The position numbers and the translations under genes were made by a program. This document shows, piece by piece, positions 1-35,528 of a DNA stretch of 35,528 nucleotides (positions within the stretch are counted from its first letter, which is position 1; each line of letters starts with the position of its first letter). The notes beneath the pieces were generated by a model. That model was not told the DNA's origin. It did no database searches and saw only the letters and a list, made by a program, of their open reading frames with translations. The stretch is from NCBI GenBank assembly GCA_037446815.1, contig JBBIHX010000013.1, forward strand, positions 1 through 35,528, written 5' to 3'. The DNA comes from Caldilineae bacterium (GTDB lineage Bacteria > Chloroflexota > Anaerolineae > DTLA01).

Positions 1-172
1 GCAACCCCATTATACTCGGGAGGTGCAGCGCTCTCATATAATCAATCTCACGCCCTGGGGATTGCTTCGGGCGCTGCGCGCCCTCGCAATGACAGCCCCA
101 TGCGTAATTCGCGCGGGAGGGATTCTTCGCGGCCCACGGTGTCATCTAGCGCGGCTTGGCCGCCGGGGGCTG

Positions 173-201
173 TTGACGCCGGAGCAGACCTCCCGTATAA
201 T
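173..201 (+). promoter_or_regulatory. sigma70-type promoter of the response regulator
   Basis: TTGACG (173-178), 17 nt spacer, TATAAT (196-201), about 50 nt before the ATG at 250. Confidence 0.7.
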
Positions 202-249
202 GCCCATGCGTGCGGCGGCAATGGGTAGAGACGGTGGAGGGAGACCCAA

Positions 250-954
250 ATGGCGAGGATCGTGCTCATCTCGGACGACCTGGAACTATCCCGTGAGGTG
301 GCCCAGCGTCTGGAGGACAAAGGCCACGTGGTGATTCCCATGGAGTGCATGGAGGCGCGGTTCTACCAGGCGGCGCAATTGCGGCCCGACCTGCTGGTGG
401 CCGATTTCGCTTCCATGTCGCGCGACGCCTCCTCGGCGTTCCAGCGGGCGCTGGCCAATCTTGACCTCAAGTGCCCTGTGCTGGGCATCTTCGGCGCGCT
501 GGATGTGGTGCGCAGCCTGCCCGCCCTGGTGGGGACGGCGGATGCCCTGGCAGGGAAGCAGACGCCGCGCAAAGGCAAGCCCGTCAGCGGCGAGTACGGC
601 TTCATGAGCCTGGACGTGCACCGCCGCGAGGTTACCATCCGCGGGGTCAGCATTCCCCTTACGCCGACGGAGACGCATATTCTCTCCATTCTCGCGGCCA
701 ACGTAGGCAGGTACATCAGCCCGCAGGCCATCGCCTCCGAGATTCAGGGGTACGAGGTGGACGAGCGCGAGGCGGGCGAGATGGTGCGCGTGCACATCCA
801 CAACCTGCGGCGCAAGTTCCAGAAGGCGGGCATTGGCCCCCCGTACATCGTGAGTTCGCGCGGGAAGGGCTACCTGCTGGAGCGCCGCACGCGGCCTCGC
901 GGTAGCCGGGTCAAGGGGCTTGGCGGGCTGCTGGATTCGTCGCCGTCACGCTGA
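250..954 (+). CDS. OmpR/PhoB-family winged-helix transcriptional regulator with degenerate receiver domain
   Basis: N-terminal IVLISDD...PDLLVAD receiver-like segment; C-terminal LTPTE-x2-IL...VRVHIHNLRRK...SRGKGY wHTH; GGAGG upstream. Confidence 0.85.
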   Translation: MARIVLISDDLELSREVAQRLEDKGHVVIPMECMEARFYQAAQLRPDLLVADFASMSRDASSAFQRALANLDLKCPVLGIFGALDVVRSLPALVGTADALAGKQTPRKGKPVSGEYGFMSLDVHRREVTIRGVSIPLTPTETHILSILAANVGRYISPQAIASEIQGYEVDEREAGEMVRVHIHNLRRKFQKAGIGPPYIVSSRGKGYLLERRTRPRGSRVKGLGGLLDSSPSR

Positions 955-1275
955 TCCGCCCGAGTGATGCGAATCCACGCGGATGGGGCGCGTGCGACGC
1001 ACCTGCGAGGTGCGGTGCACGTTGTCCCCGACTGTCTCTGCGAGCGGCGCGCAGCAATCTCCAGGATTGCGTCCACGGATAACGCGGGTTGCACGGATGG
1101 GCGCGAGAGATTCTGCGCGCTGCGCGCCGCAGAATGACAATTGCCGCGGACAGATTCCTGCCGCGCGTTGCCGTGGCGCGTCCCCTGCGGGCTCCACTCA
1201 TCTCCTGCGTTAAGAAACCTGAACGTTCATCGGCCTTCGTCTTGAGATGTCTTAACGCACGCCTACATCTGCGCA

Positions 1276-1284
1276 TGATATAAT
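1276..1284 (+). promoter_or_regulatory. extended -10 promoter for the riboswitch/peptidase transcript
   Basis: TGaTATAAT about 80 nt upstream of the riboswitch; no good -35. Confidence 0.55.
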
Positions 1285-1362
1285 GGGGCAGATTCACAGA
1301 AGATTCACGCCACCCTCCCCATGCCCGACACCCACGCCACCTGGATGTAACTGGATACTGGC

Positions 1363-1459
1363 GAGGTTCCGACAAGGGCAAACCACGGGTGACCGTGGGA
1401 CGCAAAGCCACGGGTCTTGTGGCCTCCATCCCAAGATCGCCGGGCCGCCGAAGAACCTC
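1363..1459 (+). ncRNA. cyclic di-GMP-I (GEMM) riboswitch
   Basis: AAGGGCAAACC-ACGG-GTGA(GNRA loop)-CCGTGG-GACGCAAAGCCACGGGTCTTG...CAAGATCGCCGGGCCGCCGAA matches the c-di-GMP-I consensus; closing helix GAGGTTC (1363-69)/GAACCTC (1453-59); Vc2 G20/A47/C92 equivalents present. Confidence 0.92.
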
Positions 1460-1505
1460 TGTTGTTTTGGTAATCAGGTTCGCCCCCCCAGGGAAGTTGT
1501 TGTAC

Positions 1506-1562
1506 ATGGGAACTGAGCAGCATCGGAACTTCGGCAGCCGACGCAGCGTGAACTGGGGATAG
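1506..1562 (+). CDS. 18-aa small peptide MGTEQHRNFGSRRSVNWG (putative precursor peptide)
   Basis: ATG 1506 to TAG 1560-62, AGGGAAG upstream; last five codons encode exactly the SVNWG unit repeated in both downstream peptidases; below the ORF-track size cutoff. Confidence 0.7.
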   Translation: MGTEQHRNFGSRRSVNWG

Positions 1563-1587
1563 ACAGACCGAAGGAGGTCAGCAGGAA

Positions 1588-3171
1588 ATGGAGACCCGCG
1601 TAGGCCGGCTTTTTCGGTTACCTGTGTACCTTGTGCTTGTCCTCTGTCTAGTCCTCGTTACCCTCTTGCCCGCCGCCCGCCCGGCGGCTCGTCCGCTGCC
1701 CATTGACCGCGCGCTGTATGCGATTCTCGCGCAGGCAGAGAGCGATGCTCCCATCGCCGTCATCGTCCAGAAAGCGACCCCCGGCGCCGAGGCCGAGGCG
1801 ATGGTGCGCAGCCTTGGCGGCGAAGTCGTGCGCTCCTGGAGCATCATCCCGGCGTTCCTGGCCAACCTATCGGCCGATGCCATCCGCCAACTGGCCCAAA
1901 GTGGCCTCGTGCGCTGGATATCGTGGGATAGCCCGGTGGTGAAGCAAGATAGCGGCGAAGCGGACACAATCGCTCTCATCGGCGCGTACCTCAACGCCTA
2001 CAATGCCACCATCGGCGCGACCACGGCGTGGAACTACGGGTTCACGGGCAGGGGCATTGGGGTCGCCGTGGTGGACAGCGGCGTAACGCCCAAGACCGAC
2101 TTCCTGGCGACTTCATACAGCCTGACGCGCACAAGCCGACTGGTGGCCAACGTTACCTTTGCCAACACCATCTCGGCCTACACCAGCCGCGTCAACACCA
2201 CCACGTCGGACATCTTCGGCCACGGGACTCATATCGCCGGCATCATCGGCAGCAACGGAGCCAGTTCGGGGGGCACCTTCAAGGGGGTGGCACCCGATGT
2301 GAACCTCATCAACCTGCGGGTCGCCGATTTCAACGGCCGCGCCTTTGAATCGGACATGGTGGACGCGCTCCAGTGGATTTACGATCACCGCAAGGAGTAC
2401 AACATCCGCGTCGTGAATGTGTCCATGAACTCGGCCACGGCGCAATCGTACCACACCAGCCCGCTGGACGCCGCGCTGGAAATCCTCTGGTTCAACGGCG
2501 TCGTCGTCATCGTATCGGCGGGGAACAACGGCGGCGTAGCGACAATGGGCACGGTTCCGGGTGTCCTGTATCCGCCCGCCAACGACCCGTTCGTCATCAC
2601 GGTGGGCGCATCGGATGACATGGGCACGTCGTACACGTGGGATGACATCCTGGCTCCGTTCTCGGCCTACGGGGTTACCGAGGACGGCTTCTGGAAGCCG
2701 GAACTGGTAGCCCCCGGCGCGCACATCATCAACCTGCTGGCCAGCCCCGACTGCACCATCGCGGTTCAGCACCCCGAGGCCCTGTACGGAGGCGCGTTCC
2801 TGCGGCTATCGGGCACGTCTATGTCCGCCGGCGTGGCGAGCGGGGCGGTGGCCCTGCTGCTCCAGGCGCGGCCCGACGTGAACCCCGACCAAGTGAAATG
2901 GGCGCTGATGAACTCGGCCACGCCGCTGCGGCACACCGGCGCGGGGGCGGGCATCCTCAACGTCTGGGCCGCCATCAACCTGGGCAAGTACGACACGGCC
3001 AACACCGGCACCGTGGCCAGCAAACTGCTGTGGACGGGCTCCGACCCTATCAACTGGGGTTCGGTGAATTGGGGCAGCGTGAATTGGGGTTCGGTCAATT
3101 GGGGTAGCGTGAACTGGGGCAGCGTCAACTGGGGTTCGGTCAACTGGGGAAGCGTCAATTGGGGCTACTAG
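1588..3171 (+). CDS. secreted subtilisin-like S8 serine peptidase (AprX-like) with C-terminal (SVNWG)7 tail
   Basis: Signal peptide, I9-like prodomain, triad VAVVDSG / HGTHIAG / GTSMS, SAGN oxyanion Asn; RBS AAGGAGG 1571-77. Confidence 0.93.
   Translation: METRVGRLFRLPVYLVLVLCLVLVTLLPAARPAARPLPIDRALYAILAQAESDAPIAVIVQKATPGAEAEAMVRSLGGEVVRSWSIIPAFLANLSADAIRQLAQSGLVRWISWDSPVVKQDSGEADTIALIGAYLNAYNATIGATTAWNYGFTGRGIGVAVVDSGVTPKTDFLATSYSLTRTSRLVANVTFANTISAYTSRVNTTTSDIFGHGTHIAGIIGSNGASSGGTFKGVAPDVNLINLRVADFNGRAFESDMVDALQWIYDHRKEYNIRVVNVSMNSATAQSYHTSPLDAALEILWFNGVVVIVSAGNNGGVATMGTVPGVLYPPANDPFVITVGASDDMGTSYTWDDILAPFSAYGVTEDGFWKPELVAPGAHIINLLASPDCTIAVQHPEALYGGAFLRLSGTSMSAGVASGAVALLLQARPDVNPDQVKWALMNSATPLRHTGAGAGILNVWAAINLGKYDTANTGTVASKLLWTGSDPINWGSVNWGSVNWGSVNWGSVNWGSVNWGSVNWGSVNWGY
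3046..3165 (+). repeat. coding 15-bp tandem repeat: PINWG + 7 x SVNWG
   Basis: Eight in-frame 15-nt units; the seven SVNWG units all differ at synonymous sites. Confidence 0.97.
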
Positions 3172-3220
3172 GGCTGCCCGTTCGGAAACTTTGCGAGAAC
3201 ATAGTCGGAGGCAGAAGCAA

Positions 3221-4861
3221 ATGATTCAAGCAGGCAGACGACTCATCTGGCGACTGGCACTGACCATTGTCGTGCTCGCGGCCATGATTGCCGTGTTCGC
3301 GCCGAGTCCTGCGTCTGCCGAGCCCCCCAGGCTAGACGAACAGTTGTCGGCGATGATAGCCAACGCAACCGAGGACATGGTGCCGGTCATCGTGCGGGTG
3401 TACGATGGCAATGACGCAGCCGCGGTCAAGGCGCTTGTGGAGCGGCTGGGCGGCCAATTGGGCGTGGACTTGGAGTTCATCCAGGCCTTCGCCGCTCGGG
3501 TGCCCACGGCGGCCCTGGCGCGGCTGGGTAGCGACCGCCGCGTGCGCTCGGTTTCCTACGACCGCCCGATTCTGCCGCAGGACGACGGCGAGGCCGCAGA
3601 CCCCGAATGGACGCCGAGGCCGGACCGAATCGTCAACACGTACAACTTCACCATCGGCGCCGACAGGGCATGGGCCGAGGGCATCACCGGCCGGGGCGTA
3701 ACCATCGCCGTTGTGGACAGCGGCGTGCAGTATCACCTAGACCTCTTGAGCAACATCCTGATGGGCTGGAGCATCTTTGCGACGGGGTTGCCTGCCCATG
3801 TGGACAATTACGGACACGGGACCCATGTGGCCGGCATCATCGCGGGCACGGGGGCCTTCAGCCAGGGCAAGTATGTGGGCATCGCGCCCAACGCGAAGAT
3901 CCTGCCCGTGCGGGTGTGCGACGCCAACGGAGCCAGCAGCGAGTCATCCCTGGTGGCCGGCCTCCAGTGGGTGTATTACAATCGCAACCTCTACAACATC
4001 CGCGTCGTCAACGTCTCACTGAACTCTGATAGCCTCCTCTCGTATCACCAAAGCCCGCTGGACGCGGCGCTGGAAATCCTATGGTTCAACCGCATCGTGG
4101 TGGTGGTGTCGGCGGGGAATAGCCGCGGACAGGTCTACCCGCCCGCCAACGACCCCTTTGTCATTACCGTTGGCGCGGTGGACGAGCACGGGACGCGCAC
4201 GACCGCCGATGATACCGTCGCGCCCTTCTCCGGCTATGGCACCACGCCCGAAGGGTTCAGCAAGCCCGACTTGGTGGCGCCGGGCGTCAACATTGTGAGC
4301 ACGCTGGCGTATACCGGCTGCCGGCTGAGCCGCGAACACCCCGACCATCGGGTGGACACGCGCTACTTCCGCCTCTCGGGCACGTCCATGGCGGCGGCGG
4401 TAACCAGCGGCGCGGTGGCCCTGCTGCTCCAGGCGCGGCCCAACCTGAACCCTGATCAGGTGAAGATGCTCCTGAAGGCTTCGGCCACGCCGTTGAACCA
4501 GACGGGCGCGGGGGCGGGCATCCTCAACGTGTACAACGCGATTCACATGCAAGGCGTCGGCACTGCCAACACCGGCACGCCCGCGTCGGCGCTCCTGTGG
4601 ACAGGCTCCGATCCCGTGAATTGGGGGTCGGTGAACTGGGGCAGCGTCAACTGGGGGTCGGTGAATTGGGGTAGCGTGAACTGGGGCAGTGTCAACTGGG
4701 GCAGCGTCAACTGGGGATCGGTGGATTGCTCGTCGGTGAACTGGGGGCGCAAGCCGCGCATCCCGGTTTCCGTCAACTGGGGCTGGATTCCGACGAGGTC
4801 GGTCAACTGGGGTTGGGCCCCGGCCCGGTCTGTAAACTGGGGCGGCGGCCCGCGAAAATAA
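3221..4861 (+). CDS. second secreted S8 serine peptidase (paralog) with SVNWG repeat tail
   Basis: Likely start ATG 3221 (GGAGG 3207-11); signal peptide ending ASA-E; IAVVDSG / HGTHVAG / GTSMA; shares YHxSPLDAALEILWFN and LLWTGSDP with the first peptidase. Confidence 0.93.
   Translation: MIQAGRRLIWRLALTIVVLAAMIAVFAPSPASAEPPRLDEQLSAMIANATEDMVPVIVRVYDGNDAAAVKALVERLGGQLGVDLEFIQAFAARVPTAALARLGSDRRVRSVSYDRPILPQDDGEAADPEWTPRPDRIVNTYNFTIGADRAWAEGITGRGVTIAVVDSGVQYHLDLLSNILMGWSIFATGLPAHVDNYGHGTHVAGIIAGTGAFSQGKYVGIAPNAKILPVRVCDANGASSESSLVAGLQWVYYNRNLYNIRVVNVSLNSDSLLSYHQSPLDAALEILWFNRIVVVVSAGNSRGQVYPPANDPFVITVGAVDEHGTRTTADDTVAPFSGYGTTPEGFSKPDLVAPGVNIVSTLAYTGCRLSREHPDHRVDTRYFRLSGTSMAAAVTSGAVALLLQARPNLNPDQVKMLLKASATPLNQTGAGAGILNVYNAIHMQGVGTANTGTPASALLWTGSDPVNWGSVNWGSVNWGSVNWGSVNWGSVNWGSVNWGSVDCSSVNWGRKPRIPVSVNWGWIPTRSVNWGWAPARSVNWGGGPRK
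4613..4843 (+). repeat. coding repeat: PVNWG + 10 x SVNWG, the last ones separated by spacers
   Basis: 6 tandem SVNWG, SVDCS, SVNWG, RKPRIPV, SVNWG, WIPTR, SVNWG, WAPAR, SVNWG. Confidence 0.97.
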
Positions 4862-4874
4862 CGGTTCGCGATTC

Positions 4875-4910
4875 ACCCTGCCCGGGCGCACTCGGGCAGG
4901 GTTTGCGTTT
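4875..4910 (+). terminator. putative intrinsic terminator after the peptidase pair
   Basis: CCCTGCCCG / CGGGCAGGG stem followed by TTTGCGTTT. Confidence 0.6.
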
Positions 4911-4937
4911 GACCTCTCGGTAGTAGCATGCTACTAT
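4909..4937 (+). promoter_or_regulatory. promoter with overlapping palindromic operator for the GGDEF/HD-GYP gene
   Basis: TTGACC-17nt-TACTAT with TG extension; perfect 16-bp palindrome TAGTAGCATGCTACTA at 4921-4936. Confidence 0.55.
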
Positions 4938-4968
4938 TCGCCTACTCCGCAGAGCAGAGAGGGGAGCG

Positions 4969-7707
4969 ATGAAAGACCTGTCAAGGCCCGCGCGAGCCTA
5001 CATTCTGGGCATTCTCGGGTTGACGATAGTTGCCGTCCTGTTCGGCGCCGTGGCCTCGCCGCCGCGGAATGTGGATTGGGCCTTGTTGGGGTTCTTGCTC
5101 GTCGGCGCGATGACGGCGCAGTATTTCACCGTCGTTACGCCCAAGCATCAGCACTATTACCTGACGCCGGCCTTCTTCTTCGCCAGCATCGTGCTCCAAC
5201 ACCCGCTGATTTTCGCCCTTGTGGTGGCGCTGGGGCATGTGCCCGAGTGGCTCAAAGTCAAGTATCGCTGGTATATCCAATCGTTCAACATTGCGGGGCA
5301 CACGCTGGCCGGGTTCGCGGGCAAGACGGTGCTGGCGCTGTTGGTGGGGGCCGAGCGAAACCCCACGCCGAACGTAGCAGGCATCGTGGCGGTGCTGGCT
5401 GCGGCCTCCACGTACATTCTGGTGAACCACCTGCTGGTCGGCATCGTCCTCATGCTGGCGCGCAACGTGAGCCTCCGCGAGTCCCAGGTGCTCAGCCCCG
5501 CGAATCTGCTGACCGACCTGGCGCTGGCGTGCGTGGGCGGGGCCATGGCCTTTCTCTGGATGCTGGGGCCGTGGCTGGTGATCCTGGGCACCGCGCCGCT
5601 GCTGCTCATTCACCGCGCCCTGAGCATTCCGGCCCTGCGCGAGGAGGCGCAGGTGGACGCGAAGACAGGGCTGTACAACGTCAAGTACTTCACCACCAGT
5701 CTGAACGATGAGTTGCGGCGCGCGCGGCGATTCGGTCGCCCCCTTGCCGTCATCATGGCCGATTTGGACGGCTTGCGGCACATCAACAACACGCATGGGC
5801 ACCTGGCGGGCGACGCCGTACTGGCCGCCATCGGCAAGATCATCCGCGAGCAGGTGCGTGAGTACGACGTGGCGGCCCGCTTCGGCGGCGAGGAGTTCGC
5901 CCTCCTCATGCCCGAAACCACCACCGACGAGGGGTATGTGGTGGCCGAGCGCATTCGCAAAGCGGTGGAGTCCACGCCGATTCAGATTCCGACGCGGGTG
6001 GAGCCTATCTACGTAACCATCACGGCGGGGGTGGCGTCCTATCCCACCGATGGGTACGAGCCGCAGCAACTGCTCCATGCTGCCGACGTGGCGCTGTATC
6101 AGGGCAAAGCCTCGGGCAAGAACCGCGTCCGCATGTCGGCTCCTGGACAAGGGCCGGAGCCGCCGATTCCCCCGCCGCCCGCCGACGGCGCCGAGCAGCC
6201 GCCCGCCGCGTCCCCCCCTGGCTCGGAAGGGGCCCCCGCGCCCATGGCTGCTCCGCTCAACCCCGCGGCCGACACGGGGGAGCGTTTCGCTGCGCAGGCG
6301 AAGCCGCGACGCATGCCGAAGGCGGCATGGGCGGTCGTTAGCGCGGTGATGATGTGCGGCCTGATTCTGTGGGCGCTCTATCTCCCGTCCGCGAGCCGAT
6401 TTGACGTAACAGGGCTGCTGATCTTGGCGGGTTTCGCCGGCTTGGCCGAACTGTTCTCCGTGGACCTGTACGGGGCGAGTACCGTGTCGGTCAGTTTCGT
6501 GGCGATTTTTGCGGCGGCGCTGATGTACGGGCCGGTGGGCGCGGCTGTGGTCGGCCCGGTCATCGCCATCGGCCACTGGATCAAGCGGCGGCCTCGCATC
6601 TACCAGGTGGTATTCAACGCGGCGAATCACACGATTTCCAGCACCGTAGCGGCGTTCCTGTTCGCGCTGGCGGGCGTCAAACTCCGACCGGAGAACATTT
6701 TGTTGCTGGCGGTGCCGGTGCTGCTCGCGGGCCTCGTCAACTACTTTATCAGCACCATGCTGGTATCCACGGCGCTGGGGCTGTCGGAGAGGACAAACCC
6801 ATGGCGGTTGTGGAAGGAGCAGTTTCGCTGGTTGGCCGTGCACTACGTGGTGATGGCATTCCTGGCGATGTTCTTCGCGCTGGCGTATCTGACGTTTGGC
6901 GTCTGGGGAGTGGTGGCCTTTCTTGCGCCGCTGCTCATCATGCGCTACGCGCAGAAGCAGTACGTGGATCAGACGGTGCAGAACGTGGCAGCCCTGCGCA
7001 AGGTGAACCAGGAACTGGCCCGCGCGAACGAAGAGATACAAATGATCAACGACGAACTGCTGATGACGCTGGCCAGCGCCATTGACGCGCGCGACCCGTA
7101 TGTGTACGGCCATTCGGCCCGCGTGGCCGAGTACGCTGTGGCCCTGGCGCGAGAGTTGAGCCTGCCGCCGGAGCGGGTGGAACTGGTGCGACGAGCGGCC
7201 CTGCTCCACGACGTGGGCAAGATCGGCCTGCCCGAGCGCGTGCTCAACAAGCGCGGCAACCTCACGGTTGAGGAGTACGAGGTGATGAAACAACACGCCC
7301 TGGCCGCCGATGGCATCCTGGGCGTGTGCCACCAACTCCAGAATCTGGTGCCCATTGTCTCGGCGCACCATGAACGCTGGGATGGCAAGGGCTATCCCAA
7401 AGGCTTGGCCGGCGACAGCGTCCCGTTGGAGGCGCGCATTTTGGCCCTGGCCGACGCGGTGGAAGCCATGGCGTCCGACCGAACCTACCACCGCGCCAAG
7501 CCCGCCGAGGAGATTCTGGCCGAAGTGGAGCGGAACGCCGGAACGCAGTTTGACCCTGCGGTGGCCGCGGCGTTTGTGCGCGTCGTGAAACGCGAGGGCC
7601 CGCAGTTCATCCGCAACTCGGCGCAAGAGGTCAACAGCCGCCGCGGCACAGGCCAATGGCAACCGCCGGAGTGGCTATCGCAAGACTGGCAGACGGAGGC
7701 CGGGTAG
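4969..7707 (+). CDS. membrane diguanylate cyclase / HD-GYP phosphodiesterase fusion with two multi-TM sensor regions
   Basis: Hydrophobic N-terminus; DAKTGLYN...REYD (RxxD I-site)...RFGGEEF; Pro-rich linker; second TM region; LLHDVGK and HHERWDGKGYP. Confidence 0.92.
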   Translation: MKDLSRPARAYILGILGLTIVAVLFGAVASPPRNVDWALLGFLLVGAMTAQYFTVVTPKHQHYYLTPAFFFASIVLQHPLIFALVVALGHVPEWLKVKYRWYIQSFNIAGHTLAGFAGKTVLALLVGAERNPTPNVAGIVAVLAAASTYILVNHLLVGIVLMLARNVSLRESQVLSPANLLTDLALACVGGAMAFLWMLGPWLVILGTAPLLLIHRALSIPALREEAQVDAKTGLYNVKYFTTSLNDELRRARRFGRPLAVIMADLDGLRHINNTHGHLAGDAVLAAIGKIIREQVREYDVAARFGGEEFALLMPETTTDEGYVVAERIRKAVESTPIQIPTRVEPIYVTITAGVASYPTDGYEPQQLLHAADVALYQGKASGKNRVRMSAPGQGPEPPIPPPPADGAEQPPAASPPGSEGAPAPMAAPLNPAADTGERFAAQAKPRRMPKAAWAVVSAVMMCGLILWALYLPSASRFDVTGLLILAGFAGLAELFSVDLYGASTVSVSFVAIFAAALMYGPVGAAVVGPVIAIGHWIKRRPRIYQVVFNAANHTISSTVAAFLFALAGVKLRPENILLLAVPVLLAGLVNYFISTMLVSTALGLSERTNPWRLWKEQFRWLAVHYVVMAFLAMFFALAYLTFGVWGVVAFLAPLLIMRYAQKQYVDQTVQNVAALRKVNQELARANEEIQMINDELLMTLASAIDARDPYVYGHSARVAEYAVALARELSLPPERVELVRRAALLHDVGKIGLPERVLNKRGNLTVEEYEVMKQHALAADGILGVCHQLQNLVPIVSAHHERWDGKGYPKGLAGDSVPLEARILALADAVEAMASDRTYHRAKPAEEILAEVERNAGTQFDPAVAAAFVRVVKREGPQFIRNSAQEVNSRRGTGQWQPPEWLSQDWQTEAG

Positions 7708-7788
7708 CCATGCGGGAAGAGAGCGTACGTGTAATTGTCCAATACGAGATCGGCCTGCTTTCCGGGTAAACGACGGAGGACAGTGAGC

Positions 7789-7989
7789 ATGAACGAACTG
7801 CCCATGCACAACATGCTGACCATCCGCGATGCCTCACGGCGGCTCAACCGCTGCGCGGAGGTCGTGCGGCGCTACGTCCGCGAGGGCAAGTTGCCTGCCT
7901 ACAAACTCGGCCTGATGTGGTACGTCCGCGCCGAGGACGTGGAGGCGCTTGCCCGTAGATTGGCTCCAACACCGAGGCGAAGCGGCTAG
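7789..7989 (+). CDS. small excisionase-like (HTH_17/MerR-superfamily) DNA-binding protein
   Basis: MLTIRDASRRL...VRRYVREGKLPAYKLG..WYVRAEDV pattern; GGAGGA before ATG 7789. Confidence 0.8.
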   Translation: MNELPMHNMLTIRDASRRLNRCAEVVRRYVREGKLPAYKLGLMWYVRAEDVEALARRLAPTPRRSG

Positions 7990-8061
7990 TATCTTCCAGG
8001 GCCCATGCCACCCGCGGGGGCAGCGATGCATACAATCGCCCCAATGAGGGAGGGCCTGAAG

Positions 8062-10404
8062 ATGGCTATCGTACATGAGGTGATGAAATTGCAGGAAACG
8101 GCAGGGGGAGCTGCCCTAATCGTAGAGGCGGCCACACCAGAGGAAATGACGCGCATCGCCCGCATGCTGGCGGAGGTTGCGCCGTGGGTTATGCCCGTGT
8201 TCGCCGCCTCTACGTCGCAGGCGAGCGCATTGGAGGCCGCCCTCGCCCAGCACAACGGCCTGGTCGTGCAACGGGTTCGCTCCGCGGACGAACTGGCGGC
8301 GCTGCTGGATGCGCTCCGCCGAACGGGTACACCGCGCCGGCCCCCGTCCTGGCTGGGCGGGCTGCTGCGGCTAAGCCTCGCCGTGAGTTCCATCCAGGAC
8401 CAGGACTCGCTGCTGGAGGAACTCCTGGGGCAGGCGACGGCGCTCACCGATGCGGTGCACGGGTGCGTGTGGCTGGTGGACGACGCCGATGGGGTGCTGA
8501 TGCATAGGGCATGCGCGCCGGATTCGCAGTCGGCCCACGCGGCGCTTCCGCCCGGCCTCCCCGAATGGGTGCAGCAGAACCGCAAGGCCATCCTCATCAC
8601 CGCCGCGCCCGACCCCTCGCTCTTGGCGTACACGCGCGCCACGGGGAGCGGGCTTGCCGTCCTGTCCATCCGCCTGGACCGCCGGGCGAAAGGCGAGGCG
8701 CTGGCCGTCCCGCTGATGGCTGCAAGCCGACTGCTGGGCGTGCTGTGCCTCCAGGCGCGGGAGTCGCGCGGAGCCTTCTCCGGCGAGCAGTTTGAGGCGG
8801 TGTCGGTGATGGCGGCGCAGGTGGCCATGAGCCTGGAAGGGACGCGCCTTTTCGCCCGCGTACAGCAGGGCAAGAAGGAATGGGAGGCGACGTTTGACGC
8901 CATCGGCGAGGCGGTGCTGCTCATCAGCCCCGATGGCAAGATTCTCCGGGCGAATCAGGCAGCGGCGCGGGTGGCCGGGCGCCGCTTTACAGACATGGTC
9001 GGCGAGCGCTGTTGCCAGGTGATGGGCGAAACGCGCGAGGCGCCCGACGGCTGCCCACTGGCGCAGGTGCTCCAGACGCGCCGCCCCGCTTCCGCCGAGA
9101 TCACCGACCGCGACGGCTCTCGCATTCGGCATGTGGCCATCTACCCCATCTTTGACGCGCGCGGCGAAATCCAGGCGTTGGTGGAGTACGCCCGCGACAT
9201 CACGCAAATCAAAGCGGCCCAGGCGCGCCTCCTGCAGGCCGAAAAACTGTCGGCCCTGGGCGAGTTGACCGCGGGCGTGGCCCACGAGTTGAACAACCCG
9301 CTGACCTCTATCTTGGGCTTCGTCCAGTTGCTGCAGCGCACCGAACTTTCAGAACGCCAGTCATCCTATCTGGGCGTGATTCACGACGAGACGCGCCGCG
9401 CCGCCCGCATCGTGCGCAACCTGCTCACCTTTGCCCGGCGCCAGGAGCCGGAGAAGAAGATGCTGGACATCAACACCATCCTGGAGGAGACCCTGTCGCT
9501 CCTGGCGTACCAACTGCGCGTGAGCGGCGTCAAGGTGGAGCAAGACCTGGATCCCAACCTGCCCAGGACGGCCGCCGACCCCTACCAGTTGCAGCAGGTG
9601 TTCGTCAACATCATCAACAACGCCCAGCAGGCCATGCAAGAGGCGCACGGCGGCGGCACGCTCACCATCCGCACGATGCCGGTGCTCCGGCCCGCGGGAT
9701 ACGCGCACAACTCCACCCTGAACCTGTCCGACCAACCCGAGTCCACCATGGAGAGTTGGGTGCGCGTGGAATTCACCGACGACGGCCCGGGCATCCCGCC
9801 AGAACTCCTGACGCGCATCTTTGACCCGTTCTTCACGACCAAGGCGCCCGGCAAGGGCACCGGCCTCGGGCTGAGCGTGTGCCACGGCATCGTCCGCGAC
9901 CACGACGGACACATCTGGGCCGAGAGCACGCCAGGACGCGGCGCTACGTTCATCCTGGAATTGCCGGTGCGTGGAGTGCGCAAGGCCGAGGCGGAGAAGG
10001 TCGCCCACGACCGCCTGCCCGAACTGCCGCCGGGCAATGTGCTGGTCATGGACGATGAGGAGAGCACGCTGCGCCTGCTCAAGGAACTTCTGTCCCAACA
10101 CGACCAGAAGGTGGACACGCTGGCGGAGGGCGCGGAGGCGAAGGAGCGCATCGCCGCCACCAGTTACGACGTTATTCTGTGCGACGTGCGCATGCCCGGC
10201 TTCGGGGGCGATGCGCTGTACGAGTACCTGAAGGAGCACCGCCCGGAACTGGTCAAGCGCCTTGTGTTCATCACCGGCGACACGGCCAGCGCCCAGACGC
10301 GGGCCTTCTTGCGCAAGGCGGGCCGCCCGGTGGTGGAGAAGCCCTTTGACGTGGCCGAACTTCTCCGCATCATGCAGAACATCTACCGCGACGCGCGGGA
10401 ATAG
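8062..10404 (+). CDS. hybrid sensor histidine kinase (GAF-PAS-HisKA-HATPase-REC)
   Basis: EWEATFDAI PAS start, AHELNNPL H-box, QVFVNIINNA, DDGPG, FFTTK, GTGLGL, C-terminal VMDDE..ILCD..EKPF; start uncertain (8005-8083). Confidence 0.92.
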   Translation: MAIVHEVMKLQETAGGAALIVEAATPEEMTRIARMLAEVAPWVMPVFAASTSQASALEAALAQHNGLVVQRVRSADELAALLDALRRTGTPRRPPSWLGGLLRLSLAVSSIQDQDSLLEELLGQATALTDAVHGCVWLVDDADGVLMHRACAPDSQSAHAALPPGLPEWVQQNRKAILITAAPDPSLLAYTRATGSGLAVLSIRLDRRAKGEALAVPLMAASRLLGVLCLQARESRGAFSGEQFEAVSVMAAQVAMSLEGTRLFARVQQGKKEWEATFDAIGEAVLLISPDGKILRANQAAARVAGRRFTDMVGERCCQVMGETREAPDGCPLAQVLQTRRPASAEITDRDGSRIRHVAIYPIFDARGEIQALVEYARDITQIKAAQARLLQAEKLSALGELTAGVAHELNNPLTSILGFVQLLQRTELSERQSSYLGVIHDETRRAARIVRNLLTFARRQEPEKKMLDINTILEETLSLLAYQLRVSGVKVEQDLDPNLPRTAADPYQLQQVFVNIINNAQQAMQEAHGGGTLTIRTMPVLRPAGYAHNSTLNLSDQPESTMESWVRVEFTDDGPGIPPELLTRIFDPFFTTKAPGKGTGLGLSVCHGIVRDHDGHIWAESTPGRGATFILELPVRGVRKAEAEKVAHDRLPELPPGNVLVMDDEESTLRLLKELLSQHDQKVDTLAEGAEAKERIAATSYDVILCDVRMPGFGGDALYEYLKEHRPELVKRLVFITGDTASAQTRAFLRKAGRPVVEKPFDVAELLRIMQNIYRDARE

Positions 10405-10438
10405 CGGGCCGCGGCGCGCTGAGGAGAGGGAGACGGCT

Positions 10439-10948
10439 ATGAGCGCGTTTGTGCCCATCAAGCCCGAAGACATCCGCGATAACGTGTTCAAACTCATCGG
10501 CTCCGACTGGATGCTCATCACCGCAGGAACCCGCGACTTTTTCAACATGATGACGGCATCGTGGGGCGGGCTGGGCGTCCTGTGGAACAGGAACATCGCC
10601 ATCTGCTTCATCCGCCCCCAGCGATACACCTACGATTTCATGGAGCGCTCGGAGTACTTCACCCTGTCGTTCTTCGGCGAAGACTACCGAGAGGCGCTCA
10701 ACCTGTGCGGCTCCAAGTCGGGCCGGCAGGTGGACAAAGCCGCCGCTGCCGGCCTCACGGCGGTTGCGGGCGAGACGGGAGCGGTGTACTTCGCGGAGGC
10801 GCGCCTGGTGCTGGAATGCCGCAAGATATACTTCCAAGACCTGGAGCCCACGCACTTTCTGGATTCCACCATTCACAGGAACTATCCGTCGCGGGACTAT
10901 CACCGCATGTACCTGGGCGAAATCCTTCGCTGCCTGGCCAAGACGTAG
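10439..10948 (+). CDS. flavin reductase-like (flavoredoxin) family protein
   Basis: WMLITAG..NMMTASWGG..RPQRYT..CGSKSGR..YHRMYLGEI; purine-rich RBS before ATG 10439. Confidence 0.85.
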   Translation: MSAFVPIKPEDIRDNVFKLIGSDWMLITAGTRDFFNMMTASWGGLGVLWNRNIAICFIRPQRYTYDFMERSEYFTLSFFGEDYREALNLCGSKSGRQVDKAAAAGLTAVAGETGAVYFAEARLVLECRKIYFQDLEPTHFLDSTIHRNYPSRDYHRMYLGEILRCLAKT

Positions 10949-11079
10949 GGGGCATTGCCCAACGGGTGAGACTCCTGCGGGATTGCCCTGGCATGGCGGC
11001 GCGGAACGCTTCGCCTGGGTGCTCACCACCCTCTCGCTATGGCTGCACCAGATTCAGGCGAGAGAGGCGTAGCCGCAGG

Positions 11080-11499
11080 CTAGATGAACAGCGTGATCTT
11101 GGAGTCCTTCGCCTCCTGGACGTAGGCCCCGACCGCGCCGTACTCGTCAATCCAGTCCTCGCGCAAGTCCTCTTTCTTCACGCCCATGATTTCCATGGTC
11201 ATCTCGCAGGCGATAATCTTGCCGCCGAGTTCGCGGAAGTCCTGGATCAACTTTTCCAACTTCGCCACGTTGGCCTGGCGCATCCGCCGTCGGATCATCC
11301 ACTTGCCCAGCCCCAGCAAGTGCATTTTGGACAGGGGGCCGCGCTCTAGCCCGTCCTTCTTCAGCCGCTGGAGCCCCCAGAAGGTAAAGTACAGGGACGC
11401 CTCCATTCCCATGGAGAGCGCCCCCGTTCCGATAATCAGCGCGCTGTAGACCTTATCGTAATCGCCGCTGTGCACGACGATGGTTGCCTTGTCGGCCAT
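11080..11499 (-). CDS. DsrE/DsrF/DrsH-like sulfur-relay (peroxiredoxin-family) protein
   Basis: HSGDYDK...LYFTFWGL...IIACEMTMEIMG...GAVGAY; AGGAGG before ATG 11499. Confidence 0.85.
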   Translation of the reverse strand: MADKATIVVHSGDYDKVYSALIIGTGALSMGMEASLYFTFWGLQRLKKDGLERGPLSKMHLLGLGKWMIRRRMRQANVAKLEKLIQDFRELGGKIIACEMTMEIMGVKKEDLREDWIDEYGAVGAYVQEAKDSKITLFI

Positions 11500-11518
11500 G
11501 GTTGGCCTCCTTATTGCG

Positions 11519-11743
11519 CTACTTGCGGATGCGAATCCTCCACGTCCCGTCATCCGCGTCGGTGATGTCCAGCAGTTGCAGGCCCAGGTTCTTGACCGCC
11601 ATGGGAATCTCGCGCTTGGAGGCCTGGTGCGTGCCGATGACCTCCACCACGTCGCCCTCGGCGGCCTTGCGCAGGGCCTTGCGCGTCTCAATCAGCGGAA
11701 TCGGGCAGGTCTCGCCCTTGACGTCCACGACAATATTGCCCAT
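11519..11743 (-). CDS. tusA: TusA/SirA-family sulfur carrier
   Basis: VDVKGETCPIP (CPxP) motif, 74 aa, GGAGGTG RBS. Confidence 0.88.
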   Translation of the reverse strand: MGNIVVDVKGETCPIPLIETRKALRKAAEGDVVEVIGTHQASKREIPMAVKNLGLQLLDITDADDGTWRIRIRK

Positions 11744-11770
11744 ATGCACCTCCCGGCGGGTATGGCCGCT

Positions 11771-12418
11771 CTACTCTTGCTCGTCGTCGTTGAAGATTAC
11801 CCGCACCTCGGCCACGTCCCACAGGGGCTCCAGGCGCTCGCGAATCTCCTGCTCAATGTTGTTGGCGAATTGGTGATCGCGGGTCAGGTCTACCCAGACG
11901 GTAACCACGCCGTTGCTCACGTCCATCTGCTTGACCACATGGGTCTTGACGATGTCCAAGCCGGTGAGCGGGTTCATCACGTGGCGCAGGCGCTTCTCCA
12001 CGACTTCCACGGTGGTGGGCTCGCGGTCGGCCACCAAGCCATGGCGCTCCTCGTAGTTGCGGATGGCGGCGCGCAGGGTGTCCACGGCCAGCACGGAGCA
12101 GTGCACCTTGACCGCCGGCAGGCCGCCCAGTTCCTCGGCGGCGGCCTTCCAGTTAATTTTGCGCGCCTCATCCAGCGTCTTGCCCTTGGCGAGTTCGGTG
12201 ATGATGGAGCCGGTGGCGATGTTGGATGCGCACCCGTAGGACTCAAACTTGATGTCCTGGATGGTCTTGGTCGCCTCGTCCACCTTCAGGTACAGGGTTA
12301 CCATGTCGCCGCAGGCGGGGCTGCCCTCGGTGGCCTTGGCGTCGTAGTCTTCCATGCGGCCCACGTTGCGCGGGTTCTTGAAATGCTCAATGACTTTTTC
12401 GCTGTATGGAATTGGCAT
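11771..12418 (-). CDS. iscU: IscU/NifU-N Fe-S scaffold fused to a C-terminal DUF59/MIP18-like domain
   Basis: YSEKVIEHFKNPRNVG, ACGD, GCAS, LPAVKVHC; extra C-terminal LRHVMNPLTGLDIV..V.VDLT domain. Confidence 0.85.
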   Translation of the reverse strand: MPIPYSEKVIEHFKNPRNVGRMEDYDAKATEGSPACGDMVTLYLKVDEATKTIQDIKFESYGCASNIATGSIITELAKGKTLDEARKINWKAAAEELGGLPAVKVHCSVLAVDTLRAAIRNYEERHGLVADREPTTVEVVEKRLRHVMNPLTGLDIVKTHVVKQMDVSNGVVTVWVDLTRDHQFANNIEQEIRERLEPLWDVAEVRVIFNDDEQE

Positions 12419-12437
12419 AAGGTCTGTCCTCCTATCG

Positions 12438-12505
12438 TTAGCCGTCAGCGGTCAGCCGTCAGCGATCAGCCATGCCTACGCTGACGGCTGACTGCTGTCC
12501 GCTAT
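12438..12505. repeat. 7-nt periodic tandem repeat followed by its inverse
   Basis: TTAGCCG TCAGCGG TCAGCCG TCAGCGA TCAGCC ... GCTGACG GCTGACT GCTGTCC GCTA. Confidence 0.8.
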
Positions 12506-13674
12506 TTCTCATCCTTGCCCAGCGGGCTGATGCGGCGCAGGGTCTCTATGACCTCCGCGGTCGCTTCTATGACGCGATCCACTTCCTCGGCCGTGTTGTA
12601 GCGGCTCAGCGAGTAGCGGATGGAGCCATGGGCGATTTCGTGGGTCTTGCCCATGGCCATCAGCACATAACTCGGCTCCAGCGAGCGGCTGAAGCAGGCC
12701 GAGCCGGTTACCACGGCGATGCCCATCATGTCCAGGTGCAGCAGGGTGGACTCGCCCTCGGCGTAGTGGAACGAGATGTTGACGTTGTTCGGCAGGCGGC
12801 GATAGCGCGGGCCGTTGAGTTCGGATTTCGGAATGCGCGCCATGATGCCGTCTATCAGGCGGTCGCGCAGGCTGGACATGTACTCCACCTGCGTGGCGCT
12901 GGTCAACTCCACGGCCTTGGCGAACCCCACGGCTCCGGGCACGTTCTCCACGCCGCCGCGCAGGTTGAACTCCATGAACCCGCCGTGCATCCACTTGGCG
13001 ATGGGCGTCCCCTCGCGGACGTACAGCGCGCCGATGCCCTTCGGCCCGTGAATCAAATGCGCCGTGATGGTTACCAGGTCGGCGGGCGTCTCGGCCAGGT
13101 TCAGCGGAACCTTGGTGAAGGTCTGCGAGGCGTCGGTGTGGAACGCCACGCCGCGCTCCTTCACGATGGCGGCGATGGCGTCTATATCCTGGATGGTGCC
13201 CACTTCCTCGTTGGCGTGCTGGATGGACACCAGGAACGTGTCGTCGGTGATGCTGGCGCGCAACTGCTCCAGGTCCACAAACCCCTCGCCGTCCACGTCT
13301 AGGTAGGTAACGCGGACGCCCTCTTTTTCAAGCGCTTGCGCGGTATCCAGCACGGACCGGGACTCAATCTTGGAGATGATGAGATGATTCTTTTTGCCGC
13401 GGAAGGCGCGGGCCATGCCTTTCAGGGCCCAGTTGTTGGACTCGGTCTCGCCGGACGTGAAGATGACCTCCTCGGGCTTGGCCGCGCCCAGGGCCTGGGC
13501 GATGGTGGCGCGGGCAGCATCCAGCGCCTCGCGGACCTCAATCCCGGGCGAGTGGCTGAACTGCGACGAGGCCACGGCGTATTTTTCGGTAAAGAAAGGC
13601 AGCATCGCTTCCACAACGGCAGGGTCCACCCGTGTGGTCGCGGCATTGTCCATGTAGATGATCCCGTCTTGCAT
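12502..13674 (-). CDS. iscS: IscS/NifS-like cysteine desulfurase homolog lacking the PLP-binding lysine
   Basis: YMDNAATT, FTSGETESNN, NEEVGTIQDI, HTDASQ, AH-L-IHGPKG, GSAC. Confidence 0.88.
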   Translation of the reverse strand: MQDGIIYMDNAATTRVDPAVVEAMLPFFTEKYAVASSQFSHSPGIEVREALDAARATIAQALGAAKPEEVIFTSGETESNNWALKGMARAFRGKKNHLIISKIESRSVLDTAQALEKEGVRVTYLDVDGEGFVDLEQLRASITDDTFLVSIQHANEEVGTIQDIDAIAAIVKERGVAFHTDASQTFTKVPLNLAETPADLVTITAHLIHGPKGIGALYVREGTPIAKWMHGGFMEFNLRGGVENVPGAVGFAKAVELTSATQVEYMSSLRDRLIDGIMARIPKSELNGPRYRRLPNNVNISFHYAEGESTLLHLDMMGIAVVTGSACFSRSLEPSYVLMAMGKTHEIAHGSIRYSLSRYNTAEEVDRVIEATAEVIETLRRISPLGKDEK

Positions 13675-13797
13675 CTTGCACTTCCTTGCACGGCATGTTA
13701 TCGGCAGCGACGGCGCGTTTGGCGGGAACTATGCCAACAGCGTTGAGCCGCGCGCGCCGCCTCTACCAATCGTATTCTATCCCCGGCAGGGGGTGGT

Positions 13798-13857
13798 GAA
13801 TATGACCAAAGTCATATTCGCGGGGGAAATCCTATCATAAAGTCGGATTTTTGTCAA
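13798..13857 (-). promoter_or_regulatory. promoter of the iscS operon with two inverted-repeat operators
   Basis: TTGACA (13857-52)-17nt-TAGGAT (13834-29); AAATCC-N12-GGATTT at 13827-50; GAATATGAC-N4-GTCATATTC at 13798-819. Confidence 0.7.
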
Positions 13858-13876
13858 AGCGGGGGCGGGCGCGACT

Positions 13877-14017
13877 CGGTTCCAAAGTCTGTTGGTGGCT
13901 GTCATTGCGAGGGCGCGGAGCGGCCGAAGCAATCTCCGGGGCGTGGGATGCTTCGCTTCGCTCGCAATGACACACGAGGAGGGTGCGCCTACGGTTCACC
14001 AACACAAGGTGGAACCG
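13877..14017 (-). repeat. about 141-bp MITE/REP-like element, copy A (inverted)
   Basis: Termini CGGTTCCA...TGGAACCG, internal GTCATTGCGAG...CTCGCAATGAC palindrome; aligns with 15268-15409 and 18739-18879. Confidence 0.85.
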
Positions 14018-14097
14018 AATCGCGGGCGGAATCCCATTGCGCCCATACGGGCGGGATGCCGTGAGGCGCGATGTGTGGGGCGGGATTCGCGCGCACC

Positions 14098-15159
14098 CTA
14101 CCACGACGCGGCCACTGCCACGGTGCGCGCGCCCTCCACCACCTCGCCCACGATCCAGTATGCCTGGCCCGCCTCGCGCAGGGCCGTCTCCAGCGCCGGC
14201 AGGTGCGCGGGGGGCACCGCGATGAGCAGCCCGCCCGATGTTTCGGGGTCGTACAGCAGCAGTTGCGTCTCGTCCGGGATGCCAGCCGCGAAGGATACAT
14301 GCGGCTTGTAGAACCGTTCGTTGTTGTACGCGCCGCCCGGGAAGACCCACTTGGCGGCGTATTCGTGCGCGCCCGGGAGGAAGGGCAGCGCCTCCAGGAC
14401 GAATCGCAGCCCCACGCCGCTGTTGGCCGCCATCTCCTGCGCGTGGCCCAGCAGGCCGAACCCGGTGATGTCGGTGGCTGCATGCACGCCGGCGGCCTGC
14501 ATGGCGCGCGCGGCGGCCTGGTTCAGGCGCAACATGCTGGCGGTCGCTGCGTCCACGTGGGCAGCATCGGCCAGGCCCTGCTTGAGCGCCGTCGTGATGA
14601 CGCCAACGCCCAGAGGCTTGGTCAGCACAAGGATGTCGCCAACTTGCGCGTTGCTCTTGGTGATGACCCTGGCCGGATGCACCGTGCCGGTTACGCACAG
14701 GCCGAATTTCGGCTCTTTGTCCTCCATGGTGTGGCCGCCGGCCAGCACCGCGCCTGCCTCGGCCACCTTGTCGCCCGCGCCGCGCAGGATGTCGCCGGCG
14801 ACCTCGGGCGGCAGGTCTGGCGGGAACGCGGCGATGCTCAACGCCAGCAGCACCTCGCCGCCCATGGCCCACACGTCGCTCATGGCGTTGACGGCGGCGA
14901 TGGCCCCGTAGGTGTAGGCGTCGTCCACCACCGGCGCGAAGAAGTCCAGCGTCTGGACGATGGCCAGATCCGGCGCAAGGCGGTACACGGCGGCATCGTC
15001 GGCCTTGCCGAGTCCAACGAGCAGGTCGGGGAACTGGGATTCTCGGAATGCGTCTTTTAGTGGCTGCAGAACCTGCGCCAGGGCCTCAGGCCCCATTTTG
15101 CCCGCTCAGCCCGCGCACGAGGCGAGGGCCGTCAGCCGTATCTTGTCGCGTTCGCTCAT
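14098..15159 (-). CDS. selD: selenide, water dikinase (selenophosphate synthetase), selenoprotein with Sec18
   Basis: Frame continues upstream of the called ORF: MSERDKIRLTALASCAG-UGA(15108-06)-AGKMGP; GGAG RBS; DDAAVY, QTLDFF, NAMSDVWAMGG, GGHT, TDITGFGLLGH, DPETSGGLL. Confidence 0.95.
15079..15095 (-). promoter_or_regulatory. bacterial SECIS-like hairpin in selD
   Basis: TGGGGCC-TGA-GGCCCTG at +11 to +27 after the UGA, G in the apical loop. Confidence 0.6.
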
Positions 15160-15218
15160 GTTCGGTCTCCTAATTCAGAACGTGCGGCAGGGCTGTGAGA
15201 AAGCGCTCCCCGCAACGC

Positions 15219-15248
15219 ATTGTACCCCGCCGATGGCCGTTCTGTCCA
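15219..15248 (-). promoter_or_regulatory. possible internal promoter for selD
   Basis: TGGACA-18nt-TACAAT about 60 nt before the selD start. Confidence 0.4.
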
Positions 15249-15267
15249 CCCCGCGGGGCGCGGGATT

Positions 15268-15409
15268 CGGTTCCATCTTGTGTTGGTGAAACGCATGGAC
15301 ACTTTCCTCGTGTGTCGTTGCGAGCGAAGCGAAGCAACCTCACGCCCCAGGGATTGCTTCGGGCGCTCCGCGCCCTCGCAATGACAAATACCAACAGACT
15401 TTGGAACCG
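15268..15409 (+). repeat. about 142-bp MITE/REP-like element, copy B
   Basis: Near-identical to 18739-18879; terminal inverted repeats. Confidence 0.88.
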
Positions 15410-15422
15410 AATCAGGGTGCGG

Positions 15423-15595
15423 AGTCGGTTCCGTCTCGCGTTGGCCTATCCCACGCACCGCCTCCCCGCTCTGTCATGCTGAGCCGAAGGCGATACGCTC
15501 TCGCCCTTCGGGAGAGGGCCGGGGTGAGGGGCGAGATTCTTCGCGGCCTCGCTGCTCCGAATGACAGCAGATGCCAAGAGACTCTGGAACCGACT
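15423..15595. repeat. related element with the same terminal stem and different internal REP cassettes
   Basis: AGTCGGTTCC...GGAACCGACT enclosing GTCATGCTGAGC..., GGGAGAGGGCCGGGGTGAGGG and GAGATTCTTCGC...GAATGAC motifs. Confidence 0.7.
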
Positions 15596-15611
15596 GGGCG
15601 TGCGCCGTTCG

Positions 15612-15836
15612 CTACACGTCGCAGATGTCCTCAATCTCCAACCTCGCGGCCTCCAATGTGCGGCGAGCGGCATCCGCGTCGGCGCGGCCCACTCGCACGC
15701 ACACGCCGCAATCCGAACTGATGTGGCGCGGCACGGGGATCATCTTGCAGGCGATGCCCGCCGCCAAGAGCACCTTCTCCGCGCGGATGGCGTGGCTGGT
15801 GCTGGGGACGAGGATGACGGCGTACCCTTCGCTCAT
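15612..15836 (-). CDS. DUF3343-family small protein (putative Se/S carrier)
   Basis: STSHAIRAEKVL...IPVPRHISSDCG; ATGA overlap with the upstream gene. Confidence 0.82.
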   Translation of the reverse strand: MSEGYAVILVPSTSHAIRAEKVLLAAGIACKMIPVPRHISSDCGVCVRVGRADADAARRTLEAARLEIEDICDV

Positions 15837-16990
15837 CGTCGCGCCTCCCGCGCCAGTTCCGCCACGGCGGCCAGGGCGGCGTCTACCTCGTCGACCGTGT
15901 TGAATACGCCCATCCCGAATCGCACCGTGCCCACGGGGAACGTGCCGAGGGTCTTGTGCGCTGCCGGCGCGCAGTGCAGCCCCACGCGGCACAGGATGCC
16001 ATGCTCCTCGTCCAGGCGCAGGCCGACTTCCGACGGTTCCATGCCGGCGATGTTGAAGGAGACGGTCGCCGTCTGGCGCGCGGAGTCCAGCGGGCCGTAC
16101 ACCGTAACGCCGTCAATCTCCTGCAGCCCGTCCATGAGCCGCTGGGCGAGCGTCCTCTCATGAGCGCGGATGGCGTCCACGCCGCGCAGCATGACCCAGC
16201 GGATGCCCGCCTCCAGCCCCGCGAGGCCCACCGCGTTGGGCGTTCCGCTTTCCAGCATGTCGGGGAGGAAGTCCGGCTGCTCTTCGCGCTCGGAGCGGCT
16301 GCCTGTGCCGCCGCGGATGAGCGGCTCCATCTGCGAAACGTCCACGCGCTCCCCGACGATGAGCCCCCCGGTGCCCATAGGCCCCAGGAGCGATTTGTGG
16401 CCGGTGAAGGCGAGCAGGTCTATGCCGTCGGCCTGCACGTCAATGGGATAGGCCCCGGCCGTCTGCGCCGCGTCCACCAGGAGCAGAAGGCCCCGCGCGC
16501 GGGCGATGCGTCCCACCTCGCGCACCGGCAGGATGGTGCCACTCACGTTGGAGGCGTGATTCAGGACGATCATGCGGGTATTGGGACGGATGGCGGCCTC
16601 CACATCGGCGGGGTTCAGGGCGCCTTCGGGTGAGCAGCGCACCACGGTCAGCCCCACGCCCTCGCGCTCTAGCGCGCGTAGCGGGCGCATGACCGAGTTG
16701 TGCTCCATGGAACTGGTAATGACGTGGTGGCCCGGGCGCAGCAACCCGCGCATGGCCATGTTGAGCGCCGCGGTAACGTTGGCGGTGAAGGCGACGCGGA
16801 GCGGGTCGGGCGCGTTGACGAGTTCGCAGATGGCCTCGCGGGCGGCGTACACGATGCGGCCCGATTCCACCGCCAGGCGGTGCGCCGAGCGGCCCGGGTT
16901 TGCGCCGACTTCGCGCAGGAAGTGGGGCATCGCCTCGGCGACTTCCGGCGGCTTGGGCCACGAGGTTGCGGCGTTGTCAAAGTAGATCAC
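15833..16990 (-). CDS. class V aminotransferase, cysteine desulfurase / selenocysteine lyase-like
   Basis: MIYFDNAATSWPKP, EHNSV, HASNV, DAAQ, GHKSLLGP (PLP Lys intact), RVGLHCAP. Confidence 0.9.
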   Translation of the reverse strand: MIYFDNAATSWPKPPEVAEAMPHFLREVGANPGRSAHRLAVESGRIVYAAREAICELVNAPDPLRVAFTANVTAALNMAMRGLLRPGHHVITSSMEHNSVMRPLRALEREGVGLTVVRCSPEGALNPADVEAAIRPNTRMIVLNHASNVSGTILPVREVGRIARARGLLLLVDAAQTAGAYPIDVQADGIDLLAFTGHKSLLGPMGTGGLIVGERVDVSQMEPLIRGGTGSRSEREEQPDFLPDMLESGTPNAVGLAGLEAGIRWVMLRGVDAIRAHERTLAQRLMDGLQEIDGVTVYGPLDSARQTATVSFNIAGMEPSEVGLRLDEEHGILCRVGLHCAPAAHKTLGTFPVGTVRFGMGVFNTVDEVDAALAAVAELAREARR

Positions 16991-17073
16991 GGCACTCTCC
17001 CAAACGTTGCGGCCGGGGGTCTCCCGGATTATCGCTGGGATGGGAGACCCCCAGGCCGTGCGCGAATCCCGCG

Positions 17074-17286
17074 CTAATTGCGCCTCTCCAGCGTCAGTTT
17101 GAAGCCGTCGCCCGATGGCTCAACGCGCACGTTGAGACCGAAGCGTTCGGCCATGCGCCGCACGTTCTCGCGCGAGGTTACGGTGTCCACCAGGACTTCT
17201 ACGGGGAATTGTCCTTTGTCAACGGCTTGCTTGGCCAGCATAACCGGCTGCGGGCACGAGAGTCCGCGTGCGTCCACAGTAACCAT
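17074..17286 (-). CDS. TusA/YedF-family carrier protein
   Basis: MVTVDARGLSCPQPV; GGAGGTG RBS; directly after yedE. Confidence 0.88.
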   Translation of the reverse strand: MVTVDARGLSCPQPVMLAKQAVDKGQFPVEVLVDTVTSRENVRRMAERFGLNVRVEPSGDGFKLTLERRN

Positions 17287-17287
17287 T

Positions 17288-18415
17288 TTACACCTCCGAG
17301 GTTGTTTTGGCGCGCATCGTGAAGCCGATGAGCATGCAGAGCACAAGCCCGATGATGACTGCCCACTGGCCATAGGGCGTGAGGCCACCCACCTTGACCA
17401 CGCCATCCACGACCGTATCGGGCGTGCCCGCCAGCGCGAAGTTGTGCGAGAACCCGGCTCCGACGATCATGCCGATGACGAAGATGCCGGCGTCGCCGTC
17501 GCCCTCACCGGCCAGAAACAGCTGTCGTCCGGGGCACCCGCCTGCCAGTGCGAAGGCCAGCCCGGCCAGGGACATGCCCAGGAAGTTCCACAAGTGGCTA
17601 GAATGGGCCGTAGGCTGGGGCGAGAAGCCGACCTTCACCTGGCCCAACGCCAGGTTCGTGAGGAACGCAACCACGAGGAGCGCGCCGACGCCGCTGATAA
17701 GGTGGGTGTCGCGCATCAGGATGACATCGCGGATGGAGCCCATGGTGCAGAACCGTGTGCGCTGGGCGAGGAAGCCGATGATGAGGCCCGCTCCCAAGGA
17801 GATCAGGATGGGCGCGTGGAGCGAGCCTGGCCCGCTCTTGCTGAAGAATATTGCGCCATCCTTCGTGAACTGTGGACGCAAGATCAGGAGGAGGAGCAGG
17901 CTCAACATGAAGATTGGCATGATCCAGCCGACAGCGGTGTGGGTCCTTTGGGCGCGGCCCAGGTTATACCCGGCCTTCAGGAACAGCACGCCGACGGTGA
18001 TACCGGCAGTCAGCCCGGCCAGGCCCAGAATCGCGTTCAGGTCCCCGCCCGCCAGTCGCAACAGCGCCCGCCACGGGCAGCCCAGGAACGCCAGGGCGCC
18101 GATCATGGCGAACATCCCCAGGAAGAAGCGGACGATGGGAGCCGAGCCCGCGCGCGGCTTGAACTCCTTGAACAGAAGCGCCGCAATCAAGGAGCCGAGC
18201 ACGAAGGCGATGATCTCCGGGCGGATGTACTGCACCGCAGCGGCTCGGTGCAGCCCCAACGCCCCTGCGATGTCCCGCTCAAAGCAGGCCACGCAGATGC
18301 CCATGTTGGGCGGATTGCCGGCCTTCTGGAGCAGGGGAGCCAGAAGGCCGATGGCTGCCCCGGCCAGGATAATCCCCCAGCGCGAGGCAAAGAAGCGGGT
18401 GAGTCGTTCGGTCAT
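17288..18415 (-). CDS. yedE: YedE-family putative selenium transporter
   Basis: GNPPNMGICVACFERDIAG, YIRPEI, GCPWR, RFCTMG, GGCPGRQ; multi-TM; AGGAGG before ATG 18415. Confidence 0.9.
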   Translation of the reverse strand: MTERLTRFFASRWGIILAGAAIGLLAPLLQKAGNPPNMGICVACFERDIAGALGLHRAAAVQYIRPEIIAFVLGSLIAALLFKEFKPRAGSAPIVRFFLGMFAMIGALAFLGCPWRALLRLAGGDLNAILGLAGLTAGITVGVLFLKAGYNLGRAQRTHTAVGWIMPIFMLSLLLLLILRPQFTKDGAIFFSKSGPGSLHAPILISLGAGLIIGFLAQRTRFCTMGSIRDVILMRDTHLISGVGALLVVAFLTNLALGQVKVGFSPQPTAHSSHLWNFLGMSLAGLAFALAGGCPGRQLFLAGEGDGDAGIFVIGMIVGAGFSHNFALAGTPDTVVDGVVKVGGLTPYGQWAVIIGLVLCMLIGFTMRAKTTSEV

Positions 18416-18473
18416 GGCACGCACCTCCTGTTGATGTATTCTCCACGCGGTCGGATGACGCTCCGCTGTGGGC

Positions 18474-18510
18474 AACAGAAAACCGCTGCCATCACGCGCT
18501 GGCAGCGGCC
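18474..18510 (-). terminator. intrinsic terminator (attenuator) in the yedE leader
   Basis: Minus strand CCGCTGCCA-GCGCGTGA-TGGCAGCGG-TTTTCTGTT about 60 nt before the yedE start. Confidence 0.8.
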
Positions 18511-18533
18511 CAGGAGGTCGCGGCTAGTTGAGC

Positions 18534-18641
18534 CTAGGGCGCGGTTCCGACGCCGCACCCCAGCGCGGGATGGCCGGCCTGTGGGCGCCAACTGGCACCC
18601 AAGGCTATGCCTCATGTGCGGCGACGAACCACCTTGTACAC
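18534..18641 (-). CDS. putative selenocysteine-containing leader peptide MYKVVRRRT-U-GIALGASWRPQAGHPALGCGVGTAP
   Basis: GAGGAG (18654-49), 7 nt, GTG 18641; UGA codon 10 at 18614-12 followed by SECIS-like hairpin; TAG 18536-34 just before the terminator. Confidence 0.7.
18577..18605 (-). promoter_or_regulatory. bacterial SECIS-like hairpin in the leader peptide
   Basis: GCCT-TGGGTGCC-AGTT-GGCGCCCA-c-AGGC; loop GU at +20/+21 from the UGA. Confidence 0.7.
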
Positions 18642-18691
18642 GTTGGCTCTCCTCGTCCGATTTTCCGGATGGTCTCATTCGGTCTGGGGTG

Positions 18692-18719
18692 ATTATAGCA
18701 CGCTCTGGGCAAAATGCAA
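18692..18719 (-). promoter_or_regulatory. promoter of the yedE operon
   Basis: TTGCAT-16nt-TATAAT with TG extension. Confidence 0.72.
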
Positions 18720-18738
18720 CTTCATCCGTCGCCGGCGT

Positions 18739-18879
18739 CGGTTTCATCTTGTGTTGGTGAAAAGCATGAGCACTCTCCTCGTGTGTCGTTGCGAGCGAAG
18801 CGAAGCAACCTCACGCCCCGGGGATTGCTTCGGGCGCTCCGCGCCCTCGCAATGACAAATACCACAGACTTTGAAACCG
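18739..18879 (+). repeat. about 141-bp MITE/REP-like element, copy C
   Basis: Termini CGGTTTCA...TGAAACCG; partial copy also at about 47-94. Confidence 0.88.
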
Positions 18880-18896
18880 TGTCCGTCGCCGGGCGT

Positions 18897-19192
18897 CGGT
18901 TCCATCGCGCCGTAGCCCGCTCCCTCACCCCGACCCTCTCCCGCGCCGCGGGCGAGGGGGCGTGTCTTCACGTGCGACGCACCTCCAAGGTGCGCCGCAC
19001 GTTGGCCCTCCATCTGTCCTGCTGATCTGAAGGCGCAGCATCTCGGTCGGCAAAATGCTTCGCGGCTGGTACGTTTCAGACTGGGGGAGGACTACCGCGC
19101 GGGGTCAACCTCACCCATCCCCACCCAGCCCTCCCCTTCCCTCTCCGCCGGCGGAGAGGGAAGGGGAGGGTATGGGAGGGGTTAGGTGAGGT
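18897..19192. repeat. cluster of REP-like palindromes including a perfect 42-bp palindrome
   Basis: CCCTCACCCCGACCCTCTCCC unit; GTGCGACGCACCT..AGGTGCG..GCAC (also at 992-1020); perfect palindrome 19129-19170. Confidence 0.75.
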
Positions 19193-19219
19193 CAAATTGC
19201 TCTACGGGATTCTCCGGCG

Positions 19220-19248
19220 TTGCGCCCGCCCGCGAGCGGTGCTACAAT
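19220..19248 (+). promoter_or_regulatory. putative promoter
   Basis: TTGCGC-17nt-TACAAT with TG extension. Confidence 0.5.
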
Positions 19249-19297
19249 GCATCCGGTCTCTGGTCGCGCCCCGTATTGTCCAGAGGAGGTGGGCAAG

Positions 19298-21247
19298 ATG
19301 AGACAGGTGCTCACGGGACTGCTCCCCTTGTTGCTTGTGCTCGCTCTGCTCCTGCCATCGGCCCCTGCGCCGGCGGCGGCCCAGGGCCACACCTACTACG
19401 TCGCCACCACCGGCAGCGACGCCACCGGCGATGGCTCGCTGGCCCACCCGTGGGGGACGCCCGGGTACGGCTCGCGGCAACTGAGGCCGGGCGACACGCT
19501 CATCATCCTGGGCGGGCGCTACGTCCTCAGCCGCTACGACGAGGATATCCTCATGCCGCCGTCGGGCACGGCGAACGCCTGGATTACCATCCGCGGCGAG
19601 GCCGGAAACCGTCCCATCCTGGCGGGCCGCGACAACCTGTTCGCCGCCGTCATCCTGGGCGGCACGAGTTACGTGCGGCTGGAGAACCTGGAGATCACCC
19701 ACGACGACCGCGCCACAGGCCAGGCGGCCTGGTTCCGCACCGGCATCAGCATCACCGGCGCGCCATCTGCCCACATCGTCCTCAAGGACTTGTACATTCA
19801 TCACATAGACGAAGGCGGGTTGGATATCCAGGACGTGGATGACCTCCAGGTGCTGGACTCGCGGTTTGAGTACTGCGGGTTCGGTGCGATTCTGGGGCCT
19901 GAGGGCGAGCACGGGGGCGTGCGCAACCTGCTCGTCCGGGGCTGCACCCTGTCCTACGGCGGCCACTACTACCAGGGCGGCGATGGCTCCAACAGGCCCT
20001 ACGACCGCCCCGACGGGTTCGGCATTGAGCCGTCCGCCGGCCCCGTCGCCATTGAGGACACGGTGGCGGCGCACAACTACGGCGACGGACTGGACTCCAA
20101 GGCGGCCAACACAACCATCCGCCGGTGCATCGTGGCCAACAACTCGTGCGACGGCGTGAAACTATGGGGTGGGGGGAGCCGCGTAGAGAACACGCTCATC
20201 TACGGGCGCGGCGACGGCAACCCAACGGTAACGCCGTGGGCCGCCGTTGTCATTGGCACCGAGCAGGCCGGCGCCACGTTTGACCTGGTCAACGTAACAG
20301 TGGACGATACCCTCGGGAACAACTACCTGATGCATGTGCAGTACGACAGCCCCGGCGTGCCCGTTGTTCTCACACTGCGCAACTGCATCTGGCGCGGCGT
20401 GGATGCGCCCATTTGGGTCGCGGGGGCGTCCACCCTCGTCGCTGACCACAACCTGTTCTACTTCCCGGAGAGCCCGGACGCCGTGCTGATTCATGGGAGC
20501 ACGACCTACACGGCTGCCACCATCGGCGGGTTGGGCGCGGGTAGCCTGTACGGCGATCCGAAGTTCGTCGCCCGCGCCTGGGGCACCGACGGCGACTACC
20601 ATCTGCTGGCCGACAGCCCGGGCGTGGACGCCGGAACGGCGAGCGGGGCGCCTTCGGACGATTTGGATGCCAACCCGCGCCCGTCGGGTTCCGCGCCCGA
20701 CCTGGGGGCCTACGAGCGGCAGAGCGGCGCGTCGGTGTCGCTGGCGGCGGGGTGGAACCTGGCGTCGGTGCCCGTGGCGCCCGACAGTACGGCCATCGCC
20801 GATGTGCTGGCATCCATCGCGGGCAAGTACGCCGTCGTGCACGCCTGGGACGCCGCCGCGCAGGGGTGGCGCACGTATAACCCCGCGCTGCCTCCGGAAG
20901 CGAGCACGTTGCACGCCCTGGACGAGAAGACGGCGTTCTGGATTCTGATGACGGAGGCAGCGACGTTGACGGTGGACGGCGCGCCGCCCGCCACTACCGA
21001 CCAGACCCTATTCGTCGGGTGGAACCTGGTGGCGTATCCGTCCGGTGTGGCGCGCCCCGTGGCCGAGGCGCTGGCATCCATCGCGGGCAAGTACACCGTG
21101 GTGTGGGGATACTACGGCGACGAGCCACAGCCATGGAAGCACTACAGCCCTGCTGCGTCCTTCGGCAACGATTTGGCAGAGATGGAGCCGGGCCGCGGGT
21201 ATTGGGTGCGCGCGACCGAGGCGTGCGTGTTGAGGGTAGAGTACTAG
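19298..21247 (+). CDS. secreted right-handed beta-helix (pectin lyase-like) protein with duplicated GWNL C-terminal domain
   Basis: Signal peptide, TYYVATTGSD..GDGS..PW, PGDT, beta-helix repeats, DYHLLADSPGVDAG..D..PR..PDLGAYE; GAGGAGG before ATG 19298. Confidence 0.8.
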   Translation: MRQVLTGLLPLLLVLALLLPSAPAPAAAQGHTYYVATTGSDATGDGSLAHPWGTPGYGSRQLRPGDTLIILGGRYVLSRYDEDILMPPSGTANAWITIRGEAGNRPILAGRDNLFAAVILGGTSYVRLENLEITHDDRATGQAAWFRTGISITGAPSAHIVLKDLYIHHIDEGGLDIQDVDDLQVLDSRFEYCGFGAILGPEGEHGGVRNLLVRGCTLSYGGHYYQGGDGSNRPYDRPDGFGIEPSAGPVAIEDTVAAHNYGDGLDSKAANTTIRRCIVANNSCDGVKLWGGGSRVENTLIYGRGDGNPTVTPWAAVVIGTEQAGATFDLVNVTVDDTLGNNYLMHVQYDSPGVPVVLTLRNCIWRGVDAPIWVAGASTLVADHNLFYFPESPDAVLIHGSTTYTAATIGGLGAGSLYGDPKFVARAWGTDGDYHLLADSPGVDAGTASGAPSDDLDANPRPSGSAPDLGAYERQSGASVSLAAGWNLASVPVAPDSTAIADVLASIAGKYAVVHAWDAAAQGWRTYNPALPPEASTLHALDEKTAFWILMTEAATLTVDGAPPATTDQTLFVGWNLVAYPSGVARPVAEALASIAGKYTVVWGYYGDEPQPWKHYSPAASFGNDLAEMEPGRGYWVRATEACVLRVEY

Positions 21248-21440
21248 GCGCTCTTTTGACACCCTCCACCAAATGCGCTACGCTGTTCCATACCAGGAGC
21301 CTGCACCTGGCACTGCCGCCGCTCCCCTTTGACGCCAGCCTACAGCCACAGGCGCGGTACCTTCCGCGTCGGGATCATCGGCACGGCCCCACCAAGGTCG
21401 CGCCGGCTTTCTACGGAGCAGCGAACAAGGAGGCAGGTGT

Positions 21441-22397
21441 ATGAGAAAACAAGCGTCGGTCATCTGGATGGCCTTCGCGCTGGTTGCGCTGTTGGCCGGG
21501 TGCGGCGGCGGTTCGCCCACGGCGACGCGCGCGCCCGCCGCAGGTATCACAGAACCCGTTGCGACAGCCGCACCCCCCGCCGCGGCTGCCACGAAAGTCG
21601 TTGCGACGCGCGCCCCTGCAACCCAGCCGCGAGCGGATTCCCGGTCAGGTCTTGACCAGTTGGAGATTCTGTGCGCCAATACCGATGCGCTTTTGTACGC
21701 ATATCTGAAGCAGAACAAGGAGATGACCGACCTGGTCAGCCAGTTCATCCGTCTCCAGGCACAGTATAAAGAGGCAAAGACCACACAAGAGAAAGCCAGA
21801 GTCGCGACAGAGTTGAGCGCCCTCGGCCCCAAAATCGGCCTCCAATGGGACGGCAAACAGTGGCTGGTGGTGAACAAGGCCCGATACGACGAATTCATCA
21901 ACATGTCGGCATTGCAGGCGATCTGGACTTGGGCTGCCCCTTACGCCCGGGGTTTTCTCGCGCTCGCCGGGCGCAAACCGCGGGACGTAACCGGGAAGGG
22001 CCTCATCGGCTTGGACATGGGCATGGTGAGGGCGGTCTCTGGGCTAGTGGCGGATGGCGCGGAGGAAGCGCGGCTGGATGAGGTGGAAGACATCCTGCGG
22101 AAAGCGGCCGCCAATCCGTCATCCATGACCACCGATGATATGCTCACCCTCTATGGATTCCAGACACGCTATGTTGGGGCGCTGGAGACGCTGGCTGGTC
22201 TGAAGCGGCTGGATGAAAAGGTGGAGGATGGGCAGATTCGCTTGCCGGATGGGCGCAAATTCTCTGTGGAGAAGAAGGGTGTGTCTGAAAAGAGGTTCAG
22301 TGCGACCGAGAGGTATCTCATTTACACCGAGGATGGCATCCGCATGTTCGTTTGGCAGGTGGTGGACGAGGGCAAATACACCAGCGCAATGAAGTAG
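21441..22397 (+). CDS. hypothetical lipoprotein
   Basis: Lipobox LAG-C, Pro/Ala/Thr-rich linker; AAGGAGG RBS; TTGACA-17-TACGCT at 21256-84. Confidence 0.75.
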   Translation: MRKQASVIWMAFALVALLAGCGGGSPTATRAPAAGITEPVATAAPPAAAATKVVATRAPATQPRADSRSGLDQLEILCANTDALLYAYLKQNKEMTDLVSQFIRLQAQYKEAKTTQEKARVATELSALGPKIGLQWDGKQWLVVNKARYDEFINMSALQAIWTWAAPYARGFLALAGRKPRDVTGKGLIGLDMGMVRAVSGLVADGAEEARLDEVEDILRKAAANPSSMTTDDMLTLYGFQTRYVGALETLAGLKRLDEKVEDGQIRLPDGRKFSVEKKGVSEKRFSATERYLIYTEDGIRMFVWQVVDEGKYTSAMK

Positions 22398-22523
22398 GGC
22401 AAGGGATGGTGTACAGGAAAACTCGCAGCGGAGTAATGAAGAGGCTGCAGAGGGTGGTAGGGTACACGGAACGAATGTCCGCGAACTCTCTGCGTCCTCA
22501 GCGGTGAAAAGGCCGTTGTTTCG

Positions 22524-23591
22524 GTGGCGTTACACATGAACTTTGTAGACTGGCTCCTGGAGCCGAGCAACCCCTCCGTGCGCTACCTTGCGCTGCGTCA
22601 TCTGTTGGGGCGGAGCGAGGACGACGCCGACGTGCGCGAGACGCAGGCGGCCATCCCGGAGTCCCCCGTCGTCCGCCGCATCTTCGCCAGGCAGGCGCCC
22701 GAAGGCCACTGGGGCGATCCGACCGCGCCCTACCTGCCGAAGTACAAGGCCACCTACTGGACGCTTATGCTCCTGGGCCATCTGGGCTTGAGCCGCGACG
22801 ACGAGCGGGTGGGGCGCGCTGCCGAGCATGTGTTCGCGTTCCAGGGCGCGGAGGGCGGGTTTCGCGAGCGGGGGGAGCAGGGGGCGCGGCGCGAATACGC
22901 CCACGTCGCGGAGCGCGCCCGGCAACGCGGCAAGCGGCCCCCGCCCGAGGCCGAGTTCGTCGCCGACTTGCTGCACCAGTCGGTGTTGTCGTGCCTCACG
23001 GGGAACGCGGTCGCGGCGCTGCTGCGCTTGGGGTATGCGGCAGATGCCCGCGTGGGGCGCGCCGTGGACTGGCTAGTGCGCGTGCAGAACGCCGACGGCG
23101 GGTGGCTGTGTCCCTATTGGAAGGCGCACATCCGCGACAAGCACGGGTGCTTCTACGGCACCATCTGCGCCCTGGAGGCGCTGGCGGAGATTCCGCCGCA
23201 CATGCGCACCTCGGCGGTGGACGACGCGGCGGCGCGCGGCGCGGAGTTCCTCCTGATGCACCGCCTGTACAAGGCCGACCATCACGGCTTCGCGGTTATC
23301 AAGCCGCACTGGCTCACGCTGGCGTTCCCGTGGTTCTACGGGTACAATATCCTGCGCGGCCTGTGGGTGCTGGCGCGGCTGGGCTATCGCGACCCGCGCA
23401 TGGAGGACGCGCTGGCCGTGCTCCAAAGCAAGCGAACGACCGACGGCGTGTGGATTCTGGAGAACGCGCCGCAGGGCCGCATGCAGGTCAACCTGGAACA
23501 GGAGGGGCGGCCCAGCAAGTGGGTTACGCTGATGGCATTGTGGGCCATCGGAGGCCGGCCTTGCGGCGATGGTGAGGTTTCGGCGGCATAG
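22524..23591 (+). CDS. prenyltransferase/squalene-cyclase repeat (alpha-alpha toroid) hypothetical protein
   Basis: WLLEPSNPSVRY, QAPEGHW, QNADGGW repeats, PSKWVTL; start may be ATG 22536. Confidence 0.72.
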   Translation: MALHMNFVDWLLEPSNPSVRYLALRHLLGRSEDDADVRETQAAIPESPVVRRIFARQAPEGHWGDPTAPYLPKYKATYWTLMLLGHLGLSRDDERVGRAAEHVFAFQGAEGGFRERGEQGARREYAHVAERARQRGKRPPPEAEFVADLLHQSVLSCLTGNAVAALLRLGYAADARVGRAVDWLVRVQNADGGWLCPYWKAHIRDKHGCFYGTICALEALAEIPPHMRTSAVDDAAARGAEFLLMHRLYKADHHGFAVIKPHWLTLAFPWFYGYNILRGLWVLARLGYRDPRMEDALAVLQSKRTTDGVWILENAPQGRMQVNLEQEGRPSKWVTLMALWAIGGRPCGDGEVSAA

Positions 23592-23658
23592 CGCCCGGCG
23601 CGCCGCGGGAAGCCCTCGCCATCCAAGCGGAGGCTCACGTAACACGAGGAGGAAGCAC

Positions 23659-24609
23659 ATGAAACGCCTGGTTCTTGTTGTGATGCTTGCCCTGGGCCTG
23701 GTCATCGTGGCCGGGGTGCCTGTCGCGGCGCAAGGGGGCGCGCAAGTGGTCGTCGGGCGGGATGTAACCGTTACGGCGATGAGCCCGGTGGCCTCGGACC
23801 TGGTGGTGCTCGGCGGCAACGTGGACATCCAGTTCGGCGGGGTCGTTGAGGGGAATCTCGTGGTGTTCGGCGGGAACGTTACGTGCGCGGGGACCGTGCG
23901 GGGGTATGTTACGGCGTTCGGTGGGAACGTGGCGCTCAAGAGCGGCGCTCTGGTGGAGGGCGACGTGGTAGCAGCCGGGGGCGAGGTAAGCCAGGATCCG
24001 CTCGCCACCGTGCGGGGGCAAGTTCGGTCGGGCTGGGGCGCGTTCGGCGGGGCCGGACTCCCCGCGCTGCCATCGGTCGGCAGGCCCTGGGAATGGCAAT
24101 GGGAGCGCGGGTGGTCCTGGGATGTATTGGGCGGGCTGTTCGGCAAGATGTTGAGCGTGCTGGTGGCCGTCCTGGCCATCGTCTTGCTGCCCGACCGCGT
24201 GCAGCGGGTGCGACAGACCGTGCGCGCCGCGCCGTGGGCCTCGTTGGGCGTGGGGTTCCTGGCCCTGGTGGCAGCCGGGCTTGTGGGCCTGGCGCTGGTT
24301 ATCACCATCTGCCTGGCCATTTTCGGCGCGCTGGTATGGGTGGCGGTATGGGCCGTTGGGATGTTGGGCCTTGCGGCGCTGGGGTTGGAAGTGGGCGAGC
24401 GCATCCTGAAAGGGTTTGGTGCGCAGTCGTTTGCGCCGGCGCTGGCGGTGCTGGTGGGCGCGTTTGTGCTGCTCCTGCTCACGTACCTGCCGTGCTGCAT
24501 CGGCGCGCTGGTTTACCTGGTTGTGGCGTCGCTTGCCGTCGGGGCAGCGATCCTGTCGGGGATGGGCGCGCGGCCGTATGTTCCGCGTCCATCGGCCCCG
24601 TCGGTGTAG
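23659..24609 (+). CDS. membrane protein with N-terminal bactofilin-like (polymer-forming) beta-repeats
   Basis: Signal peptide, repeated G-V-G-[DN]-VV-FGG-V units, several C-terminal TM helices; GAGGAGG before ATG 23659. Confidence 0.75.
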   Translation: MKRLVLVVMLALGLVIVAGVPVAAQGGAQVVVGRDVTVTAMSPVASDLVVLGGNVDIQFGGVVEGNLVVFGGNVTCAGTVRGYVTAFGGNVALKSGALVEGDVVAAGGEVSQDPLATVRGQVRSGWGAFGGAGLPALPSVGRPWEWQWERGWSWDVLGGLFGKMLSVLVAVLAIVLLPDRVQRVRQTVRAAPWASLGVGFLALVAAGLVGLALVITICLAIFGALVWVAVWAVGMLGLAALGLEVGERILKGFGAQSFAPALAVLVGAFVLLLLTYLPCCIGALVYLVVASLAVGAAILSGMGARPYVPRPSAPSV

Positions 24610-24734
24610 GGACGGTCGCGACGCAAGAGCGCGAAAAACGGAGCAAGAGTGAGCAAGAATTTGGCACGCGGGGAGAATTGGAAGCAAGCCCGCAGACCAG
24701 TCTCCCCGTGCGTTTTTTCGGCCAAGGGCCCATT

Positions 24735-24763
24735 TTCGCATTTCGGCGAATCCGTGCTATAAT
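24735..24763 (+). promoter_or_regulatory. nuo operon promoter
   Basis: TTCGCA-17nt-TATAAT with TG extension. Confidence 0.6.
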
Positions 24764-24807
24764 CGCCCCAGGGTTTGTGAACCCTGACACCAACGATGGA
24801 GGTTGGC

Positions 24808-25164
24808 GTGCAAGACAACTACGGCTTCCTCGGCTTGTACCTGCTCATCGCCATTGCCTTCCCCTTTGTGGCTTTGGGCGTGGCGTACCTCCTTCGGCCC
24901 AAACGGCCCGACCCCGTGAAGTCTTCCACATACGAGTGCGGCCTTGAAACCATCGGCGAGACGTGGGTTCAGTTCAAGGCGCAGTACTATCTGTTCGCGC
25001 TCGTGTTCGTGGTGTTTGACGTGGAGACGGTGTTCCTGTACCCGTGGGCGGTGGCCTACAATCAGTTGGGGCTGTTCGCCTTGGTAGAGGCGCTGATCTT
25101 CGTGGGGATTTTGGTCGCGGGCCTGGCCTATGCCTGGCGCAAGGGCGCGCTCCGCTGGATGTAG
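24808..25164 (+). CDS. nuoA: NADH-quinone oxidoreductase subunit A
   Basis: [26 protein letters not shown] start after GGAGG. Confidence 0.95.
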
Positions 25165-25202
25165 CGCCCGATTGCGTGGTATCTGTCGCGTTGGGAGAAC
25201 GT

Positions 25203-25724
25203 ATGTTTGAGGATGACGCAATTCCCGTAGAGCAAATTGACCGCAACGTGTTCCTGACCACGGTGGACTGGATTTACAACTGGGGCCGGCAGTATTCCAT
25301 GTGGCCGACGATGTTCGGGTTGGCGTGCTGCGCCATTGAGATGATTGGCGCTTCCACGGCGCGCTACGACATCGCGCGGTTTGGCATGGAGTTCTACCGC
25401 GCATCCCCGCGCCACGCCGACCTGATGATTGTGGCGGGCACCATCACCCACAAGATGGCGCCCCAGGTCAAGCGCATCTGGGACCAGATGCCCGAGCCCA
25501 AGTATTGCCTCGCCATGGGCTCGTGCGCCATCAGCGGCGGCATCTTCAAGTCGTATGCCGTGCTCCAGGGGGCCGACGAGATTCTGCCCGTGGACGTGTA
25601 CGTGCCCGGGTGCCCGCCCCGCCCCGAGGCCCTGTTTGACGGCATCCGCAAGATTCACCAGATGGTGCGCGCCCAGTCCATCAAGACCGTTCGCTGGTAT
25701 CGCAATGAGAAGCAACAAGCCTAG
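25203..25724 (+). CDS. nuoB: NADH-quinone oxidoreductase subunit B
   Basis: [30 protein letters not shown]. Confidence 0.95.
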
Positions 25725-25792
25725 CGCCGGCGCACTCGACACGTGCTTTGGCGCTTCTGTTTGCGCTGATGCCTATCCGGAGAGGTAGAGCA

Positions 25793-26290
25793 GTGACCAA
25801 CGAAGAAATCCTGGCAAAATTGCAAGAGGCGTTCCCGGATGTCGCGCTCCGAGTCCAGACGGAGGAGACGAAGGATTTCACCCTCATCGTCCCCGCCGAG
25901 CGCCTGGTGGACGTGGCGACCCATCTCCGCGACCATCTGGGGTTTGACTACCTGTCCAACGTTACCAGTGTGGATTACCCCGACCGTTTTGAGGTTGTGT
26001 ATCACCTGTTCAGCATGAAGCGCGGCGGGGGCGTCCTCACGCTCAAGGTGCACCTGCCCGACAAGGAGCACCCGGTGGTGGACTCCGTAACGCCCATCTG
26101 GCCGGGGGCCAACTACCAGGAGCGCGAGGTGTATGACCTGATGGGCATCTCCTTCCGCAATCACCCGGACCTGCGCCGCATCATGCTGTGGGACGGCTTC
26201 CCGGGGCACCCCCTGCGGAAGGATTTTGAGAATCGGACGTACACGTACAAAGAATTGGAGCCCACCCGCCCCAAGCCGCCAAACTGGTAG
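25793..26290 (+). CDS. nuoC: NADH-quinone oxidoreductase subunit C
   Basis: FEVVYHL, EREVYDLMGI.F..HPDLRRI, GHPLRKDF. Confidence 0.95.
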   Translation: MTNEEILAKLQEAFPDVALRVQTEETKDFTLIVPAERLVDVATHLRDHLGFDYLSNVTSVDYPDRFEVVYHLFSMKRGGGVLTLKVHLPDKEHPVVDSVTPIWPGANYQEREVYDLMGISFRNHPDLRRIMLWDGFPGHPLRKDFENRTYTYKELEPTRPKPPNW

Positions 26291-26338
26291 GCGCGGCCAG
26301 GCTCATCACGCTTGATTCCGAGAAACAGCGGGGGAACA

Positions 26339-27439
26339 ATGCTAAAGACCGAGACGATCACAGTCAACATGGGGCCTCAACACCCCAGCACCCACGGCGT
26401 CTTCCGCATGATCCTGACCCTGAACGGGGAAACCATCGTGGACCTCAAGCCGATGTTCGGCTATCTCCACCGCGGGCTGGAGAAGACCAGCGAGAGCCGA
26501 ACGTACTTGCAGGCCGTCCCGTTCACCGACCGCCTGGACTACATCTGCTCCATGAGCAACAACTTCGCCTACGCGGTGGCGGTGGAGAAACTGGCGGGGA
26601 TTGAGGTGCCCCTGCGCGCCGAGTACATCCGCGTCATCATGGCGGAACTCACCCGTCTGGTCAACCACATGCTGGCCGTCGGGTTCCTGTTCAACGACCT
26701 GGGCGCGTGGTACACGCCCGTGGTCTACGCGTTCCGCGAGCGCGAGCGCATCCTGGACCTGTTTGAGATGGCGAGCGGCTCCCGCATGATGTGCAACTAC
26801 ATTCGCCCGGGCGGCGTCTCGGCCGACCTGCCGGCGGACTTCCTCCCGCTCCTGCGGAAGATGATTCCCCACCTGGAGAACTTCGTCCGCGAGATTCGGT
26901 TCTACCTGTCGGACAACGAGATATTCCGGGCCAGGGCCATAGGCGTGGGGTTCCTGCCCGCGGATGTGGCGGTGGCCTACAGCATCACCGGGCCTGTGCT
27001 GCGGGCGTCTGGCGTGAAGTACGACGTGCGCAAGGCCGAGCCGTACTCCATCTACGACCAGTTTGAGTTTGACGTGCCCACCCAGGTGGCGGGGGATGTC
27101 TACGCCCGCTATCTCCAGCGCCTGGACGAGATGGACGAGAGCCTGAAAATCCTGAGGCAGGCCGTGGAGCGCATCCCCGACGGGGAGTACGCCACCAAGG
27201 TCCCGTCGCGCCTGCGCCCGCCCAAGGGCGAAGCCTACGCCCGCATTGAGGCGCCCAAGGGCGAACTGGGGTTCTACCTGGTCAGCGACGGTTCGCCGAA
27301 CCCGTACCGCTGGCGCAACCGCCCGCCGTCGCTCATCAACCTGTCGGCGCTGCGCGAGATGTGCCTGGGGCACAAGGTGGCCGACGTGGTTACCATCCTG
27401 GGAAGCATTGACATTACCCTTGCCGATGTAGACCGCTGA
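26339..27439 (+). CDS. nuoD: NADH-quinone oxidoreductase subunit D
   Basis: [38 protein letters not shown] end. Confidence 0.95.
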
Positions 27440-27449
27440 TGGGGGAGAT

Positions 27450-28637
27450 ATGCAAGTTCTAGATGACCTCTGGATACGAATCGCACAGTGGTTCCGCGGC
27501 GTCCTGGAGTCGTTCCTGCCGCCTTGGGCCGTACAGTTGACGATGGATTTGCTGGGCATCGTGCTGCTCCTTGCGTTCGGCGTGGTCGTCGTGCTCGTGT
27601 TCACGTACATGGAGCGCAAGGTCATCGCCCGGGTGGGAGACCGCCTCGGCCCCAACCGCGCCGGGCCGTTCGGCGTCTTGCAGGCCTTCGCCGACGCCAT
27701 CAAGATGCTCACGAAGGAGGATGTTACGCCGACGAACGCCGACCGTTGGCTGTTCCTGGCCGCGCCAATCATCGTCATCATCCCCGCCGTGCTGCTGTAC
27801 GCCGTGCTCCCCTTTGGGCGCGGGATGGTGGGGGTGGACCTCAGCATCGCCGTCGTGTTCGTTGTGGCGATGGGGGGCATTCCCATCCTGTCCATGCTGA
27901 TGGCCGGCTGGGCCTCCAACAACAAGTATGCGCTCCTAGGCGGGTTCCGAACCGTGGCGCAACTCATCAGTTACGAGATTCCGATGGTGGTGGCGCTGCT
28001 CACTGTGGTTCTGCTGGCCGGCACCATGTCCACCGTCGGCATCGTGGAGGCGCAGGCGTCGTTCCCGTTTGCCCTGGTAACGCCCGCGGCCTTCATCGTG
28101 TACATGGTAGCGGGGCTTGCGGAATTGAACCGCACGCCCTTTGACCTGCTGGAGGCGGACTCGGAGATTGTGGCCGGCTACTTCATTGAGTACAGCGGCA
28201 TGAAGTTCGCCATGTTCTTCCTCGCCGAGTTCATCAACCTGTTCATGGTAGCGGGCATGATCACCACCCTGTTCTTGGCGGGATGGCAGTGGCCCATTCT
28301 CCCCTCGTGGCTGTGGTTCCTCATCAAGACGGTCGCGGTGATTTTCGTGATTATGTGGATTCGTTCCACAATCCCGCGCTTCCGCATTGATCAGATGCTG
28401 AGTTTCGCGTGGAAGGCGCTTGTGCCGGTGTCGCTGGTCAACCTGTTCCTGGTCGCGCTCGTGGCGAAGTTGCTAGCGCCGGGCTGGGCGCGCACGGGCG
28501 TGCTGTTCGTGAGCAACCTGGCGCTGCTTGCGGGGGCCATGGCCATCATGCAGTACAACGCGCGCAAGCAGGAGCAGCGGGCGCGGGCCGCGGGCGAAGC
28601 CGCCATCAAGCGCTATTACGGCAGCGAGGTTCGTTGA
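27450..28637 (+). CDS. nuoH: NADH-quinone oxidoreductase subunit H
   Basis: ERKV..R.GPNRAGPFG.LQ..AD.IK..KE, SNNKYALLGG, NRTPFDL.EADSE. Confidence 0.95.
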   Translation: MQVLDDLWIRIAQWFRGVLESFLPPWAVQLTMDLLGIVLLLAFGVVVVLVFTYMERKVIARVGDRLGPNRAGPFGVLQAFADAIKMLTKEDVTPTNADRWLFLAAPIIVIIPAVLLYAVLPFGRGMVGVDLSIAVVFVVAMGGIPILSMLMAGWASNNKYALLGGFRTVAQLISYEIPMVVALLTVVLLAGTMSTVGIVEAQASFPFALVTPAAFIVYMVAGLAELNRTPFDLLEADSEIVAGYFIEYSGMKFAMFFLAEFINLFMVAGMITTLFLAGWQWPILPSWLWFLIKTVAVIFVIMWIRSTIPRFRIDQMLSFAWKALVPVSLVNLFLVALVAKLLAPGWARTGVLFVSNLALLAGAMAIMQYNARKQEQRARAAGEAAIKRYYGSEVR

Positions 28638-28644
28638 GGTGGAT

Positions 28645-29175
28645 ATGTACGGGAAGGGCATCGCCAAGGGCCTCTGGGTTACCCTGAAGCACATCTGGGG
28701 AACCTACGCCAAAGACATCAAGAAGTTTCCCCGACGCTACGCCCCTGGCGGCATCGCCAAGCGTACCGAGTACGACCTGTACGGGCTGTTCACGCTCCAG
28801 TATCCGGAGGAGCGATATGAGATGTTCCCGCGGTTTCGCGGGGCGCTCATGCACCTGCGCAATCCGGAGACCGGCGAGCCGAATTGCACGGCGTGCGGCG
28901 CTTGCGAGCGGGCTTGCCCCCACGGCGTCATCACCGTAGAGGGCGAGGGTAAGGGGAAAGACCGCAAAGTTACAGCCTACCGGTACGACCTGGGCCGCTG
29001 CATCTTCTGCCGCCTGTGTGTGGAGTCGTGCAACTTCAACGCCATTGAGATGAGCCGCGAGTACGAACTCTCGCGCTACAAGAAGGACTTCATTCTGGAG
29101 TTGGACGACTTGCTGAAGATCGGCGACAAGTACGGCATCCACAAGACCGGTGAGGCGTGGGGGGTTACGGAATGA
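28645..29175 (+). CDS. nuoI: NADH-quinone oxidoreductase subunit I
   Basis: TLQYPEE, CTACGACERACP and CIFCRLCVESC 4Fe-4S motifs. Confidence 0.93.
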   Translation: MYGKGIAKGLWVTLKHIWGTYAKDIKKFPRRYAPGGIAKRTEYDLYGLFTLQYPEERYEMFPRFRGALMHLRNPETGEPNCTACGACERACPHGVITVEGEGKGKDRKVTAYRYDLGRCIFCRLCVESCNFNAIEMSREYELSRYKKDFILELDDLLKIGDKYGIHKTGEAWGVTE

Positions 29176-29663
29176 GCCTGCCGCAGATCGTTTTTCTCGC
29201 AGTCGGACTGATTACCTTGGGGGCGGCGGTGGCCGTGGTAACCAGCCGCAACGTGCTCCACAGCGCGTTCCTGCTGGCGCTGACGTTTTTCGGCGTGGCC
29301 GTGCTCTACGTGCTGCTGGATACGCCGTACCTGGCGGCCGCCCAGGTGCTGGTGTACATCGGCGCCGTCTCGGTGCTCATTATCTTCGCCATCATGCTGA
29401 GCCGCAAGGTGGCCGCGCCTGATTTGGTGCAGCGCAATAGCCAGTGGCTCCTGGCGCTCATCGTGGCGGTGCTGCTGTTCGGGGCGCTGGCCTACCTCAC
29501 GCTCCAGGCGGCCTGGCCCGCGGCCAAGCAGGCGCTGGGCGTGGATGCCATCGGCGGGCTGGGGCAGGCGTTCGTGGGCACCTACGCCTTGCCGTTTGAG
29601 GTGGTGTCGGTCGTCTTGCTGGTGGCCCTGGTCGGCGCCATCATCATCGCGCGCGAGCGATAG
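29172..29663 (+). CDS. nuoJ: NADH-quinone oxidoreductase subunit J
   Basis: QVLVYIGAVSVL, LPFEVVS. Confidence 0.93.
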   Translation: MSLPQIVFLAVGLITLGAAVAVVTSRNVLHSAFLLALTFFGVAVLYVLLDTPYLAAAQVLVYIGAVSVLIIFAIMLSRKVAAPDLVQRNSQWLLALIVAVLLFGALAYLTLQAAWPAAKQALGVDAIGGLGQAFVGTYALPFEVVSVVLLVALVGAIIIARER

Positions 29664-29676
29664 CGGGAGTAGCCAT

Positions 29677-29985
29677 ATGATTCCTCTGTCCTGGTTTCTA
29701 ATCCTGGGGGCGGCGCTGTTCTGCATCGGCATGTACGGCGTCCTGTCCCGCCGCAACGCCATCGGCATTCTGATGGGCGTGGAACTCATCCTGAACGCCG
29801 TGAACGTGAACCTGATTGCCTTCTGGCGCTATCGGACGCCCGATCACCTGACGGGCTTGGTGTTTGCGGTGTTCGTCATGGCCATCGCCGCCGCCGAGGC
29901 CGCGGTCGGCTTGGCGCTCATCATCGCCATCTACCGCACGCGCAACACTGTGATCGTGGAAGATGTGGATTTGCTGAAAATGTAA
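29677..29985 (+). CDS. nuoK: NADH-quinone oxidoreductase subunit K
   Basis: LMGVELILNAVN, AAAEAAVGLA. Confidence 0.95.
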   Translation: MIPLSWFLILGAALFCIGMYGVLSRRNAIGILMGVELILNAVNVNLIAFWRYRTPDHLTGLVFAVFVMAIAAAEAAVGLALIIAIYRTRNTVIVEDVDLLKM

Positions 29986-29990
29986 GCAGG

Positions 29991-30102
29991 AGCCATTAGC
30001 CTCTAGCCCTTGGCCTTTAGCCCCTAGCCCTTGGTTGGCAGTGGGACTAATGGCTCTATCGGCCAAAGGCTAAAGGCTAACGGCTAACGGCTAGAGGCTA
30101 AC
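29991..30102. repeat. 7-nt periodic tandem repeat and its inverse between nuoK and nuoL
   Basis: (TAGCCNN)n followed by (GGCTAAN)n. Confidence 0.85.
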
Positions 30103-30123
30103 CGTCCGAACATCCAAGCGGGA

Positions 30124-32181
30124 GTGAACTCACCGATGACAGAACTGTTTGACTGGGTACGACTGATACCGCTCTTTCCGTTTCTGGCGTTCGCGATCAT
30201 CCTGCTGTTCACCCAGCGCAACCAGAAACTGAGCACGTATCTGGCGTGGGTCGGGATCGGGCTGGCGTGGATTCTGGGCTGGACGATTGCCTTCCGCGCC
30301 ATGGCCGATCCGCATGTCCTGGAAGAGGGATTCCGCGCGCCCATCTTCGCCATCCCGACGGGGCGCGGCCTTCTGGAACTGGGCTTCCAGGTGGACGCCC
30401 TCACAACGGCCATGCTGTTCATGGTTCCGTTCGTGTGCCTGATGATCTTCATCTACTCCAAAGGGTACATGCACGGCGACCCGCGCTACTCGCGGTTCTT
30501 CGCCTACGTCTCGCTGTTCGCTACGGGCATGCTCGGTCTCATCGTGTCCGATAACTTGCTGCTGCTGTACATCTTCTGGGAAGTCATGGGGCTGTGCTCC
30601 TACCTGCTCATCGGGTTCTGGTTTGAGAAGCCGTCGGCGATGAAGGCGGGGCTGAAGGCGTTCATCACCACGCGCATCGGCGATGTTATCATGTTCCTGG
30701 GCATGCTCCTGCTGTACTCCACGACGGGCACGCTCAGTTTCCACGAGATTTTCTCGGAGGAGACGCTCCACTTCCTGAAGGAGACGATGGTCTGGGTGCC
30801 GCTGGTGGGCACGGTGCCGGTGGCGCCTGTGATCGCGATCCTTCTGTTCGGCGGGGCGGTGGGCAAGTCGGCCCAGTTCCCGCTACACGTGTGGCTTCCC
30901 GACGCCATGGAAGGCCCCACGCCGGTCTCGGCCCTCATCCATGCGGCCACGATGGTGTCGGCGGGCGTGTACCTGGTAGCCCGCATGTTCCCCATCTTCG
31001 CGCTGCTGCCCGAGACGGCGTCCATGTCGGTTGTCGCCTTCATCGGCGGGTTCACGGCGCTGTTTGCGGCGACCATCGCCCTGGCGCAGGACGACATCAA
31101 GCGCGTGCTGGCCTACTCCACCATCAGCCAACTGGGCTACATGATTGCGGCGCTGGGCGTGGGCGCGTATGTGGCGGCCACGTTCCACCTCATTACCCAC
31201 GCCTTCTTCAAGGCGCTGCTGTTCCTCGGCTCCGGCTCTGTGATTCACGGCGCGGGGACGCAGGACATGATGGAGATGGGCGGCCTGCGCAAGAAGATGC
31301 CCATCACGTTCTGGACGTTCCTGGTGGGCATGTTGGCGCTGGCGGGGGTTCCGCCCTTCGCGGGCTTCTGGAGCAAGGACGAAATCCTGGCCCACGCCTT
31401 TGAGGAGTTCCTGCACAAGGGCGTGGCGTCGTGGCCGTTCTTCGTGTGGCTGGTGCTGTCGCTGGGCGCGCTGCTGACGGCGTTCTACATGGCGCGGCAG
31501 GTGTTCCTCACCTTCTACGGCGAGACCCGCTCGCATCACATGCACGCCCACGAAAGCCCGAAGGTGATGACCTACCCGCTCATCGCCCTGGCGGTCTTCG
31601 CGGCCTTGCTCGGGTTCGCGGGCGTCCCGGAGGAGTTCCCGGTGCTGGGGCCGCTGTTCGGGCACAACTTCTTCCATCACGTGGTGGGCCACGCCTACCC
31701 GGCCACGCCGCTGAATTGGGGCGTGATGGGGCTGTCGGTGCTGCTGGCGCTGACGGGCCTGTTCTTGGGGTGGGTGGTGTACGGGCGCAACCCGCTGAAG
31801 CACGGCCAGCCCGACCCGTTGACCAAATTGGGGCCGATGTACACGCTGCTGCGCAACAAGTACTACATTGACGAGTTCTACAGCAAGGTCATCGTGCGGC
31901 CTGCCGTGGCCCTTGCCACCCTGCTGTTCCGCTTTGACAACTCGTGGGTGGTGGATCCGTTCGTCAACCTGGTGGGCAAAGTCGGCGTCTGGCTGTCGGA
32001 CCTGGGGCGCATCTTTGACCTGAACATCATAGACGGCATCGTCAACGGCGTGGCGGCCGTAACCGCGTGGTTCGGCAAGATTCTGCGCCTGACCCAGACC
32101 GGCAAGGCCCAGAACTACTTGCTGGTCGCCGTGTTGACGGTCCTGTTGTTGCTGGGATTGTATCTCTACCTGCCCATGTAG
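30124..32181 (+). CDS. nuoL: NADH-quinone oxidoreductase subunit L
   Basis: WEVMGLCSYLLIGFW, GKSAQFPLHVWLPDAMEGPTPVSALIHAATMV, HAFFKALLFL; start 30124 or 30136. Confidence 0.95.
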   Translation: MNSPMTELFDWVRLIPLFPFLAFAIILLFTQRNQKLSTYLAWVGIGLAWILGWTIAFRAMADPHVLEEGFRAPIFAIPTGRGLLELGFQVDALTTAMLFMVPFVCLMIFIYSKGYMHGDPRYSRFFAYVSLFATGMLGLIVSDNLLLLYIFWEVMGLCSYLLIGFWFEKPSAMKAGLKAFITTRIGDVIMFLGMLLLYSTTGTLSFHEIFSEETLHFLKETMVWVPLVGTVPVAPVIAILLFGGAVGKSAQFPLHVWLPDAMEGPTPVSALIHAATMVSAGVYLVARMFPIFALLPETASMSVVAFIGGFTALFAATIALAQDDIKRVLAYSTISQLGYMIAALGVGAYVAATFHLITHAFFKALLFLGSGSVIHGAGTQDMMEMGGLRKKMPITFWTFLVGMLALAGVPPFAGFWSKDEILAHAFEEFLHKGVASWPFFVWLVLSLGALLTAFYMARQVFLTFYGETRSHHMHAHESPKVMTYPLIALAVFAALLGFAGVPEEFPVLGPLFGHNFFHHVVGHAYPATPLNWGVMGLSVLLALTGLFLGWVVYGRNPLKHGQPDPLTKLGPMYTLLRNKYYIDEFYSKVIVRPAVALATLLFRFDNSWVVDPFVNLVGKVGVWLSDLGRIFDLNIIDGIVNGVAAVTAWFGKILRLTQTGKAQNYLLVAVLTVLLLLGLYLYLPM

Positions 32182-32258
32182 TGATTTCCTGGCGCGCGTA
32201 ACAAGTTGACAACTTGTCCTACACCGAGAACTTGTGGGGAACCGAGGAGGAAGCATAG

Positions 32259-33761
32259 ATGGATTTTCCCATACTGACCGTGATCACGTTCGTACCGCTG
32301 CTGGGCAGCCTCATCGTCCTGTGCATGCCCAAGGAGAGGGAGCGGCTCATCAAGCAGTTCTCCATCGCCGTTTCCTTCATCCCGCTCATCCTGTCCATCT
32401 TGCTGTGGGTCAATCTGGACAAGGACGCGGGCATCCAGTTTGAGGAACTGGTGGCCTGGATTCCGGCGATTCACGTGAACTACCACGTGGGGGCCGACGG
32501 GCTGAGCGTTCCGCTCATCTTCCTCACGGCATTGCTGACGACGCTGTCGCTCTTCTACTCGTCGTTTACCATCAAGAACAGGGTCAAGGAGTTCTTCTTC
32601 CTGTTCTTGTTGCTGGAAATGGGGATGTTCGGCGTGTTCGTGTCGCTGGACTTCGTGCTGTTCTACGTGTTCTGGGAGATCGGCCTGGTGCCCATGTACT
32701 TCCTCATCGGGGTGTGGGGCGGGCCGCGCCGAGAGTACGCCGCCATCAAGTTCTTCCTCTACACGCTGGTGGGCAGCGTGGCCATGCTGTTGGCGATTAT
32801 CGGCATCTACCTGAACACGGGCACGTTTGACATCATCCAGGCGGCGGCGCTGCGTCCGTTCGTGGAGAACTTCACGCTGGGGGCGCTGGCGTTCTGGGCC
32901 ATCTTCCTGGCCTTCGCCATCAAGGTGCCCATGTTCCCGTTCCACACCTGGCTTCCGGATGCTCACGTAGAGGCGCCCACGGCGGGCAGCGTGATCCTTG
33001 CCGGCATCCTGCTGAAGTTGGGCTGCTACGGCTTCTTCCGCATCCTGCTGCCCATGTTCCCGGAGCAGTTCCACTACTTCGCGCCCGTGGTGGCCGTGCT
33101 GGCCGTGATTAGCATTGTGTACGGCGCGATGGTCTCCATGGCGCAGTGGGACCTCAAGAAACTCATCGCCTACTCCTCGGTGAGCCACATGGGATACGTG
33201 ATGCTGGGCCTGGCCGCGGCGGCGTTTGCGCTGGGTTCCAAGGACATGCTCACGAGCCAGGCGATTGCCATGAACGGCGCGGTGTTCCAGATGTTCAACC
33301 ACGGGATTATCACGGGCGCGTTGTTCTTCCTCGTCGGCGTCATCTACGAGCGCGCCCACACCCGCGACCTGAAGGCCTTCGGCGGCCTCGCCAGCAAGGT
33401 CCCGTACTACTACGGCATCATGTTGGTGGCGGGTTTGGCGTCGCTGGGGCTGCCCGGCTTGGCGGGGTTCTGGGGCGAGTTCTTCGTGTTCCGCGGGACG
33501 TTCGCCATCGCGCCGGTGTATGCGGCCGTGGGCGTCATCGGCATTGTGTTCACCGCCGCGTACATCCTGTGGAAGGTGATTCAGCACGTGTTCCTGGGCC
33601 CCTTCAACGAGAAGTGGGCAGACCTTCGCGATATGGATACCTATGAGAAGATCACGCTGTGGCCGCTGGTGGGCTTCATGGTGCTGTTCGGCCTGTACCC
33701 GCCGCTGATTGTGGACACGATCAACGCGGCGATGACGCGGTTGCTGTCCGGGCTTATGTAG
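32259..33761 (+). CDS. nuoM: NADH-quinone oxidoreductase subunit M
   Basis: FYVFWE, KFFLYT, KVPMFPFHTWLPDAHVEAPT, AYSSVSHMG. Confidence 0.95.
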   Translation: MDFPILTVITFVPLLGSLIVLCMPKERERLIKQFSIAVSFIPLILSILLWVNLDKDAGIQFEELVAWIPAIHVNYHVGADGLSVPLIFLTALLTTLSLFYSSFTIKNRVKEFFFLFLLLEMGMFGVFVSLDFVLFYVFWEIGLVPMYFLIGVWGGPRREYAAIKFFLYTLVGSVAMLLAIIGIYLNTGTFDIIQAAALRPFVENFTLGALAFWAIFLAFAIKVPMFPFHTWLPDAHVEAPTAGSVILAGILLKLGCYGFFRILLPMFPEQFHYFAPVVAVLAVISIVYGAMVSMAQWDLKKLIAYSSVSHMGYVMLGLAAAAFALGSKDMLTSQAIAMNGAVFQMFNHGIITGALFFLVGVIYERAHTRDLKAFGGLASKVPYYYGIMLVAGLASLGLPGLAGFWGEFFVFRGTFAIAPVYAAVGVIGIVFTAAYILWKVIQHVFLGPFNEKWADLRDMDTYEKITLWPLVGFMVLFGLYPPLIVDTINAAMTRLLSGLM

Positions 33762-33777
33762 GGACGCGGCCGGGGGC

Positions 33778-33971
33778 GAGATTCTTCGCTTCGCTCGGAA
33801 TGACAGATGGGGGCGGGGGTTCTCGCTCCGCGTGGGATGGCAAGACGGTTTGTGTCATGCTGAGCGGCGGAGCCGCGAAGCATCTCGGGAGGCGAGATTC
33901 TTCGCTTCGCTCAGAGATTCTTCGCTTCGCTCAGAATGACAGATGGGGGGCGGGGGCTCTCGCTCCGCGTG
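33778..33971. repeat. REP-like direct repeats between nuoM and nuoN
   Basis: 57/58-bp near-identical copies at 33778-33834 and 33914-33971; tandem 20-mer GAGATTCTTCGCTTCGCTCA at 33894-33933. Confidence 0.88.
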
Positions 33972-34011
33972 AAATCAGAAGGGACGCACCATCGTTTGTG
34001 GAGGGTGTGCA

Positions 34012-35478
34012 TTGAACCTGCTAGGTCTTCTTTCGCCGGAGTTGATATTGCTGGCCACCGGGCTGGTGGTGCTCTTCCTGGACATGGCCTTCCACGGCAA
34101 GCAGGGGCGGCGCGAGTGGTTGCCCTTCGTCGCCATCGCCGGCCTGGTCGTGTTCCTCATCGCCACCTCGTTCCTGTGGGGCGCGCACGAGTCCCTACTG
34201 AGCGACATGATGGCCGTGGACAGTTTCGCGCTGTTCTTCAAGGTCGTGGCGGGCCTGGCCACCCTGCTGGTCATCCTGGCGTCGTGGGACTACTTCCGGG
34301 GCAAGACGCCCTACGAAGGCGAGTTCTACGCGCTGTTGGTGCTCGCCGCGCTGGCCATTACCCTGGCCGCTGCGTCTACCGACCTCATCATGGTCTACCT
34401 GTCCATGGAGTTCCTGAGCATCGGCTCCTACATCCTGGTGGGCTACCTGCGCGACGATCCCAAGTCCAACGAGGGCGCCATCAAGTACTTCCTGTACGGC
34501 GCGGTCGCGTCGGGGATTATGCTGTACGGCATGTCGCTGGTGTACGGCGTAACGGGCACGACGAACCTGGCGCAGATTGCCGCGACCTTCGCGGCGGGGA
34601 AGCTCACGGGCGAGATGCTGTGGCTCATGCTGCCGGCGCTGATCATGCTCCTGGCGGGCTTCGGGTTCAAAATCGCGCTCGTGCCCTTCCACCAGTGGTC
34701 GCCGGATGCCTACGAGGGCGCGCCGACGCCGGTTACCGCCTTCCTTTCGGTGGGGCCCAAGGCGGCGGGGTTTGCCATCCTGATGCGCGTCTTCCTGGCT
34801 GCGTTCCCGGCGTTCCAGTTGGATTGGGCGGCTGTGCTGGCGGCCATCTCCATGATTACCATGACGTTGGGCAATGTGGTGGCCCTGAAGCAGACCAACA
34901 TCAAGCGCATGTTGGCCTACTCCAGCATCGCCCACGCGGGGTATATCCTCATCGGGTTCGCGTCGGTGGCGCTGGACTCACCTAGCCTGTTCAACGGCGT
35001 CAACGGCGTGCTGCTGTACCTGCTGGGCTATCTGTTCAGCAACGTGGGCATCTTCGTCGCGGTCATCGCCTTTGAGAACGCCACCGGCTCCAATCAGATT
35101 CCGGACTACGCCGGCCTCATCAAGCGGTCGCCGTGGCTGGCGGGCACGCTGTTCGTGCTGCTGCTGTCGCTCACGGGCATCCCGGCGACGGCGGGATTCC
35201 TGGGCAAGTTCTTCGTGTTCGCGGCGGCCATCAACATGCAGTTCTACGTGCTGGCGCTGGTGGGCATTGTGAACAGCGTCGTGGCGGCGTTCTACTATCT
35301 GAACGTGGCGCGGTACATGTTCTTCGTGCCGTCGGAGCAGGAGTCGCGCGTAGTTATCGCTCCGGCGCTGGCCGTCGCGCTGGGCGTCGCGACGGTCGCC
35401 ACGCTGGTTATCGGGCTGTATCCGCAGCCGTTCATTGAGTTCGCGAACCAGTCGGTGCGGCTTCTGGGCGTGTTCTAG
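34012..35478 (+). CDS. nuoN: NADH-quinone oxidoreductase subunit N
   Basis: EGAIKYFLYG, FKIALVPFHQWSPDAYEGAPTP, KRMLAYSSIAHAGY; TTG start after GGAGG. Confidence 0.95.
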   Translation: MNLLGLLSPELILLATGLVVLFLDMAFHGKQGRREWLPFVAIAGLVVFLIATSFLWGAHESLLSDMMAVDSFALFFKVVAGLATLLVILASWDYFRGKTPYEGEFYALLVLAALAITLAAASTDLIMVYLSMEFLSIGSYILVGYLRDDPKSNEGAIKYFLYGAVASGIMLYGMSLVYGVTGTTNLAQIAATFAAGKLTGEMLWLMLPALIMLLAGFGFKIALVPFHQWSPDAYEGAPTPVTAFLSVGPKAAGFAILMRVFLAAFPAFQLDWAAVLAAISMITMTLGNVVALKQTNIKRMLAYSSIAHAGYILIGFASVALDSPSLFNGVNGVLLYLLGYLFSNVGIFVAVIAFENATGSNQIPDYAGLIKRSPWLAGTLFVLLLSLTGIPATAGFLGKFFVFAAAINMQFYVLALVGIVNSVVAAFYYLNVARYMFFVPSEQESRVVIAPALAVALGVATVATLVIGLYPQPFIEFANQSVRLLGVF

Positions 35479-35528
35479 TCGGGCGTGCGCCCCCGCGAGG
35501 GGCGGTAACCGCGAGTAGACGCGCCCCC

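Follow-up and report, generated by a model that had tools for sequence, protein, structure and literature searches.

The locus described here, which lies close to the start of a contig from a Caldilineae bacterium (Chloroflexota), raises the question of whether two secreted proteases and a membrane enzyme of c-di-GMP turnover, encoded side by side behind a c-di-GMP riboswitch, belong to one regulatory system. The window that was analysed is the whole stretch of 35,528 nucleotides of contig JBBIHX010000013.1 (assembly GCA_037446815.1). Judged from the genome comparisons, the components are a real and conserved module, which has apparently been undescribed so far. With little more than even confidence, we read it as a protease/second-messenger module in which the riboswitch-gated subtilases and the MASE9 enzyme are functional partners in a feedback loop.

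Organisation of the locus

The original prediction had placed a c-di-GMP-I riboswitch ahead of the genes, had counted 18 copies of the pentapeptide SVNWG in three genes (1 + 7 + 10) and had assigned membrane regions together with GGDEF and HD-GYP domains to the next gene. All three observations were borne out, by two covariance models above their gathering scores, by a scan of the complete 3.19-Mb genome in all six reading frames and by Pfam matches, respectively. The genome contains 21 copies of SVNWG in total, of which one (1545-1559), seven (3061-3165) and ten (4628-4843) are located at the locus; the remaining three are single copies in unrelated long open reading frames on the contigs C7 and C186. 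The clustering of the motif is far beyond chance. The features of the locus are compiled in Table 1.

Table 1 Features of the protease/c-di-GMP locus and its flanking genes (positions refer to the window)
Feature	Position	Strand	Basis and remarks
OmpR-type winged-helix regulator gene, upstream	250..954	+	Pfam; synteny only in genus
Possible extended -10 promoter element (TGaTATAAT) of the riboswitch operon	1276..1284	+	Sequence reading; weak
c-di-GMP-I class riboswitch aptamer (predicted)	1368..1453	+	RF03167 and RF01051, both above gathering score
Extended P1 3' strand (GAACCUC), then U-rich tract (UGUUGUUUU)	1453..1468	+	Sequence reading
Leader sORF, MGTEQHRNFGSRRSVNWG*	1506..1562	+	Translation
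Shine-Dalgarno sequence GGAGG of S8a	1573..1577	+	Complement of CCUCC (1423-1427), second hairpin loop of the aptamer
S8a, secreted subtilase, 527 aa	1588..3171	+	Peptidase_S8 (PF00082), E 4e-41
S8b, paralogous secreted subtilase, 546 aa (P0035)	3221..4861	+	Peptidase_S8 (PF00082), E 5e-50
Intrinsic terminator ending the protease operon	4875..4912	+	Terminator scan, sequence; 12-bp stem, 9 GC pairs, T-rich tail
Promoter-like site of the cyclase/phosphodiesterase gene (TTGACC-17-TACTAT with TG)	4909..4937	+	Consensus match only
Bifunctional membrane c-di-GMP enzyme, 912 aa	4969..7707	+	GGDEF, E 3.5e-44; HD_5/HD-GYP, E 3.7e-38; MASE9
Hybrid GAF-PAS histidine kinase/receiver gene, downstream	8005..10404	+	Pfam; synteny only in genus

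A cmscan search yielded a single Rfam family above the gathering score in the window, RF03167 (c-di-GMP-I-GGC; 68.0 bits, gathering score 59), and the parent model RF01051 matches the same aptamer with 66.7 bits (gathering score 35). The aptamer lies in the 5' leader 135 nt upstream of S8a on the same strand, and its position is kept in all five genomes of the genus. Covariance-model match and position together predict a c-di-GMP-binding switch; the main text of PMC5737381 contains no description of the ligand specificity of the GGC sub-model. The candidate promoter element of the operon is absent from the output of the promoter consensus scan. The 3' strand of the extended P1 helix pairs with GAGGUUC at 1363-1369, the helix appears in aptamer-closed folds, and together with the U-rich tract it would act as a ligand-dependent terminator. 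Pairing between the Shine-Dalgarno sequence and the aptamer loop is found in the minimum-energy fold of five of seven genus leaders, and the fold energy of the leader is no better than that of shuffles (z = -0.34). Thus far, the two readings of the direction of control conflict in this genus. In six of the 11 leaders of relatives, the complementarity between the 3' strand of the aptamer and the 5' arm of the terminator is reached by at most 11 of 200 shuffles, which suggests for the relatives that c-di-GMP turns expression OFF by terminator/antiterminator logic.

The leader sORF overlaps the expression platform, with the anti-P1 segment CUUCGGCAGCC at 1529-1539 and the SVNWG codons at 1545-1559, and its peptide ends exactly in SVNWG. 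The reading frame is kept in seven of eight genus-level sequences, a 3-nt in-frame deletion and a GTG start codon included; in one genome of the genus the start codon is lost and the motif reads SENWG. The SVNWG codons are invariant in nucleotides in seven of the eight sequences, and the residues ahead of them vary (RR, QN, QC, QS, RS). According to its translation, the peptide is hydrophilic and lacks a signal sequence.

The two subtilases share about 50% identity. The open reading frame of S8b opens at a TTG codon at 3191, and the ATG at 3221 is the likely start. S8a consists of a signal peptide, an I9-like propeptide, the catalytic domain (D163/H212/S411) and the tail. An alignment of 120 sequences shows no variation in the catalytic residues and the oxyanion residue N313, and the motifs predict that both subtilases are catalytically intact. 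An AlphaFold2 model of S8a (120 sequences; pLDDT 81 overall) contains an N-terminal hydrophobic helix (13-26), a beta-alpha-beta-beta-alpha-beta propeptide (56-113) and the catalytic fold; helix and propeptide amount to a predicted secretory pre-pro organisation.

The bifunctional enzyme begins with a MASE9-like transmembrane domain (TM1, aa 1-222), which is followed by a GGDEF domain (227-386), a Pro-rich linker, a second MASE9 transmembrane domain (TM2, 466-657) and an HD-GYP domain (701-865). The whole-protein match to MASE9 (PF20972) is weak (36.9 bits, gathering score 24.3) and covers two stretches, the better one at 466-657; TM1 alone remains under the cut-off with 22.2 bits. TM1 and TM2 are homologous (BLASTP E 3e-5), and each is single-copy in the genome as judged by tblastn. 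Both domains look active: the diguanylate cyclase site reads REYD-VAARF-GGEEF, with intact RxxD and GGEEF motifs separated by five residues, and G306, G307 and E309 do not vary among 120 homologues, while the phosphodiesterase motifs HDVGK and HHERWDGKGYP are intact and H800, H801, E802, G806, G808, Y809 and P810 are nearly invariant. Only three GGDEF and three HD-GYP matches were found by tblastn in the 3.19 Mb of the genome. Since a terminator and a promoter-like site separate S8b from this gene, it is probably a separate transcription unit outside the riboswitch-controlled operon, and the terminator makes co-transcription with the protease genes unlikely; the promoter consensus scan found one site here, with 0.8 expected. 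Pfam scans of the open reading frames in the window detected no genes for an ABC/peptide exporter, Opp or an RRNPP-type (TPR-type) receptor.

A tryptophan-periodic tail on the subtilases

Both subtilases end in pentapeptide units. The tail of S8a (3046-3168) reads PINWG, seven times SVNWG and Y; that of S8b (4613-4843) comprises PVNWG, six SVNWG units, SVDCS and four further SVNWG units, which are separated by short basic/Pro spacers. Pentapeptide_2 (PF01469) matches both tails with 38.7 and 36.4 bits (gathering score 26.4), and PF00805 (Pentapeptide) is not among the Pfam matches of the window proteins with E up to 0.01. At least four tryptophans at period 5 (median 8) occur in all 119 homologues among the matches listed, in which the number of units ranges from 5 to 18 with a median of 8. 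The units in these 119 homologues are mostly SVNWG (52), SVNWN (24), SVHWD (11), SVQWG (8) or SVNWD (7), next to others. Within a protein the units agree at all five positions, and between lineages they differ. The codons differ despite the identical protein sequence (including AGC and TCG for serine), in single genes as well as from one orthologue to the next; therefore, the uniformity of the units is selected at the protein level. Moreover, period-6 repeats occupy orthologous positions in Acidobacteriota (xxxWGx) and Gammaproteobacteria (GYTWSx). In the S8a model, the tail (residues 492-527) has pLDDT values of 38-46 and no strand pattern, which is a weak model that does not in itself prove disorder. 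Neither the PF00805 search nor this model points to a four-sided beta-helix (Rfr fold). The beta-solenoid or amyloid-like matrix element, which the original prediction offered as an alternative, gains no support from the model; it keeps some plausibility, since two turns of a pentapeptide beta-helix would result from eight pentapeptides. Thousands of metagenomic proteins carry the tail as well, and it has apparently not been characterised.

Conservation of the module

The class sample consisted of 151 genomes. All 12 Anaerolineae genomes with a strong S8 match (E below 1e-150), five of the genus and seven from four other families, carry a homologue of the membrane c-di-GMP enzyme (P0005) within about 1.3 kb downstream. 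Furthermore, 75 loci were picked by S8 similarity alone, and their GGDEF/HD-GYP neighbours were confirmed with Pfam. A GGDEF and/or HD-GYP gene lies within 1 kb in 29 of the 75 loci and slightly further off in eight more, and the loci with such a neighbour span Chloroflexota, Acidobacteriota, Bacillota and Actinomycetota, in differing orientations and architectures. GGDEF/HD-GYP domains have a density of 1.70 per 10 kb up to 1.5 kb from the S8 gene, versus 0.25-0.32 at a distance of 3-8 kb. The neighbours are specifically MASE9-type enzymes in three output architectures, and no other conserved neighbour families were found around these S8 genes. Among 58 repeat-bearing loci, 25 have no such neighbour in the available DNA, some of these loci being cut by contig ends. 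The pairing is frequent and not obligatory.

In 11 of the 75 loci, all from Chloroflexota, and in six further genomes of the class, matches to the c-di-GMP riboswitch lie upstream of the S8 gene; tandem riboswitches are frequent ahead of S8 genes in the Chloroflexota relatives. In two loci (L034 and L037), the riboswitch is located upstream of the cyclase/phosphodiesterase gene. In one family (f47; L104-L106), riboswitch-controlled S8 genes lack both the Trp tail and a cyclase/phosphodiesterase neighbour, and therefore riboswitch control does not require the module. Other c-di-GMP-I riboswitches of the class likewise control secreted proteins.

The motif S[IV]NW was detected in five of 20 leaders versus 0.015 of 20 when the leaders were shuffled, and a leader-encoded copy recurs in four lineages. 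The codons differ elsewhere (TCA ATC AAT TGG in G083, AGC ATT AAC TGG in G042), and the leader of L035 contains three copies. G083 also encodes a small protein whose VDWG motifs match the SVDWG tail of its protease. The original prediction was to fall if synteny was not conserved; synteny is conserved, because genes for tailed S8 proteases and membrane GGDEF/HD-GYP enzymes adjoin in several phyla; the co-occurrence that it proposed extends to the riboswitch, upstream of S8 genes and in the two loci of the cyclase/phosphodiesterase gene, and to the motif-bearing sORF.

Relation to known systems

In Clostridioides difficile, a class I c-di-GMP riboswitch acts as an OFF switch of the secreted protease gene zmpI, encoding PPEP-1 (CD2830) (PMC6366702). 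The present locus resembles zmpI in that the 5' leader of its secreted protease gene contains a c-di-GMP-I riboswitch, and the relatives also look like terminator-type OFF switches. However, the C. difficile enzyme is a zinc metalloprotease and not an S8 serine protease, and Trp-repeat tails, a motif-bearing leader sORF and a conserved adjacent MASE9 cyclase/phosphodiesterase distinguish the locus described here. In the part of the literature that was searched, no description of a MASE9-type partner of zmpI was found.

In Pseudomonas, the inner-membrane c-di-GMP receptor LapD holds the periplasmic protease LapG. Here, too, a membrane protein with c-di-GMP domains is encoded together with an exported protease, and the analogy suggests that contact between protease and membrane protein may be the coupling step. 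LapD has a degenerate GGDEF-EAL pair and acts inside-out, and LapG is a cysteine protease, whereas the present membrane protein has two apparently active catalytic domains and a MASE9 sensor, and its neighbour is an S8 protease; the likeness implies no homology.

The architectures MASE9-HD-GYP and MASE9-HD-GYP-GAF-GGDEF have been described (Galperin and Chou, bioRxiv 10.1101/2021.11.05.467447), and exactly these two adjoin S8 genes in Acidobacteriota and Bacillota. TM2 of the enzyme studied here passes the Pfam threshold of PF20972. That paper reports neither a MASE9 ligand nor an association with proteases; protease, peptidase and subtilisin each have 0 occurrences in it. The present analysis adds to the described MASE9 set a double MASE9-GGDEF-MASE9-HD-GYP build and the partnership with S8.

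Pentapeptide signalling is represented by the Phr/Rap systems of Bacillus, and Kex2 processes the multi-copy alpha-factor. The shared features are pentapeptide-sized units, processing proteases of the S8 family and several identical copies per precursor. By contrast, the Phr and alpha-factor precursors have signal peptides, spacers, cleavage sites and dedicated import or receptor proteins, none of which was found here; likewise, the export signal, exporter or importer and receptor gene of a Phr-type or RiPP-type secreted peptide signal are missing from the window. Pentapeptide_2 proteins of the mycobacterial PPE-MPTR type (XNXGX) resemble the tail in their period of five and in having N as the third and G as the fifth residue. 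Unlike the PF01469 and PF00805 proteins, the tail has an invariant Trp in each of about eight units, is located at the C-terminus of a subtilase and has no predicted fold.

A possible feedback loop and its alternatives

In the mechanism that we favour, the c-di-GMP-I riboswitch would gate the two-gene operon of Sec-exported S8 subtilases, each ending in a tail of fixed length that comprises about eight pentapeptide units with Trp. The adjacent gene, with its own promoter, would provide two MASE9-type sensor domains driving a GGDEF cyclase and an HD-GYP phosphodiesterase. The MASE9 domains may respond to the exported protease, the likeliest cue being the tethered Trp-periodic tail that docks at the membrane or envelope; a proteolysis product would also be possible. 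This response would shift the balance between synthesis and degradation of c-di-GMP, which in turn would set protease expression via the riboswitch and close the loop. We infer the physical or functional coupling, the role of the tail as coupling element and the direction of control, and we assume that the link between protease and MASE9 is the tail and not the catalytic domain or a substrate.

Along the lines of the original prediction, the tails and the sORF peptide could instead be multi-copy precursors that the subtilases cut, for instance after each Trp, to release diffusible pentapeptides that MASE9 senses in a quorum-like manner. The unit is indeed identical within a protein and lineage-specific, with codon variation implying selected uniformity; it offers an aromatic residue as potential P1, which subtilisins often accept; the leader peptide ends in SVNWG, the small protein of G083 matches its protease's tail, and MASE9 has no known ligand. 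However, the number of units is held near eight and not expanded, spacers and processing or cleavage sites between the units are missing, no exporter, Opp or peptide-receptor gene lies in the window, and the hydrophilic sORF peptide lacks a signal sequence, conserved residues ahead of the motif and, in one genus member with SENWG, even the start codon. Because the tail length is fixed and the sORF peptide has no export signal, sensing of free SVNWG peptides by the membrane domain is less likely than a tethered docking tail, and we regard the diffusible signal as decidedly unlikely. A folded or self-associating tail (a two-turn beta-helix, a solenoid stack or an envelope/polysaccharide anchor) might retain the protease on the surface or in the matrix, the neighbour reflecting only shared biofilm regulation without protease sensing. 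V-N-W-G-S fits the pentapeptide-repeat pattern, in which a small or hydrophobic residue stands at i-2 and a large hydrophobic one at i; the tails match Pentapeptide_2, eight units would give two turns of a four-sided beta-helix and are tightly conserved, Trp at regular intervals is a typical feature of carbohydrate- or interface-binding surfaces, and other c-di-GMP-I riboswitches of the class control secreted proteins. This explanation is nevertheless unlikely given the low pLDDT without strand pattern, the lack of PF00805 matches, the period-6 repeats of other phyla, which are hard to fit to one fixed solenoid geometry, and the failure of co-regulation to explain why the neighbours are specifically of the MASE9 type in three output architectures.

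C-terminal pro-sequences occur in some subtilases such as aqualysin, and a tail that is predicted to be unstructured and has regularly spaced aromatic residues could likewise be a pro-region or pseudo-substrate that occupies or delays the active site or aids export and is degraded on activation, with Trp peptides as by-products. We consider this very unlikely, as it leaves the leader-encoded motif copies, the conserved MASE9 neighbour and the strict identity of all five unit positions unexplained. That there is no functional link at all, the adjacency being inherited gene order and the leader motif a by-product of RNA structure, would agree with the nucleotide-invariant SVNWG codons of the sORF and its overlap with segments complementary to the aptamer's 3' half, yet it is highly improbable in view of the adjacency across four phyla in varied orientations and architectures and of leader motifs that three further lineages (G083, G042 and L035) retain with other codons.

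Implications

It is also conceivable, if rather unlikely, that the orphan MASE9 domain has the Trp-pentapeptide unit as its cognate ligand, either released by self-processing or presented in tethered form. The MASE9 domains would then switch the enzyme between synthesis and degradation of c-di-GMP, with the riboswitch closing the loop. About eight copies of the signal would reside on the subtilase's own tail and one in the riboswitch leader. If true, a new kind of peptide signalling, carried by a protease, would set a second messenger in four or more phyla, with 'dialects' specific to the lineage (for example SVNWG, SVNWN, SVHWD or SIIWGE). For the Chloroflexota, in which there is almost no experimental c-di-GMP biology, the favoured loop from protease to c-di-GMP and back to protease would be a previously undescribed regulatory design. 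MASE9 is a widespread sensor of c-di-GMP enzymes, and the S8 clade with the Trp-periodic tail is a testable candidate for its input.

Organisation of the locus

The window comprises the entire contig C13 of a 3.19 Mb genome that is 94% complete and, judged by the labels of homologues, belongs to the class Anaerolineae of the Chloroflexota. Scanned from end to end in six frames, this genome contains 21 copies of SVNWG, 18 of them in the window; the other three are single occurrences, each in an unrelated long ORF. The original prediction had split the 18 copies 1 + 7 + 10 over three carriers, a count that was reproduced exactly, and the proposed order of a riboswitch, the SVNWG carriers and then a GGDEF/HD-GYP gene was borne out by cmscan and Pfam matches. 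The terminator and the promoter-like site that follow the second protease gene suggest that the gene of the membrane c-di-GMP enzyme P0005 is probably transcribed alone, separately from the protease operon. The whole order of regulator, riboswitch, S8a, S8b, cyclase/phosphodiesterase and kinase is kept across the genus (five genomes). Elsewhere in the window, Tandem Repeats Finder detected two neighbouring heptamer arrays (29991-30034, TAGCCCC-like; 30056-30102, GGCTAAA-like), which sit just 5' of an NADH dehydrogenase subunit gene at 30124.

Table. Features of the protease/c-di-GMP locus in the window
Feature	Position	Strand	Remarks
c-di-GMP-I class aptamer	1368-1453	+	cmscan
Leader sORF	1506-1562	+	translation MGTEQHRNFGSRRSVNWG*; carries SVNWG
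S8a	1588-3171	+	subtilase with SVNWG tail
S8b	ORF opens 3191, likely start 3221, end 4861	+	subtilase with SVNWG tail
Strong terminator	4875-4902	+	between S8b and P0005 gene
Promoter-like site	4909-4937	+	between S8b and P0005 gene
Membrane c-di-GMP enzyme gene (P0005)	4969-7707	+	GGDEF, HD-GYP and MASE9 Pfam matches

Trp-periodic tails of the S8 proteases

Both S8a and S8b possess the S8 catalytic triad, which in S8a (D163, H212, S411) is invariant among 120 aligned homologues. In the AlphaFold2 model of S8a (pLDDT 81, pTM 0.81), a hydrophobic N-terminal helix and an I9-like propeptide precede the subtilisin fold; the repeats (residues 492-527) are modelled without secondary structure at a pLDDT of 38-46. 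With 8000 candidates scored, 7393 proteins matched S8a at E <= 0.001. Each of the 119 homologues listed as best has a terminal stretch of four or more Trp residues at period 5 (median 8, range 5-18), and the commonest units among them are SVNWG (52), SVNWN (24), SVHWD (11), SVQWG (8) and SVNWD (7). The Trp tail is a family trait of the S8a homologues, beyond one locus. All five unit positions are identical inside one protein, whereas the codons vary from unit to unit and among orthologues (GTG/GTC, AAC/AAT, four Gly codons, and AGC versus TCG for Ser). One metagenomic relative carries a recent 60-nt duplication. Unit identity despite codon variation, together with this duplication, indicates that slippage turns the units over and that selection holds the peptide sequence and a count of about eight.

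Distant members from other phyla carry other period-5 repeats at the same position (ASWSD/ASWAE, ITWDN, AYWDQ, KASWT, NVFFE) or period-6 repeats (xxxWGx in Acidobacteriota, GYTWSx in Gammaproteobacteria). At least four short-period aromatic units are present in 58 of 75 loci, which were taken from one genome per species and chosen purely by similarity to the S8 alignment. The Pentapeptide_2 label that Pfam gives to the tail is uninformative on function. A phmmer search with the 58-residue tail against 1.84 billion representatives yielded 627 matches at E <= 0.001. Among the best 147 of these, 102 have at least four Trp residues at period 5, and 60 of the 102 contain S8 motifs; the 42 lacking them are mostly short fragments. 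Thus, the tail is mainly, yet not exclusively, an S8 feature. The remaining 45 of the best 147 are generic XNXGX low-complexity sequences, eukaryotic proteins included. A protein of 597 aa (P0284) combines a phage-metallopeptidase domain (PF18894) with SVNWN-type Trp repeats; the array is thus occasionally joined to a protease of another family. Locus L041 (109-12839) contains four S8 genes in a row, three of them encoding 900-1450 aa with 16-17 SVNWG units, and no c-di-GMP enzyme was found in its available DNA. Two tail-only tblastn matches are short frames that were treated as artefacts: L022, which lies antisense inside a 380-aa ORF, and L021, which was less fully checked. A Protein Atlas look-up of the tail returned Actinomycetota clusters only (0.91), with few shared features, and was set aside.

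Pairing with a membrane c-di-GMP enzyme

Among 151 genomes sampled evenly across the class, 12 have an S8 match at E < 1e-150: the five of the genus and seven others from families f37 (G040, G082, G121), f38 (G083), f39 (G042, G123) and f5 (G055). The predicted synteny between tailed S8 genes and a membrane GGDEF/HD-GYP gene was recovered in all 12 genomes, as a full-length P0005 homologue downstream on the same strand, and, as a Pfam-confirmed GGDEF and/or HD-GYP gene at most 1 kb from the S8 gene, in 29 of the 75 S8-selected loci; since the genomes are related, these figures describe the sample and do not amount to a formal test. The gap in the 12 genomes ranges from 4 nt to about 1.2 kb, and in eight more of the 75 loci such a gene lies slightly farther away. 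P0005 itself served as the query because the Pfam MASE9 model was too insensitive on the 151 genomes and missed homologues, 38-46% identical outside the genus, that were seen by tblastn with P0005. Distance from the S8 gene served as an internal control: GGDEF/HD-GYP domain hits number 1.70 per 10 kb out to 1.5 kb and 0.25-0.32 per 10 kb at 3-8 kb. By tblastn, the window's genome has only three GGDEF and three HD-GYP matches in its 3.19 Mb. The pairing is not obligatory: 25 of the 58 repeat-bearing loci, some of them incomplete, have no GGDEF/HD-GYP neighbour in the available DNA. Outside the genus, the pairing that survives is that of S8 and the membrane c-di-GMP enzyme. All-against-all clustering of adjoining ORFs revealed no third conserved neighbour family, and the extra large clusters come from S8 and cyclase genes read in antisense frames.

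The neighbours differ in architecture. TM-GGDEF-TM-HD-GYP enzymes occur in many Chloroflexota families, Symbiobacteriaceae, Clostridia and Mycobacteriales MAGs, and MASE9-HD-GYP enzymes, with or without GAF and GGDEF, occur in Acidobacteriota and Desulfosporosinus, often divergently transcribed; TM-GGDEF alone and TM-GGDEF-EAL are also found. One locus encodes a TM-GGDEF-TM-histidine kinase (L096 9546-12587), in which a MASE9-like TM domain, GGDEF and a second TM domain are followed by a HisKA/HATPase kinase replacing HD-GYP; this gene directly follows an S8 gene with a TSSWS tail. Directly 3' of an Acidobacteriota S8 gene lies a sigma-54 activator with a C-terminal, c-di-GMP-binding PilZ domain (L087 9744-11249), a further c-di-GMP link for the S8 clade.

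The two multi-pass domains of P0005 are homologous to each other (BLASTP E 3e-5), and the second exceeds the Pfam MASE9 cut-off. Each contains a conserved FN(I/W)AxH motif and is single-copy in the window's genome (tblastn); polar and aromatic residues conserved in 120 homologues include N107, N153, H154 and R165 as well as N550, H554, W615 and W621. The GGEEF motif with RxxD five residues upstream and the HD...HHERWDGKGYP signature are all intact, which makes both cyclase and phosphodiesterase activity plausible. The paper defining MASE9 describes eight TM segments and argues for intramembrane ligand binding; in it the ligand is not named and proteases are not mentioned (bioRxiv 10.1101/2021.11.05.467447). 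Separately from P0005, the window's genome has another ORF that matches MASE9 (C33:2799-3239, about 470 aa, 26.2 bits), and each of the other four genomes of the genus has a counterpart.

Riboswitch and direction of control

One RNA family exceeds the gathering score in the window; its best model, RF03167 (68.0 bits; parent RF01051, 66.7 bits), is the GGC variant, with c-di-GMP as the putative ligand. Aptamers of the c-di-GMP-I class are present in 29 of the 151 class genomes, and cross-matched positions show an S8 gene directly behind such an aptamer in 11 genomes (five of the genus, G123, G042, G083, G129, G092 and G050). With a covariance model derived from 30 aptamers of the class, further cases were detected in 11 of the 75 species loci, exclusively in Chloroflexota; the anticipated co-occurrence with S8 genes recurs. 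Tandem aptamers precede S8 genes in four loci (L029 7597-7838; L036 4569-4753; L037 7697-7918 and 9823-10042; L043 1834-2024), and aptamers also lie 5' of the cyclase/phosphodiesterase gene in L034 and, as a tandem pair, in L037. Riboswitch control is not confined to the module: in L104-L106 a riboswitch accompanies S8 genes that have neither a Trp tail nor a c-di-GMP-enzyme neighbour, and other class aptamers sit ahead of other secreted proteins. The genome's second c-di-GMP-I riboswitch (C31:9013-9091; L001 1500-1985) precedes the gene of a 131-aa secreted protein that ends in SRYAWW and gave no Pfam match; a 139-aa relative in G055 (L117), ending in SRWAWW, also follows a riboswitch, and the two look like a small secreted family under c-di-GMP riboswitch control. 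Another recurring riboswitch-controlled secreted family, of about 355-505 aa (L108, L111, L116 and L125, from G083, G041, G084 and G122), has the pattern ...PNDPxRGLxYDGL...CTHGPD...CDGDGxSGNRVQVLY.

In the relatives, a classical terminator lies 3' of the aptamer, and in 6 of 11 assessed leaders the aptamer 3' strand is complementary to the terminator 5' arm to a degree that at most 11 of 200 shuffles match. OFF switches have this layout, and for the C. difficile protease gene zmpI OFF-type control by a c-di-GMP riboswitch is described (PMC6366702). The genus leaders lack a terminator hairpin of this type. Their extended P1 helix (1363-1369 paired with 1453-1459) abuts a U-rich tract (1460-1468), which suggests OFF. 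In the minimum-energy fold of five of seven genus leaders, the S8a Shine-Dalgarno GGAGG pairs with CCUCC in the second loop of the aptamer, and the anti-P1 segment CUUCGGCAGCC (1529-1539), inside the sORF, pairs with the aptamer 3' strand. The Shine-Dalgarno pairing could act as ON if ligand binding frees it. Taken as a whole, the leader folds no more stably than shuffles do (z = -0.34), so that the switch model rests on specific complementarities and not on energy. By analogy with the relatives, we tentatively lean towards OFF in the genus.

Leader-encoded copies of the tail motif

Seven of eight genus-level sequences keep the sORF frame intact; one of the seven begins with GTG, and another has lost 3 nt in frame. 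In G003 the start codon is lost and the motif reads SENWG. The N-terminal half of the sORF varies freely at the protein level. Apart from G003, its FG and SVNWG-stop codons are nucleotide-invariant in the genus, unlike the tail codons, an invariance that fits their overlap with the expression platform and by itself would argue for an RNA element. However, leader-encoded copies of the tail motif recur: of 20 leaders, 5 from four independent lineages encode S[IV]NW just 3' of the aptamer, whereas the reverse strand gives none in 20 and shuffles average 0.015 in 20. In G083, the motif opens a membrane-anchored, Cys-rich protein of 119 aa between riboswitch and S8 gene (L100 2542-2898, G083:C87), which has an N-terminal SINWGK and four VDWG motifs that match the SVDWG tail of the protease encoded next. 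All of these motifs are kept in four homologues from the database (49-98% identical). In G042, the motif (RSINWT) is part of an N-terminal extension of the protease, and in L035 three FSVNWQF copies lie ahead of the signal peptide. The leader-motif codons differ among lineages, and this recurrence indicates that in the leader region, too, the motif is selected as a peptide.

Functional interpretation

We consider it somewhat probable that the riboswitch, the tailed S8 proteases and the MASE9 enzyme are functional partners in a protease/c-di-GMP feedback module. The riboswitch would set protease output by the c-di-GMP level, and the MASE9 enzyme, as functional partner of the protease, would respond to the exported protease by adjusting c-di-GMP. 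The most likely contact point would be the protease tail with its periodic Trp residues, displayed at the membrane or envelope. The original prediction had instead assumed that free SVNWG-type peptides are the signal, which is attractive because the units are identical within a protein and differ between lineages. Against it stand the fixed unit number and the absence of spacers between units, and no export or uptake genes were found in the window, so that we regard free peptides as improbable. The tail could also be a folded or self-associating anchor that is merely co-regulated with the c-di-GMP enzyme, which is rather unlikely. That it is a degradable pro-region seems highly improbable, and a lack of any link between the components hardly credible.

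The components of the proposed feedback module are of known kinds (GEMM-I riboswitch, S8 peptidase, MASE9, GGDEF and HD-GYP), and C. difficile zmpI is a precedent for riboswitch control of a secreted protease. In the literature covered, which takes in only a minority of subscription journals, no description was found of a Trp-periodic tail that defines a large S8 clade, of a leader-encoded echo of the tail motif or of a cross-phylum pairing of S8 proteases with MASE9-type enzymes. This pairing is of real interest for what MASE9 senses.

What the first reader, a model, noticed from the sequence alone, without database searches (positions are those of the whole stretch)
1506..1562. Unannotated 18-aa ORF ending exactly in the protease repeat unit (…RR-SVNWG-stop)
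Between the riboswitch and the first peptidase, AGC GTG AAC TGG GGA TAG encodes SVNWG-stop in frame with ATG 1506 (MGTEQHRNFGSRRSVNWG); an NFG variant of NWG precedes it. A chance match of the motif plus stop within a leader of about 130 nt is very unlikely. It is the first ORF under riboswitch control. It has no signal peptide, so it could be a stand-alone precursor, an intracellular ligand or inhibitor, or the 3' relic of a deleted third peptidase gene.
Basis: partly seen in the sequence, partly recalled or inferred. Interest (0 to 1): 0.82.

Follow-up and report, generated by a model that had tools for sequence, protein, structure and literature searches.

The report
Repeat-derived mini-ORF inside a riboswitch leader
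A conserved 18-codon reading frame between a c-di-GMP-type riboswitch and two secreted proteases really does end in the proteases' own five-residue repeat, but it looks like a copied piece of the repeat reused as regulatory RNA, possibly read by ribosomes, not a free peptide.

Summary
ATG 1506 to TAG 1562 encodes MGTEQHRNFGSRRSVNWG*. It lies between a c-di-GMP-I-GGC aptamer (1368-1453) and the first of two S8 peptidases with (SVNWG)n tails. SVNWG occurs only 3 other times in the six-frame translation of the 3.19-Mb genome, and the 19-nt block 1544-1562 is 17/19 identical to a repeat junction in peptidase 2. Chance is excluded; a copy of the repeat is the likely origin.

Six of 7 distinct versions (8 leaders, one genus-level clade) keep start, frame and SVNWG-TAG; one lacks a start.

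The conservation is at nucleotide level. The block is invariant apart from one substitution, whereas only 27% of amino-acid-invariant codons in the peptidase keep one codon. The N-terminal half is not conserved as protein.

The NFGS codons are an 11-nt complement of the aptamer's P1 3' strand. The strand from there to the peptidase start is strongly complementary to the aptamer's 3' half (z -2.8 to -6.8), burying the RBS.

I read it as part of the riboswitch expression platform. Translation as a cis-acting uORF is a near-equal rival. A free peptide, an inhibitor or a neutral relic are unlikely. The invariance of the SVNWG-stop block itself remains unexplained.

The parts
1276..1284 (+). Putative extended -10 promoter element TGATATAAT; the transcript would start near 1291
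   Evidence: Read from the sequence. TGnTATAAT is kept in the 5 genus genomes aligned. The promoter scan did not report it because there is no good -35. This is inference.
1363..1459 (+). c-di-GMP-I-GGC aptamer (Rfam match 1368-1453) with a 7-bp extension of P1 (GAGGUUC 1363-1369 pairing with GAACCUC 1453-1459)
   Evidence: RF03167, 68 bits against a gathering score of 59, E 3.3e-14. The P1 extension is read from the sequence. The aptamer is near-invariant in A1.
1460..1468 (+). U-rich tract UGUUGUUUU directly after the extended P1
   Evidence: partly kept in relatives. No terminator-like site was called anywhere in the leader.
1483..1496 (+). C-run plus AGGGAAG. This is a weak SD-like motif 10-15 nt upstream of the sORF start. 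CCCCAG (1486-1491) can pair with CUGGGG (1553-1558)
   Evidence: The C-run is kept in all 8 leaders (6-8 C). AGGGA is AGAGA in L032. The CCCCAG/CUGGGG helix appears in the local folds of 8 of 8 sequences, but total energies are no better than shuffles.
1506..1562 (+). The sORF: 18 codons plus TAG, MGTEQHRNFGSRRSVNWG*
   Evidence: Start, frame and SVNWG-TAG are kept in 6 of 7 distinct versions from 8 leaders.
1529..1539 (+). Anti-P1 strand CUUCGGCAGCC (within codons N8-R12), the complement of aptamer 1443-1453 (GGCCGCCGAAG)
   Evidence: 10 pairs, all paired in every sequence with letters (100% of cells). It is a perfect 11 bp in the four leaders whose aptamer reads GGCUGCC.
1539..1544 (+). Variable codons 12-13 (CGA CGC; QS, QN, QC, QR in relatives); carries a 3-nt deletion in L037
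1544..1562 (+). Invariant 19-nt block CAGCGUGAACUGGGGAUAG (SVNWG plus stop), a copy of a repeat-unit junction
   Evidence: Identical in 7 of 8 leaders; G003 has one T-to-A change. It is 17/19 identical to 4702-4720. It has no significant pairing partner.
1563..1571 (+). Variable spacer between the sORF stop and the peptidase SD (8-13 nt in relatives, indels not in threes)
1572..1598 (+). Peptidase-1 ribosome binding site: SD AGGAGG 1572-1577, AUG 1588, codons 2-4. GGAGGUC (1573-1579) pairs with the aptamer P3 loop GGCCUCC (1421-1427). GAGACCCG (1591-1598) pairs with the P3 5' strand CGGGUCUU (1411-1418)
   Evidence: RNAalifold. MFE of 7 of 8 single sequences. Pair counts of 96-97% of cells paired. 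Duplex z-scores.
1588..3171 (+). Peptidase 1: S8 subtilase with a signal-like N-terminus and a C-terminal INWG(SVNWG)7Y tail at 3049-3168
   Evidence: Pfam PF00082 (141.6 bits) and PF01469 Pentapeptide_2 (38.7 bits, cut-off 26.4).
3221..4861 (+). Peptidase 2: a paralogue, about 55% identical, with an NWG repeat tail at 4616-4843 that is spaced out at its end
4875..4902 (+). Terminator-like hairpin plus a T-run that closes the two-gene unit

Best explanation
The 57-nt frame is a real, conserved sequence feature. Its functional product is RNA, not a peptide. It is the spacer and switching strand of the translational expression platform of a c-di-GMP-I-GGC-type riboswitch that controls the two-peptidase operon.

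Shown:
- The NFGS codons (1529-1539) are the complement of the aptamer's P1 3' strand.
- The strand from there through the peptidase SD and first codons is collinearly complementary to the aptamer's 3' half (P1 3' strand, P3 3' strand, P3 loop, P3 5' strand).

Inferred:
- Without ligand this long duplex unzips the aptamer and buries the peptidase RBS.
- With ligand the aptamer closes and the RBS is released, making an ON switch.

Origin: the last 19 nt (SVNWG plus TAG) are a copy of a repeat-unit junction from the peptidase tail that was taken into the leader and then frozen at nucleotide level. This origin is inferred from 17/19 identity, with TCG in the gene versus TAG in the leader.

The ORF-like shape (start, frame, stop) is a legacy of that coding origin plus RNA constraints. 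Any peptide made is a by-product.
For: (1) Rfam aptamer at 1368-1453. The operon ends at a terminator-like site at 4875-4902.

(2) RNAalifold on 8 leaders pairs aptamer columns 121-164 collinearly with leader columns 246-319. Of 255 cells, 98.4% are paired, against 27-48% when partners are slid by 1-3 columns.

(3) RNAduplex energy between the aptamer's 3' half (43-45 nt) and the downstream strand (67-73 nt) is -44.8 to -63.8 kcal/mol. This gives z of -2.8 to -6.8 against 300 dinucleotide shuffles each. Between 0 and 3 of 300 shuffles do as well.

(4) The MFE of 7 of 8 single sequences pairs the SD and start region with the P3 5' strand and loop.

(5) The constraint is at nucleotide level. In the peptidase-1 orthologues of the same 8 sequences, only 83 of 305 amino-acid-invariant degenerate columns keep one codon (S 14/30, V 2/29, N 8/24, G 5/40). 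Yet AGC GTG AAC TGG GGA TAG is identical in 7 of 8. GGA is a rare Gly codon here, at 5%.

(6) Codons 2-8 and 12-13 vary at all three codon positions.

(7) G003 has no start codon in this frame.

(8) The SD-like motif is weak and is AGAGAAG in L032.

(9) Repeat origin is supported.
Against: - The SVNWG-stop block on its own is no more complementary to the aptamer's 3' half than shuffles (z -0.8 to +0.4; 219-630 of 1000 shuffles do as well).
- It has no consistent partner elsewhere in the mRNA.
- Local hairpins are weak, at -1 to -4 kcal/mol with z near 0.
- RNA pairing therefore does not explain the invariance of the very block the finding is about.
- No pair shows a compensatory change; 0 of 32 do. 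The sequences come from one genus-level clade.

Features that look like coding constraint:
- A start codon sits at the same column in 7 of 8 leaders (ATG in 6, GTG in L032).
- There is no indel in the 23 nt between the start and the anti-P1 strand, while the flanks have many.
- The only internal indel apart from G003's 1-nt deletion at the lost start is 3 nt.
- Conservation ends exactly at TAG.
- The one genome without a start also carries the only substitution in the block.

The ON direction is uncertain. The aptamer-closed consensus fold also offers an SD partner in the spacer, UCC(U/C)AU.
Confidence: 0.5

Rival explanations
1. A translated, cis-acting upstream ORF embedded in the expression platform. 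Ribosomes start at AUG 1506 and unzip the anti-P1 duplex as they read codons 8-18. They stop at UAG 1560-1562, only 8-13 nt before the peptidase SD. This opens the SD helix and lets the peptidase be translated, by coupling or re-initiation. The invariant last codons and GGA-UAG set the pausing or termination behaviour. The peptide itself has no function after release.
For: - A start codon sits at the same alignment column in 7 of 8 leaders: ATG in 6, GTG in L032, which also has an in-frame ATG 2 codons upstream.
- The start-to-anti-P1 distance is constant while the neighbouring segments vary by 1-6 nt. The indel inside the frame in L037 is 3 nt.
- Conservation stops exactly at TAG, and the spacer after it is free to vary.
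- G003, the only leader without a start, also has the only change in the block (GTG to GAG) and keeps a TTG-started ORF in another frame that ends at the UAG abutting the SD (read from the sequences).
- The final Gly uses the rare codon GGA.
- There is a precedent. The ppe2 B12 riboswitch of M. tuberculosis controls a translated uORF needed for PPE2 expression by termination-reinitiation (PMC11260477: abstract and sections 20 and 22 read).
Against: - The SD-like motif is weak, distant, and not kept in L032.
- The peptidase has its own strong AGGAGG, so it does not need a landing pad.
- Constitutive translation of the frame would override the switch.
- G003 does without the start.
- Peptide-level selection alone does not predict invariant synonymous sites.
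- The start-codon evidence is weak statistically. What all 8 leaders share at that place is GGA, not AUG.
- No expression data are available.
Confidence: 0.33
2. A free, trans-acting 17-20-residue peptide: a stand-alone precursor of an SVNWG pentapeptide, or an intracellular ligand or inhibitor of the peptidases or of their repeat tails.
For: - The C-terminus is exactly one repeat unit followed by a stop, in 6 of 7 versions.
- S8 peptidases lie directly downstream.
- By recall only, from no call here: Bacillus Phr signals are C-terminal pentapeptides released by subtilisin-family proteases.
Against: - There is no signal peptide or export partner.
- The N-terminal 8 residues and residues 12-13 are unconstrained.
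- The conserved part is conserved as nucleotides, including a rare codon.
- One species lacks the start.
- The more distant riboswitch-controlled NWG peptidase (L027) and the NWG peptidases without a riboswitch (L026, L029, G040) have no such ORF upstream.
Confidence: 0.07
3. The invariant block is a binding site for a protein or a trans RNA, or works at DNA level. One candidate is the OmpR-family regulator encoded upstream. Its likely operator, GATTCAC-N4-GATTCAC, sits at 1291-1308, and the block contains the inverted half-site GTGAAC.
For: - The 19-nt invariance has no RNA partner.
- TTCACGC (1304-1310) and GCGTGAA (1546-1552) are reverse complements.
- The direct repeat is kept in the relatives.
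Against: - A 7-nt match in 134 nt on two strands is expected by chance about 2% of the time, and it was found post hoc.
- No CsrA-type protein was found in the genome, which is 93.6% complete.
- Nothing ties the regulator to this site.
Confidence: 0.07
4. A neutral fossil: the 3' end of a deleted third peptidase gene with no present function.
For: The DNA identity to a repeat junction, with a single TCG/TAG difference creating the stop. The NFG...SVNWG spacing is in phase, as two units would be.
Against: - The block is invariant, apart from one substitution in G003, across species whose peptidases are 72-86% identical, while the adjacent leader segments diverge freely.
- Homology to the peptidase does not extend beyond about 18 nt.
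- No relative keeps a gene there.
Confidence: 0.03

Closest known systems
c-di-GMP-I (GEMM-I) riboswitches with translational expression platforms; Rfam variant RF03167 c-di-GMP-I-GGC
   Same: The aptamer scores above the family threshold. An anti-P1 strand lies downstream and the SD is masked by alternative pairing. The gene context is c-di-GMP-related, with a GGDEF plus HD-GYP protein next door.
   Different: - The anti-aptamer strand is about 70 nt long and collinear with the whole 3' half of the aptamer.
- The anti-SD sits in the aptamer's own P3 loop.
- The platform contains a conserved ORF-shaped segment copied from the regulated gene's repeat.
- The second RF03167 copy in the same genome (C31) simply overlaps its SD with P1.
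- The ligand of the GGC variant was not checked here.
Riboswitch-controlled translated leader uPPE2 upstream of ppe2 in M. tuberculosis (PMC11260477)
   Same: A short ORF lies between a riboswitch aptamer and the main gene, is partly conserved, and is the first ORF under the switch. Translation of the uORF affects the downstream gene.
   Different: - In ppe2 the main gene has no SD of its own, and stop and start overlap (AUGA).
- Here the peptidase has AGGAGG and lies 20-25 nt after the stop, in no fixed frame.
- Translation is untested here.
Leader ORFs in riboswitch or attenuator leaders, such as mgtL in the Mg2+-sensing mgtA leader and trpL (recalled; only search listings seen)
   Same: A short ORF overlaps alternative RNA pairings, so ribosome position could choose the fold. 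The leader ORF echoes the composition of what it regulates.
   Different: - No intrinsic terminator was found in the leader.
- There is a single Trp codon, not a run.
- The echo is an exact DNA copy of a repeat unit, not codon enrichment.
Pentapeptide_2 repeats (PF01469)
   Same: The peptidase tails match this family (38.7 and 36.4 bits, cut-off 26.4). The sORF ends in one such unit.
   Different: One unit cannot form a repeat domain. The sORF was not scored against the family.

Membership tests
c-di-GMP-I-GGC riboswitch aptamer (RF03167) | Covariance-model score at or above the curated gathering score | tested here: met
   68 bits against 59, E 3.3e-14, model positions 1-80 of 80. The same holds in relatives L023, L024, L025 and L027 (65-70 bits).
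c-di-GMP-I-GGC riboswitch aptamer (RF03167) | Binds its ligand and changes fold | not testable with these tools
   No probing is possible. The ligand of the GGC variant was not verified; the two papers read only list the model name.
Riboswitch expression platform (switching strand) | A downstream strand complementary to the aptamer's P1 3' strand, mutually exclusive with P1 | tested here: met
   1529-1539 pairs with 1443-1453. There are 10 pairs, all paired in every sequence with letters.
Riboswitch expression platform (switching strand) | Alternative fold masks the RBS of the regulated gene | tested here: met
   The SD and codons 2-4 pair with the P3 loop and 5' strand in 7 of 8 MFE folds. 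The duplex z is -2.8 to -6.8. This is prediction only.
Riboswitch expression platform (switching strand) | Covariation supporting the alternative helices | tested here: not met
   0 of 32 pairs have changes on both sides; only G-C to G-U type changes occur. The sequences are too alike to say more.
Translated regulatory uORF (uPPE2 type) | Conserved start codon and frame | tested here: inconclusive
   A start is present at the same column in 7 of 8 leaders, and the frame is kept across a 3-nt indel. G003 lacks a start.
Translated regulatory uORF (uPPE2 type) | Main gene lacks its own SD, and stop and start overlap (termination-reinitiation) | tested here: not met
   AGGAGG is present in 7 of 8 leaders (GGGAGG in L037). 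The gap from TAG to the start is 20-25 nt.
Translated regulatory uORF (uPPE2 type) | Evidence of translation | not testable with these tools
   No RNA run was listed. No ribosome profiling or proteomics is available.
Protein-coding gene under purifying selection on its peptide | Excess of synonymous over non-synonymous change | tested here: not met
   The variable codons change at positions 1, 2 and 3 alike. The conserved codons show no synonymous change at all, against a 27% baseline of codon identity in the peptidase.
Pseudogene relic of a third peptidase | Homology to the peptidase beyond the repeat unit, or an intact gene at this place in relatives | tested here: not met
   The local alignment covers 18 nt only. 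There is no gene at this place in the 8 aligned leaders or in L027.
Pseudogene relic of a third peptidase | Neutral decay | tested here: not met
   The 19-nt block is identical in 7 of 8 leaders.
Secreted signalling-peptide precursor (Phr-like) | N-terminal signal peptide and a cognate receptor gene | tested here: not met
   The product is 18 hydrophilic residues with no hydrophobic stretch. No receptor-like family appears among the 23 window ORFs scanned with Pfam, 9 of which had no family hit. The family's features are recalled, not from a call.

The most novel reading that the evidence does not exclude
The frame is translated, and its invariant end (SVNWG, rare GGA, UAG) is a nascent-chain and termination sensor. 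That sensor would tie opening of the peptidase RBS to the cell's ability to make or handle the very pentapeptide unit that the two peptidases carry 8 and 11 times. Alternatively, the frame yields inside the cell the same pentapeptide that the secreted peptidases could shed from their tails. Either reading would make a riboswitch and a repeat-mimicking leader peptide act together on one mRNA.
Probability: 0.1. Interest if true: 0.85.

Novelty: new variant of a known kind. Interest (0 to 1): 0.5.

Why it matters
Riboswitch leaders are usually read as pure RNA. Cases where a short ORF sits inside the expression platform are few and recent (mgtL, and the M. tuberculosis B12 switches).

Here a piece of the regulated gene's own coding repeat has been copied into the leader and then held invariant across species, next to a clear anti-aptamer strand. 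If the block works as RNA, this is a clean example of coding sequence being reused to build a riboswitch platform. If it is translated, it would be a new kind of leader peptide that mimics the product's repeat.

Either way it gives a short, well-defined set of mutants to test. It also links c-di-GMP signalling to secreted proteases in Anaerolineae, a little-studied group.

Tried and rejected
- **RNA expression data.** No RNA holder was listed for 1250-1900, so there was nothing to lay reads on.
- **CsrA-type control.** The four GGA motifs suggested this, but no CsrA (PF02599) was found in the genome, which is 93.6% complete. Idea dropped.
- **Pairing of the SVNWG block with the aptamer.** No better than shuffles.
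- **Pairing with anything in the operon mRNA.** No partner at a consistent place.
- **Local hairpins.** Anti-P1 with the block's first half, and the C-run with CUGGGG, are not better than shuffles. The aptamer-closed consensus fold is weak, at -11.2 kcal/mol.
- **Read-through, hopping or fusion of the sORF to peptidase 1.** The TAG-to-start distance is 20-25 nt, with remainders 1, 2, 1, 0, 1, 1, 1, 1. No conserved fusion frame exists.
- **An 'anti-repeat' (CCCCAGTT) as a general feature of NWG-peptidase leaders.** Seen upstream of the gene only in L027; the one L026 hit lies just past the gene's stop. It is absent from L029 and L039-L044.
- **Structure of peptidase 1.** This was meant to show whether the tail folds or docks in the active site. 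The model is poor (mean pLDDT 49.7, tail about 25-35) and was not used.
- **Complex prediction.** Not run, because the sORF is below the 30-residue minimum.
- **Earlier findings of this scan.** Nothing was found near, by words or by sequence.
- **Literature.** The search for SVNWG, VNWGS or NWGSV found 17 papers; the 8 listed are unrelated. The search for c-di-GMP riboswitch, protease and Chloroflexi found nothing relevant among the 10 listed.
- **Unusable metagenome loci.** L033 is chimeric, and L034 and L038 start inside the peptidase. All three lack the leader.

Full report
**What is there**

The window is contig C13 of a 3.19-Mb, 65% GC genome assembled from a metagenome. Its relatives are titled Chloroflexota or Anaerolineae.

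Reading 1-6000 confirms the finding letter for letter. ATG at 1506 opens ATG GGA ACT GAG CAG CAT CGG AAC TTC GGC AGC CGA CGC AGC GTG AAC TGG GGA TAG, ending at 1562. This reads MGTEQHRNFGSRRSVNWG*.

The surrounding features are:
- Upstream, Rfam places a c-di-GMP-I-GGC aptamer at 1368-1453 (68 bits, threshold 59).
- Downstream, after AGGAGG at 1572-1577, an S8 peptidase starts at 1588. It ends in INWG(SVNWG)7Y.
- A paralogue at 3221-4861 has a longer NWG tail that is spaced out at its end.
- Both tails match Pfam Pentapeptide_2.
- A terminator-like hairpin at 4875-4902 closes the unit.
- The next gene encodes a GGDEF plus HD-GYP protein.

**Is it more than chance?**

Yes. In the six-frame translation of the whole genome, SVNWG occurs 21 times. 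Seventeen are in the two peptidases, 1 is here, and 3 are elsewhere. That gives about 6e-5 for a 134-nt leader.

At DNA level the 19-mer at 1544-1562 is unique. With at most 3 mismatches it matches 4 repeat units of the two peptidases and 3 unrelated sites on other contigs. The best match is 4702-4720, which differs at 2 of 19 positions, one of them TCG in the gene versus TAG in the leader. The leader-versus-tails local alignment scores 31 and beats all 500 shuffles, whose maximum is 28.

The simplest reading is common descent: a repeat-unit junction was copied into the leader.

**Relatives**

The peptidase pair, the aptamer and the leader are present in all 4 other genomes of the genus held and in metagenome contigs. 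Twelve loci carried a leader. I dropped four (L023, L024, L025, L036) because they are the same records as, or near-identical to, G004, G003 and G002. I aligned the remaining 8 as A1. L033, L034 and L038 have no leader.

The 8 leaders give 7 distinct sORF versions:

| Source | sORF product |
|---|---|
| G000 | MGTEQHRNFGSRRSVNWG |
| G004 | MGNQQYRNFGSQSSVNWG |
| G001 | MGNEPYRNFGSQNSVNWG |
| G002 and L035 | MGNEPYRNFGSQCSVNWG |
| L032 | GTG at the same column plus an in-frame ATG two codons upstream: MYVETKRNRDFGSRRSVNWG |
| L037 | peptidase only 72% identical; a 3-nt deletion: MGSKQRGHFGRSSVNWG |
| G003 | no start codon in frame (1-nt deletion at the ATG, TGA just upstream) and SENWG |

G003's contig is titled with 4.45x coverage.

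A more distant riboswitch-controlled NWG peptidase (L027, 46-48% identical) has two aptamers in tandem and no such ORF. NWG peptidases in L026, L029 and G040 have no aptamer at Rfam's gathering threshold (L026, L029 and L006/G040 were scanned) and no NWG frame upstream. No relative has a peptidase gene in place of the sORF.

**What kind of constraint acts on it?**

Conservation is sharply patterned:
- Codons 2-8 and 12-13 change freely at all three codon positions.
- ACUUCGGC.GC and the 19 nt CAGCGUGAACUGGGGAUAG do not change at all, apart from one T-to-A in G003.
- Conservation stops exactly at TAG. The 8-13 nt before the SD then vary in sequence and length.

For a baseline I used peptidase 1 from the same 8 sequences. 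Of 305 amino-acid-invariant, degenerate columns, only 83 (27%) keep one codon in all 8 (S 14/30, V 2/29, N 8/24, G 5/40). Identical AGC-GTG-AAC-GGA would therefore be expected about once in a thousand under peptide-level selection alone. GGA is also a rare Gly codon here, at 5%.

The conserved half is therefore held as nucleotides, and the variable half is not held as protein.

**The RNA reading**

CUUCGGCAGCC (1529-1539, the 'NFGS' codons) is the complement of the aptamer's P1 3' strand at 1443-1453. It is a perfect 11 bp in the four leaders whose aptamer reads GGCUGCC.

RNAalifold on A1 extends this into a collinear set of helices:
- the P1 3' strand with 1529-1539;
- CGC with GCG (1546-1548);
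- CCCA with UGGG (1554-1557);
- the P3 loop GGCCUCC with the SD GGAGGYC (1573-1579);
- the P3 5' strand CGGGUCUU with codons 2-4 of the peptidase (1591-1598).

Supporting numbers:
- 98.4% of 255 cells are paired, against 27-48% with slid partners. No pair has a compensatory change, because the sequences are too alike.
- Seven of 8 single-sequence MFE folds pair the RBS with P3.
- The duplex between the aptamer's 3' half and the downstream strand is -44.8 to -63.8 kcal/mol. This gives z of -2.8 to -6.8, and 0-3 of 300 dinucleotide shuffles do as well.

I therefore take the segment from 1529 to about 1598 to be the switching strand of a translational platform. Without ligand it opens the aptamer and buries the RBS. 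With ligand the RBS is free. The ON direction is inference, since the aptamer-closed consensus also offers a spacer partner for the SD.

**What this does not explain**

The block the finding is about, SVNWG plus stop, is not significantly complementary to the aptamer when taken alone (z about 0; 219-630 of 1000 shuffles do as well). It has no partner at a consistent place in the operon mRNA. Its local hairpins are weak. Only CCCCAG (1486-1491) with CUGGGG (1553-1558) recurs in all 8 folds.

The invariance of GUGAA and of GAUAG is unexplained.

**The case for translation**

- A start codon stands at the same column in 7 of 8 leaders.
- The 23 nt from the start to the anti-P1 strand never change length, while the segments on both sides do.
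- Apart from G003's 1-nt deletion at the lost start, the only indel inside the frame is 3 nt.
- Conservation ends at the stop.
- The one leader without a start also carries the one substitution in the block.

Against translation:
- The SD-like AGGGAAG is weak, distant, and AGAGAAG in L032.
- What all 8 leaders share at the 'start' is GGA rather than AUG.
- The peptidase has its own AGGAGG.
- Unregulated translation through the anti-P1 strand would defeat the switch.

A published precedent exists for a riboswitch-controlled translated leader ORF needed for the downstream gene: ppe2 in M. tuberculosis (PMC11260477; abstract and sections 20 and 22 read). Its architecture differs, with no SD on the main gene and an overlapping stop and start.

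**Verdict**

I rate the readings as follows.

| Reading | Probability |
|---|---|
| Repeat-derived, nucleotide-constrained part of the riboswitch expression platform, with the ORF shape inherited from its coding origin | 0.5 |
| Same element also translated as a cis-acting uORF whose terminating ribosome helps open the RBS | 0.33 |
| Free peptide | about 0.07 |
| Protein or DNA-level binding site | about 0.07 |
| Neutral fossil | about 0.03 |

**Limits**
- All 8 leaders come from one genus-level clade.
- There is no covariation and there are no expression data.
- The structure model of the peptidase was too poor to use.
- The aptamer's ligand was not verified.
- The names mgtL, trpL and Phr are recalled, not taken from a call, apart from the listing.

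Noticed in passing
window 1291-1312: Two 11-nt direct repeat units, GATTCACAGAA and GATTCACGCCA, sit right after a putative extended -10 (TGATATAAT, 1276-1284). They are kept in the genus. This looks like an operator for an OmpR/PhoB-type regulator. The gene upstream (250-954) has only the Trans_reg_C domain in Pfam, with no receiver domain detected.
   Followed up: partly
window 1207-1214 and 1251-1258: Inverted repeat GCGTTAAG ... CTTAACGC spanning the region upstream of the -10. GCGTTAAGAAACCTGAAC is nearly invariant in the 5 genus genomes.
   Followed up: no
window 1304-1310 and 1546-1552: TTCACGC near the 5' end of the leader is the reverse complement of GCGTGAA inside the invariant block. 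This could be a long-range RNA helix or a third, inverted regulator half-site. G003 has changes in both copies, and they are not compensatory.
   Followed up: partly
G000 contig C31:9013-9091 (L021 1501-1579): A second c-di-GMP-I-GGC aptamer in the same genome (68.8 bits). Its P1 3' strand runs straight into the SD (CCGAAGGAGG) of a small secreted-looking protein. This is a much simpler platform than the one in the window.
   Followed up: partly
window 4969-7707: A 912-residue membrane protein with GGDEF, MASE9 and HD-GYP-type (HD_5) domains lies directly after the riboswitch-controlled peptidases. A GAF-PAS hybrid histidine kinase follows at 8005-10404.
   Followed up: no
window 3049-3165 and 4616-4717: Within the repeat arrays the Ser codon mostly alternates between AGC and TCG, and Val, Asn and Gly codons also vary from unit to unit. 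The protein repeat is therefore perfect while the DNA repeat is not.
   Followed up: no
L027 314-398 and about 560-775: The distant NWG peptidase has two aptamers in tandem. Rfam reports only the first at the gathering threshold. The second, seen by eye, carries an insertion of roughly 150-200 nt in its P3 loop. A 23-codon ORF (749-820) runs across its P1 3' strand and ends in DGWSG-stop.
   Followed up: no
L033 1-680: This metagenome contig joins an unrelated open frame to the peptidase at about residue 50 in one 698-residue frame. It is probably an assembly chimera and was left out of all counts.
   Followed up: partly
window 1566-1577: In G000 only, the peptidase RBS reads ACCGAAGGAGG. This repeats the P1 3' strand motif CCGAAG and resembles the P1-SD junction of the C31 riboswitch.
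   Followed up: no

Follow-up and report, generated by a model that had tools for sequence, protein, structure and literature searches.

Does the leader upstream of yedE in the Caldilineae bacterium DNA analysed here (a stretch of 35,528 nucleotides, referred to as the window) sense the capacity of the cell to insert selenocysteine (Sec), and does it switch the genes behind it by transcription attenuation? Such a role was put forward in the original prediction. All features described below lie on the minus strand, and their coordinates are those of the window. The coding sequence of yedE runs from an ATG at 18415 to 17288 (Pfam Sulf_transp, E 2.9e-17) and is preceded by a Shine-Dalgarno (SD) sequence, CAGGAGGU, read at 18430-18423; its homologues carry the source name 'YedE family putative selenium transporter'. 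The gene order 3' of the leader is YedE, TusA/YedF (ORF 17406-17074), a class-V aminotransferase of the cysteine desulfurase or Sec lyase-like kind (16990-15833), a DUF3343 Se/S carrier (ORF 15992-15612) and SelD; TusA/YedF, the aminotransferase and DUF3343 were placed by Pfam matches, with unrefined starts and, for TusA/YedF, as for DUF3343, bounds that are those of the ORF. For comparison, the window was set beside the best 80 of 583 confirmed yedE relatives, which gave 81 upstream regions. Based on these sequences, the yedE leader is, with a probability of about 0.7, a transcription attenuator with a SECIS-programmed UGA as its control codon, which would report Sec-decoding capacity (Sec-tRNASec plus SelB). 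The cell would then probably be using its own Sec-insertion ability to decide on the expression of its selenium-uptake operon.

The leader of the window starts with a promoter-like site, found by direct reading, which consists of TTGCAT at 18719-18714, a 16-nt spacer and TATAAT at 18697-18692. The -35 hexamer agrees with the consensus at 3/6 positions only, and a TG at 18700-18699 ahead of TATAAT forms a TGn extended -10; both hexamers are retained in the three closest relatives (L001-L003), in which the flanks differ. A simple consensus scanner run over 18200-19200 called 0 promoter-like and 0 terminator-like sites. The upstream ORF (uORF) occupies 18534-18641 and is composed of a GTG at 18641, 8 codons, an in-frame UGA, 25 codons and a TAG at 18536-18534, with the SD sequence GAGGAG (18649-18654, also read directly) 7 nt ahead of the GTG. 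Its 35-codon product would be VYKVVRRRT-U-GIALGASWRPQAGHPALGCGVGTAP. The UGA (18612-18614), the proposed Sec control codon, occupies an unvarying column in all three alignments (A1, A2, A3). The promoter-like site, ribosome-binding site, uORF and UGA, and likewise the hairpin and terminator described below, are each present on the minus strand where the original prediction had placed them. A 111-aa ORF (18412-18747) overlapping the leader was discarded as spurious, having no Pfam family and lying in a different frame.

Downstream of the UGA, folding and conservation identify the SECIS-like hairpin GCCU-UGGGUGCC-AGUU-GGCGCCCA-c-AGGC (18577-18605), which has a lower stem of 4 bp, an upper stem of 8 bp and a bulged C at 18581. 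If the U of the UGA is numbered nt 1, its loop, AGUU (18593-18590), takes up nt 22-25, which places the G at 23 and the U at 24. PMC13188914 gives as the bacterial SECIS consensus an apical loop of 3-9 nt on an upper stem of 4-16 bp, a G at loop position 1 or 2, mostly followed by G or U, and a minimum free energy not above -7.5 kcal/mol. The window hairpin agrees with this published consensus on 4/4 counts: a loop of 4 nt on the upper stem of 8 bp, the loop order A-G-U-U, a UGA-to-loop spacing of 18 nt, and an energy of -27.2 kcal/mol over 55 nt starting at the UGA. When Rfam 15, including its SECIS families, was run at gathering score on the whole window, no match was obtained in the leader, and at E <= 10 the region 18300-18900 gave chance matches to miRNA models only.

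As a single copy in G+C-rich DNA, the hairpin region folds with a z of -1.54 (15/200 shuffles equally good), and the whole leader of the window with a z of -2.67. Since such single-copy fold energies are unexceptional in G+C-rich DNA, the case rests on conservation. In an alignment of 54 sequences, 81% of cells in the SECIS stem pair, compared with 38-46% when the strands are slid, and double changes occur in 11/12 pairs. A strict scan found a 4-nt loop atop a perfect stem of 6 bp or longer in 52/81 regions, and in 52/52 of these matches the first loop nucleotide is nt 21 or 22 when the U of the UGA is nt 1. Over 55 leaders the loops are GGUU (17), GGUC (10), AGUU (8), AGGU (3), GGGC (3) and others. 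An unconserved UGA position or hairpin among orthologous leaders had been named as what would speak against the proposal, and both prove to be conserved, the loop standing at nt 21-22 in 52/81 regions. The hairpin would bind SelB and direct Sec insertion at the UGA.

The strict pattern of uORF, UGA, hairpin and stop was recovered in 49/81 yedE upstream regions, whereas their reverse complements gave 0/81 and 20 dinucleotide shuffles gave 0.05 per 81. Because the sequences are related, the shuffles overstate significance. The comparison bears out the expectation that the order of ribosome-binding site, uORF, UGA, SECIS and terminator is kept ahead of yedE orthologs. A scan of 1,084,132 bases, including the 450-nt stretches upstream of yedE, gave 77 matches to UGA plus hairpin, 54 of them within those stretches; the minus-strand match at 2449 of locus L020 is a long palindrome unrelated to the leader. 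At E <= 1e-3, a covariance model matches the window and 63/80 loci upstream of yedE (10 of the 63 were outside the seed), and by this model the element is missing in 17/81 regions. Its matches outside yedE leaders are weak or partial only. Three partial matches, L025 5847-5885, L006 6106-6144 and L052 6550-6588, all on the minus strand, are antisense to selD coding sequence, immediately 5' of the UGA of that gene, and those in L025 and L006 were set aside as chance matches of a palindromic hairpin. The leader element is widespread among Chloroflexota, with scattered occurrences in other phyla, and a cultured isolate, Ornatilinea apprima P3M-1 (L050), has it.

Several observations on the reading frame indicate that the uORF is translated. 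An in-frame start lies 4-12 codons ahead of the UGA in 49/52 hairpin-bearing regions, whereas frames 1 and 2 seldom have one, and in the strict scan an SD 4-mer precedes an in-frame start in 38/81 regions; the leader thus has the short ORF with SD and start codon that is expected of a trp-type attenuator. In the strict-pattern regions (49/81) an in-frame stop follows 15-45 codons past the UGA. The commonest form has 9 codons before the UGA (30/55 leaders) and 25 after it (27/55). Across eight spacer lengths, 31/34 sequences keep the aligned stop in the frame of the UGA, and 3/34 have it out of frame. The spacing is other than 78 nt in 14 leaders, and 11 of these differ by multiples of three (binomial P 7e-4, uncorrected for relatedness). 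In one locus (L006) the uORF frame is lost.

These features bear on two other explanations. A hairpin that titrates or is bound by SelB, shifting the balance of terminator and antiterminator independently of translation, would agree with the SECIS consensus and has a reported precedent in the SECIS-like element of the E. coli selAB 5' UTR. However, such a riboregulator would need no SD, no in-frame start, no UGA exactly 18 nt before the loop and no in-frame stop, all of which are conserved, and it is regarded as very unlikely. Alternatively, the uORF could encode a functional selenopeptide of 35 residues, e.g., a selenium carrier, which shares the yedE transcript and has an ordinary SECIS and a leaky inter-cistronic terminator. 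The uORF, UGA and SECIS are indeed arranged as in a selenoprotein gene, and the adjacent genes traffic selenium. However, the conserved peptide stretches, GAGWRP and HTPGGGG, are simply the translated hairpin and antiterminator strand, the residues flanking U vary without a CxxU or UxxC motif in the 55 leaders, and an NCBIfam HMM scan of the uORF product for leader peptides and small selenoproteins returned 0 families at E <= 10. A selenopeptide would also leave the covarying pairing between uORF and terminator unexplained, and it is highly improbable.

The pairing in question joins the uORF to an intrinsic terminator (18474-18509), which was identified by folding and a terminator scan. Its arms, GCCGCUGCCA and UGGCAGCGGU, form a 10-bp stem (18509-18500 with 18491-18482) around an 8-nt loop and are followed by the U-rich tail UUUUCUGUU; the energy is -19.8 kcal/mol in the purpose-made scan, and the hairpin is also part of the minimum free energy (MFE) fold. 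With a threshold of a hairpin at -10 kcal/mol or lower followed by a U-rich tract, the scan detected a terminator in 48/55 leaders, 17-56 nt past the uORF stop. Its stem is 96% paired and covarying. Inside the uORF, from about 40 to 64 nt past the UGA, the antiterminator strand (18552-18574) is complementary to the 5' arm, the loop and the start of the 3' arm of the terminator (18509-18488). The complementarity that had been predicted between these two segments is confirmed by RNAduplex, with -42.0 kcal/mol and a z of -5.4 against 200 dinucleotide shuffles in the window, and among 48 leaders z has a median of -3.07 and lies below -2 in 34. The antiterminator helix columns (88-93:267-272) are 98.8% paired, and 4/5 pairs change on both sides. 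Both of the mutually exclusive folds foreseen at the outset are conserved as alternatives with compensatory changes, and the helix covariation sought in the SECIS stem, terminator and antiterminator is present in all three. The arrangement is of the trp type, in that the antiterminator excludes the terminator and one strand can be masked by the position of a ribosome.

A leader of this kind, structured, conserved and covarying, with a terminator as expression platform, could also belong to a riboswitch that binds a metabolite (e.g., a selenium compound), the uORF and UGA being incidental. No Rfam family matches it, however, it lacks a multi-helix junction in which unpaired nucleotides are conserved, and the single-stranded features that are conserved are SD, start codon, UGA and stop codon, in one frame. 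Such a riboswitch is extremely improbable.

Further helices accompany the attenuator; of these, P1, the pairing of an anti-SD and a hairpin ahead of the yedE SD are additions to the original prediction. P1 pairs uORF codons 4-9 (18616-18630) with 18558-18543, as seen in the MFE fold and, for the 3' strand (18543-18558), also in the alignment; the 3' strand shares GCGGC (18556-18552) with the antiterminator strand. P1 is present in the window and most Anaerolineae-type leaders and absent from short forms. Its register differs between the clade of the window and the majority, which makes a column-wise count too low, and duplex energies were used, giving a median z of -1.57 with z < -2 in 18/48. 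RNAalifold alone recovers the core of P1, the SECIS stem and the terminator stem. A possible hairpin P3 (18534-18563, from the alignment) would pair CUGGGGUGCGG at 18563-18553 with CCGCGCCCUAG at 18544-18534 and include the uORF stop; 77.4% of its cells pair, versus 39-53% when slid, with modest covariation. An anti-SD, GCGACCUCCUG (18511-18521; CCUCC), can pair in the MFE fold with the yedE SD region (18430-18421). Its helix is 61.9% paired on the MAFFT alignment, and the duplex test gave a median z of -2.09, with z < -2 in 24/48. The alignments also contain a conserved hairpin at 18437-18471, CCAC-a-GCGG ... CCGC-GUGG, followed by AGA(A/U), with half-helices 82.8% and 60.3% paired and double changes in 3/4 pairs of each. 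This hairpin with its GUGGAGA sits between the terminator and the yedE SD.

For a Sec-sensing switch, the organisms that carry it should be able to decode Sec, and the selD genes behind the leader point to this. In the window, selD (14098-15159) has an in-frame UGA at 15108-15106 (CAG-U-AGK), with a hairpin loop at nt 21-23 past the UGA. In an alignment with E. coli SelD (3u0o; E 3.1e-75), the U of the window SelD falls on Cys17. A UGA stands at the catalytic Cys/Sec position not only in the window but also in 37/37 loci with visible selD, 33 of which have the leader. Judged from these genes, leader-bearing organisms are decoders of Sec.

The attenuator is envisaged to work as follows. With Sec-tRNASec and SelB plentiful, the UGA would be decoded and the ribosome would pass over the antiterminator strand and come to rest at the stop codon of the uORF, with that strand behind it and the terminator emerging ahead. 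With the strand masked, the terminator would form and transcription would end ahead of yedE; read-through would thus mean off. Under a shortage of selenium or Sec-tRNASec, the ribosome would halt at the UGA and hold P1 (codons 4-9) open, and the free antiterminator strand would capture the 5' arm of the terminator, so that yedE, yedF, the lyase and DUF3343 would be transcribed and, in many genomes, the derepressed transcript would also reach selD. Without translation, P1 could form in Anaerolineae-type leaders and favour termination, as in trp. A second layer is likely, in which the anti-SD upstream of the terminator would pair with the yedE SD. In loci L011 and L027 an additional in-frame UGA stands two codons earlier (UGA-AUU-UGA); by analogy, such tandem UGAs could work like the tandem Trp codons of trpL. 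The original prediction is on the whole supported, none of its computable grounds for rejection having applied, and the direction of the switch is still what we infer.

The position of the uORF stop bears on this direction. Six short leaders have no P1 complementarity, and in these the end of the antiterminator strand is -3 to +6 nt away from the stop codon of the uORF; a ribosome terminating there would cover the strand. In 48/48 leaders the stop is at least 17 nt ahead of the terminator, and a read-through ribosome would therefore leave the terminator unmelted. An equilibrium model in which a ribosome footprint covers the antiterminator strand favours the terminator in 46/48 leaders. In the same kind of model the states separate poorly: the terminator has a median probability of 0.92 in the absence of a ribosome, of 0.58 when a ribosome stands at the UGA and of 0.89 when it stands at the stop, and the value at the stop is higher than at the UGA in 21/48 leaders and lower in 12/48. 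In the 25-codon forms, including the window, the antiterminator strand ends 14 nt ahead of the stop; a ribosome parked at the stop would then cover only its 3' end, and the model needs kinetics or steric separation for these forms. A point against the proposed mechanism is that RF2 should release ribosomes at the UGA.

The same attenuator could possibly operate with reversed polarity, on with selenium. Slow SelB-dependent decoding would then hold the ribosome at the UGA and melt P1, so that the antiterminator would form while Sec-tRNASec is available, and without Sec, RF2 would quickly release the ribosome, P1 would re-form and transcription would terminate. The location of the 5' strand of P1 within codons 4-9 and the overlap of P1 with the antiterminator strand would suit this reversal, as would the 12/48 leaders with the lower modelled terminator probability at the stop and the 25-codon forms, in which a stop-parked ribosome leaves most of the antiterminator strand uncovered. 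However, the open frame past the UGA, the frame-preserving indels and the conserved position of the stop would be left unexplained. Moreover, the short leaders, which lack P1 and whose uORF stops where the antiterminator strand ends, would be left on by release at the UGA, and positive feedback on a selenium importer would seem physiologically less plausible. The reversed polarity is thus considered unlikely.

On the main reading, bacteria are likely to have a dedicated cis sensor of Sec-decoding capacity, a leader peptide with the SECIS-programmed UGA as its one informative codon, coupled to a terminator/antiterminator pair, in which recoding efficiency would set the expression of YedE, its partners and often selD, with SD sequestration probably added. 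If true, it would be the first attenuator in nature to rest on a recoding event and, for a question that is largely open in bacteria, the first RNA-level sensor of selenium status. The regulated variable would be the working capacity of the Sec-insertion machinery and not a free metabolite, leader-peptide attenuation would gain a new class of control codon, and YedE, YedF and DUF3343 (and selD) would be functionally tied to Sec synthesis. For selenoprotein engineering, the leader would also offer a compact natural reporter of how efficiently UGA is recoded to Sec, and the dozens of aligned SECIS hairpins would define recognition by the SelB of Chloroflexota. With O. apprima P3M-1 as a cultured carrier, the question is directly testable.

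No prior description of a Sec leader attenuator was found in the open-access literature searched, which agrees with the earlier statement that none had been described. In Treponema primitia fdhFSec, according to PMC3892789, selenium raises the downstream transcript around the SECIS of fdhFSec itself, inside the selenoenzyme gene. The two systems are alike in that selenium controls, or in yedE would control, transcript elongation through UGA decoding and the coupling of transcription and translation. The yedE element differs from fdhFSec in being a dedicated leader with separate terminator and antiterminator ahead of genes that do not encode selenoproteins, and the sign proposed for it would be opposite.

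Compared with the SECIS of the E. coli fdhF type, the leader hairpin likewise follows an in-frame UGA directly on its 3' side, with 18 nt between UGA and loop, a 4-nt apical loop having G at its second and U at its third position, and an 8-bp upper stem. G23 and U24 are at the same positions as in the fdhF SECIS. In contrast to the fdhF type, the hairpin lies in a 35-codon regulatory uORF and not in an enzyme gene, has no bulged U on its 5' side, and its 3' flank also serves as the antiterminator. In work attributed to Thanbichler and Bock in 2002, the 5' UTR of E. coli selAB is said to hold a SECIS-like element that regulates through SelB binding near the translation start, reportedly without an in-frame UGA, uORF or terminator. 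The yedE leader resembles it as a SECIS-type hairpin that would regulate selenium-pathway genes, but conserves a translated uORF, UGA, terminator and antiterminator. The autoregulatory site of prfB (RF2) senses RF2 by +1 frameshifting within its own coding sequence. It uses, as the yedE leader would, an early in-frame UGA to sense the capacity of the machinery that reads UGA, but prfB has no SECIS, terminator or leader peptide.

The leader-peptide attenuators of amino-acid operons, such as E. coli trpL, hisL, leuL and thrL, are close to the yedE leader in layout: in each, the first structural gene is preceded by a short translated leader with control codons and by an intrinsic terminator. Attenuators of this group are summarised in PMC3892789. 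As in the trpL type, formation of the antiterminator excludes the terminator and the position of the ribosome would decide the fold, and in most copies P1 may overlap the control codon in the manner of trp region 1:2. Unlike in the trpL type, the control codon is a single recoded UGA instead of a run of sense codons, and its decoding would need SelB and a cis hairpin that is nested between regions 1 and 2. Failure would consist of termination or halting at a stop codon and not of stalling at a hungry sense codon, and the operon so controlled takes up and traffics an element, rather than synthesizing the carbon skeleton of an amino acid.

Direct reading of the minus strand placed the leader elements as a whole at 18719-18413 of the window. 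They begin with a promoter-like site, TTGCAT (18719-18714) and TATAAT (18697-18692, with TGc before it) separated by a 16-nt spacer, and continue with GAGGAG (18654-18649), the SD of a uORF. Translation gave the uORF a GTG start at 18641 and a TAG stop at 18536-18534, and when the in-frame UGA at 18614-18612 is read as U the product of the window copy is VYKVVRRRT-U-GIALGASWRPQAGHPALGCGVGTAP. The hairpin GCCU-UGGGUGCC-AGUU-GGCGCCCA-c-AGGC (18605-18577) comes after the UGA, and a G+C-rich terminator hairpin (18509-18482) followed by UUUUCUGUU precedes the yedE SD and the yedE ATG at 18415. Pfam identified the downstream minus-strand genes as YedE (Sulf_transp), TusA/YedF, a class-V aminotransferase and a DUF3343 Se/S carrier, in this order. 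All elements listed in the original prediction were confirmed as present. With a simple consensus scanner, no promoter or terminator was called in the window leader. The minimum free energy (MFE) fold of the whole leader (-127.4 kcal/mol; z = -2.67; 2/200 shuffles equally good) contains the post-UGA hairpin and the terminator, together with a long helix (P1) of uORF codons 4-9 (18630-18616) with 18558-18543, and an outer helix of GCGACCUCCUG (18521-18511), here called the anti-SD, with the yedE SD.

Close relatives of YedE are very numerous and their labels are mostly Anaerolineae or Chloroflexota. One scan of a species-representative genome collection gave 583 confirmed yedE relatives; the best 80 (69-94% identity) were kept with their flanks, and the 450 nt upstream of yedE were compared in these and the window (n = 81). 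A strict scan, which required a perfect stem (6 bp or more) after a UGA and a 4-nt loop with G at position 2, the loop starting at nt 21 or 22, found UGA and hairpin in 52/81 regions. An in-frame ATG, GTG or TTG 4-12 codons upstream was also present in 49/81, and the count stayed at 49/81 when an in-frame stop 15-45 codons downstream was added; the hairpin was accompanied by an in-frame start with an SD 4-mer before it in 38/81. The same scan found nothing in the reverse complements (0/81), and the mean over 20 dinucleotide shuffles was 1.2 hairpins and 0.05 full patterns per 81. The fetched DNA as a whole (1,084,132 bases, scanned on both strands) contained 77 UGA-plus-hairpin matches, 54 of them in yedE upstream stretches. 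By record label, which may be imperfect, most records being MAGs, the strict pattern was carried by 42 of 60 Chloroflexota-type loci and by six of 20 others (Syntrophorhabdaceae, Spirochaetales, Fermentibacteria, Moduliflexus, Eisenbacteria, and one without name). A covariance model of the SD-uORF-UGA-hairpin module (54 seed sequences, 88 positions) had a match (E <= 1e-3) immediately 5' of yedE in the window and in 63 of the 80 loci, including ten loci outside the seed (L006, L010, L011, L012, L027, L028, L038, L040, L042, and L057; L-numbers denote loci of related genomes around yedE relatives). No match upstream of yedE was found at this threshold in the remaining 17 loci, and matches away from yedE leaders in the fetched loci were weak or partial only.

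Counted from the U of UGA, the loop G and U are at nt 23 and 24, which we take to be their positions in E. coli fdhF. The bacterial SECIS consensus model, as quoted in passages of a 2026 review (PMC13188914), has four criteria: a loop of 3-9 nt above an upper stem of 4-16 bp, a G among the first two loop nucleotides followed mostly by G or U, a UGA-to-loop distance of 16-37 nt, and an MFE of -7.5 kcal/mol or lower. The window hairpin agrees with all four (loop AGUU, 8 bp, 18 nt, -27.2 kcal/mol), and the stability of this single copy is ordinary for its composition (z = -1.54). Among 55 leaders the loop was GGUU in 17, GGUC in 10, AGUU in eight and other variants in the rest, with a G within the first two positions in nearly all. 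In 54 sequences, 81.1% of the stem cells pair vs 38-46% with the partner slid, 11 of 12 pairs change on both sides, and the covariation score was reached by 0/500 shuffles. The hairpin fits the bacterial SECIS model, and its binding by SelB is predicted.

The reading frame is conserved on both sides of the UGA. A start codon 4-12 codons before the UGA was found in frame 0 in 49 of the 52 hairpin-bearing regions, and seldom in frames 1 and 2; the commonest start-to-UGA distance is nine codons (30/55 leaders), and the open frame after the UGA is 25 codons in 27/55 and 17-44 in the rest. A full-length alignment of 34 sequences lines up the uORF stops (CCCUGA or CCCUAG), and 31 of the sequences have this stop in the UGA frame, with UGA-to-stop spacers of 75, 78, 81, 90, 93, 96, 102 and 105 nt. 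Fourteen leaders depart from the modal 78 nt, 11 of them by a multiple of three (binomial P = 7e-4, kinship ignored), and those with the aligned stop out of frame (L011, L047, and L066) each have another in-frame stop close by. If the UGA is recoded, indels 3' of this stop codon are expected to keep the frame. The uORF product looks like a leader peptide rather than a working selenoprotein, since its conserved stretches, GAGWRP and HT(P/S)GGGG, are the translation of the hairpin and the antiterminator strand, and the residues flanking U are variable, with no redox motif found in the products of the 55 leaders.

Several uORFs had individual peculiarities. L011 and L027 (2756-2843 in both) read ...CGC UGA AUU UGA, with an extra in-frame UGA two codons before the conserved one and 24 nt before the loop, within the 16-37 nt SECIS range; this could be either a premature stop or a case of tandem Sec control codons. 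The L006 leader (2729-2815; covariance-model E = 2.7e-9) has the loop one base nearer the UGA, an in-frame stop one codon after it and no start in range, for which decay of this copy or misassembly may be responsible. In the uORFs (window 18641-18615 and the loci), a His codon (CAC/CAU) is frequent at 2-5 codons 5' of the UGA, often after aromatic or hydrophobic residues, even in short leaders without P1 (e.g., L056, L070, L073, L044, L043, and L074); the cause could be a constraint on the RNA or an influence of the nascent peptide on termination at the UGA.

A terminator-like hairpin (-10 kcal/mol or lower, with a U-rich tract) follows the uORF stop by 17-56 nt in 48/55 leaders, and no such hairpin was found in the other seven (L031, L054, L067, L069, L074, L075, and L077). 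Together with the strict pattern in 49/81 regions, this bears out the conserved RBS-uORF-UGA-SECIS-terminator order expected for yedE orthologs. The antiterminator strand, 3' of the SECIS-like hairpin and 5' of the uORF stop, is complementary to the terminator 5' arm, loop and first 3'-arm bases. The 19-bp complementarity claimed for the window, 18574-18552 with 18509-18488, is real (RNAduplex -42.0 kcal/mol; z = -5.4, 200 dinucleotide shuffles), and across the 48 leaders the duplex has a median of -32.3 kcal/mol and a median z of -3.07, with z < -2 in 34/48 and at most 5/200 shuffles as good in 32/48. On one alignment of leaders (A2), 86.7% of cells pair in the structure combining SECIS and antiterminator vs 31-48% when slid, and the score was attained by 0/500 shuffles. 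The core of the antiterminator helix, formed by GCAYACG-like bases and the loop region of the terminator, is 98.8% paired and four of its five pairs change on both sides, so that helix covariation, proposed as a check in the original prediction, was seen in both this core and the SECIS stem. In the 'off' structure (P1, SECIS, terminator, downstream hairpin, and anti-SD:SD), 79.3% of cells pair vs 40-57% slid, and RNAalifold, run without the proposed structure, recovered the P1 core, SECIS upper stem and terminator. The parts of the leader and their order are conserved, and the pairings are mutually exclusive. P1 complementarity (median z -1.57; z < -2 in 18/48) and anti-SD:SD complementarity (median z -2.09; z < -2 in 24/48) occur in part of the set only, and P3 (18563-18553 with 18544-18534, stop codon included) has modest support as a third hairpin.

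Between the terminator and the yedE SD, a conserved and covarying hairpin, CCACnGCGG...CCGCGUGG then AGA(A/U) (18437-18471, minus strand), occupies the same place in most loci, and GUGGAGA in its region is SD-like. It might serve as a decoy or processing site, or to space the anti-SD:SD helix.

Next after DUF3343 is selD (14098-15159, minus strand), whose reading frame requires an in-frame UGA at 15108-15106 (CAG-U-AGK), where U aligns with Cys17, the catalytic residue of E. coli SelD (3u0o; E = 3.1e-75). A Sec codon at the catalytic position implies that the source organism decodes Sec. Standard ORF calling cuts this selD to 332 aa with a start at 15096; its SECIS has the loop at nt 21-23. 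Of the 80 loci, 37 have selD inside the fetched flanks, with TGA as the catalytic codon in all 37, and 33 of these have the leader and four do not. A tRNA gene search found none in the window, and its 20 other large ORFs gave no selA or selB match. In several loci selD closely follows yedE-yedF on the same strand; in L016, L024, L030, L051, and L054 it is directly after yedE and a short gene, on the same strand, with its Sec codon at ~4430-4500, and in such loci selD may be under leader control along with the transporter. Three weak minus-strand covariance-model matches (L025 5847-5885, L006 6106-6144, and L052 6550-6588) are the antisense of a palindromic hairpin of selD (GGCGCUGACCAGCGCC) just upstream of its UGA, and those in L025 and L006 were rejected on inspection as chance.

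A 135-nt direct repeat (15259-15393 and 18730-18864, 93% identical) brackets the leader-yedE-yedF-lyase-DUF3343 block; 10 nt separate the end of one copy from the -35 hexamer downstream, and the second copy lies between DUF3343 and selD. With an internal inverted repeat (cgaagcaa...ttgcttcg) and partial shorter copies at 40-94, 13945-13986, 33778-33819 and 33914-33955, it looks like a dispersed REP/MITE-like element. Elsewhere in the window, a c-di-GMP-I-GGC riboswitch (1368-1453, plus strand; 68 bits vs a gathering score of 59) precedes a tandem pair of subtilase genes (1588-3171 and 3191-4861), each with pentapeptide repeats at the C-terminus, which are followed by a GGDEF/HD-GYP protein gene (4969-7707). 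A complex-I (nuo) type cluster (25044-35478, plus strand), with 20-kDa and 30-kDa subunits, a 4Fe-4S protein and three Proton_antipo_M subunits, has no apparent connection to the yedE leader.

We infer the dynamics of the switch as follows. With the UGA in the A site, a halted ribosome would cover codons 4-9, the 5' strand of P1, and about 12-15 nt downstream, and three segments would stay free: the apex of the SECIS, the antiterminator strand (UGA+~40 to +64) and the P1 3' strand; the free antiterminator would capture the emerging terminator 5' arm and the operon would be read. If SelB delivered Sec, the ribosome would advance, mask the antiterminator strand in transit and halt 17-56 nt before the terminator, sitting between both strands, and the local terminator hairpin would win. 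This direction is favoured by the conserved frame after the UGA and the conserved stop position, which would be relevant only if the read-through ribosome has a function. It is also favoured by the distance of at least 17 nt between stop and terminator in 48/48 leaders, at which the read-through ribosome would not melt the terminator. Six short leaders (L056, L066, L068, L070, L072, and L073) have an antiterminator strand whose end is -3 to +6 nt from the stop and which the terminating ribosome would cover, and this too favours read-through as the off signal; as these leaders have no P1 complementarity, their default state would be 'on'. Negative feedback of this kind on a selenium importer would be physiologically sensible. 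However, three points count against certainty, and hence leave some room for the same device with the sign reversed. In the 25-codon forms, including the window, the antiterminator strand ends 14 nt before the stop. In equilibrium folding of the 48 leaders with ribosome footprints, the median terminator probability was 0.92 when no ribosome was placed, 0.58 with one at the UGA, 0.89 with one at the stop and 0.97 with one over the antiterminator strand, and it was higher at the stop than at the UGA in 21/48 leaders and lower in 12/48. Moreover, a ribosome at the UGA should be released by RF2 after some dwell. In view of these points, the probability of a Sec-UGA leader-peptide attenuator with read-through as the off signal is put at roughly 0.7, and the reversed sign is considered unlikely. 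The original prediction of a Sec-sensing transcription attenuator before a selenium operon is supported by the comparison of yedE leaders, with selenium-dependent termination as its predicted outcome.

The leader matched no Rfam family and the uORF product no NCBIfam family. The 5' UTR of E. coli selAB reportedly has a SECIS-like element bound by SelB (work attributed to Thanbichler and Bock in 2002), which differs in kind from the yedE leader. In Treponema primitia, according to portions of one paper, selenium controls fdhFSec transcript elongation (PMC3892789), an effect inside the selenoenzyme gene itself and likewise different in kind. A comparative study proposed YedE, YedF and DUF3343 together with a LysR-type regulator; in the extracts of it considered here the word 'leader' does not occur and both uses of 'upstream' concern neighbouring genes (PMC5322559). 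Reviews of prokaryotic selenoproteomes list, in the parts considered, a Sec-containing YedE-family protein and no leader (PMC13188914, PMC9312934). No description of a Sec-codon leader peptide or attenuator was found in open-access full texts and bioRxiv. The yedE leader would work like a trp-type leader-peptide attenuator, with a hairpin that fits the bacterial SECIS model, and is best filed as putative leader-peptide attenuation in which a recoded stop codon is the sensed codon.

Follow-up and report, generated by a model that had tools for sequence, protein, structure and literature searches.

Candidate selenocysteine-sensing leader-peptide attenuator ahead of the yedE selenium genes in an Anaerolineae genome

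In the Anaerolineae contig analyzed here (the window, 35,528 nucleotides), a short upstream ORF (uORF) with its own ribosome site, a UGA codon, a hairpin of SECIS geometry, and an open frame of ~25 codons precede a run of selenium genes that begins with yedE. The same genes are also preceded by an antiterminator and a terminator whose helices covary and exclude one another. This arrangement suggests that the leader is a selenocysteine (Sec)-sensing leader-peptide attenuator that turns the operon on when Sec is low, a reading to which a probability of roughly 0.8 is assigned on sequence evidence. Translation of the uORF, insertion of Sec, dwelling of ribosomes at the UGA, and a steric or kinetic block imposed when a ribosome occupies the antiterminator loop are the steps that we infer.

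In the proposed mechanism, when Sec-tRNA·SelB is plentiful, Sec would be inserted at the UGA, and the ribosome would cross the 5′ strand of the antiterminator and stop within the antiterminator loop; with that strand covered, the terminator would fold and yedE-tusA-lyase-DUF3343 would be switched off. When Sec-tRNA is scarce, ribosomes would dwell at the UGA and cover region 1 (the codons before it), leaving the antiterminator free, so that the operon would be transcribed. The dwell may reflect slow release, perhaps aided by the conserved Thr at position −1 and by successive ribosomes loading onto the short uORF. The peptide product itself is probably irrelevant, except for the residues ahead of the UGA.

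Table 1. Leader elements and downstream genes, with their positions in the window
Feature	Positions	Strand	Basis or remarks
Candidate sigma70-type promoter	18692..18719	-	Read directly; promoter function predicted
Shine-Dalgarno site of uORF, GAGGAG	18649..18654	-	Read directly; ~-9 kcal/mol vs anti-SD motif
Leader uORF: MYKVVRRRT (9 codons), UGA, 25-codon read-through extension, UAG	18534..18641	-	
Region 1 (codons before UGA), anti-antiterminator strand, partner 18558-18543	18616..18630	-	Minimum-energy fold
Control codon UGA (selenocysteine or stop)	18612..18614	-	UGA conservation and SECIS geometry; Sec decoding putative
SECIS-type hairpin, loop AGUU 18593-18590 (+19..+22 after UGA)	18577..18605	-	
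Antiterminator 5′ strand, within read-through frame	18552..18574	-	
Intrinsic terminator: stem 18509-18482, tail to 18474	18474..18509	-	
yedE, putative selenium transporter	17288..18415	-	TIGR04112, 492 bits, cut-off 200
TusA-domain protein (N-terminal half of YedF)	17074..17283	-	PF01206; TIGR03527 under its cut-off
Cysteine desulfurase family, selenocysteine-lyase-like	15833..16990	-	TIGR01977 over cut-off; NF040779 SclA 400 bits vs cut-off 525
DUF3343 / Se-S carrier protein	15612..15836	-	PF11823
selD, itself a selenoprotein gene, UGA 15108-15106	14098..15159	-	

The first-pass annotation had read a promoter, a ribosome site, a uORF, and a UGA in that order on the minus strand, and every one of these features was found where it had been placed (Table 1). 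The promoter candidate comprises a −35 hexamer TTGCAT (18719-18714), a 16-nt spacer, and a −10 hexamer TATAAT (18697-18692) within an extended −10 element (TG-c-TATAAT). It was not called by a consensus scanner, and its −35 hexamer agrees at only three of six positions; the hexamers ahead of yedE leaders from the same genus (n = 3) resemble its own. The uORF starts with GTG at 18641 and ends with UAG at 18536-18534, for a total of 35 codons when Sec is counted.

The hairpin that had been drawn directly 3′ of the UGA folds as proposed, with an energy of −27.2 kcal/mol that was equalled by 2 of 200 shuffles, and the stretch from the UGA to the U-tail has a folding z of −4.2 (0 of 200 shuffles as good). 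Its position directly behind an in-frame UGA, with a loop G at decoding distance, is that of a SECIS element; in the same genome, the SECIS loop lies at +19 in fdhA and in a second molybdo-enzyme gene, the loop G of the selD hairpin is also at +19, and the loop of the FlpD gene is more distal (~+24). Rfam gave no match to the leader element at gathering score, SECIS families included, which is a weak test because, according to the available text of a preprint (10.64898/2026.09.15.751765), only 9 of its top 100 SECIS-like regions fall in two such families. Further downstream, the duplex between 18574-18552 and 18509-18488 has a predicted energy of −40.6 kcal/mol, matched by 2 of 20,000 random genomic 23-mers. 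Its 3′ strand consists of the 5′ arm and loop of the intrinsic terminator, so that the two folds exclude one another, as had been claimed. The terminator was called by a purpose-built finder (−20 kcal/mol, tail UUUCUGUU, U-richness only moderate) and was not called by the consensus scanner. A third, anti-antiterminator helix (18630-18616 × 18558-18543), absent from the first-pass annotation, coexists with the terminator in the fold of the full leader. No additional copy of the leader was found in this genome by covariance model, the next match scoring 17 bits vs 63.

The conservation of the leader was examined across upstream regions of yedE, a gene detected in 96 of 401 class genomes and in 80 named records; the closest named relatives of the YedE protein are 92-94% identical and come from records titled Anaerolineae or Chloroflexota. 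From 187 yedE loci, 148 distinct upstream regions were obtained and scanned for a ribosome site, a short ORF, and a hairpin, with all three stop codons handled alike. A best candidate was returned for 104 of the 148 regions, and its stop was UGA in 98 (a few of which are mis-picks of a second UGA), UAA in 5, and UAG in 1. The background from a similar genome-wide scan was UGA in 22 of 51 (43%), a hairpin following 22 of 1570 UGA short ORFs and 25 of 1266 UAG short ORFs. Ninety leaders were retained under a rule requiring UGA and a loop at +17..+22, and all later counts on them are therefore conditional on this rule. The loop is at +19 in 55 of the 90, the position of the fdhA SECIS loop in this genome. 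UGA position and hairpin are thus conserved in orthologous leaders, a check that the first-pass annotation had proposed. Among the 58 dropped regions, a relaxed rule gave 24 candidates, ~16 of which were judged real by eye; at least seven more of these regions have another gene ending 15-17 nt ahead of yedE. Among the titles of records with retained leaders are Armatimonadia, Fermentibacteria, Eisenbacteria, Spirochaetales, and Desulfobulbaceae, and those under the relaxed rule include Leptospirales, Syntrophorhabdaceae, Bacteroidia, and Moduliflexus, all of them metagenome bins.

Covariation was assessed in an alignment, built by sequence alone, of 43 terminator-type leaders that were author-selected out of 72. 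Of the 16 antiterminator pairs, 10 show two-sided changes, and 91.9% of cells are paired; none of 500 shuffles reached this level of pairing, and slid controls gave at most 53%. Several of the covarying antiterminator pairs use the loop of the terminator, a part on which the terminator fold places no constraint. On a tree built from the first 330 nt of yedE, the nine core antiterminator pairs underwent 20 same-branch changes, compared to a null mean of 6.7 and maximum of 13 over 717 mismatched pairings. Two-sided changes were also found in 10 of 13 pairs of the SECIS-type hairpin and in 6 of 8 of the terminator (together 16 of 21), bearing out the helix covariation that the first-pass annotation had proposed as a check, while the third helix covaries less (6 of 10 pairs, 82% of cells paired). 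Chance or artefact as the origin of the leader is rejected on this covariation together with the conservation.

Across the 90 leaders, the uORF before the UGA is 7-9 codons long in 75 and starts with ATG (43), GTG (41), or TTG (6). The frame behind the UGA ends at 20-40 codons in 82 leaders, compared to 24 and 23 for the other two frames, and its closing stop varies (UGA 53, UAG 28, UAA 9). Among the 16 terminator leaders with non-modal spacing, the closing motif is in frame in 10, which is modest support, and these leaders are related. A programmed frameshift at the UGA was rejected, as no conserved slippery sequence was seen and the following base is G in 34, A in 26, T in 21, and C in 9. 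The sequence of the extension peptide is not conserved across leaders, which would suit a switch operating by SelB binding without read-through, in which the UGA is an ordinary stop and SelB·GTP·Sec-tRNA on the hairpin alters folding or ribosome release. Such a mechanism is known from E. coli, where SelB bound to a SECIS-like element in the selAB leader (Thanbichler and Bock 2002) represses translation, as described in the available text of PMC13449736. The likeness extends to the use of a SECIS as a sensor of SelB·GTP·Sec-tRNA and to repression when Sec-tRNA is plentiful, and leaders without a terminator could operate in this way. However, the E. coli hairpin lies 3 bases from the selA ribosome site, with no uORF, UGA, or terminator described in the available text of the same source, while the hairpin described here ends ~150 nt before the yedE ribosome site. 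Moreover, it stays outside both competing helices in the stalled and terminator folds, holds its decoding distance from the UGA, and is followed by a frame that is open up to a fixed region, making SelB binding without read-through improbable.

The family uORF usually terminates in H-R-R-T ahead of the UGA. Threonine occupies −1 in 64 of 78 single-UGA leaders, whereas among long ORFs of this genome it does so in 17 of 470; since the leaders are related, these 64 cases are not 64 independent events. According to the available text of PMC7246954, bacterial C-termini are depleted in Thr at −1, a residue that belongs to a termination-stalling motif, and in a Mycoplasma assay this Thr was not accompanied by lowered expression. 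Both this motif and the retention of H-R-(R/Q/K)-T with several synonymous codons in leaders without a terminator are compatible with a signal other than Sec, namely release factor 2 activity, a ligand acting via the H-R-R-T nascent peptide (TnaC-type), or near-cognate reading of the UGA, with the hairpin aiding a pause. This is considered very unlikely, given that the geometry of the hairpin is that of the SECIS elements of the same genome and that most targets either are selenium genes or encode selenoproteins in a Cys version. The control codon also matches the supply function of the operon, as UGA stands ahead of selenium genes and is tandem (UGA-NNN-UGA) in 12 of the 90 retained leaders, with apparently at least two origins. 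Tandem codons are carried by L025, L027, L034, L042, L044, L046, L061, L078, L094, L143, L175, L179, L185, and L188, and would either raise the Sec threshold or block read-through and leave the operon always on.

To relate ribosome position to fold, ribosome states were modelled as equilibrium folds with assumed footprints. For the yedE leader of the window, the modelled probability of the terminator is 0.00 with a ribosome at the UGA and 0.98 once a ribosome has reached the middle of the extension, reproducing the polarity that the first-pass annotation had predicted from the two conformers. With the ribosome at the final stop, the value is 0.98 if nothing pairs across it and 0.02 if such pairing is allowed, so that the OFF state holds only if a steric or kinetic block is assumed. 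Family medians (n = 60) are 0.02 stalled, 0.95 in read-through, 0.97 at the final stop, 0.69 with spanning allowed, and 0.83 ribosome-free. In the stalled state, 32 of 60 terminator leaders fall below 0.1 but 18 still terminate (P > 0.5); with spanning allowed at the final stop, 35 of 60 keep P > 0.5. Thus, given the steric assumption, the models agree on fold selection by ribosome position for this leader and most relatives, with 18 of 60 unswitched.

The same models bear on polarity. Sec might be sensed with selenium as the ON signal, if read-through and release re-open the antiterminator, or with no fixed polarity, as a setting of basal level. The antiterminator is indeed favored in the ribosome-free and spanning-allowed folds of this leader (P of the terminator 0.02 in each), and selenium raises transcription of fdhF in Treponema primitia via coupling (PMC3892789, available text). 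This is nonetheless rated the least probable reading of all, as the antiterminator strand lies within the read-through frame, its masking leads to termination in 56 of 60 leaders, and a Cys-version operon is among the targets. Without a ribosome, the RNA of 39 of 60 relatives terminates by way of the third helix. Therefore, while the exclusivity of the folds and their polarity held for the first-pass annotation, its expectation that a UGA-to-UAA change would leave the operon always on is unsafe, and the ON state probably needs ribosomes dwelling on the uORF.

An attenuator with a terminator, as originally described, applies to 60 of the 90 leaders; in the other 30, no intrinsic terminator was found by the rule used. 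In these, the modelled accessibility of the yedE ribosome site changes weakly and inconsistently (medians 0.28 stalled and 0.15-0.24 in read-through), and anti-SD pairing is visible in few (e.g., L034, L035, and L197). Translational attenuation may be the general output of the 30, although the effect on ribosome-site access is weak overall.

A covariance model of the 5′ module of the leader was searched in this genome, 151 class genomes, and 150 further phylum genomes, giving strong matches (E ≤ 1.6e-4) in 30 of the 151 and matches in 7 of the 150. Leaders L251, L253, and L254 precede a lyase-like gene or selD, and L252 and L272 precede apparent YedF/DsrE-type genes, as judged from sequence, a family search having given no match. 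In G093, a leader stands before a Cys-version hdr-hdrA-mvhD operon, and a second operon there has UGA in both genes. The targets selD, lyase, and Cys-version hdrA-mvhD fit induction at low selenium. L250 and L253, both outside the set used for model building, behave as predicted (0.00 stalled, 0.99-1.00 in read-through), and the leader of the Cys-hdrA operon shows no modelled switch (P of the terminator 1.0 in all states). Leaders L250, L269, L270, and L273 precede genes for double-cubane reductases (NF040772) in four genomes (three belong to a single genus that is not in the class), a hint that this double-cubane-cluster enzyme is linked to selenium. Weak matches (E > 2e-4), of which 13 of 22 were inspected, are mostly coding or antisense noise. 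Two of them are SECIS elements of HdrA genes (L257 and L265), apparent selenoprotein genes that the leader model also detects, and another, L260, is apparently a true leader. L260 (G135:C77:6862-6919, minus strand) has H-H-R-Q-T-UGA and a long hairpin and precedes the binding-protein gene of an Opp-type ABC transporter operon, making this transporter a candidate importer of a selenium compound. Two further observations came from this search. L249 (G046:C76:2363-2452) is a second leader copy, behind selB and before an MntA-type antitoxin gene, 2.7 kb ahead of the yedE leader, and L274 (G513:C12:2508-2595, minus strand) marks an apparent small selenoprotein that has U-D-S-C as a motif close to its start and by eye resembles ArsC/Spx-type proteins.

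The genome under study is 93.6% complete, and selA, selB, tRNA-Sec, and selD were all found in it, in keeping with the Sec machinery on which the first reading of the leader depended. Among yedE genomes, selB scores over its cut-off in 91 of 95, and the remaining four carry tRNA-Sec and selA; no selA was detected in three leader-bearing bins (G093, G537, and G550). Since most genomes of the class encode selA (131 of 151), as do 25 of 27 other yedE genomes, co-occurrence of Sec genes with the leader does not discriminate.

Downstream of the leader, the gene order is yedE, TusA-domain gene, Sec-lyase-like desulfurase, DUF3343, a 135-nt repeat, and selD. The last gene has a promoter-like site of its own (15248-15219) and therefore may lie outside the attenuated unit at this locus. 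Its in-frame UGA (15106-15108, minus strand) is accompanied by a C-A-G-U motif and a hairpin behind, and a plain ORF list begins selD too late, at 15096. The intergenic repeat, a REP/MITE-type element by appearance, occurs in three copies (15259-15393, 18730-18864, and 13873-14027; 93% identity, one inverted) that flank the selenium genes, and one of them (18730-18864) ends 11 nt upstream of the leader promoter. Elsewhere in the window, a separate nifS/iscS-nifU-tusA-dsrE2 cluster (11080-13674, minus strand) lies just downstream of selD, with a promoter-like site at 13857-13829. A c-di-GMP-I-GGC riboswitch (1368-1453, plus strand; RF03167, 68 bits) precedes a tandem pair of subtilase genes whose products carry SVNWG pentapeptide repeats at the C-terminus; next comes a GGDEF/HD-domain gene. 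An NADH-quinone oxidoreductase-like gene run (24796-35478, plus strand) was assigned from translations alone.

Attenuators of the trpL, hisL, and thrL type combine a short uORF, control codons, three alternative helices, and an intrinsic terminator. The yedE leader shares with them the uORF and control codon, which is tandem in some copies, as well as the three helices, the terminator, and predicted read-through under starvation. In contrast, its control codon would be a stop recoded with the aid of a SECIS and SelB, in competition with release factor 2, and it would govern uptake and handling of a trace element, while the trp and his systems govern amino-acid synthesis. Leader-peptide attenuators of amino-acid operons are outlined in the available text of PMC3892789, where attenuation by a rare amino acid was unreported in nature as of 2013. 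In the synthetic attenuators of Liu et al. cited there, incorporation of a rare (unnatural) amino acid also drives attenuation, by engineering. The same text describes fdhF-Sec of T. primitia, in which translation of a Sec-UGA is likewise coupled to transcription elongation; there, however, the coupling acts inside a selenoprotein gene, has the opposite sign (low selenium truncates), and involves neither a dedicated leader nor an antiterminator. LysR_Se and HrsM (PMC5322559, available text) also confer selenium-dependent control on selenium genes and Cys-version enzymes but are protein repressors, whereas the yedE leader is RNA. Reviews of selenium status name LysR_Se/HrsM as the candidate regulator and, in their available text, no leader; nor does such a leader appear in the available text of PMC9312934, PMC5322559, PMC8124441, or preprint 10.64898/2026.09.15.751765. 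The first-pass annotation knew of no described Sec leader-peptide attenuator, and no published natural Sec-sensing leader was found in a search that covered mostly literature outside subscription journals, with the supplements of PMC11109978 and PMC8632094, which could list the motif, outside its scope. Thus, the conserved leader apparently represents an unpublished form of leader-peptide attenuation.

The broader view, with a slightly better than even chance of being correct, is that of a multi-phylum family of Sec-sensing leaders defining a selenium-starvation regulon. Here, a uORF-UGA-SECIS module would be wired to a terminator or, elsewhere, to translation, and would be tuned by tandem UGAs and by the Thr-before-stop pause; it would turn on uptake, selD, and Cys back-ups, and the double-cubane reductase and the Opp-type ABC transporter would be selenium-related. 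How bacteria sense their selenium status is poorly known. If the proposed mechanism is true, the principle of classical attenuation would reach to recoded stop codons, with the 21st amino acid as the signal read by a natural leader, which would also provide regulatory evidence for YedE as a selenium importer. The leaders would likewise point to further selenium-linked genes and offer a compact genetic reporter of Sec-tRNA supply.
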